This document shows, in pieces, positions 1-36,401 of a stretch of 36,401 nucleotides of DNA; the stretch's first letter is position 1, and every line of letters starts with the position of its first letter. Both the position numbers and the translations under genes were made by a program. The notes under the pieces were generated by a model that worked only from the letters and a program-made list of their open reading frames with translations, was not told the DNA's origin and did no database searches. The DNA is taken from the NCBI GenBank assembly GCA_034722955.1, contig JAYEOM010000095.1:1-36401 (forward strand), given 5' to 3'. This stretch comes from Campylobacterota bacterium. Lineage in GTDB: Bacteria > Campylobacterota > Campylobacteria > Campylobacterales > Sulfurovaceae.

Positions 1-2
1 AT

Positions 3-635
<633 letters not shown>

Positions 636-652
636 GTATCATAGTTAGTCAC

Positions 653-681
653 ACTCCTAAGCAGATGCTTAGGAGTATTTT
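653..681 (+). terminator. Rho-independent terminator-like hairpin after icd
   Basis: ACTCCTAAGC-agat-GCTTAGGAGT followed by ATTTT. Confidence 0.65.
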
Positions 682-836
682 GATATAAATATTTATAATT
701 CTTCGTTTCTCTACTTAGTTTTGGAATGTATATACCCTGCAAATATCTTTTTATGTATTCCCAAGCTTGAGATTAGAAGCGGATTTTAATATTAGGAATT
801 ATTATTATTTAATAGAAGTATGACAAAAGGATTGAT

Positions 837-1790
837 ATGTCAAAAGGTAAAAAAGTAACGGTTATCGGAACAGGTAACTTTGGCTCTACTGTAGCATTCA
901 TATTGGCGATGAACGGAACTTGTCACAATGTAGTGTTAAGAGGTAGAAATTATGATGTGGCAAAAGGCAAAGCTCTCGATATGTCCCAAGCAGCCAATGC
1001 AGCTAGACAGCATACGATCGTAAAAGCTGCGAAGAATCCTGAGTGTATGGTTGACTCTGATGTCGTAGTGATCACCGCAGGAGCACCACGAACTCCAGGG
1101 ATGAGTCGTGATGACCTACTTCTCAAAAATGCAGCTATAGTGAGAGATTATGCTAGAGAGATCAAAGAGCATGTGCCGGATGCAGTCGTGGTGGTAGTAT
1201 CAAATCCGCTTGATGTGATGACATATGTAGCACTCAAGGAGACAGGTTTCCCAAGAGAGAGAGTTCTTGGTATGGCAGGTATACTTGACTCAGCTAGAAT
1301 GGCACACTTCATCTATGAGAAGCTTGAGTATGGAGCAGGTCAGATAAGGGCTACAGTGATGGGTGGTCATGGCGATACAATGGTGCCACTACCAAAGTTT
1401 ACGACAGTTGCCGGTGTGCCTATAGAAGATCTTCTTGACTCTGAAGAGATCGGTGAGATAGTTAAAAAGACAAGAAAAGGTGGTGCTCAGATCGTAAATC
1501 TCCTAGGTGATGGTTCTGCATATTATGCACCTGCCAAATCTACGACTGTAATGGTGGATGCTATACTCAAAGATACAAACCAGATACACTCATGTGCTAT
1601 TATGCTCAAAGATGACTACGGGTATTCAGATATCGTCTCTGGTGTACCTGTCATGATCGGTGCAGGCGGAGCAGAGCAGGTGATCAATATGGCTCTCAAG
1701 CCTCTTCAGCAGAAAAGATTTAAAAACTCTGTAGCCTCTGTGCAAGAGATGGTCGATAAACTATATGAATTAGACTTTTTTGATAGTTAA
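837..1790 (+). CDS. mdh: LDH-like malate dehydrogenase, paralogue 1 (NADP-type fingerprint)
   Basis: GTGNFG Rossmann motif; TAGAPRTPGMSRDDL loop with MDH-type Arg; SNPLD, LDSAR, GGHGD; AAAGGGA RBS. Confidence 0.93.
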   Translation: MSKGKKVTVIGTGNFGSTVAFILAMNGTCHNVVLRGRNYDVAKGKALDMSQAANAARQHTIVKAAKNPECMVDSDVVVITAGAPRTPGMSRDDLLLKNAAIVRDYAREIKEHVPDAVVVVVSNPLDVMTYVALKETGFPRERVLGMAGILDSARMAHFIYEKLEYGAGQIRATVMGGHGDTMVPLPKFTTVAGVPIEDLLDSEEIGEIVKKTRKGGAQIVNLLGDGSAYYAPAKSTTVMVDAILKDTNQIHSCAIMLKDDYGYSDIVSGVPVMIGAGGAEQVINMALKPLQQKRFKNSVASVQEMVDKLYELDFFDS

Positions 1791-2033
1791 GAATAAAATA
1801 ATATAAATATTAATTATTTATATTATTTTTTTTATTCTTTAAATGTTACTAATATCTACAAATAATTTTTAAAACTTCTAAAATATCTATACTAAATATA
1901 AAACATAACATAAAACAGTTATTTTATAAATATGCTTAAATACTATAGTTTTGGTTTTTTCACTCTGACTTTAAAGGTACGAGTCAAGCCAAAATCATAT
2001 AGTAAAGTAATTTTATAAATAGGGAGTGCTTAT

Positions 2034-3695
2034 ATGGATAATCATGATATTATTTCGACCGATGTGCTTATCGTCGGTGGTGGACCTTCTGGTCTGGCTA
2101 CGGCAATAGAACTAGCCAATAGTTTCAAGCAAAAAGGTGAAGAGAAGAGGATAATACTCATTGAGAAAGGTAACTCAATAGGTTCGCATATTCTTTCAGG
2201 TGCGGTGATACGACCAAAAGTATTTGAGTCTCTGTTGACAAAAGAGGAGTACGATGGTATTCCATTTGACTCTAAAGTATCAACTGATGTTACAGTGAAG
2301 CTGAATGATAGCGGAGAGATGGAGTTGCCATTTCACCCTCCATATATGAATAATGAGGGTAACTATATAGCTTCTCTTGGTCAAGTATGTAAGTATTTGG
2401 CAGAAGTTGCTCAATCTAAAGGTGTAGAGATATATACAGGATTTGCTGTAGATGATATGCTCTATAACAAAGATGGAAAAGTAGCAGGTGTCAAAACCAA
2501 AGATACCGGAGTCGATCACCACGGGGTAAAGCAGAAAAATTACCAAGAGGGAACAGCAGTCGAAGCTGATATCACTATCCTAGCTGAGGGTACACGAGGC
2601 AGTCTCGCTAAAAAGGTTATCGATAAATTTAACCTAGATTCAGGTAAAAGCCCACAGATCTATTCACTAGGCGTGAAAGAGATATGGAGTGTTCCCGAGG
2701 GCAATATAGAAGCAGGTGCAGTCTATCATACATTTGGATATCCGCTTGTGGATAAGTCAGAGTTTGGTGGTGGATTTATCTATGGTCTCAGTGACAACAG
2801 AGTAGCACTTGGATTGGTCGTAGGACTTGACTATGAGGATCCTAGTTTTGATACACATGCGGCTATGCAAGTATGGAAAACACACCCCTATGTCTCTAAG
2901 TTTTTAAAAGGTGGAACTCTAGTTGAGTTTGGCGCCAAAACCCTACCTGAAGGTGGGTGGAACTCTATGCCTAAATATTATGATGACAACCTTATGATAG
3001 TGGGTGATAGTGCAGGATTCTTGACAACTACTAGACTCAAAGGTGTTCACTTGGCTATCCGTTCAGGTATCTGTGCAGCCAAAACAGCGGTAGAGGCACT
3101 TGAGAAAAATGATACTAGCAAAAAGTCTCTCTCCAAATATGAAGAGCTAGTCAACAGCAGTCCTATCTATAATGAGATGTATCCTATTAGAAACATGAGA
3201 GCTGTCATGCAAAATGGTATGATAGTTGGCGGATTGAAGATGGGTGTTCAGCTTCTCACAGGCGGTACCTGTCTCTTCGTACCTGAAGTGGAAGCGGACA
3301 GTGATACAACCAAGAAGACAGCTATGTATGATGGAGTTCCATTTGCAGAGCGATTTGCCGGTAGATTGGACTTTGATAAAAAACTCACCTTTGATAAAGT
3401 TACCGGTGTCTACTACTCAAAAGCGATGCATGATGAAGTTCAGCCTGTACACTTAGTGGTCAACAATGAGGCAGAGTTTCAAACATCAAATATAGAGGAG
3501 TATGGTCTATCTTGTGCTGCATTTTGTCCAGCTGAAGTCTATGAGCTTCACATCGACAGAGAGGGGAATAGATCCCTTAGACTCCATGCAGAGAACTGTG
3601 TACACTGTAAAACATGTGACATTAAATCACCAAATGGTGGCATAACTTGGACTACACCTTATGGTGGCGATGGTCCAGACTATAACTATATGTAA
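2034..3695 (+). CDS. Electron-transfer flavoprotein:quinone oxidoreductase (ETF-QO, FixC+X-like single chain)
   Basis: DVLIVGGGPSGL FAD motif; LIEKG..IGSHILSGA; AEGTRGSL; GVKEIW; GDSAGF..KGVHLA; C-terminal FCPAEVYE..NCVHCKTCDIK [4Fe-4S] motif and GGDGPDY end; AGGGAG RBS. Confidence 0.93.
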   Translation: MDNHDIISTDVLIVGGGPSGLATAIELANSFKQKGEEKRIILIEKGNSIGSHILSGAVIRPKVFESLLTKEEYDGIPFDSKVSTDVTVKLNDSGEMELPFHPPYMNNEGNYIASLGQVCKYLAEVAQSKGVEIYTGFAVDDMLYNKDGKVAGVKTKDTGVDHHGVKQKNYQEGTAVEADITILAEGTRGSLAKKVIDKFNLDSGKSPQIYSLGVKEIWSVPEGNIEAGAVYHTFGYPLVDKSEFGGGFIYGLSDNRVALGLVVGLDYEDPSFDTHAAMQVWKTHPYVSKFLKGGTLVEFGAKTLPEGGWNSMPKYYDDNLMIVGDSAGFLTTTRLKGVHLAIRSGICAAKTAVEALEKNDTSKKSLSKYEELVNSSPIYNEMYPIRNMRAVMQNGMIVGGLKMGVQLLTGGTCLFVPEVEADSDTTKKTAMYDGVPFAERFAGRLDFDKKLTFDKVTGVYYSKAMHDEVQPVHLVVNNEAEFQTSNIEEYGLSCAAFCPAEVYELHIDREGNRSLRLHAENCVHCKTCDIKSPNGGITWTTPYGGDGPDYNYM

Positions 3696-3712
3696 GCCTA
3701 GGGAGAATAAAT

Positions 3713-5674
3713 ATGACAATAATTAGTTTAATGAAACAGGTTCCATTGCCATCAGAGATGAGAATGGGTGATGATGGTTTGATGGATAGAACAAAAGCAA
3801 AGTCGATTATCAATGTAGACTGCCAGTATGGACTAGAGGCTGGTCTTCAGATCAAAAGTGAATACCCAGATGCGAAACTTATAGTATGTTCGATGGGGCC
3901 TCCATCATTTACCGAATCACTAGAGAATGCTTTGGCGATGGGTTATGATGAGGCGTATCTGCTCAGTGATAGAAGATTGGGTGGATCTGATACATATGCT
4001 ACTGGTTTGGCTATCTCCCATATGCTAAAACATTTAGGTTTTGGAAAGGGTAAAGATGAGGACTTCATCATCGTTGCAGGTCGTCAGACAAGTGATGGTG
4101 ATACAGCTCATGTGCCTTCTCAGGTTGCTGAATTTATGGGTATCCCACAGGGGACATTTATCGAAACAGCTGATTTCGTAGATGGTCGAGTTCATGCAAA
4201 GAGAATCATAGAGGGTGGGTATCAGATGATGAGCCTTCCTCTCCCCTGTGCGATGAGTTTTACGCCTACAGGTATCGACCCAAGAAGAGCCAAGCTATCC
4301 GGTGCGATCAAAGCTAGAAAAGCTGAAATTAAAATGTTGGATATTGATGATGTAGATCTTAGTACAGAGTTTATAGGTATTGGGATTCCCGGTGAAAATG
4401 GAAGTCCAACTATTGTATCAAAAGTAGCTACCATCAAAAGTGAAAGAGCTCCTGCCAAGATAGCAGAAGGTCATAATGAGGTAGAGTTGGTCGATTCGCT
4501 TTTGGCTCAGATGAAAGAGGGTAAAAATACCATTGAAGTCAAAGAGAAAAAAGCCAAAAAAGCCAAAAAAGTAGATGATACACTTGAACGAATTGACTTC
4601 AGAAAAGGTGCTTCAGGTATCATAACATGGGCAGAGGTAGTCAAGGGTGAAATTTCAAGACCATCTTTGGAGTTATTGACTCCTGCTAGGGATTTGGCCA
4701 ACTCTCTTGAAGAGGGGACTAAAGTCACTACACTTATTATCGGCAAAGATGTTGGTGATTTGGCAAAAGAGCTTATCGCACATGGGGCGGATGAAGTGAT
4801 CGTGGTGGATGATAAGAGACTTGAAGAGTATCGTATCCTGCCATTTTCTGAAATATTTGCTCAAGTGATCAAAGAGAGAGATCCTGAGATCGCACTTTTT
4901 GCTGCTACAACAGCGGGTCGAGAACTTGCTCCAAGAATTGGGGTAAAAACAGACTCTGGTGTAACAGCAGACTGTACAGAACTTTTGATCGGTGAACATA
5001 AACATAGAAATAAAGAGACTAAAGAGCAGGTGATATATGCTCCTATCCTAGAGTCAAGAAGACCAACTTATGGTGAGTCTAAACTGGCGACTATTATCGG
5101 TTTTGTCTGTCCTCAGATATCAACGGCAAGAGCCGGAACATTTGCAGTGCCTAATAGAGATGATGACAGAGAGGGTAAGATCACACCATTTACACCAACA
5201 CTGGATGAGTCAGAGTTTGTCTCTGAGATCATTGAAACAGTTATAGGTGAGGGTGGAATGCAGGGGCTATTTGAAGCTGATATTATCGTAGCTGGTGGTA
5301 GAGGTACTACAAGTGATGGTATGCAGATGGTAAAAGATTTGGCAGAGGCACTGAAAGAACAAGGTCTTAATGCAGAGTGGGCAGCATCAAGAGTTATGGT
5401 TGATGAGGGTGTCTCCGAGTATGCTAGACAGATAGGTCAAACTGGTAAAACAGTCAGACCAAAAGTCTATGTAGCTATCGGTATCTCTGGTGCGGTACAG
5501 CATATCGCTGGTATGAAAGAGTCTGATACTATAGTAGCTATAAATCACAATGCAAAAGAGACAATCTTTGCAAACTCTGATTTTGGAATAGTGGGTGAGT
5601 ATGAAGATCTATTGCCCGAATTGATAGAGAAGGTTAAAGCTGGATTTACCTTTGGTATTGAAGCAGATAAATAG
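3713..5674 (+). CDS. Fused electron-transfer flavoprotein beta+alpha subunits (EtfB-EtfA / FixA-FixB-like)
   Basis: N-half: MKQVP, SMGPP, LLSDRRLGGSDT, GRQTSDGDTAHV (beta). Lys-rich linker. C-half: GRELAPR, ADCTEL, RPTYG, IVAGGRG, QIGQTGKTVRP, GISGAVQH (alpha). Confidence 0.93.
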   Translation: MTIISLMKQVPLPSEMRMGDDGLMDRTKAKSIINVDCQYGLEAGLQIKSEYPDAKLIVCSMGPPSFTESLENALAMGYDEAYLLSDRRLGGSDTYATGLAISHMLKHLGFGKGKDEDFIIVAGRQTSDGDTAHVPSQVAEFMGIPQGTFIETADFVDGRVHAKRIIEGGYQMMSLPLPCAMSFTPTGIDPRRAKLSGAIKARKAEIKMLDIDDVDLSTEFIGIGIPGENGSPTIVSKVATIKSERAPAKIAEGHNEVELVDSLLAQMKEGKNTIEVKEKKAKKAKKVDDTLERIDFRKGASGIITWAEVVKGEISRPSLELLTPARDLANSLEEGTKVTTLIIGKDVGDLAKELIAHGADEVIVVDDKRLEEYRILPFSEIFAQVIKERDPEIALFAATTAGRELAPRIGVKTDSGVTADCTELLIGEHKHRNKETKEQVIYAPILESRRPTYGESKLATIIGFVCPQISTARAGTFAVPNRDDDREGKITPFTPTLDESEFVSEIIETVIGEGGMQGLFEADIIVAGGRGTTSDGMQMVKDLAEALKEQGLNAEWAASRVMVDEGVSEYARQIGQTGKTVRPKVYVAIGISGAVQHIAGMKESDTIVAINHNAKETIFANSDFGIVGEYEDLLPELIEKVKAGFTFGIEADK

Positions 5675-5686
5675 TAAGGAGTAGAT

Positions 5687-6631
5687 ATGACAGGAAAAAA
5701 AGTAGCGATAGTTGGGGCAGGAGCAGTAGGTGCAGCAGCAGCGTTCAGTTTGGCATTTACAGGAACTTGCCATAGGATACTGCTATATGATCTCTATCCG
5801 GAGGTAGCTATAGGTAAAGCACTGGATATCGCTCAAGCAACCAACTACTCCCCTAGAGGTACAGTAGTAGAGGCAGCAGTCAAGCCTGAAGATATCAAAG
5901 ATTGTGATGTTGTTGTTATCACGGCAGGTGTACCAAGAAAAAAAGATATGACAAGAGCTGATCTGCTCAATATCAATGCAGGTATTGTCAAAGAGGTTAC
6001 AGGATATATCAAGAAGTACTCACCAAATGCCATCATCCTCTGTGTCTCCAATCCACTCGATGTTATGACTTATGTTGTACATAAAGTAACAGGTTGGGAT
6101 AAAAATAGGATCATAGGTATGGGAGGAGCTCTCGATAGCTCTAGAATGGCATACCAGATTAGACAAAAAACAGGTTTTGGTGCAGCCCAGATACGACCTA
6201 CGATTCTAGGTGATCATGGTGAACATATGATACCGTATGTCGATATCGCAACTGTTGGAGGGATACCTCTTGACCAAATCGTATCAAAAGAGGATATGGA
6301 GGATATCATCTCCAAGACCAAAGATGGTGGTGCTGAGATAGTAAAGTATCTGAAGACTTCTGCTTTCTTCGCTCCAGGTCGTGCGATCTCTATCATGGTT
6401 GAAGCTATCTTGAGTGATGAAGAGAAGGTGATCTCTAGCTGTGCTATGTTAGATGGTGAGTATGGCTATAGTGATGTTACTGTGGGTGTGCCCTGTGTCA
6501 TTGGTGCAAATGGTATCGAGAAGGTGATAGAGCTCGACTTGAGTGAAGAGACAACAGCAAAATTTGCCAAATCTGTTGACTCAATCAATGAAAATATCAA
6601 TATCTTAAAAGATGGCGGTTTTTTTGATTAA
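5687..6631 (+). CDS. mdh: LDH-like malate dehydrogenase, paralogue 2 (NAD-type fingerprint)
   Basis: GAGAVG motif; Asp35 at end of beta-B; TAGVPRKKDMTRADL with MDH-type Arg; SNPLD, LDSSR, GDHGE; AAGGAG RBS, 12 nt after etf stop. Confidence 0.9.
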   Translation: MTGKKVAIVGAGAVGAAAAFSLAFTGTCHRILLYDLYPEVAIGKALDIAQATNYSPRGTVVEAAVKPEDIKDCDVVVITAGVPRKKDMTRADLLNINAGIVKEVTGYIKKYSPNAIILCVSNPLDVMTYVVHKVTGWDKNRIIGMGGALDSSRMAYQIRQKTGFGAAQIRPTILGDHGEHMIPYVDIATVGGIPLDQIVSKEDMEDIISKTKDGGAEIVKYLKTSAFFAPGRAISIMVEAILSDEEKVISSCAMLDGEYGYSDVTVGVPCVIGANGIEKVIELDLSEETTAKFAKSVDSINENINILKDGGFFD

Positions 6632-6653
6632 TTAATCTACTACAACTCTCATA

Positions 6654-6684
6654 GGGCTTGAGACTCTTCTCAAGCCTCTCTTCT
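6654..6684 (+). terminator. Hairpin/terminator closing the etf-mdh2 unit
   Basis: GGCTTGAGA-ctct-TCTCAAGCC followed by pyrimidine-rich tail. Confidence 0.55.
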
Positions 6685-6765
6685 ATCTATATTTCCCCTT
6701 TATAATACAGTTTTAACATACCTCATTGTAGAATACTTATATCTATTAAAGTAGGAGAAATTTTA

Positions 6766-7617
6766 ATGAGAGAGATAGAGTTTGATGAGGTTGTAGAAGC
6801 CGTTAGAAATATAATCATACATTGTGGTACAGATCTGCCCCAAGATACTTATGATGCACTTGAGAAAGCTATGGAGGAGGAGAAGTCCCCTGTGAGCAGA
6901 GAGGTGATCAGACAGATACTGGAAAATGCAGATATCGCCAAAGATGAGAAGAGACCACTCTGCCAAGATACCGGCTTGGCTGTCTTCTTTGTCAATATTG
7001 GTGATGAGGTGAAGATCAAGGGTGGTCTATTGAGAGATGCCATCAACGAAGGTACACAGAGGGGTTATACGGATGCTTATCTGAGAGCATCTACCTGTGA
7101 ACCGTTTAGTCGTGCAAACCTGAAAGATACAGTAGGGTATAACCTTCCTGCTATTATCCACTTTGATATAGTTGCCGGTGACAAGATCGATATAGAGTAT
7201 GCAGCCAAAGGTGGCGGATCAGAAAATGTATCGAGAGCTAGAGTATTTCCTCCTGCTGCAGGCAAAGAGGGGATCATCGATTATGTAAAAGAGGTGATCT
7301 CTGATGCAGGCGGAAACCCATGCCCTCCTATCACTATAGGTGTAGGAATAGGTGGTACATTTGAGAAGGCGTGTATCTCCTCTAAGCATGCACTTTTTAG
7401 AGATATAGGTAGCAAAAATGAAGATCCCGAGATGGATGAGATGGAGCAGACAATTTTGCATGAGGTCAATAATCTTGGCATCGGTGCGATGGGAATGGGC
7501 GGAACCAAAACAGCCTTGGCAGTTCACATAGAGTCCAATCCTTGTCATATCGCCTCTCTGCCTGTCTCTGTAAATGTTCAGTGCCACTCTTCAAGACATA
7601 CACACATAACCATATAA
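6766..7617 (+). CDS. Fe-S (class I) fumarate hydratase, alpha subunit (fumarate hydratase/tartrate dehydratase family)
   Basis: PLCQDTG, KGGGSEN, GNPCPP, GVGIGG, GAMGMGG, PCHIASLPV, QCHS motifs; TCA context. Confidence 0.92.
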   Translation: MREIEFDEVVEAVRNIIIHCGTDLPQDTYDALEKAMEEEKSPVSREVIRQILENADIAKDEKRPLCQDTGLAVFFVNIGDEVKIKGGLLRDAINEGTQRGYTDAYLRASTCEPFSRANLKDTVGYNLPAIIHFDIVAGDKIDIEYAAKGGGSENVSRARVFPPAAGKEGIIDYVKEVISDAGGNPCPPITIGVGIGGTFEKACISSKHALFRDIGSKNEDPEMDEMEQTILHEVNNLGIGAMGMGGTKTALAVHIESNPCHIASLPVSVNVQCHSSRHTHITI

Positions 7618-7629
7618 GGGAGCATAGAT

Positions 7630-8187
7630 ATGGCAAATTACACTTTAACAACCCCACTCACTTCAGAAGATACCAAAAAGCTCGAAGCTGGTGATACTGT
7701 TCTACTCAATGGTACAATATATACTGCTAGAGATGCAGCACACAAGAGATTGGTAGAGCTTATCGAAAAAGGTGAAGAGCTTCCTTTTGATCTGGAGGGT
7801 TCTATCATCTATTTTGTAGGACCAACACCTCCTAAACCGGGTGACCCTATAGGTAGTGCCGGTCCAACTACAAGTTACCGTATGGATAGTTTCTCCCCCA
7901 CTATGTTGAAACATGGCTCCAAAGGAATGATAGGAAAAGGCAAAAGAGACCAAGGTGTCAAAGATGCCTGTGTCGATTATGATGGTATCTACTTTGGTGC
8001 AACAGGCGGAGCAGGTGCTCTGCTAGGTAAGCAGATCACCGCTGCAGAGGTGATCGCCTATCCTGAGCTAGGTCCGGAAGCTGTCCGAAAGATCACTGTC
8101 AAAGAGTTTCCTGTGACAGTCATAAATGACACAAAAGGAAACGATCTCTATCAAATAGGCAGATCTCAGTATGAGGTCAAGGATTAA
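7630..8187 (+). CDS. Fe-S fumarate hydratase, beta subunit
   Basis: YTARDAAHKRL, GSAGPTTSYRMD, IGKG, LGPEA, DTKGNDLY. Confidence 0.92.
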   Translation: MANYTLTTPLTSEDTKKLEAGDTVLLNGTIYTARDAAHKRLVELIEKGEELPFDLEGSIIYFVGPTPPKPGDPIGSAGPTTSYRMDSFSPTMLKHGSKGMIGKGKRDQGVKDACVDYDGIYFGATGGAGALLGKQITAAEVIAYPELGPEAVRKITVKEFPVTVINDTKGNDLYQIGRSQYEVKD

Positions 8188-8197
8188 AATCCCCTCT

Positions 8198-8221
8198 AGT
8201 GAAGTATTTTGATGCTTCACT
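8198..8221 (+). terminator. Hairpin downstream of fumarase beta
   Basis: AGTGAAGTAT-tttg-ATGCTTCACT (one G:U pair); no clear U-tract. Confidence 0.4.
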
Positions 8222-8331
8222 GTGTAGAAATTTAACACATTATAATAATCACCCAAGTTGATATTGGTATTAATACAAGATTATTTTAATTCATCGTATA
8301 ATTCAAAATTGCATAAATAAAGGAGTTCAAA

Positions 8332-9504
8332 GTGAACATTCATGAGTATCAGGCAAAACAGATTTTTGCCAAGTATGATGTACCAACACCCAAGGGTATT
8401 ATGGTTGAAAGTGTAAAAGATGCAGTTGTCGCTGCACAAGAGTTAGGCGGACCTATCTGGGTTGTAAAAGCTCAAATTCATGCTGGTGGTCGTGGTCTTG
8501 GTGGTGGTGTAAAGCTAGCTAAGACTCTTGATGAGGTAGAAGAGTTAGCTAACGAAATTCTCGGAATGACACTAGTGACACACCAGACAGGCCCAGAGGG
8601 TAAACTGGTTCAAAAACTCTATATCGAAGATGGTGCTGATATTAAAGAGGAGTTGTATCTATCTGTTGTTCTTGACAGAAAACTTGAGATGCCTCTGATC
8701 ATGGCATCTACTGAGGGTGGTATGAATATTGAGGATGTTGCTGAAAATACTCCAGAGAAGATCATCACTGTTCCTGTCGATCCAACGATCGGTTTTCAAG
8801 GCTTCCATGGTCGTGAGTTAGCATTTGGCTTGGGTATCAGTGACAAGGTCGAGCAAAAAAATATCATCAAATTCGCACAGAAACTCTATAAACTCTATAT
8901 GGAAAATGATGCAGAGATGATCGAGATCAATCCTCTTGTCAAGACAGGCACAGGTGAGTTCATCGCACTTGACGGAAAGATGGGCTTTGATAACTCTGCT
9001 CTTGGTCGTCAACCGGATATCGCTGCGATGAGGGATTTGACAGAAGAGGATCCTGATGAGGTAGAGGCATCTCACTATGGTCTATCTTATGTCGCTCTTG
9101 ATGGTGAGATCGGCTGTATGGTCAATGGTGCAGGTCTTGCGATGGGTACAATGGATACGATCAACTATATGGGTGGAACACCGGCAAACTTCTTGGATGT
9201 TGGTGGTTCTGCCAATGCTGAAACGGTTGCCAAAGGGTTTGAGATCATCTTGAAAAATCCAAAGGTTAAAGCTATCTTTGTAAATATCTTTGGTGGAATC
9301 GTAAGATGTGATCGTATCGCAAATGGTATTATTGAAGCGACTAAGATTACAGATGTAAATGTACCGGTTATCGTTCGTCTCGATGGAACCAATGCTCCAG
9401 AGGCAGCAGAGATTCTTAAAAATGCAAATATTGCCAACCTTATCGTAGGTGATGATTTGGGTGATGGTGCAGCAAAAGCAGTAGAAGCTGCGGCAAAAGC
9501 ATAA
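8332..9504 (+). CDS. sucC: Succinyl-CoA synthetase beta subunit
   Basis: MNIHEYQAK, KAQIHAGGRG, EINPL, GCMVNGAGLAM, PANFLDVGG, NIFGGIVRCD; GTG start with AAGGAG. Confidence 0.97.
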   Translation: MNIHEYQAKQIFAKYDVPTPKGIMVESVKDAVVAAQELGGPIWVVKAQIHAGGRGLGGGVKLAKTLDEVEELANEILGMTLVTHQTGPEGKLVQKLYIEDGADIKEELYLSVVLDRKLEMPLIMASTEGGMNIEDVAENTPEKIITVPVDPTIGFQGFHGRELAFGLGISDKVEQKNIIKFAQKLYKLYMENDAEMIEINPLVKTGTGEFIALDGKMGFDNSALGRQPDIAAMRDLTEEDPDEVEASHYGLSYVALDGEIGCMVNGAGLAMGTMDTINYMGGTPANFLDVGGSANAETVAKGFEIILKNPKVKAIFVNIFGGIVRCDRIANGIIEATKITDVNVPVIVRLDGTNAPEAAEILKNANIANLIVGDDLGDGAAKAVEAAAKA

Positions 9505-9516
9505 GGGAGTATATAG

Positions 9517-10389
9517 ATGTCAATTTTAGTAAACAAAGATACAAAAGTAATCGTACAAGGTTTTACAGGTAAAGAGGGATCTTTCCACGCAGAGCAGTGC
9601 ATCGCTTATGGTACCAATATCGTGGGTGGTGTCACACCAAACAAAGGTGGTCAAACACACCTAGGTCAACCAGTATTCAATACAGTCGGTGAAGCAGTAG
9701 TTACCACTGGTGCTACAGTCTCTATGATCTTTGTGCCGCCTGCATTTGTAGGTGACGCAGTGATGGAAGCAGCTGAAGCAGGTATCGAGCTTGCAGTCAT
9801 CATTACCGAAGGTGCTCCGGTCAAAGATATGCAAGCAGCTAAAGCTTATGCTACCAAACATGGTATGATGACTATTGGACCAAACTGTCCGGGTGTCATC
9901 ACTGCCGAAGAGTGCAAGATCGGAATCATGCCTGGTATGATCTTCAAGAAAGGTAATGTTGGACTTATCTCCAAGTCCGGTACGCTGACTTATGAAGGTG
10001 CAAACCAAGTATGTAACGAAGGTTATGGTATAACAACAGCTGTTGGTATCGGTGGAGACCCGATCATAGGTCTCTCCTATAACCAAATCTTGCCAATGTT
10101 TGAAGCAGATCCAGAGACTGAAGCGATCGTGATGATCGGTGAGATCGGTGGAGATCTTGAGATCCAAGCAGCCAAACTTATCAAAGAGCAGATCACTAAG
10201 CCGGTTGTAGCCTTTATCGCTGGTCAAACTGCACCCAAAGGTAAAACCATGGGTCACGCAGGTGCTATCGTGTCTGGCTCTGCCGGTACAGCGAAAGAGA
10301 AGATGGAAGCACTTGAAGCCGCAGGTGTTAAAGTTGTCGTCTCTCCTGCTGAGATCGGAAAAGCAGTCAAAGAGCTTCTCTCCAAATAA
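9517..10389 (+). CDS. sucD: Succinyl-CoA synthetase alpha subunit
   Basis: [38 protein letters not shown] phospho-His motif. Confidence 0.97.
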
Positions 10390-10403
10390 GCTTGACAACT
10401 CTC

Positions 10404-10428
10404 AACTCTCACGATTTCGTGGGAGTTT
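10404..10428 (+). terminator. Terminator-like hairpin after sucD
   Basis: AACTCTCACGA-tt-TCGTGGGAGTT. Confidence 0.55.
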
Positions 10429-10659
10429 AAAGCCATACTAAGAAGTTCCAATCAACAAAAAAATAGATCAAAAACATAACTTCTCATAAGATCAAATCAC
10501 TCTATTTTTCTTGCTTCATATCGTAACAAATTATATTATCCTAACAATAATAATAGATTATTCATATACTCATTATCTAAACTAAGATATTCTTAATCAT
10601 AAGTGAAATGGAATTCTTATCACTTTATCAACACAACTAAACTTTAGAAGGGGAAAATA

Positions 10660-10980
10660 ATGGCAGCAATGGTAGCTCCCGAGAATACTCCAGTATGGGT
10701 AGATACGGCAAGATGTAAAGCTTGTGATATCTGCGTGGATGCATGTCCTGCAGGTGTACTTTCAATGAAGCAAGAACCAACTTCGACTCTAGGTGCAATG
10801 ATCTCTGTGATCGCTCCAGAAGCATGTATCGGATGTAATGAGTGTGAACTCACTTGTCCTGACTTTGCGATCTATGTAGCAGAGAAAAAAGAGTTTAAAT
10901 TTGCTAAACTCACAGATGCTTCAAAAGCAAGACAAGAGGCAATTGTAAACAATAAATATAGATTACCTGCGGGTTATTAA
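10660..10980 (+). CDS. oorD: 2-oxoglutarate:acceptor oxidoreductase, ferredoxin-like subunit (2x[4Fe-4S])
   Basis: CKACDICVDACP and CIGCNECELTCPDFAI; first gene of the four-gene oor operon. Confidence 0.93.
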   Translation: MAAMVAPENTPVWVDTARCKACDICVDACPAGVLSMKQEPTSTLGAMISVIAPEACIGCNECELTCPDFAIYVAEKKEFKFAKLTDASKARQEAIVNNKYRLPAGY

Positions 10981-10989
10981 GGAGAATGA

Positions 10990-12141
10990 ATGGCAACTAG
11001 AGAAGTAATATCAACTGGTAATGAACTGGCAGCTATAGCAGGTGTTGATGCTGGATGTACATTTTTTGGAGGTTATCCACTAACACCATCGAGTGAAGTA
11101 ATGCATGTTATCTCCGACCTTTTACCTAAGGTTGGCGGTACATGTATTCAGATGGAAGATGAGATAGGGGCGATTTGTGCAGTCATTGGTGCAGGAATGG
11201 CAGGAACTAGAACTATGACTGGTACTTCCGGTCCTGGTATGAGTCTTAAAGCAGAGAACTTGGGTCTTGCTCAAATGGCAGAGGTGCCTCTGGTATGTGT
11301 CAATGTCATGAGAGGTGGTCCGTCAACTGGTCTCCCGACGCGTGTATCTCAAGGAGATATCAAACAGGCGAGTAACCCATCTCATGGAGATTACCGTTCC
11401 ATTACATTATGTGCAGGTTCCTTGGCTGAGTGTTATACTGAAACAGTAAGAGCATTTAACCTTGCAGATAGATTTATGCAGCCGGTAATTGTTCTACTAG
11501 ATGAGACGATTGGGCATATGCATGGTAAGGCAGAACTTCCAACAGCAGAAGATGTCAAAGCAGGTATCGTTCCGAGAAAAACATTTGATGGACCAGCCGA
11601 CGAGTATTTCCCATATGAGTGTGGACCAACTGAGCCTGCAACATTGAACCCGATGTTCGAGGGATACAGATATCACTATACAGGGCTTCACCATGATAAA
11701 AATGGTTTCCCGACAGAGGAGATCGAGACTTGTAGAAAACTGATCCAGAGACTTGAAGACAAAGTTATGGCTCACCAAGATGAGATCGAATCAAACGAAG
11801 AGTTCATGTGTGATGATTTGACTGGAGAAGAGGGTGAAGTATTGATCATCGCTTACGGTTCAGTGTCACTAGCAGCAAAAGAGGCGATCAGACACCTTAG
11901 AGAAGATGGGATCAAAGCGGGACTATTTAGACCTATTACTATCTGGCCATCTCCTGCAAATAGAATTAAAGAGATGACAGATAAAGTCAAAAATGTACTC
12001 TGTGTCGAGTTGAACATTAGACAATATACAGATGAGATAGAGAGAGCTTCAGGCAGACTTGATATTGAAGGTCTTTATAAAGTAAATGGTAGACCAATCT
12101 CTCCTTATGAGATAGTAAATAAAGTAAAAGAGGTATTTTAA
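10990..12141 (+). CDS. oorA: 2-oxoglutarate:acceptor oxidoreductase alpha subunit
   Basis: GYPLTPSSE, QMEDEI, TSGPG, MRGGPSTGLPT, HGD. Confidence 0.95.
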   Translation: MATREVISTGNELAAIAGVDAGCTFFGGYPLTPSSEVMHVISDLLPKVGGTCIQMEDEIGAICAVIGAGMAGTRTMTGTSGPGMSLKAENLGLAQMAEVPLVCVNVMRGGPSTGLPTRVSQGDIKQASNPSHGDYRSITLCAGSLAECYTETVRAFNLADRFMQPVIVLLDETIGHMHGKAELPTAEDVKAGIVPRKTFDGPADEYFPYECGPTEPATLNPMFEGYRYHYTGLHHDKNGFPTEEIETCRKLIQRLEDKVMAHQDEIESNEEFMCDDLTGEEGEVLIIAYGSVSLAAKEAIRHLREDGIKAGLFRPITIWPSPANRIKEMTDKVKNVLCVELNIRQYTDEIERASGRLDIEGLYKVNGRPISPYEIVNKVKEVF

Positions 12142-12142
12142 T

Positions 12143-13000
12143 ATGGCATTTAATTACGATCAATATTTAAGACTAGAAAAGATGCCAACACTGTGGTGTT
12201 GGGGTTGTGGTGATGGTGTTATTCTAAAAGCATTTATCAGAGCAGTAGATAAGCTCGGTATTAGCCAAAATGATATGTGTGTTGTCTCCGGGATCGGTTG
12301 TTCAGGAAGATTCTCTTCTTATGTCGATTTCAATACAGTACACACGACACACGGTAGAACAGTAGCTTATGCAACTGGTATCAAGCTTGCTAACCCAGAC
12401 AAGCATGTAGTGTGTGTTGCCGGTGACGGTGATGCACTTGCGATCGGTGGTAACCATACGATCCACGGGTGTAGAAGAAACATCGATATCACGATGATCG
12501 TTATTCAAAACTTTATCTATGGTTTGACTAACTCTCAGACTTCTCCTACTACGCCTCAAGGTATGTGGACAGTTACTCAAAAAGCAGGTAACATTGATCC
12601 TACTTTTGATGGTTGTGAACTTGCTATTGCTTCTGGTGCTTCATTTGTAGCTAGAGAAAATGTAACTGCACCTAAGAAACTGGAAAAAATGTTTGTTCAA
12701 GCACTTGAGCATAAAGGTTTTGCCTATGTTGAAGCACTCTCTAACTGTCATATTAACCTCGGTAGAAAGAATAAAATGGTTTCTGCTATGGAGAATCTAG
12801 ACTGGATCGACAATATCACAGTTCCTAAAAAGAAGTATGATGCATTGAGCGAAGAGGAGCAATTGAACCTATTCCCAACAGGTATTTTGAAACAGGATAC
12901 GGTTGTAAGAGAGTATTGTGATATGTATCAAGACATTATCGATGTTCATCAGGGTAAAAGAGGCAAAATTACTCAAGATGACTTTGAGAAAAAGATATAA
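12143..13000 (+). CDS. oorB: 2-oxoglutarate:acceptor oxidoreductase beta (TPP-binding) subunit
   Basis: WCWGCGDG, SGIGCS, HTTHGR, GDGD..IGGNH, YGLTNSQTSPTT. Confidence 0.95.
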   Translation: MAFNYDQYLRLEKMPTLWCWGCGDGVILKAFIRAVDKLGISQNDMCVVSGIGCSGRFSSYVDFNTVHTTHGRTVAYATGIKLANPDKHVVCVAGDGDALAIGGNHTIHGCRRNIDITMIVIQNFIYGLTNSQTSPTTPQGMWTVTQKAGNIDPTFDGCELAIASGASFVARENVTAPKKLEKMFVQALEHKGFAYVEALSNCHINLGRKNKMVSAMENLDWIDNITVPKKKYDALSEEEQLNLFPTGILKQDTVVREYCDMYQDIIDVHQGKRGKITQDDFEKKI

Positions 13001-13011
13001 GGAGAAACATC

Positions 13012-13572
13012 ATGGCTAAAACATTAATGAGATTTACAGGTGTTGGTGGACAAGGTGTTCTTCTTGCTGGTGAGATCTTTGCTGCGGCAAAGATCAAAAC
13101 CGGTGGTTTCGGACTAAAAACAGCAACATATACATCACAAGTGCGTGGCGGACCGACTGTTGTTGATATACAACTAGATGATAAAGAGATCTACTATCCA
13201 TATGCAAATGATGGTGAGATCAACTTCATGCTTTCAGTTGCAAATGTAAGCTACCAGTCATTCAAAGATGGTGTTAAGCCCGGCGGAACAATCGTTATTG
13301 AGCCAAACTTGGTAACACCTACTGAAGAGGATAGAAAGACTTGGAATATCGTTGAGATACCTATCATTACTATCGCAAAAGAGGAGGTAGGAAATGTGAT
13401 CACTCAATCAGTTGTTGCTCTTGCTATCGCAAATACATATATGAAAGCGATCGACAAGAAAATACTTATCGATACAATGCTCTCTAAAGTACCTGCCAAA
13501 GTACATGACATCAACCTCAAAGCCTATGATCTTGGTGAAAAATACGCTAAAGAGTCAATGGCTACAGCGTAA
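13012..13572 (+). CDS. oorC: 2-oxoglutarate:acceptor oxidoreductase gamma subunit
   Basis: TGVGGQGVLLAG, YTSQVRGG, INLKAYDLG. Confidence 0.95.
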   Translation: MAKTLMRFTGVGGQGVLLAGEIFAAAKIKTGGFGLKTATYTSQVRGGPTVVDIQLDDKEIYYPYANDGEINFMLSVANVSYQSFKDGVKPGGTIVIEPNLVTPTEEDRKTWNIVEIPIITIAKEEVGNVITQSVVALAIANTYMKAIDKKILIDTMLSKVPAKVHDINLKAYDLGEKYAKESMATA

Positions 13573-13599
13573 CCACTCAACTCTAATACTAGAAGTACG

Positions 13600-13660
13600 G
13601 TAGGGGTCATGTATTGCAAAATCTACTCACGAAGAGAGTGGGTTTTCAACACTTGGCTCC
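13600..13660. repeat. Imperfect palindrome beginning GTAG-GGGTCA (REP-like, or terminator of oor operon)
   Basis: GGGGTCATGTATTGCAAAATCTACTC vs reverse complement of right arm GGAGCCAAGTGTTGAAAACCCACTC. Confidence 0.45.
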
Positions 13661-13858
13661 AGCTGAGGTCATGCGTCGACTGCTTCATTTAGCTACGCTT
13701 CACAAAACACTCAACACAATAATACAAATAATTGAAAATATTTTTCATTTTTTCCAAACATATTTATTGTTTGTGTCCTGACCCCCAATGGTAGCTTGGC
13801 TGATATTGACTTTATTGGTGGTTTGTCACCCTATAATCCCAGAGACAAAATTGATGTG

Positions 13859-14419
13859 TCATATTGGATTGATCTGCTCTATATGGTCACCTTGTTGGGT
13901 GATGACACTATAGCCTTTTTTGAGTGCTTGTTCCTGGAGATGTTTTGGAAATATCTTGCCTGCCAATGCTCCTATGACTCTATAGTCTCTATATAGCGGA
14001 TGAAAATAGTCAAACCTCTCCATGATCTTATCTAGTTGGTCTATACTCTTTTGGCTTACTCTATTTTTGACCTCTACTACCCCTACGCTAGAGCTATTTT
14101 CTAGTAGTATATCTATCTCTTGTGTCTCACCCTTGAAGTCTCTTTTGCTGTTTTGATAGATATAATCGAAGTTTATATTGGCAATGGTTGGATTTTTCTT
14201 GAGTGATGAGTAGAAGAACTCTTCTGCTTCTAAGCCGATAGATCTATTGACTCCATCTATATTTTGAGTCAGTGCTGCTACTTTTCTGCTCGTCTCTTGT
14301 ATCTGCTCATCAGTCTTTTTCATCTGCTCATCAGTCTTTTTCATCTGCTCATCAGTTTGAGCTTGTGCTTCTCTTAGTTTCAGTATCGCTTGGGTTAACT
14401 CTTCGTTTGTTATCATCAT
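13859..14419 (-). CDS. Coiled-coil + PD-(D/E)XK nuclease-like protein (DUF3782-like architecture)
   Basis: N-terminal heptads (TDEQMKK x2-3), then EEFFY..EIDILLEN...VVEVK motif; AGAAAGGGA RBS-like sequence upstream. Confidence 0.75.
   Translation of the reverse strand: MMITNEELTQAILKLREAQAQTDEQMKKTDEQMKKTDEQIQETSRKVAALTQNIDGVNRSIGLEAEEFFYSSLKKNPTIANINFDYIYQNSKRDFKGETQEIDILLENSSSVGVVEVKNRVSQKSIDQLDKIMERFDYFHPLYRDYRVIGALAGKIFPKHLQEQALKKGYSVITQQGDHIEQINPI
14301..14356. repeat. 21-bp in-frame tandem repeat (about 2.7 copies)
   Basis: ATCTGCTCATCAGTCTTTTTC x2 + ATCTGCTCATCAGT. Confidence 0.9.
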
Positions 14420-14475
14420 CTATCCCTTCTATTTTATTATAGCGAAGTTTTGATTATGGGGCAGATTGAATAGAT

Positions 14476-14601
14476 GGTCGATAAATCGACCCTACGGTTG
14501 CAACAATTATGAGCCATATCACGCGTAGGGTCGAAATATTGGAACCTACACCTCTACCGTGTGAACTCGACTGCAGGGCAACCACAAGGGATTGCCCCTA
14601 C
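14476..14601. repeat. Cluster of GTAG-family REP-like palindromes
   Basis: 14476-14495 (-) GTAG-GGTCGATTTATCGACC; 14525 onward (+) GTAGGGTCGAAATATTGGAACCTAC (degenerate); 14576-14601 (-) GTAG-GGGCAATCCCTTGTGGTTGCCC. Confidence 0.75.
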
Positions 14602-14611
14602 AATTTTCAGA

Positions 14612-14965
14612 CTACATATTTTTATGTGTATCTTCGTGTAGATGATTCCAGATGAGTTTCCCCCCGCCTAGGAGATGAAAGTGAAGATGGTGTATCTCTT
14701 GACCTCCATCATCTCCATTGTTGGTGATGAGTCTGTATCCTGTTTTGTCTACACCTACTTTGGCTGCGACCTCTTGAATAAATGGTGTTATCTCTGCCAT
14801 CATAGATGCCGGAGTTGACTGAAAGCACTCTACATGCTCTTTGGGGATGATGAGTATATGGATAGGTGCTTTTGGGTATAGATCATGAAAAGCTAAAAAT
14901 TTATCATTTTCAGCAACAGTATTGTTGGGTATATCTCCATTGGCAATTTTACAAAATAGACACAC
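14612..14965 (-). CDS. Histidine triad (HIT/HINT) nucleotide-binding protein
   Basis: CLFCKI, HILIIPK, GQEIHHLHFHLLGG triad; likely GTG start at 14965 after AGGAG rather than the 14998 ATG. Confidence 0.93.
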   Translation of the reverse strand: MCLFCKIANGDIPNNTVAENDKFLAFHDLYPKAPIHILIIPKEHVECFQSTPASMMAEITPFIQEVAAKVGVDKTGYRLITNNGDDGGQEIHHLHFHLLGGGKLIWNHLHEDTHKNM

Positions 14966-15085
14966 TGTTATCTCCTGAGTGTTTGATTTATTATCCAATT
15001 ATAACATATCAAAAGTGCGATAAATCCCACTATTATGATATTTTGGATAAAATCACATAATTTTGATGTATAAAACAGAGGATCA

Positions 15086-16078
15086 ATGAAAAATTTAGAA
15101 GAGAAAATAGTAGAAGCGGATTCGCTTGAAACACTAGAGAAGATACGGGTTGAACTCTTTGGAAAAAAAGGATTGCTAGCAGCAGAGTTTTCTAAACTCA
15201 AAGATATCCCAGGACCAGAGAAAAAAGCATTTGCCGAGGGGCTAAACAGAAACAAAGCTGCACTTCAAGCTAAATTTGACAACCATTATGAGATGCTCAA
15301 AGCTAGAGAGATCGAAGCGATGCTAAAAGATGAGGCTATCGATGTATCGCTCTATGGCAGAGTTGCCCAAAAAGGGGCATTGCACCCTGTCATGGAGACG
15401 ATGGACAAGATCATCGACTACTTTGTCGCGATGAATTTTGCTGTGGAGAGCGGTCCTATGGTAGAGGATGACTTCCATAACTTTGAAGCACTCAACCTGC
15501 CCAAGTATCATCCAGCTAGAGATATGCAAGATACCTTCTACTTCAATGATGGTGGTCTATTGCGTACACACACCTCTCCTGTTCAGATACGGACGATGCT
15601 GGAGAGTAGACCGCCTATCCGTATGATAGCACCTGGATCAGTATTTAGGCGTGATTACGACTTGACACATACGCCGATGTTTCACCAAGTCGAGGGGTTG
15701 GTCGTTGATGATAAAGGCAAAGTAAATTTTGCCAACCTCAAGTCGATATTGACAGATTTTCTGCACTATATGTTTGGAGATGTGGCAGTACGCTTTAGAC
15801 CTAGTTTTTTCCCTTTCACCGAACCCTCAGCCGAAGTGGATATCAGCTGTATTTTTTGTGAGGGCAAAGGGTGTCGTGTCTGTTCTCATACAGGCTGGCT
15901 AGAGGTGTTGGGCTGTGGGATTGTAGACCCCAATGTATTTAAAGAGGTTGGGTATGATGATGTGAGTGGTTATGCCTTTGGTTTAGGTGTAGAGAGGTTT
16001 GCGATGTTGATCCATCAGATCCCGGATCTTCGTTCACTCTTTGAGGGAGATATTCGTTTGTTGGAGCAGTTTAGATGA
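15086..16078 (+). CDS. pheS: Phenylalanine-tRNA ligase alpha subunit
   Basis: [45 protein letters not shown]. Confidence 0.98.
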
Positions 16079-18408
16079 TAGTAACAAAAAGTTGGTTAAA
16101 TGAATTTGTAGATTTAGAGAGTATCTCCAATGAGAGGCTGTATGAAACTTTCAATGCCATAGGTTTGGAAGTAGATAGCATCAAGAGTTATAGAGTTCCG
16201 CAAAAGGTAGTCATAGGAAAAATCATCTCTTGTGAAAAACATCCTGATGCTGACAAACTCAATGTCTGTAGAGTAGATGTAGGTGCAGGTATAAAACAGA
16301 TCGTCTGCGGAGCTGCCAATGTTGTAGATGCAGAGTATGTAGCAGTAGCACTCATCGGTGCTATTTTGCCTGATGATTTTGAGATCAAGTTTGCAACACT
16401 TCGCGGTGTTGATAGTGAGGGCATGATCTGTGCTTCATCTGAGTTGGGACTTCCAGATACAGGCAAGGGTATCATGATCCTTGACAGCAGTATCGGAGAG
16501 TTGGAGATTGGGCTGGAGCTGGGTGGTTATGAGAGAGTCTCTGATAGTGTGATAGAGCTTGAGTTGACAGCAAATAGAGGAGATTGTCTCAGTATCCATG
16601 GAGTGGCTAGAGATTTGAGTGTAGCATTGAATCGTGAGCTTAAACCATTTGAATATCATAACAAAACCATAGAGCAGCTAGATATCTCATGGGTAGCAGA
16701 TCTGCAAACCAGAGGAGATACCGAAGCTGATCTATGTTACCAGCTTGCTGCAATTGGAGAGGTAAATGCACCGTTTTTGATAACTCTTAGAGTGGCTATG
16801 GTGGAGCTTGAGCTGGGTAGTAGATTGGACAATCTGTTGGCATATACGACCCATGCGACTGGTGTCATCATGCGTCTCTATGATGCCAAAGCAGTTCAAG
16901 ATGAAGATGGCAAAGCTCTGTTGAGTATATCATCCAAAGAGAGAGGTATCACTTCGGTTAGTGCAAAAGAGGAGCTTCTCTCTATCGTTGGTGTCAACCA
17001 AAATAGTCACTCTATGGCAAAAGATAACTCTGAGCTTCTCTTGATCGAATCTAGCTATACTCACCCTGACCTTTTGGTAGAGGCTATAGCAAACAAGGAT
17101 TTGGATAGAGATACACTCTACTACAAAACCTCTAGGGGAAGTGAATCAAACCTGCTGTCTGGTATGGAGTACCTATCTAGTTTGCTGGAAGGAGACTCAG
17201 AGTGCAGATATTATGATGGATATCTCGATGTGACTTCAGCTTGGGAGCCTACGGCTATAGCTGTGGATTGTGAAGAGATCTGCTCTATCATTGGACAGGA
17301 GATCGATAGTGAGAAGATCGTGACTATCTTAGACAATCTAGGGTTTGATATCTTGAATAGAGATGGAGATAGATTTGGTGTTGCTGTGCCTCGCTATCGT
17401 CACGATATCAAAAATATTCAAGATGTAACCGAAGAGATAGTTCGTATCATAGGGATCAATAATATAAAATCCAAACCTCTTGATTTTCTAGAGTTAAATC
17501 GATTGAACCAGACTACTTCTCGGTATGCTTTCAAAAAAGCACTGCGTCATCGTGCTGCATCCGCCGGTCTATATGAAAATGTAAGCTATCTATTTAGTGA
17601 ACGGTGCAGACTTAAAGCGTATGGATTTGATCTTGTTGAGGAGGAGCTTGATCTGACCAATCCTATAGCAGAGGATTTGAATACGCTCAGAAGTACTATC
17701 CTGGTCAATCTCCTAGAGGCAGTGAAGCGTAATGTAAACTATACAGAGAAGTCTATAGGACTCTTTGAGATAGGTGCCGTGTTCAATGAAAAGAGAGAGC
17801 AGAGAGAGGTTCTCTCCATGATCTTTAGCGGACAAGAGTCTGCTGAGAGTATCAGTAATAGCGGAAAACCTGAGATGATTGATTTTGCATCTTTTGTGGC
17901 AAAACTGGGTTCTGTAGTAGGTAGTTTTGAGCTGGTCACCTCTACGCAGGAGAGTGGCTTGATACACCCATATCAATCTGCCGATATTCTATATAGAGGG
18001 GCAAAGTGCGGTTTTGTCAGCAAGCTTCATCCTGTAGTACAGGAGGAGTATGGCATCTATGATACATTTATTGCTGAGTTGGAGATGGAGGCACTTATGC
18101 CGCTGCATATCAATGCAGAGCCGATCTCAAAATTTCAAGGGGTCTACAAAGATCTAAGTATAGTGATCAAAGATAGCTTGCCATATAGCCAAATAAGCAG
18201 AGAGATAGATCTACTAGCTATTGATATATTAAAAAACTGGTATCCTGTCGATATCTATAGGGATGAGGCACTTGGAGAGAAGAGGAGTTTGACCATTCGA
18301 TTTTTTATACAGTCTATGGATAAGACACTTGAAGAGGGAGATATAGAGAGTGTGATATCCTCTATTATGAATAGATTGGAGCAGTCGTGTCAAGCAACAC
18401 TACGATAA
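16075..18408 (+). CDS. pheT: Phenylalanine-tRNA ligase beta subunit
   Basis: [36 protein letters not shown]-terminal anticodon-binding domain; ATGA overlap with pheS. Confidence 0.97.
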
Positions 18409-19706
18409 AAAAAGCCGTCATAAAACCCATATCGGGAAGATTTGAACTCATCTGTGCTGATATAGCCCCAGATAAATCGATCTCTCACCGTTGTGCAATG
18501 TTTTCACTGCTGAGTGATAAACCGTCAACCATCAAAAATTTTTTGCAGGGTGAAGATACACTGAACTCTCTCAATATTGCGGTACAGCTAGGGGCAAGAG
18601 TGGAGAGGTCGGAAGATACTATATCTATAGTTCCACCCAAATCTCTCGGTGAACCTGATGATCTGCTGGATTGTGGCAATGCAGGGACAGGCATGAGGCT
18701 CTATTGTGGTCTCTTGGCAGGAGTGGAGGGCTCATTTGTCTTGACAGGTGATAGATACCTCCGTCATCGCCCCATGAATAGAGTCACGAAACCGTTACGA
18801 AGTATAGGTGCAAAGATCGATGGAAGAGAGGATGGCAATCTAGCTCCTCTGACTATCAGAGGTGGTACGCTGAAGGCATTTCGCTATGAGTCTCCCATAG
18901 ACTCTGCACAAGTCAAATCAGCATTGATCCTAGCAGCACTGAGAGCTGATGAGAAGAGCTACTACAGAGAGACCCTGTTGAGTCGTGACCATACAGAGCG
19001 TATGCTTAGCGGTATGGGAGCAAAAGTGACAAAGATAGAGGAGGGAGAGAGTAGAGGATGGATAGAGATAGAGCCTCTATCTGCCCCTCTCGATCCTCTG
19101 ATCATGACTGTACCTGCTGATCCATCAAGTGGTTTTTTCTTTGCAGTTGCGGCAGCTATCACTCCCAACTCAAAAGTAGTGATCAAAGATGTGACACTCA
19201 ACCCCACACGCATAGAAGCCTATAGAGCACTGGAGCGTATGGGTGTGGAGATCAACTATATAGAGAGAGAGAATCTATATGAGCCTATAGGTGATATAGA
19301 GGTGATCTACAGTGGCAAAATGCATGCTATTAGAGTCGAAGAGAATATCGCTTGGCTGATAGATGAACTGCCTGCACTCTCGATCGCTATGGCGGTTGCA
19401 GAGGGGACAAGCCATATCTGCAACGCCAAAGAGCTTCGCGTCAAAGAGAGTGACCGTATCTCAACTGTAGTGAATGGTTTGAACTCTTGCGGTGTAGCGA
19501 CCAGGGAGTATGATGATGGCTATGAGGTGACTGGTGGAGAGATCAAAAAATCAACCATAGATAGCCACGGTGACCATCGTATTGCGATGAGCTTTGCAGT
19601 CGCAGGGTTGATAGATGGGATGGAGATCGTAGATACTGCATGTATAGATACATCGTTTCCAAACTTCTTCTCTATACTCTCCGAGATCACAGAAGTTGAA
19701 CTATGA
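18387..19706 (+). CDS. aroA: 3-phosphoshikimate 1-carboxyvinyltransferase (EPSP synthase)
   Basis: [44 protein letters not shown]; exact start uncertain. Confidence 0.96.
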
Positions 19707-20539
19707 GGATAGAGTTAGCATCAACTTACGGTTTCTGTTTTGGAGTCAAGAGAGCTATCAAGATCGCAGAGGAGCATCCAGGGAGTAAAACTTATGGTCC
19801 TTTGATACACAACAGAGATGAGATCAATAGACTCAAAGAGGGGTATTCGATAGGATTGGCAGAGTCTCTAGATGATATCAATGAAGAGGACTCTGTTGTG
19901 ATTCGTACCCATGGCATACCCAAAAAAGAGCTCACATCACTCAAGAAACAGGATACCCCCATCATAGATGCAACTTGTCCTTATGTCAGAACACCACAGC
20001 AAGATGTTGAAAAGATGAGTAGAGAGGGGTATAGTATCGTTATCTTTGGTGACAGAAATCATCCGGAGATCAAGGGTGTAGTGAGCTATGCACAAAACCG
20101 GGAAAATGCTTTTATCGTACTCAAAGCGGAGGAGTTGGAGGGTCTCCCTCTCAAGTCAAAAGTTGCCGTAGTAGCACAAACCACTAGAAAGCCTGAAGAT
20201 TTCATCAAGATCACATCTGCACTCATACTGAAGTATAAAGAGGTACGCGTCTTCAATACTATCTGCAATGCAACATTTGAAAATCAGGATGCAGCAGCTG
20301 ATTTGGCAAAAAGGGCTGATATCATGGTGGTCATAGGAGGGAAACACTCCTCCAATACCAAGCAGCTGCACTCTATATGCAGGGATTATTGCAAAGATAG
20401 TTATCTGATAGAGAATGAAGTTGAACTTGATAGGGATTGGTTTGGAGGTAAAAAACTCTGTGGTATATCAGCAGGTGCCTCCACACCGGACTGGATAGTC
20501 CAAAATGTGATCGATGAGATTGAGAAACTGAAAGTATAA
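19703..20539 (+). CDS. ispH: 4-hydroxy-3-methylbut-2-enyl diphosphate reductase
   Basis: [45 protein letters not shown]. Confidence 0.97.
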
Positions 20540-20580
20540 ACAATATCTTTGACCATTATCCGAGTTTAAATAAAAAAGGG

Positions 20581-20586
20581 TATAAT
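20581..20586 (+). promoter_or_regulatory. Putative sigma70 -10 box upstream of rpsA
   Basis: TATAAT 37 nt upstream of the ATG, preceded by an A-tract. Confidence 0.5.
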
Positions 20587-20623
20587 GACGCCCAAAACTA
20601 GGTTAACATAAGGATGTGGTAGT

Positions 20624-22276
20624 ATGAAGTTCGAAGATATCGAAATAGAAGAAGTAGATTTTGAAGCGATGCTAGAGGAGTCGTTCAAAAAATCAGACTC
20701 AAAGAGTGATGTTGTTGAGGGTGTTATAGTTAAGATAGATGAAGATGAAGATCAAGCTATCGTTGATATCGGTGGTGGCAGTGATACTCACCTCTCACTA
20801 TCAGAGATCAGAGATGAAGATGGTGTTCTGCTATATAGAGTAGGTGACTCGATCGATGTTATCTCTTTGGGTAGAGGCAGAATATCTCATGAGATGGCAA
20901 AAAAGAGAGCAGCACTCAATCAGTTCATCTCTGAATATGATGATGAGCAAGAGTATATTATCGATGGCGTTGTAACCAAGAAGAATAAGGGCGGTTATGT
21001 TGTTGAGTGTGATGGACTTGAATTTTTTATGCCAAGAACACTCTCTTATCTAAACTCCAAGATCGATGCAATTGGCAAGAAAGTCAAAGCGATGATCGTC
21101 AAAGTTGACAAAGATAAGAGTTCAGTTGTTATCTCTCGTAAAGAGTTGATCGAGCGTGATAAAGCAAAAATACAAGAGATCGTAGATAGACTTCTCGATA
21201 GCAAAGAGGTTGTTGAGGGTACGATCAAAAAGATCACAAGTTATGGTATGTTTGTTGATGTAGGTGGTATGGATGGTTTGGTTCACTACTCTCAGATCTC
21301 CCATAAAGGCCCTGTGAATCCTTCTAAATATTTCGATGAAGGTGATCTTGTCAATGTACTTGCATTAGAGTATGATAAAAAGAAGAGACACTTGTCACTA
21401 TCTATCAAAGATGCCAATCCTGATCCTTGGAAAGATATCGATAGTATTATTGGTGTAGGTGATACAGTTACTGCAACAGTTAGCAACATAGAGCCATATG
21501 GTGTCTTTGTAGACTTAGGCGAAGATCTTGAAGCATTTTTGCATGTATCTGAAGTATCTTGGGACAAAAATGTAAAACATCCAAAAGATTATCTCTCTAT
21601 CGGCGAAGATATCAATGTTGAAGTTATCGAGATTGACAACGAAGGAAGAAGACTTAGAGTAAGTCTCAAAACCCTTCTGCCTAAACCTATGGATGCTTTT
21701 GTTGATGCACATAAGGTAGGTGAGGTTGTTACCGGTACTGTCTCATCATTGACAGATTTTGGTGCATTTGTCAAGATAGACAGCGTAGAGGGTCTTCTTC
21801 ATAATCAAGAGATCTCTTGGGACAAGAGCCAAAACGCCAGAGATGTTTTGAAGTCAGGTGACGAGGTAGAAGTTAAGATTATCAAGATAGATAGAGATGC
21901 AGGAAAGATTTCATTGAGTAAAAAAGCACTTGAAGACTCTCCTGTTAAAGCATTTACAGATAGTCATAAAGTGGGTGATATTGTTGCAGGTACAGTGAAA
22001 GATCAGAAAGATTTCGGTGTCTTCATTGCTCTTGAGAGCAATGTAGATGCACTGATTCGTGCGGAAGATCTTCATCCTTTGAAGAGTGAAGAGATCGAAA
22101 AAGGTCAGGAGATTAGGGGAGTCATTAGTTTTATCGACTCTAAAAATGATCGTATTAGAGTCTCTGTCAAGAGACTAGAGCGTCAAGAAGAGCGTGATGC
22201 AATGAATCAACTGAACATGGACCAAGATGATAGTATGACTCTAGGTGATGCTCTACTTGACCAGTTGAAGAAGTAG
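20624..22276 (+). CDS. rpsA: 30S ribosomal protein S1
   Basis: Repeated S1 domains (YGMFVDVGG.DGLVH, YGVFVDL..AFLHVSE, FGAFV..EGLLH). Confidence 0.97.
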   Translation: MKFEDIEIEEVDFEAMLEESFKKSDSKSDVVEGVIVKIDEDEDQAIVDIGGGSDTHLSLSEIRDEDGVLLYRVGDSIDVISLGRGRISHEMAKKRAALNQFISEYDDEQEYIIDGVVTKKNKGGYVVECDGLEFFMPRTLSYLNSKIDAIGKKVKAMIVKVDKDKSSVVISRKELIERDKAKIQEIVDRLLDSKEVVEGTIKKITSYGMFVDVGGMDGLVHYSQISHKGPVNPSKYFDEGDLVNVLALEYDKKKRHLSLSIKDANPDPWKDIDSIIGVGDTVTATVSNIEPYGVFVDLGEDLEAFLHVSEVSWDKNVKHPKDYLSIGEDINVEVIEIDNEGRRLRVSLKTLLPKPMDAFVDAHKVGEVVTGTVSSLTDFGAFVKIDSVEGLLHNQEISWDKSQNARDVLKSGDEVEVKIIKIDRDAGKISLSKKALEDSPVKAFTDSHKVGDIVAGTVKDQKDFGVFIALESNVDALIRAEDLHPLKSEEIEKGQEIRGVISFIDSKNDRIRVSVKRLERQEERDAMNQLNMDQDDSMTLGDALLDQLKK

Positions 22277-22301
22277 TATATAGATAGATGGGGATTGTTT
22301 A

Positions 22302-23891
22302 ATGTCTAAAATTACCGTTGTTGTGTGTGATCATATTCACCAGTCCGGACTGGATCTTTTGATAAAAGATAGAGATATAGAGATGATCAATGCAGCAGAT
22401 GAACCTAAAGATAAGCTCATCTCTGAGATTATTCAAAAAGCAGATGTTGCGATCACTCGTAGCTCTACTGATGTTGATGATGCATTTTTGGAAAATGCAG
22501 TCAATATCAAAGCTATAGTGCGTGCTGGAGTTGGTGTAGATAATGTTGATATCAAAGGGTGCAGTAAACGCGGTATAGTTGTGATGAATGTACCGACTGC
22601 AAACACGATCGCTGCTGTTGAGCTAACTATGACGCATATGCTCTCTTGTGTTAGAAGATTTCCATATGCACACAATAATCTGAAGTCTGATCGTGTCTGG
22701 AGAAGACAGGATTGGTATGGTACAGAGCTAAAAGATAAAAAATTGGGTGTTATAGGGTTTGGAAATATAGGTTCTCGTGTAGCAACTCGTGCAAAATCCT
22801 TTGAGATGGATGTATTGGCTTACGATCCATATATCGACTCTAGTAAAGCATTGAATCTGGATATTGCTCATACTCAAAAATTTGAGGATATATTGACATG
22901 TGATATTATCACAATCCATACACCAAAAAATGAAGAGACTATTGGTATGATCGGCAGTGATGAGATCGCTTCTATGAGAGATGGTGTTGTTCTTATCAAT
23001 TGTGCAAGAGGTGGACTCTATGATGAGAAAGCACTCTATGATGGTTTAGAGAGTGGCAAGATCGCAATGGCAGGCATCGATGTATTTGACAGAGAGCCTG
23101 CTACAGATAATCGACTGCTAAATCTCAACAATATCACTGTTACTCCTCATCTAGGTGCCAATACCAGAGAGTCTCAGCGTAATGTTGCCCAACAGGCTGC
23201 TTGGCAAGCTTTAGATGCAGCAAAAGGTATCTCATATCCTAATGCTCTAAATCTACCGATCAAAGAGAATGAACTTCCTGATATGGTGCGACCATTTCTT
23301 GAGTTGATTCAAAAGATGGGTCATTTGAGTGCTCAGGTTACACGATCTGCTATCAAATCTATCAAGGTTACGGCAGAGGGTGAAGTGAGTGATTATAGTG
23401 AATCATTGGCTACCTTTGCAACAGTCGGTGTACTCTATGAGTCTGTTGGTGATCAAGTCAACTATGTCAATGCAGAGTTTGTAGCTCAAGAGAGAGGTAT
23501 AGATATTGAAAAGGAGATCACCCCTAATGTTAGCGGTTTTAACAACAAAGTTACGCTGAAATTGACAACACAAAAAGGGAGTGTAGTTATAGCTGGTACA
23601 GTATTTGATGAGAATGTACAGCGTATTGTAGAGATCGATGAGTATGATTTGGATGTAGAACCAAAAGGTAAAATGATATTTTTCCGCAATACAGATACCC
23701 CTGGTGTTATCGGTGATGTAGGAAGGATTATCGCCCAAAATGAGTTGAATATATCTGATTTTCGTCTAGGTCGAGACAAAAAGGGACAAGCACTAGCTGT
23801 TGTTCGTGTGGATGGAGAGATCACAAAAGAGATCATCAGCGAGTTGACCGCACTAGAGGCGTGTATCAGCGTCAGTTATGCTTCACTCTAA
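22302..23891 (+). CDS. serA: D-3-phosphoglycerate dehydrogenase (long form with ASB/ACT domains)
   Basis: RAGVGVDNVD, GFGNIG, NCARGG, TPHLGANT, C-terminal DTPGVIG ACT domain. Confidence 0.96.
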   Translation: MSKITVVVCDHIHQSGLDLLIKDRDIEMINAADEPKDKLISEIIQKADVAITRSSTDVDDAFLENAVNIKAIVRAGVGVDNVDIKGCSKRGIVVMNVPTANTIAAVELTMTHMLSCVRRFPYAHNNLKSDRVWRRQDWYGTELKDKKLGVIGFGNIGSRVATRAKSFEMDVLAYDPYIDSSKALNLDIAHTQKFEDILTCDIITIHTPKNEETIGMIGSDEIASMRDGVVLINCARGGLYDEKALYDGLESGKIAMAGIDVFDREPATDNRLLNLNNITVTPHLGANTRESQRNVAQQAAWQALDAAKGISYPNALNLPIKENELPDMVRPFLELIQKMGHLSAQVTRSAIKSIKVTAEGEVSDYSESLATFATVGVLYESVGDQVNYVNAEFVAQERGIDIEKEITPNVSGFNNKVTLKLTTQKGSVVIAGTVFDENVQRIVEIDEYDLDVEPKGKMIFFRNTDTPGVIGDVGRIIAQNELNISDFRLGRDKKGQALAVVRVDGEITKEIISELTALEACISVSYASL

Positions 23892-23922
23892 GTTGTTATC
23901 TGGAACCTCCTTATAGCTCTTG

Positions 23923-23949
23923 AAAACTGAGGCTCTCATCTCGGTTTTT
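23923..23949 (+). terminator. Terminator-like hairpin after serA
   Basis: AAAACTGAGG...TCTCGGTTTTT with G:U pairs and T-tract. Confidence 0.5.
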
Positions 23950-24070
23950 GATCCGATAAAACCCGCATTAACCATTATTTAACACTTTATTTTATATAAT
24001 ATAACTATTTTATTCAAAATTTATTATTATATTATAATTATAAATTAATATAAACAAGGAGTATAACTCT

Positions 24071-25504
24071 ATGATATTTAAACGATATCTCTCTATCGCT
24101 GTGCTGACAGCACTTCCGCTTTTTGCCGGAATAGAAAACTTGACGATAAGTCAAGCACTTAAAATAGTAAAACATGATAACCTAGAGGTCAAAATATCTA
24201 AATTTGAAGAGCAGATGAAATCATATGAGATTGATGCTGTTGAGGGTATGCATTATGGTAAACTAGATTTGACTGTTAATGCAATACGATCAAATGATGC
24301 CCTGAATGTATTTGGATTTAAGCTTCAGAGTCGTGAAGCAAGTTTTGGAGATTTTGGTTTTAGTGATTTTCTAGGTGGTATAGGCAGTGTTATGGGTGCA
24401 GCCGGTGGTGACTTTGCTGCCTTTTCCCAAATGATGTCTGACTCTCAAGCACAAGCTCAAATGCTCGCAATGCAACCAAGAGATCTCAACTATCCTGAAG
24501 CAAGGAACCACTACCAGACAAAGGTGACATATCAGATACCGATCTATACAGGCGGTAAATTGACAGAGTATGGCAATATCACTAAAGCACTATACAAAAT
24601 GAGTCAAATGGATACGAGCAAGATCATCAACGCCAAAATATTTCAAGTTAAAAAAGCCTTTTATGATATTTCACTAGTCGATAACTACATCTATAACTTG
24701 AGAAAAATCATAAAAAACATAGATAAACTAGAAGAGATAGTAGACTCTATGCACGGTGAGGGGTATGCTCAAGATGTAGATATACTTGAGGTTCAAGCAC
24801 GCAAAGCAGAAGCAGGAAATCTTTATAATCAAGCGATACTCAATCGTGAGCTAGCTTATCAATTCCTCTCTTTTCTGCTCAACAAAAGTGTAACATCGAT
24901 CAAAAAAGTAAAAGACATGGCTCCCATGCCAAAAGCAAGACTATCTGATATCTATAGAGATAATATAGATATCAGAAAAGCGGAGCTTGGATTGGAGATC
25001 AGTCAAATGGCAGTCAGAGCAGAAGAGGCTAGCTATCTTCCTACTGTAGGCGGTTTTGGTGAGTATGGTAGTTCTGACAATACCTTTCTCAATGATTTCA
25101 CAGAGAAAGACTCATATACAGTTGGTGTGCAAGTTAATCTAAATATCTTCAATGGTGGAATCGATAAGGCAAATATCGAAAAAGCTAAAGTCAAAAATTT
25201 ACAAGTAAGAGAGCAGGTAGAGCTTGCCAAAAAAGGGATCGCTCTGAAAGTCAAACAACTCAAGACAGAAGCGTTGAGTCTTGATTCGGATATCTATAGC
25301 TATCAGAAGCAACTCAAATTTGCGAAGAGAGTCTATGCTAGTTATCAAGAACGCTATAGAGAGGGTATCGTCTCGATAAGCGATGTATTGATCAAGCAGT
25401 CCAAAGAGCTACAGGTACTTCTACAGCTGCAGAGCGTAAAAAACAGGAGAAATACCAAAGTATTTGAACTAAATAGTATATTAAATCCGGGAGATTATTT
25501 ATGA
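24071..25504 (+). CDS. TolC-family outer-membrane efflux protein
   Basis: Signal peptide; IPIYTGG, YLPTV, LNIFNGG, RYREGIVSISDVL motifs; first gene of an OMF-MFP-RND operon. Confidence 0.9.
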   Translation: MIFKRYLSIAVLTALPLFAGIENLTISQALKIVKHDNLEVKISKFEEQMKSYEIDAVEGMHYGKLDLTVNAIRSNDALNVFGFKLQSREASFGDFGFSDFLGGIGSVMGAAGGDFAAFSQMMSDSQAQAQMLAMQPRDLNYPEARNHYQTKVTYQIPIYTGGKLTEYGNITKALYKMSQMDTSKIINAKIFQVKKAFYDISLVDNYIYNLRKIIKNIDKLEEIVDSMHGEGYAQDVDILEVQARKAEAGNLYNQAILNRELAYQFLSFLLNKSVTSIKKVKDMAPMPKARLSDIYRDNIDIRKAELGLEISQMAVRAEEASYLPTVGGFGEYGSSDNTFLNDFTEKDSYTVGVQVNLNIFNGGIDKANIEKAKVKNLQVREQVELAKKGIALKVKQLKTEALSLDSDIYSYQKQLKFAKRVYASYQERYREGIVSISDVLIKQSKELQVLLQLQSVKNRRNTKVFELNSILNPGDYL

Positions 25505-26313
25505 GAAACAGAACATTAAAAAAGATTCTTGCTGTGGCAGTTTTGGTTTTGGCATCTACTCTAGGTGCTGTTGATTTGGAACTAAGCGGCAGTGTAGTAT
25601 CTGACAATCAAAAGATGATGACTAGCCGTTATATGGGGTATGTTAAAAATATGGCAGTCAGTGAAGGCGACATCGTCCAAAAGGGACAGCTGTTATATGA
25701 GATAGACTCCAAAGAGATAGAGGCAGCAGAGCGACAGGTAGACTTGGCTGTCTCTCAGGCAAGGCTGGCACTACAGATGAATCGTAACCAGTATGATCAA
25801 GTTGCTATCAATTTAGCACGACATGAGAGACTCTACAAAAAAAAGATGGTTTCAAAGTTTGAGCTAGAGCAGTTGGTACTTGCTGCTAAAAATATGAAAG
25901 ATATGATAACTATATCTGAAAAACAGGTCAATCAAGCTTTGGCAAAAAAAGATGAAGTCCTCAATCAATACCAATATCTTAAGATCGCTGCACCCAACGA
26001 TGGTGTCATCGTAGCAAAAAAACTCAATGAGGGAGAGATGGCAATCCCAGGTATGCCAGCACTGGTCTTGACTGACCTGAGTAATCTGAAAATCGTTGCT
26101 GAGATTAGTGAAACAGATCTTAAATTTATTGGACTCAACAAGCGTGTAGATGTGATGGTGCCCTCCTTGGGTTTGAAGACAACTGGAGAGATAAGCTCTA
26201 TCATCCCTAGTTCCAATCCTATGACTCATAAGTTTAAGATCAAGATCACATTTGATCACAAAGATCATTCGGTCTATCCTGGTATGTATGCCAAAATTCT
26301 TATCAAGAAGTGA
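25501..26313 (+). CDS. RND periplasmic adaptor (membrane fusion protein) 1
   Basis: VSEGDIVQKGQLLYEID lipoyl half, helical hairpin, IAAPNDGVI, YPGMYA; signal peptide; ATGA overlap with TolC. Confidence 0.9.
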   Translation: MRNRTLKKILAVAVLVLASTLGAVDLELSGSVVSDNQKMMTSRYMGYVKNMAVSEGDIVQKGQLLYEIDSKEIEAAERQVDLAVSQARLALQMNRNQYDQVAINLARHERLYKKKMVSKFELEQLVLAAKNMKDMITISEKQVNQALAKKDEVLNQYQYLKIAAPNDGVIVAKKLNEGEMAIPGMPALVLTDLSNLKIVAEISETDLKFIGLNKRVDVMVPSLGLKTTGEISSIIPSSNPMTHKFKIKITFDHKDHSVYPGMYAKILIKK

Positions 26314-27932
26314 TTATGTCAAATAGAAAAGAGTATCAAGTTACAGATGTAGCAGGTAAGTTGGCAAAAGGTTTTTTGCGAAATCCTCTGACAGCAGTTT
26401 TGGGTGCATTTTTACTTATAATGGGTTACTTGGCACTAAGTACTATGCCTAGAGAGGAGGATCCTCAGATCGCTATATCAGGAGGTGCAGTTATTGTAGC
26501 TATGCCTGGGGCGACTCCCAAAGAGATAGAAAATATCATTGTGAATCCTCTGGAGAGAAAACTCAGAGAGGTCAAAGGTATAGAGCATGTTTATGGCATG
26601 GCTATGGATAATGTGGGAATTGTTAATGTTATGTATTATATAGGAGAAAATAGAGAAGATTCAAATCTAAAACTCTACGATAAAGTTATGCAAAATATGG
26701 ATAAAATGCCAAAGGGTGTTATGCAGCCTCTGATCAAACCATTTGATATTGATATCGATATTCCTATAGTTACAGTAGCATTTTATCCTAAACCTGGCAG
26801 CGAAGTGGATGATGTGAAGCTTTTTGAGGTTGTGAGAAAAGTACAGCAGAAGATCAACGGTGTCGGAGCCGTAGCAAAAACAACACTCAAAGGTGCTCGC
26901 AAGGCACAGTATAATATAGAAGTTGATATGGGTAAACTCTCAGCTTATCATCTATCTCTAGGTCAAATTATGCAGGCAGTTCAATCTGTAGCAGTTGATG
27001 TACCTGAAGTAAAAGGAAGAACAAAAAATAACAAACTTGTCATCTTTGGTGTTGAGAATGCTATAGAGAGTGTAGAGGATGTCGGCTCTGTTATAGTAGC
27101 ACAATATATGGGTTCACCTATATACCTGAGAGATGTAGCTCAAGTGAGTGATGGCTTGGATATACAAAACTTTCAAACAGCCAAACTACTCTACAGAGAG
27201 GATACAAACACTTCATCTATGACCAAAGAGCTCAATCAGATCACTATGACAGTTGCTAAATTAGCAGGTAGCAATGCTGTATTTGTTTCAGAGGATGTAC
27301 TAGAAGTACTAAAAGAGCATGATGGAGAGTTTGAAAAAGCAGGAGTAGGGTATCTGGTCACACGAAACTATGGTGATAGAGCAAACGAAGCTGTTAATGA
27401 GTTGATGCATCACCTTATCATTACTATTATTATCATTGCAATTATGCTTATCTTTGCTTTGGGTTGGAGAGAGTCATTGATCGTTACTTTCTCTGTCCCG
27501 GCTATTTTGGCTGTGACTCTTTTCACTGCTTGGATGACTGGTCAGACGATGAATAGGATTACACTTTTTGCACTGCTGCTCTCTTTGGGTCTACTGGTTG
27601 ATGCTGCTATTATCGTCATCGAAAATATTCATAGACACCTGCATGCTCATGATGTTAATGAGAAAGAGATGGATGAGCTACTCATAGAGGCAACAGATGA
27701 GATAGGGGCACCAACCAATATCGCTACGCTAGCGATCATCCTTACGATGGTTCCTATGGCATTTGTAGGAGGGATGATGGGGTCGTTTATGAAGCCTATC
27801 CCTTATAATGTGCCTGTGGCACTGCTAGCATCACTCTTTGTAGCATATATTTTTACACCTTATTTGAGCCTGAAGCTCTTAAAAAAGCCAGAACATAAGC
27901 GCCATCATCATGGTAAAGGGAGCAAGTCATGA
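26310..27932 (+). CDS. RND permease (AcrB/CusA superfamily), N-terminal half
   Basis: MPREEDP, PGATPKEIE, PIYLRDVAQV, GLLVDAAIIVIENI (TM4); His-rich tail; start GTG 26310 or ATG 26316. Confidence 0.88.
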   Translation: MIMSNRKEYQVTDVAGKLAKGFLRNPLTAVLGAFLLIMGYLALSTMPREEDPQIAISGGAVIVAMPGATPKEIENIIVNPLERKLREVKGIEHVYGMAMDNVGIVNVMYYIGENREDSNLKLYDKVMQNMDKMPKGVMQPLIKPFDIDIDIPIVTVAFYPKPGSEVDDVKLFEVVRKVQQKINGVGAVAKTTLKGARKAQYNIEVDMGKLSAYHLSLGQIMQAVQSVAVDVPEVKGRTKNNKLVIFGVENAIESVEDVGSVIVAQYMGSPIYLRDVAQVSDGLDIQNFQTAKLLYREDTNTSSMTKELNQITMTVAKLAGSNAVFVSEDVLEVLKEHDGEFEKAGVGYLVTRNYGDRANEAVNELMHHLIITIIIIAIMLIFALGWRESLIVTFSVPAILAVTLFTAWMTGQTMNRITLFALLLSLGLLVDAAIIVIENIHRHLHAHDVNEKEMDELLIEATDEIGAPTNIATLAIILTMVPMAFVGGMMGSFMKPIPYNVPVALLASLFVAYIFTPYLSLKLLKKPEHKRHHHGKGSKS

Positions 27933-29653
27933 GTAAATTAGAGGGTCTAATCTATGGTATACTAGATAAAAAGTCTGCGAAGACACTAGTTATCGCACTT
28001 ACTATCTTGGCTTTTTTGGGTTCATTGATGATGTTCCCGACCAAGATGGTATTGGCAAAGATGCTTCCCGGGAAAAGCGATAACACCTTTTCGGTCTATA
28101 TAGATACACCCACAGGAAGCTCGGTTGAGCAGACCAAGGATGTGAGTGGCTGTGTCATTGATGTTTTGAAAAAAGAGAGAGAGGTGTTAAATCTAGAACT
28201 CTTTATCGGGCAGGGGATTCCTCTGGACTATGCTGGACTTGTCAAGGGTGCAAGTATGAAGCGTACAGAGAATGTGGCAGAGCTCTCTGTCAACTTGACG
28301 GACAAACATGCTCGCAAGGAGCCCTCATTTTTGATGGTTCAACGACTCCGTCCTATTATCAAGCAGCGTTGTGAGCCAATAGTCCCTAAAACTACGATCA
28401 AATTTATCGAGCAGCCTTCCGGTCCTCCGACACTAGCATCTATAGTTGTAGAGGTACATGGCGAAAACCTTGATAAGATAAGAGCTATCTCAACAGAGAT
28501 TGCAGATATTTTGAGCAGCACAGAGGGGTTGGTTGATATAGATATTATGGCAGATGATATCTTCTCCAAATATGAGCTTGTCCCTGACAAAGAGAAGATC
28601 GCACGAAGCGGACTGAGTGTCAAGCAGGTAAATAATATCTTGTATTTGGCATTTGAAGGTATGGTGATTGCACATAAAAATTCTAAAAATTCACCAGATC
28701 AAATCGGTATATTTTTAGCCTTGGATAGAAGAAGCAAAACACTATCTTCTCAAGGCAAGGAGGTACTTCAGAGTAAACTCTCATCCTTGAACCTGATGAA
28801 TGTGAAAGGTATGATGGTTCCTATGAGTGAAGTGGTTACTATCCGTAAAGCAGACTCAAATCCAATGATCATGCATAAAAATCTCTCTCGTATGGCTAAT
28901 ATAGTAGCTGAAACAGATATGGTATCTCAAGTATATCCTCTGTTGGATGCACGAGATGTAATGATCGAACACTTCTCCAAAGAGTATAATGTCACCAAGG
29001 ATCCTGGGATCTCAACCTATATGTTTGACCTGCACTTGAGTGATCCCAAAACAGGGGAGAAGTTTTTGCTTCGCTGGGATGGTGAGATGAAGGTTAGCCT
29101 TGATACCTTTAGAGATTTGGGCGGTGCATTTATATCAGCACTTATTCTTATCTTTTTACTGCTGGTGATATACTACAAGAGTTATGCTATAAGCGGTATA
29201 GTCCTTTTGGGATCATTTCTCTCTCTTATTGGGGTGATTTTAGGACATTGGGTAGCAAATTTCTTTACGACAGAGACATTTTTCTTGACTGCTACCTCGC
29301 TCATCGGTTTTATTGCTTTGATTGGGATAAGTTCTAGAAACTCACTCCTGCTTATAGATTTTGCCAAATCATTGATGGAGTTCCATAGTATGGATAAACG
29401 AAGGGCTATTGCAGTTGCAGCTGCTACGAGAGCCAAGCCTATCATGTTGACTGCTGTGGCGATCATCCTAGGTTCAGCACTTCTGGCAGGTGATCCGATA
29501 TTTGGCGGGCTTGGTGTCGCTCTCATCTCTGGAACTGTGGCGGCAGTATTTGTCTCGTTGCTATTTGTCCCTATACTTATGGATAACTCCAAAGCTATGG
29601 ATTTCAAACCTATCACTGATGGACAGCACGACAATATCTCTATTACCAAATAA
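27929..29653 (+). CDS. RND permease, C-terminal half
   Basis: MLPGKSD, PTGSS, LIGISSRNSLLLIDF (TM10), TRAKPIMLT (TM11); own RBS AAAGGGAG; ATGA overlap. Confidence 0.88.
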   Translation: MSKLEGLIYGILDKKSAKTLVIALTILAFLGSLMMFPTKMVLAKMLPGKSDNTFSVYIDTPTGSSVEQTKDVSGCVIDVLKKEREVLNLELFIGQGIPLDYAGLVKGASMKRTENVAELSVNLTDKHARKEPSFLMVQRLRPIIKQRCEPIVPKTTIKFIEQPSGPPTLASIVVEVHGENLDKIRAISTEIADILSSTEGLVDIDIMADDIFSKYELVPDKEKIARSGLSVKQVNNILYLAFEGMVIAHKNSKNSPDQIGIFLALDRRSKTLSSQGKEVLQSKLSSLNLMNVKGMMVPMSEVVTIRKADSNPMIMHKNLSRMANIVAETDMVSQVYPLLDARDVMIEHFSKEYNVTKDPGISTYMFDLHLSDPKTGEKFLLRWDGEMKVSLDTFRDLGGAFISALILIFLLLVIYYKSYAISGIVLLGSFLSLIGVILGHWVANFFTTETFFLTATSLIGFIALIGISSRNSLLLIDFAKSLMEFHSMDKRRAIAVAAATRAKPIMLTAVAIILGSALLAGDPIFGGLGVALISGTVAAVFVSLLFVPILMDNSKAMDFKPITDGQHDNISITK

Positions 29654-29737
29654 TATCTCTACCCTAGTCTCATATATTGAGACTGGTGCACTATCCACAC
29701 CTCAACAGTTCTCTCTACAATCTTTTAAACACCTATC

Positions 29738-29746
29738 TGCTATAAT
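29738..29746 (+). promoter_or_regulatory. Extended -10 promoter for efp
   Basis: TGCTATAAT 29 nt upstream of the efp ATG. Confidence 0.6.
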
Positions 29747-29775
29747 CCATTTATAATTTATCAATAGGACTTAAA

Positions 29776-30342
29776 ATGGCAGTAGTCAGTATGAGTGACA
29801 TAAAAAAAGGTGTAAGATTAGAGATCGATGGAAATCCATTTAGAGTGACAGAGTTTCAACATGTAAAGCCCGGCAAAGGAGCAGCATTTGTACGCATCAA
29901 GATCAAAAACCTCTCTACCGGCAAAGTGATAGAGAAGACTGTTCACGCAGGAGATAAATTTGGAGTGCCTGAGTTGGAACAAAAAACAATGCAGTATCTC
30001 TATGATGATGGTGAAATGCTACAGTTTATGGATACTACTACTTATGACCAAATTGGGTTGACTCATGAGCAGGTAGGTAGAGATACTTTTGACTTTATGA
30101 TCGATGGTATGGAGGCCGATATTCTCTTTCACAATGGAAAAGCGATCTCAGTAGAGATCCCTCAAACTGTAGTCTTGAAAGTTGTGGAGACTCCACCGAA
30201 CTTCAAAGGTGATTCGCAAGGCGGAAAGAAGCCGGCTACTCTCGATAGCGGAGCTGTAGTACAGGTACCATTCCATATACTTGAGGGTGAAATGATCAAG
30301 GTAGATACGGTTGAAGGGAAATATTTAGAGAAGGCCAAGTAG
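29776..30342 (+). CDS. efp: Elongation factor P
   Basis: [38 protein letters not shown]. Confidence 0.98.
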
Positions 30343-30457
30343 GTCTAAAAGTGTGATGTAAGGCTAGTCCTTCAAACGATTGCCTTGTCTATGAAAAACC
30401 TCATAAAGCTATTTGTGTGTTTATCTCCTTGGGGTAGCCTAAGTCGCATAGAGATAG

Positions 30458-31264
30458 TCACCTAGCCTCTTTTATGATAACCTTCGCATACATGCCCGGG
30501 AAGACATTTTTACTCTTCTTGTCGAAAGTCACGCGAATTTTGATCTTGTGTGTCATGGGGTTGGCATCAGGAATAATCGCTTTGATCTTTCCCTCTGTAT
30601 GATACTCTAGTGAAGGGATAATCACTTTAACACTGTCTCCGTTATGAACATGTTTCATGATCCCTTCAGAGATAGAGACATCAATCTCCAAATCCTCTGT
30701 ATCTACCATCATGATAGTAAGCATACCAGGCATAACCATGTCACCTACTTTGATATTCTTCTGGACGATTACACCATCTGACGGTGCTTTCATCTTCAGA
30801 TAGTTAAAGACAGTAGCTAACTGTTTGGCTTTGATGGACATCTGCTCAACCATAACTTGAGAAGTTTCAAGCATCGACTCTGCATTTTCAGCCATAGTGT
30901 TAAGATCATCTAGGTCTGTCATGGGCATCGTATTCTGCTTAGTTTCGAGTTTGTCCTTGCGTCTTTGGAGTACCTCAAGACGCTTTCTCCAAAACTCAAC
31001 AACTATTTTTGCCTGTTCCAATCCCAAATCAGCTTGAGACTTCATGATATCAAACTCTGCTGATTCCATCTCATAAAGATCGTCTTCTCGCTTGACATAA
31101 TCTCCTAGCTTTACATAGACCTTTTTTATATAACCCATATAGCGACTACCAATCATCTTTTGTCCATTGGAGATAACAGTTCCTGTCAAAGTGATTTGAC
31201 TTGCGTTAGCTTGCAAAGAGAGTAAAAAAAGAGTGGTAAATAGTAACTTCTTCAAATGAATCAT
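30458..31264 (-). CDS. RND periplasmic adaptor (membrane fusion protein) 2, paralogue of 25501-26313
   Basis: LTGTVISNGQKMIGSRYMGYIK, KAPSDGVI, NPMTHKIK, FPGMYA; signal peptide; TTG at 31255 is a plausible alternative start. Confidence 0.88.
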   Translation of the reverse strand: MIHLKKLLFTTLFLLSLQANASQITLTGTVISNGQKMIGSRYMGYIKKVYVKLGDYVKREDDLYEMESAEFDIMKSQADLGLEQAKIVVEFWRKRLEVLQRRKDKLETKQNTMPMTDLDDLNTMAENAESMLETSQVMVEQMSIKAKQLATVFNYLKMKAPSDGVIVQKNIKVGDMVMPGMLTIMMVDTEDLEIDVSISEGIMKHVHNGDSVKVIIPSLEYHTEGKIKAIIPDANPMTHKIKIRVTFDKKSKNVFPGMYAKVIIKEAR

Positions 31265-31315
31265 CCTTATTTAATGATAGTTTATTCTAGGACTAGAATT
31301 AAATCATCAATGATA

Positions 31316-31726
31316 CTACCATTTCCTTAATTGTGTATGACACTTCATACATTGTTTAGTGATTTTGGTAAAGGCTTGCAAAGCTTGTGTTGCATCACCA
31401 TCTTTAAATCTCTCTAGTATATCCTTAGCTTTTCTGTTGATTCTTTTTTTGATACTATTGGTCATTTGTACTTTATTGTTAGTATAGCGTGTCATGATAT
31501 CTTTCTCTTCTACCTCTTCTAGTGGTGGCTCAATCTTGACTATAGTATCAGAGAGTTTAGCTGTCCCTACTTGAATCATCTCAAAATTGTTGTAGAAAAA
31601 TCCATTTTGAATATCCTGCATGGCACTTGCCAAACTTTGCATATCTGCTATTCTATCTTGCTGAGTATATGGACCAGCACTCAAAAGTGTTCCTGTCATT
31701 GCTAGGGTTATAACTAATTTTTTCAC
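31316..31726 (-). CDS. Periplasmic monoheme cytochrome c, class II (c'/c556-like)
   Basis: Signal peptide; helical pattern; C-terminal CMKCH; GTG start after AAGGAG. Confidence 0.8.
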   Translation of the reverse strand: MKKLVITLAMTGTLLSAGPYTQQDRIADMQSLASAMQDIQNGFFYNNFEMIQVGTAKLSDTIVKIEPPLEEVEEKDIMTRYTNNKVQMTNSIKKRINRKAKDILERFKDGDATQALQAFTKITKQCMKCHTQLRKW

Positions 31727-31919
31727 TCTTACTCCTTGTAGTATGTGGTTGGTGTAACAAATTGTACCATATAATTATTAATGTATTAATATATTTGAAT
31801 ATATTTATCGATAAACATAATTCAATTTTATCATTTAAGTTCAATTTTAGAGAAAGGTTGCTATAGTTTTCATGCAGAAAGTGCAGAAATTATTTTACAC
31901 CCAATCAGGAGGATTGAAA

Positions 31920-33131
31920 ATGAAGAGAATAGTATTGGCAAGTGCCATCGCCATCGCAAGTATTACAACGGTTCAAGCAGATTTTAGTTTTGGAGATATG
32001 TTCAAGGATATGAAAGATGCTGCAACCTCTATGAGTCATGATGCTCGTGATAGTGTTACTGCTATGAAAGATGGGGCTGTAGAGACTAGTAAGAGTGCAG
32101 AGCGTACAGTTACCAATGTAAGTAAAGATGCAAAAGATTCTGCTGTTAAAGTTTCAGATGATCTGAAGACAAGTGAGATCGCTACAGTCAATAGCTCTGA
32201 GCGTTCAGTTACCAATATTAGTAAAGATGCGAGAGATAGTACTATAGAGATCGCTGAAGATACTAAAGACTCTATCACAAATACTACTAGAGATATGAAA
32301 GATAGCTCTACAATGGCAACAAAAGATTTCAAAGACTCTGCTGTCGCAGTATCTCATGATATCAATGATGCTACAAAGACGGTATCAAATGATTCGAGAG
32401 ACTCTGTAAAAACAGTATCTAATGACTCAAGAGACTCAGTGAAAACAGTATCAAATGATACAACTGACTCTGTCAAAACAGTATCTAATGACTCAAGAGA
32501 CTCTGTGAAGACAGTATCTAACGACTCTAGAGATTCAGTGAAAACAGTTTCAAATGATACAACTGACTCTGTCAAAACAGTATCTAATGACTCAAGAGAC
32601 TCTGTGAAGACAGTATCTAACGACTCTAGAGATTCAGTGAAAACAGTATCAAATGATACAACTGACTCTGTAAAGACAGTATCCAATGACTCAAGAGACT
32701 CTGTGAAAACAGTATCAAATGACTCAAGAGATTCAGTCAAAACAGTTTCAAATGATCTTGATGATGCTACTAAAACAATCTCAAATGACTCAAGAGACTC
32801 AGTCAAAACAATCTCTAATGACTCTAGAGATTCAGTGAAAACAGTATCAAATGATCTTGATGATGCCACTAAAACCATCTCAAATGATACAAGTGACGCA
32901 GTTAAAACAATCTCCAATGACTCTTCAGATGCAGTCAAAACAGTATCAAATGACCTTGATGAGTCTACAAAAACCATCTCTAACAATGTCAATGATTCTA
33001 CAAAAACAGTTTCAAATGACTCAAGAGATTCAGTCAAAACAGTCTCTAATGATGCAAATGATGCTACAAAGAAAGTCTCTGATGATGTAAAGACTAGTAC
33101 AGTTGATGCAAAAGCAGATACGAATAAATAA
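31920..33131 (+). CDS. Secreted Ser/Thr/Asp/Lys-rich protein with 11-aa tandem repeats, function unknown
   Basis: AGGAGG RBS before ATG 31920; Sec signal MKRIVLASAIAIASITTVQA; synonymous variation among repeats; terminator follows. Confidence 0.85.
   Translation: MKRIVLASAIAIASITTVQADFSFGDMFKDMKDAATSMSHDARDSVTAMKDGAVETSKSAERTVTNVSKDAKDSAVKVSDDLKTSEIATVNSSERSVTNISKDARDSTIEIAEDTKDSITNTTRDMKDSSTMATKDFKDSAVAVSHDINDATKTVSNDSRDSVKTVSNDSRDSVKTVSNDTTDSVKTVSNDSRDSVKTVSNDSRDSVKTVSNDTTDSVKTVSNDSRDSVKTVSNDSRDSVKTVSNDTTDSVKTVSNDSRDSVKTVSNDSRDSVKTVSNDLDDATKTISNDSRDSVKTISNDSRDSVKTVSNDLDDATKTISNDTSDAVKTISNDSSDAVKTVSNDLDESTKTISNNVNDSTKTVSNDSRDSVKTVSNDANDATKKVSDDVKTSTVDAKADTNK
32385..33077 (+). repeat. 21 x 33-bp coding tandem repeat (SNDSRDSVKTV consensus) with 99-bp higher-order period
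   Basis: Unit variants SRD,SRD,TTD x3; SRD,SRD,LDD x2; then degenerate units. Confidence 0.95.
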
Positions 33132-33154
33132 GTAAGCCTTTATTTGTAACTTTG

Positions 33155-33189
33155 TGAAACGGCAGTAGTTCTGCCGTTTCATCTTTTTT
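33155..33189 (+). terminator. Rho-independent terminator
   Basis: TGAAACGGCAG-tagtt-CTGCCGTTTCA followed by TCTTTTTT. Confidence 0.8.
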
Positions 33190-33301
33190 CTATCTGTGTG
33201 GTATGCAATGCACGATACCCTACAGATAGAAAAAAAAGAGTTATTAATAATTGACCTCTTGAATATCGTTAACTATTACACACCACATTTAAGGAGAATA
33301 T

Positions 33302-35365
33302 ATGAAATACAAAAACAGATCGTTTATATCCAGCTCATATCTATCAGTCATAGGGCTTGCTACAGCATTAGTATTGAGTTCGAGTACCCCTCTTATTGCA
33401 AGTAGTGGTCAGGATTTGGCACTTGTCGTAACAGTTGATGGAGAGGTAGAAGAGAAATATAATGCTTTTGTAGAGAAGAAGATCAAAAAGATTGGATTTG
33501 TATTGACAGATCCTCATAAGCGTGTCAATGATGGATATAAAAAGAAGTATGGCAGTACGGAGCTCGATATTTTGAGTTTTATGTCAGTATCCAACAAGAA
33601 TGCTATGAGTCCTCTACTTGAGATCGATCCTAGATTGGCAGGTTTTAACCCCTTCAATATGTTGATATATAGAGCAATAGGTGAAAAAAACACCTATATA
33701 GGTCATCTTGCACCAACTGCTATCCTTGATATGATCGGTATCACAGATGAGACGATCCGCAGTGAGTATCCCAAAATGATCGCTCCCCTTGATGCTATGA
33801 TAAAAGAGGAGTTTGGATCAAATATCTCCACAATCAAAATCGAGAAGATGGCAGAGAGAAAAATGATGAATTTTGAGATTCCTTTTGAGCGACCGGAAGA
33901 TCTTGATGATTTTATTGATGAATTTCAAGAGAAGTTCGAAGAGGAGTTTGAAGAGAAGAAGTATATTATAGCCGGCTTCTTTAACTACAAAGAGAGCTTT
34001 GATGATATAGATAGATTGCCATCTTATGACGCATTCTGGGTCTACTCTCTCTGCCATTTCAAATTTTCATATACTGTTTTTGACAACAAAGGCGGTAGAC
34101 CGGATGCCGGACTCTTCGCTCCTTGTTCTATGTATATGTATATCAAAAAAGATAGCAATGTTCTTGTTGTCGGTATGCCAAGACTTGCCAATTGGGCAGC
34201 AACTCTTGGCATAAAAGATAAAAATAGACTCTCCTTGGTAGAGCAGCTAGACAAAGAGATTCCTGAGATCATGATCAGCTTGGGAGCTAAAGAGGTTGAA
34301 AATGTCAATCCCATGAAAGAGACTCCTGCTCCATTGAATAAAAAAACCAAATCTGCTAAAACCGCAGAGCCTGCGAAAGCAGTAGAAGCTCAAGCAGAAT
34401 CTAATAATAGTGTGATTATCAATATCCCCAAAGTCACGAAGCCTGTAGAGGCAGTGAAAGTTATCACAGTTGGCGGAAATGAACCGGTAAAAGAGAATGA
34501 GAGTCTCTATAAGACTAGAGCTATTGTCGTAAAGGTGAGTGCACCACCTAAGGCAGCAGAGGCAGAAAAGCCTAAAAAAAGTAGTGGTGATACAAAGGTC
34601 GGAGAGGTAAAAAATAGTCGTGTGAGTACATATCTAAGGGGACCTCTCATGAGCGTAGATGCTGTCAAGAAATCATTGACAGATTCAGGATTTACTATCC
34701 TCTCTGCAGCTACTATCGATAAAAAAGGTCAATTGACATCTATCGTCTTCACCAATGATGCACTAGCGAAGATGGCAAACAAAGAGAATAGAGGATTCGC
34801 TGCATCACTGAGAGTCTTGGTTGATGAGAAGAATAAGCAGATATCCATCACCAATCCACTCTATATAGCAAGAGGGTTTCTCCAAGATGACTTTGATGCA
34901 GATGCAGTAAAGCCAGTACTTGAAAATGTCAGAAAAGCATTTCCTGATCTTAAAGACTCTGATGATATGTTAAAATTCCATCTTCTTCCAAAGTATCATT
35001 TTATGATATCTATGCCATATTATGAAGATATGATCACTATAGCAAAAGGTGATAGTACACAAGCACTATTGGCAAAAGCCAAAGCAAAAAGCAAAAATAT
35101 TGTTTTCATTCAATCTCTCTCTAAAGATCGCGTATTGATCGGAATTAAACTAGGAAAGAGAACTTCCAAATTTGTGAAAAAGATAGGTGTAAAGAATGGT
35201 GCACTGCTCCCTTATCCTGTCTTGATAGAGGATGGAGAAGCCAAGATACTAGATCCAAAATATTATATTGCAATGATGTATCCTATGTTGAAAATGTCTG
35301 AATTTATGACTATCTCTACTGTTCCGGGTGCTATAGAGCAAGATAGTGAAAATCTATTTAGATAG
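33302..35365 (+). CDS. Exported multi-domain protein with DUF302-like domains and a Pro/Ala/Lys/Glu-rich linker
   Basis: N-terminal hydrophobic signal; DPRLAGFNPFNMLIY, SLCH..AGLFAPCSMYMY, ALLPYPVLI resemble the DUF302 LPC-type motif; AAGGAG RBS. Confidence 0.65.
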   Translation: MKYKNRSFISSSYLSVIGLATALVLSSSTPLIASSGQDLALVVTVDGEVEEKYNAFVEKKIKKIGFVLTDPHKRVNDGYKKKYGSTELDILSFMSVSNKNAMSPLLEIDPRLAGFNPFNMLIYRAIGEKNTYIGHLAPTAILDMIGITDETIRSEYPKMIAPLDAMIKEEFGSNISTIKIEKMAERKMMNFEIPFERPEDLDDFIDEFQEKFEEEFEEKKYIIAGFFNYKESFDDIDRLPSYDAFWVYSLCHFKFSYTVFDNKGGRPDAGLFAPCSMYMYIKKDSNVLVVGMPRLANWAATLGIKDKNRLSLVEQLDKEIPEIMISLGAKEVENVNPMKETPAPLNKKTKSAKTAEPAKAVEAQAESNNSVIINIPKVTKPVEAVKVITVGGNEPVKENESLYKTRAIVVKVSAPPKAAEAEKPKKSSGDTKVGEVKNSRVSTYLRGPLMSVDAVKKSLTDSGFTILSAATIDKKGQLTSIVFTNDALAKMANKENRGFAASLRVLVDEKNKQISITNPLYIARGFLQDDFDADAVKPVLENVRKAFPDLKDSDDMLKFHLLPKYHFMISMPYYEDMITIAKGDSTQALLAKAKAKSKNIVFIQSLSKDRVLIGIKLGKRTSKFVKKIGVKNGALLPYPVLIEDGEAKILDPKYYIAMMYPMLKMSEFMTISTVPGAIEQDSENLFR

Positions 35366-35397
35366 TGTATACTATCGATACAAATGAAGGAGAAAGA

Positions 35398-35802
35398 ATG
35401 AAAAAAAATCTACTCGTGCTAGTTTTGGCAAGTGGTGTGCTATTGGCACAAGATGCGGTAAAAGTCGATCAGAAGAGAAATATGCAGGAGCTAGAGGTAG
35501 CAATGGCAGTGATCCAGAGAGGATTTCTCTACAATGATCCTGATTTGGTCAAAGGCGGAGTCATCAGTCTCCAAAAGAGAATCAACCACATAGAGCCACC
35601 GAGTAAAGAGGATGAAGTGCTATTGGGCAAAGGGAATACTTATAGTTATAAGTATGCCAAAAAACAGGCATCAAAGATATCTGTACTCTCCCAAGAGATC
35701 TTGACTCACTATGAGATGAATGAGAAGTATACAGCTATGAGTCGATACAAAGATACACTCAAACAGTGTTTGGCATGCCATAAAAAAATCAGAAAGTGGT
35801 AA
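35398..35802 (+). CDS. Periplasmic monoheme cytochrome c, class II-like, paralogue of 31316-31726
   Basis: GAAGGAGA RBS then ATG 35398; signal peptide; IQRGFLYN, IEPP, QCLACHKKIRKW. Confidence 0.8.
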   Translation: MKKNLLVLVLASGVLLAQDAVKVDQKRNMQELEVAMAVIQRGFLYNDPDLVKGGVISLQKRINHIEPPSKEDEVLLGKGNTYSYKYAKKQASKISVLSQEILTHYEMNEKYTAMSRYKDTLKQCLACHKKIRKW

Positions 35803-35983
35803 AGTAGAAGATTGCAGGTTTGATACTGCCAAACATCATATTTATAAGATTGGGTGCTATTAAAATATTGTTTGGTAGTATCAAGCCTGCAAAAATCATC
35901 AGCTTTCACCCCCCCTACCCTAGCCTGTCGAAAAACCCCCATTCCACCCAATAATCCATTCCATAGTATAAGGCTACCCAAAA

Positions 35984-36233
35984 CTACGGGTCAGGCGTTG
36001 AATATACACTTTTTTATGCTATACTACAAAAAAGTAAAAAGGTCAGTCAATACCAAGAGGTAAAGGTAAAGTGGTCAAAAAGCATTTTGCGAAACAAGAG
36101 AGATAATGCCATAATAACAGCACTAAAAGATGGGTATACCCAAGCGAAGATTGCTAAGTTTATTGGGGTTTCTCGATTTTTGGTTTGTAAGATTTTGAAA
36201 GGAAGTGGTGTATATTCAACGCCTGACCCGTAG
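35984..36233. mobile_element. 250-bp non-autonomous element / transposase remnant bounded by perfect 26-bp inverted repeats
   Basis: CTACGGGTCAGGCGTTGAATATACAC (35984-36009) and its exact reverse complement (36208-36233); no target-site duplication seen. Confidence 0.7.
36087..36233 (+). pseudogene. HTH-like coding fragment, probably the C-terminus of a RAYT/IS200-like transposase
   Basis: LRNKRDNAIITALKDGYTQAKIAKFIGVSRFLVCKILKGSGVYSTPDP*; HTH pattern; stop lies inside the right inverted repeat; no HUH catalytic domain present. Confidence 0.55.
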
Positions 36234-36401
36234 AATGGTAGAATGAAGTATTTAGCTAGAAAAATGGAGGCATTTTATATCGAAGGTAACTTTGCCTACA
36301 CTGAGTAAATCCCAAAATAGGATTCTTGTCAAGGGTTTGCTAATTTTACTTGAACATGATATGATATGTATGATTTTGTACATCTAAAGGATATGTAATG
36401 A

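Follow-up and report, generated by a model that had tools for sequence, protein, structure and literature searches.

Organization of the Locus

The DNA analyzed here (the window, 36,401 nt) derives from a 2.51-Mb assembly, 99.97% complete, of a sulfur-oxidizing, CO2-fixing member of the Campylobacterota that possesses ATP-citrate lyase (ACL); this genome is labeled G000. All features described lie on the forward strand. The window opens with the 3' part of icd (positions 3-635; PF03971, 2.2e-97; TIGR00178 positions 532-742), encoding a monomeric NADP-isocitrate dehydrogenase and truncated by the start of the contig. A hairpin with a 10-bp stem and a T-rich tail, found by a scan for terminator-like elements, follows at 653-676, and then mdh1 (837-1790; NF004863, 399 bits), the gene for an LDH-like malate dehydrogenase (MDH) with an NADP-type signature. 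Beyond a 243-nt intergenic region (1791-2033) are etfQO (2034-3695), encoding a single-chain ETF-quinone oxidoreductase (ETF-QO) with a C-terminal 4Fe-4S domain, etfBA (3713-5674), encoding a fused EtfB-EtfA with bifurcating-type signatures, and mdh2 (5687-6631; NF004863), a paralog of mdh1 for an LDH-like MDH of NAD type. Within this triad, 17 nt (3696-3712) separate etfQO from etfBA and 12 nt (5675-5686) separate etfBA from mdh2. A second hairpin (GGGCTTGAGA/TCTCAAGCCT; 6654-6677), with a 10-bp stem and a poor T tail, lies 3' of mdh2, and it is followed by genes recognized with Pfam and NCBIfam as those of a class I fumarase, fumA (6766-7617) and fumB (7630-8187), and of succinyl-CoA synthetase, sucC (8332-9504) and sucD (9517-10389). 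The 2-oxoglutarate:acceptor oxidoreductase (Oor) is encoded by oorD, oorA, oorB, and oorC (10660-13572; NF007205, NF007206, NF007207, and NF006275, each match scoring above the model's cut-off).

The region 1791-2033 has a GC content of 0.24-0.25, against ~0.42 in genes, and carries AGGGAG before the ATG of etfQO; a gap of 150-340 nt is also present at this point in relatives. It is a likely candidate promoter region, while promoter-like hexamers within it were not above chance (28, compared with 20.1 +/- 4.4 in shuffled sequences). A search of RNA runs found none containing this sequence. The three genes would form an operon-like accessory unit, inside which no ferredoxin or flavodoxin gene was found. 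The preliminary description had depicted a closely spaced triad with its own AT-rich upstream region and a downstream hairpin, set between icd-mdh1 and fumAB-sucCD-oorDABC, and the ORF coordinates, the GC and hairpin scans, and the annotation of the flanking genes agree with that picture.

The Fused ETF and its Quinone Reductase

The 653-residue product of etfBA comprises two ETF domains and an ETF_alpha domain (Pfam, NCBIfam), arranged as EtfB (~1-270), a Lys-rich linker (~271-300), and EtfA (~301-645). Compared with alpha chains of known structure, it matched those of bifurcating ETFs over their full length and much more strongly (6fah_A, 203.8 bits; 5ol2_A, 201.5; 7koe_B, 168.9; 4kpu_A, 166.5; 7qh2_A, 153.3) than those of canonical ETFs, where the matches were confined to the C-terminal part (1efv_A, 91.2 bits; 1efp_A, 89.8; 1o94_D, 72.8). 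Beta-chain scores were 142-83 bits for bifurcating and 58-52 bits for canonical proteins. The "zipper" motif of the EtfB part reads DGDTAH (residues 128-133); the consensus given for bifurcating ETFs is D-G-D-T-A-Q/H and that for canonical ones D-D-D-S-N-Q (PMC8958531). Two Thr residues, T94 and T97, are the counterparts of those in RpaETF whose replacement is reported to have converted the bifurcating site to an AMP site (PMC8958531). The motif and both Thr residues are invariant across 49 aligned sequences, and five solved bifurcating beta chains have identical residues at the aligned positions. Judged by its sequence, the fused ETF is of the bifurcating type, as had been proposed at the outset, with an FAD-type second nucleotide site.

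The only partner encoded next to this ETF is a quinone reductase of 553 residues, a full-length ETF-QO by its Fer4_ETF_QO (PF05187) and ETFQO_UQ-bd (PF21162) domains (Pfam, NCBIfam). It scored 366 bits over its full length against pig ETF-QO (2gmh) and 90.6 bits against Thermotoga maritima FixC (7koe_C). The quinone-reducing partner is therefore far closer to canonical ETF-QO than to FixC, an observation that counts against a FixABCX-like reading of the pair.

The Two Malate Dehydrogenases

Both MDHs contain Ldh_1_N and Ldh_1_C domains, match the malate dehydrogenase model NF004863, and share 46% identity. Mdh1 carries the NADP-type signature VLRGRN with no Asp after beta-2; on alignment to 4plh this Asp is replaced by a Gly flanked by Arg, and the signature is kept in 25 orthologs. 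The corresponding Asp is present in Mdh2, consistent with the NAD-type assignment first made for it. Mdh2 is without a flavin, and hence the NAD(H) pool would be its sole link to the ETF. It had been treated as a companion of the ETF genes, but tandems of NADP-type mdh1 and NAD-type mdh2 lacking ETF genes are common: they were present in all six genomes inspected, at the same position, and two MDH-family genes were detected in 66 of 164 ETF-less genomes. The co-location of mdh2 with the ETF pair may thus reflect the site of insertion and not coupling.

Conservation and Distribution of the Triad

All 41 Campylobacterota-type loci with at least 1000 nt following a complete etfBA have etfQO, etfBA, and mdh2 in the same order and on the same strand, with 10-30 nt between the latter two, an arrangement far beyond chance; the linkage to mdh is therefore not a peculiarity of this genome. 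In Bacteroidota-labeled loci, etfQO accompanied etfBA in 32/32 and mdh2 in 0/28, and the pair had unrelated neighbors in the two loci annotated. Given that it stands alone there, the pair is counted as self-sufficient.

The distribution of the module within its own family is patchy. Of 200 genomes sampled, it was detected in 36 and ACL in 169, and the two were not associated (ACL in 31/36 of the ETF-positive genomes). Nor was there any association with the NuoF-type module (PF01512; 5/36 vs 36/200), with genes of the Mqo family (16/36 vs 77/201), or with nif (8/36 vs 32/200), so the benefit conferred by the module appears untied to any of these features. The proposed integral role in rTCA autotrophy is not borne out by these counts; moreover, the triad also forms a three-gene block in unrelated, non-TCA neighborhoods, and it is present in genome G228, where ACL was not found and where a role in oxidative metabolism is thus possible.

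Neighboring genes vary. At locus L020 the triad precedes a second, resident-type mdh2; at L018 it is immediately preceded by a TAXI-TRAP-type transporter. In genome G306 the triad, itself followed by fumC and sucC, comes immediately after the same-strand gene set of an NAD-reducing-type [NiFe] hydrogenase (a fused NuoE+NuoF, a HoxU-like protein, and small and large subunits), while L031 and L035 have an NfnAB-like pair between mdh2 and fumAB. The hydrogenase is a neighbor in one locus only and Nfn in two only, which limits the weight of this NADH-centered context.

The preliminary description had noted the lack of an acyl-CoA dehydrogenase (ACAD, PF00441) in the window, and a search of the whole assembly likewise returned none; a second ETF was also not found in this genome. 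Within the family there was no link between the module and ACAD, the latter being detected in only 3/36 ETF-positive genomes. No flavin dehydrogenase adjoins the etfQO-etfBA pair in any annotated locus. NuoF was not detected in G000, and its complex I carries a GltD-like module; together these count against a clear source of NADH. An NfnAB is encoded on another contig.

Relationship to Known Systems

A bifurcating-type ETF encoded beside a quinone reductase is familiar from FixABCX of Azotobacter vinelandii and Rhodopseudomonas palustris and EtfABCX of T. maritima and Pyrobaculum aerophilum. With these the pair shares its EtfB signatures; NADH would be the expected donor, with quinone as high-potential and ferredoxin or flavodoxin as low-potential acceptor. 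It differs in that EtfB and EtfA form one chain, in having a single-chain ETF-QO in place of FixC and FixX, in lacking a consistent link to nif, and in the NAD-MDH gene joined to it. The canonical ETF/ETF-QO of beta-oxidation in mitochondria and Proteobacteria has a clearly homologous ETF-QO with the same architecture, whereas here the genome is devoid of an ACAD donor and the second nucleotide site is predicted to be FAD-type, not AMP-type. A search of representatives returned many fused ETFs of ~590-700 residues with 29-36% identity among the matches listed. SaETF of Sulfolobus acidocaldarius is described as a monomeric EtfB-then-EtfA fusion of bifurcating-type sequence with an ETF/Qor neighbor; it contains two bound FAD, and NADH reduces it fully (PMC12042025). 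The likeness is drawn from that description, and the relationship is distant. The neighborhood survey in that account names ACAD, FixCX, ETF/Qor, and transporters, MDH or rTCA genes not being among those named.

Two proposals resemble the present arrangement in part. In Moorella thermoacetica, an NAD-dependent LDH, a 2-hydroxyacid dehydrogenase of the LDH/MDH family, is proposed to be pulled through free NADH by the quinone-linked bifurcating EtfABCX, which oxidizes NADH with menaquinone and ferredoxin as acceptors (PMC12051018). In that case lactate is oxidized and pyruvate pulled away, with no gene adjacency stated in the account; here the signature is that of malate/oxaloacetate (OAA), the genes lie side by side, and the reaction proceeds reductively in the host. 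For Ca. Endoriftia persephone, a proposal quoted in PMC13147460 has a fumarate reductase - Hdr/NADH dehydrogenase - OGOR cluster, likewise a bifurcating enzyme among rTCA genes, pass NADH electrons to a high-potential rTCA acceptor and to ferredoxin for OGOR. The families are unrelated (Hdr/Flx-type vs ETF/ETF-QO), and here the high-potential arm would run via the quinone pool. The module had been presented as one not known to have been described for autotrophic Campylobacterota: the pairing of ETF-QO with a fused ETF is of a known kind, but the conserved MDH link and the placement among rTCA genes appear to be undescribed.

Energetic Considerations and Alternative Functions

Reaction energies were calculated for the standard state from E0' values given for NADH, menaquinone (MK), and ferredoxin (Fd) of -320, -74, and ~-450 mV, respectively (PMC10734219), and a dG0' of -26.5 kJ/mol for OAA reduction by NADH (PMC13147460, Table 1). 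On these values, conversion of 2 NADH to MKH2 and 2 reduced Fd would yield -22.4 kJ, or -48.9 kJ together with reduction of OAA. It had originally been suggested that Mdh2 supplies NADH from malate for bifurcation to MK and to ferredoxin or flavodoxin, the latter driving Oor; in an extended form of this path it could also feed the complex I that lacks NuoEF. As the net reaction from 2 malate is endergonic (~+30.6 kJ) and opposes the OAA-to-malate flux of an rTCA autotroph, with nothing obvious to drain OAA, this is doubtful. A feasible variant has Mdh1 and Mdh2 cycling malate and OAA as a transhydrogenase, NADPH being the real donor; with the in vivo potentials quoted for NADPH (-380 mV) and NADH (-280 mV) in PMC13147460, electron flow from NADPH through NADH to MK and Fd becomes exergonic, but the NfnAB of G000 can already couple NADPH to Fd. 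The close mdh2-etfBA linkage conserved in all 41 loci, the M. thermoacetica analog, and the triad of G228 favor such malate-driven schemes, as does the transporter at L018, a neighbor in that one locus; the absence of an anticorrelation with Mqo-family genes counts against them. The reverse direction, in which menaquinol and reduced ferredoxin jointly supply the ETF with electrons for NAD+ reduction, the NADH being spent at once on OAA by Mdh2, is exergonic overall (~-30.6 kJ per 2 OAA), would account for an NADH-consuming MDH joined to an ETF, and suits sulfur oxidizers, whose electrons enter at the quinone/cytochrome level; if it were true, half the electrons for OAA reduction in the rTCA cycle would come from cheap quinol. 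Ldh-EtfAB and other bifurcating ETF complexes are reported to run in this manner (PMC9232219), but no quinone-linked ETF doing so was found in the literature surveyed. It would also cost reduced ferredoxin, the hydrogenase of G306 suggests NADH supply and not demand, and the Bacteroidota-labeled loci keep the pair without an MDH, all of which render it improbable.

It is unlikely that both electrons of NADH pass to ETF-QO, making the pair a simple NADH dehydrogenase for NuoF-less bacteria and mdh2 a tandem neighbor at the insertion site. Malate oxidation through NADH to MK without Fd reduction would be exergonic (~-21 kJ per malate), 164 of the 200 family genomes are without NuoF, as is G000, and both the ETF-less tandems and the lack of a ferredoxin or flavodoxin gene in the unit fit this route; however, all the bifurcation-type signatures are strictly conserved, the triad moves with its own mdh2 and even adjoins a resident one, and its occurrence is not anticorrelated with NuoF. 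Service to a flavin dehydrogenase encoded elsewhere (an ACAD or a D-lactate or glycolate-type dehydrogenase) would agree with the canonical type of the quinone reductase and with the two closest ETF-positive genomes (G448 and G420), where the ETF shares a contig with an ACAD-like gene ~15-16 kb away. With ACAD missing from G000 and from 33/36 ETF-positive family genomes, no such dehydrogenase beside the pair in any annotated locus, and an ETF signature that is bifurcating and not AMP-type, this is very improbable indeed.

Proposed Function

The best reading, retained from the preliminary description for the ETF pair itself, is of a FixABCX/EtfABCX-like NADH:menaquinone(+ferredoxin/flavodoxin) oxidoreductase with an NAD(H) pool common to Mdh2; the explanation as a whole is assigned a probability of roughly 0.38. 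NADH is quite likely the donor to the ETF, and the unit probably splits its electrons between menaquinone and ferredoxin, with about even odds for bifurcation to ferredoxin or flavodoxin in vivo; that Mdh2 acts as a parallel sink for NADH, and not as its source, has chances just short of even. Electrons from NADH would enter the ETF at its second FAD, the bifurcating one; one would then reach menaquinone by way of the ET-FAD and ETF-QO, while ferredoxin or flavodoxin would probably take up the other. Two NADH could thereby provide MKH2 for fumarate reductase and two reduced ferredoxins for Oor, while Mdh2 would use one NADH to reduce OAA. In this reductive mode, the ETF pair and Mdh2 would both consume NADH and jointly feed the surrounding branch from OAA to 2-oxoglutarate, in a bacterial family for which the triad is an accessory, optional extra.

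Organization of the Locus

The reading frames laid out in the preliminary description stand as given, and every assignment was confirmed by searches with Pfam and NCBIfam models. The window is contig C95 of the genome under study (G000), an assembly of 2.51 Mb in 140 contigs that is 99.97% complete. It opens with the 3' end of icd (3-635), followed by mdh1 (837-1790) and a 243-nt gap with a GC content of 0.24-0.25. Beyond the gap lie etfQO (2034-3695), a gene encoding a fused electron transfer flavoprotein (ETF) of 653 amino acids (etfBA; 3713-5674), and mdh2 (5687-6631), with 17 nt separating the first two and 12 nt the last two; this triad is followed by a hairpin with a 10-bp stem (6654-6677), after which fumAB, sucCD, and oorDABC extend up to position 13572. 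A search of the whole window against Rfam returned no match, and the count of promoter-like hexamers near the triad was not above that in shuffled sequences. The sequencing runs that contain this stretch are of DNA only and are labelled brine metagenome, no RNA run being listed.

The remaining genes of the window are of a housekeeping nature (pheST, aroA, ispH, rpsA, serA, an RND efflux set, and efp). The transporter of the efflux set (RND, AcrB family) is encoded by two ORFs of 540 and 574 amino acids that overlap by 4 nt (26310-29653) and are preceded by genes for an outer-membrane factor and a membrane-fusion protein; this may represent either a natural split or a frameshift. After oorC, on the minus strand, is an ORF of 186 amino acids (13859-14419), whose weak NERD/DUF3782 matches fall short of the Pfam cut-offs and to which no NCBIfam model corresponds.

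Conservation and Distribution of the Triad

A search for related loci yielded 490 confirmed relatives, the best 80 of which were analyzed and sorted by record title into 46 Campylobacterota-type loci (including two titled only 'bacterium') and 34 Bacteroidota-labelled loci. Within these best 80 of 490, the etfQO-etfBA pair of the Campylobacterota always came with mdh2: the gene was found at most 800 nt after a complete etfBA in 41/41 Campylobacterota-type loci with at least 1000 nt of downstream DNA, on the same strand and mostly across a gap of 10-35 nt, compared to 0/28 Bacteroidota-labelled loci. The linkage to mdh, for which a synteny survey had been proposed earlier, thus recurs beyond G000. 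Where enough upstream DNA was available, etfQO preceded etfBA in 42/42 Campylobacterota-type and 32/32 Bacteroidota-labelled loci of the same set, and mdh1 lay directly upstream of etfQO in 24/36 and 0/31, respectively. The Bacteroidota-labelled EtfBA proteins are approximately 68-71% identical to that of the window, and their gene neighbors were unrelated in the two loci annotated. Given that the triad also occurs amid unrelated neighbors (loci L027, L045, L047, L060, L065, and L018) and that the pair occurs without mdh2 in Bacteroidota-labelled loci, the pair is seen to be a self-contained unit.

Several of the fetched loci carry other genes beside the triad. In L018, a locus without TCA genes, a TAXI-TRAP-type transporter (an NMT1_3 binding protein and a fused DctM permease; 3037-6097) is found directly upstream on the same strand. 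In L097 (genome G306, contig C26; 165-5813), an NAD-reducing-type [NiFe] hydrogenase set on the same strand directly precedes etfQO-etfBA-mdh2-fumC-sucC; its members are a 615-residue NuoE+NuoF fusion, a HoxU-like protein, small and large subunits, a cNMP-binding protein, and a 162-residue ORF. An NfnAB-like pair (DHODB_Fe-S_bind + NAD_binding_1; Fer4_20 + Pyr_redox_2) lies between mdh2 and fumAB in L031 (11548-13833) and L035 (6208-8481), and a 153-residue remnant with Fer4_20 only is present in L030 (11850-12311). The enzymes concerned, the hydrogenase in one case and NfnAB in two, all produce or consume NADH in conjunction with either ferredoxin or NADPH.

The fused ETF was detected in 36/200 sampled genomes of the Sulfurovaceae (21/119 counting high-quality genomes plus G000), distributed over 6 of the 11 genera, and in 3 of the 300 other genomes of the phylum sample. 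An association with ATP-citrate lyase (ACL), and hence with autotrophy, had been put forward as a check; most carriers in the family do encode ACL (31/36), as do two of the three carriers outside it, but so does the family at large (169/200). With ACL in 169 and the fused ETF in 36 of 200 genomes, the module is not needed for autotrophy by the reductive TCA (rTCA) cycle. The family sample is composed of related genomes, many of them incomplete MAGs, and as raw counts carrying no statistical claim, no association with the ETF was seen for acyl-CoA dehydrogenase (ACAD; 3/36 ETF-positive vs. 17/200), NuoF (PF01512; 5/36 vs. 36/200), the Mqo family (PF06039; 16/36 vs. 77/201 over the cut-off), or nif (PF00148; 8/36 vs. 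32/200), this last being an association that characterizes FixABCX in the Fix sense and that the triad does not share. A strict tie of the ETF to ACAD, which the preliminary description would have taken as refuting its proposal, was not seen in this family sample.

The two ETF-positive genomes of the family sample closest to G000 (G448, contig C1, and G420, contig C26; EtfBA 94 and 93% identical, respectively) possess an ACAD-like gene for approximately 780-800 amino acids on the contig that carries the ETF genes, some 15-16 kb away from them; it is absent from G000. One carrier without a detected ACL, G228, has the etfQO-etfBA pair on its contig C10 (L098) with two SDR genes upstream of etfQO, and a short transposase-like ORF (85-279) directly follows etfBA at the contig end, where mdh2 would be sought.

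The Fused ETF and Its Quinone-Linked Partner

EtfBA is encoded by a single ORF, with EtfB at residues ~1-270, a Lys-rich linker, and EtfA at ~301-645. Its best NCBIfam models are those of clostridial Acr/Etf subunits, and comparison with all PDB sequences matched solved bifurcating ETFs over the full length and canonical ETFs much more weakly. The bifurcating alpha chains scored 203.8 (CarE, 6fah_A), 201.5 (5ol2_A), 168.9 (7koe_B), 166.5 (4kpu_A), and 153.3 bits (LctC, 7qh2_A), whereas the canonical ones gave 91.2 (1efv_A), 89.8 (1efp_A), and 72.8 bits (1o94_D), with the C-terminal part only; for the beta chains, the ranges were 142-83 and 58-52 bits, respectively. A loop of EtfB is reported to contact the phosphates of the second nucleotide, and to read D-G-D-T-A-Q (with H at 7%) in 216 bifurcating ETFs and D-D-D-S-N-Q in 449 canonical ETFs (PMC8958531). 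The corresponding 'zipper' loop of EtfBA, DGDTAH (residues 128-133), was invariant in 49/49 aligned sequences and aligns with DGDTAQ or DGDTGQ of five solved bifurcating beta chains. In the ETF of R. palustris, T94 and T97 hydrogen bond to the ribose of the bifurcating FAD, and a T94,97A variant binds AMP at that position (PMC8958531); the motif GGSDTYATG, containing T94 and T97, was likewise invariant in the 49 relatives aligned and corresponds to DT(W/L)AT in the five solved beta chains. The zipper loop, the Thr pair, and the closest matches of both halves predict EtfBA to be of the bifurcating (group 2, two-FAD) type. In the genome samples, matches to EtfBA that are interrupted by a single in-frame stop (TAA and TAG, respectively) were found in G067 (C1:1384672-1386615) and G400 (C125:1861-3810), which may be pseudogenes or sequencing errors.

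Monomeric ETFs with EtfB preceding EtfA in one polypeptide beside ETF/Qor are known from the relatives of SaETF, the fused ETF of Sulfolobus acidocaldarius, and the same arrangement is found here. Purified SaETF was reported to contain two FAD and to be fully reduced by two equivalents of NADH, and its relatives to adjoin ETF/Qor, FixCX, or ACAD genes (PMC12042025). Likewise, as in FixABCX/EtfABCX systems, a quinone reductase gene stands beside that of the ETF. However, the partner in those systems is FixC (~430 amino acids) with a separate ferredoxin-like FixX, and here it is one chain of 553 residues with a full-length match to pig ETF-QO (2gmh; 366 bits) that extends through the 4Fe-4S domain at the C terminus (PF05187). 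Its match to FixC of T. maritima (7koe_C) amounted to only 90.6 bits, and the FixC model NF007542 gave 121 bits, under its cut-off of 610. The canonical ETF/ETF-QO of beta-oxidation differs in needing ACAD (or other flavin dehydrogenase) donors; the ACAD missing from the window, as noted in the preliminary description, is missing genome-wide, with no PF00441 match in G000.

Taken at the level of sequence, the best-supported assignment of the pair is that of a putative NADH:menaquinone oxidoreductase resembling FixABCX/EtfABCX, composed of a fused bifurcating-type ETF and a canonical-type ETF-QO, with no donor other than NADH.

Two Malate Dehydrogenases of Different Predicted Cofactor Type

Mdh1 and Mdh2 are 46% identical, and the best structure matches of both are LDH-like malate dehydrogenases (MDH). 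A survey of rTCA genes lists R102 as separating MDH from LDH, R109, D168, R171, and H195 as catalytic, and an acidic residue after beta-2 as indicative of NAD, D/E52 denoting NADH specificity (PMC13147460). Both proteins retain the discriminating Arg together with the catalytic Arg, Asp, Arg, and His; Mdh2 was aligned with the MDH structures 4plh and 7aob, and its R84, R90, D150, R153, H177, and D35 were invariant in 37 Mdh2 sequences. After beta-2, Mdh2 has LLYD, ending in Asp, compared to VLRGRN in Mdh1, and the orthologs follow suit with L(F/Y)D and V(L/F)RGRN, respectively, these signatures being kept in 41 Mdh2 and 25 Mdh1 orthologs. The mobile loop of Mdh2 departs from consensus (PRKKDMTRAD vs. 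PRKPGMSRDD). Mdh2 is thus predicted to be an NAD-type LDH-like malate dehydrogenase, and by the sequence rule only, Mdh1 is probably NADP-preferring. For Sulfurovum mangrovi, the same survey records both NAD- and NADP-MDH, and it quotes Hugler 2005 for MDH activity with both cofactors in extracts of two Campylobacterota (PMC13147460).

At least two MDH-family genes were present in 30/36 ETF-positive and 66/164 ETF-negative genomes of the family sample. Six ETF-negative cases, chosen for two MDH matches approximately 1 kb apart, were inspected, and in every one mdh1 and mdh2 proved to stand in tandem (icd/mdh1-mdh2(-fumAB)) and to show the NADP-type and NAD-type signatures described above; one ETF-less Mdh2 is 90% identical to that of the window. 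In a quick IQ-TREE analysis of 81 rows, a careful search being unfinished, Mdh1 and Mdh2 formed two clades with support of 100, and the six ETF-less Mdh2 proteins were nested among the ETF-linked ones. The mdh2 gene does not need the pair, and the pair (or triad) has been gained or lost repeatedly at the mdh1/mdh2 position. In L020 (10098-12234), two mdh2-type genes follow etfBA, and the second falls in the tree among the ETF-less Mdh2 sequences from other genomes, as would be expected had the triad inserted ahead of an mdh2 of the resident type.

Redox Context of the Host Genome

G000 encodes ACL and exactly two MDH-family proteins. Searches of the genome found no second ETF, no Mqo, and no NuoF-type module, an absence of NuoF that could be genuine or due to a gap in the assembly. 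Lack of NuoF was considered as a reason for the module and rejected; a NuoF-type gene is present in each of the 13 congeners sampled, three of which carry the triad, and one congener, G316, encodes NuoF within a canonical nuo cluster. In the complex I operon of G000 on contig C5 (L107:10606-13352, minus strand), the NuoE/NuoF position is occupied by two proteins, followed by two NuoG-like genes. The first is an epsilonproteobacterial 'NADH-UOR_E' protein of 245 residues (PF16514), and the second, of 669 residues, combines the C-terminal 4Fe-4S region of NuoF with Fer4_20 and Pyr_redox_2, a GltD/NfnB-like NAD(P)H-flavin module. The arrangement resembles an alternative module for NAD(P)H input. 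An NfnAB-like pair is present on contig C4. Contig C15 (L091, L092) harbors a nif accessory cluster (nifU, nifS, two nifX, nifE, nifN, nifW, a gene for a NifX-associated protein, and nifA) together with genes for a long-chain flavodoxin, rpoN, and a flavorubredoxin-like protein; nifH, nifD, and nifK were not found anywhere in the assembly, pointing either to a gap in binning or to loss of the nitrogenase.

Energetics and Proposed Function

The energetics were considered at standard state, by arithmetic from the E0' values of NADH (-320 mV), menaquinone (MK; -74 mV), and ferredoxin (Fd; about -450 mV) (PMC10734219) and the free energies of PMC13147460, whose Table 1 gives -26.5 kJ/mol for the reduction of oxaloacetate (OAA) to malate with NADH. 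Bifurcation of 2 NADH to MKH2 and 2 reduced Fd would release 22.4 kJ (-22.4 kJ). In the favored reading, to which we assign a probability of somewhat under 0.4, the ETF and Mdh2 would both be NADH consumers feeding the reductive branch from OAA to 2-oxoglutarate encoded around them; conversion of 3 NADH to malate, MKH2, and 2 reduced Fd comes to about -48.9 kJ. The preliminary description had Mdh2 supplying NADH from malate, with the ETF bifurcating, ETF-QO reducing menaquinone, and reduced ferredoxin/flavodoxin (Fd/Fld) driving Oor. As a source of NADH, malate fares poorly: two malate to two OAA, MKH2, and 2 reduced Fd costs about +30.6 kJ and opposes the OAA to malate flux of the rTCA cycle. 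An NADPH variant, with Mdh1 (NADPH) and Mdh2 (NAD) cycling malate and OAA, would be feasible with the in vivo potentials in PMC13147460, and a like logic has been proposed for lactate in Moorella thermoacetica, where an NAD-dependent LDH is pulled by EtfABCX (PMC12051018). The malate- or NADPH-driven path is, on balance, doubtful, though the foremost of the alternatives.

Somewhat less probable is a simple NADH:MK route without bifurcation, in which mdh2 would be a bystander; the passage of electrons from malate to MK without ferredoxin amounts to about -21 kJ per malate. Confurcation toward OAA reduction, with the reverse of the malate-driven path yielding -30.6 kJ, appears improbable, and a flavin dehydrogenase encoded elsewhere as the donor of the ETF is very improbable, G000 having no ACAD by the PF00441 search, the sole flavin dehydrogenase type surveyed. 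Beyond the favored reading, in which ETF and Mdh2 both consume NADH, the triad might conceivably constitute a three-protein redox hub of NuoEF-less Campylobacterota, with a quinone-linked bifurcating ETF locked to the malate/OAA couple through a dedicated NAD-MDH. Run one way, it would be an energy-conserving malate (or, via the Mdh1/Mdh2 cycle, NADPH):menaquinone plus Fd/Fld oxidoreductase and, run the other way, an OAA reductase driven by menaquinol and ferredoxin; we regard this as a speculative and rather unlikely proposal.

Significance

The pairing of ETF-QO with a fused ETF is of a known and widespread kind (PMC12042025), and fused ETFs are numerous among representative sequences. Judged from the listings, searches on the ETF of Sulfurovum/Sulfurimonas, on bifurcation and the rTCA cycle in Campylobacterota, and on EtfABCX with malate dehydrogenase returned no paper describing the module; 'Etf' has no occurrences in the main text of the 2026 rTCA gene survey (PMC13147460) or of PMC11800652. 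The literature searched yielded no account of the conserved attachment of an NAD-specific MDH paralog to the ETF-QO/fused-ETF pair, of the recurrent insertion of this pair into the rTCA cluster of Campylobacterota between mdh1 and mdh2, or of paired NADP-type and NAD-type MDH genes serving as the site where it lands.

Two matters remain unsettled in the Campylobacterota: the source of low-potential Fd/Fld for Oor and Por of the rTCA cycle in microaerophilic sulfur- and hydrogen-oxidizing members, and the link of NAD(H) to the respiratory chain where complex I is devoid of its standard NADH module. A quinone-linked bifurcating-type ETF within the rTCA cluster is a concrete, testable candidate for both, and culturable carriers exist, such as the Sulfurovum with the complete genome behind L005. 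Being optional, and present in about one family genome in five, the module cannot be the general answer. The paired NADP- and NAD-type MDH genes of the Sulfurovaceae, with or without the ETF insert, offer a tidy system for studying the influence of cofactor choice on the reductive TCA cycle. If the triad were indeed a redox hub, it would allow rTCA autotrophs to produce or consume low-potential reductant with no need for proton-motive force.
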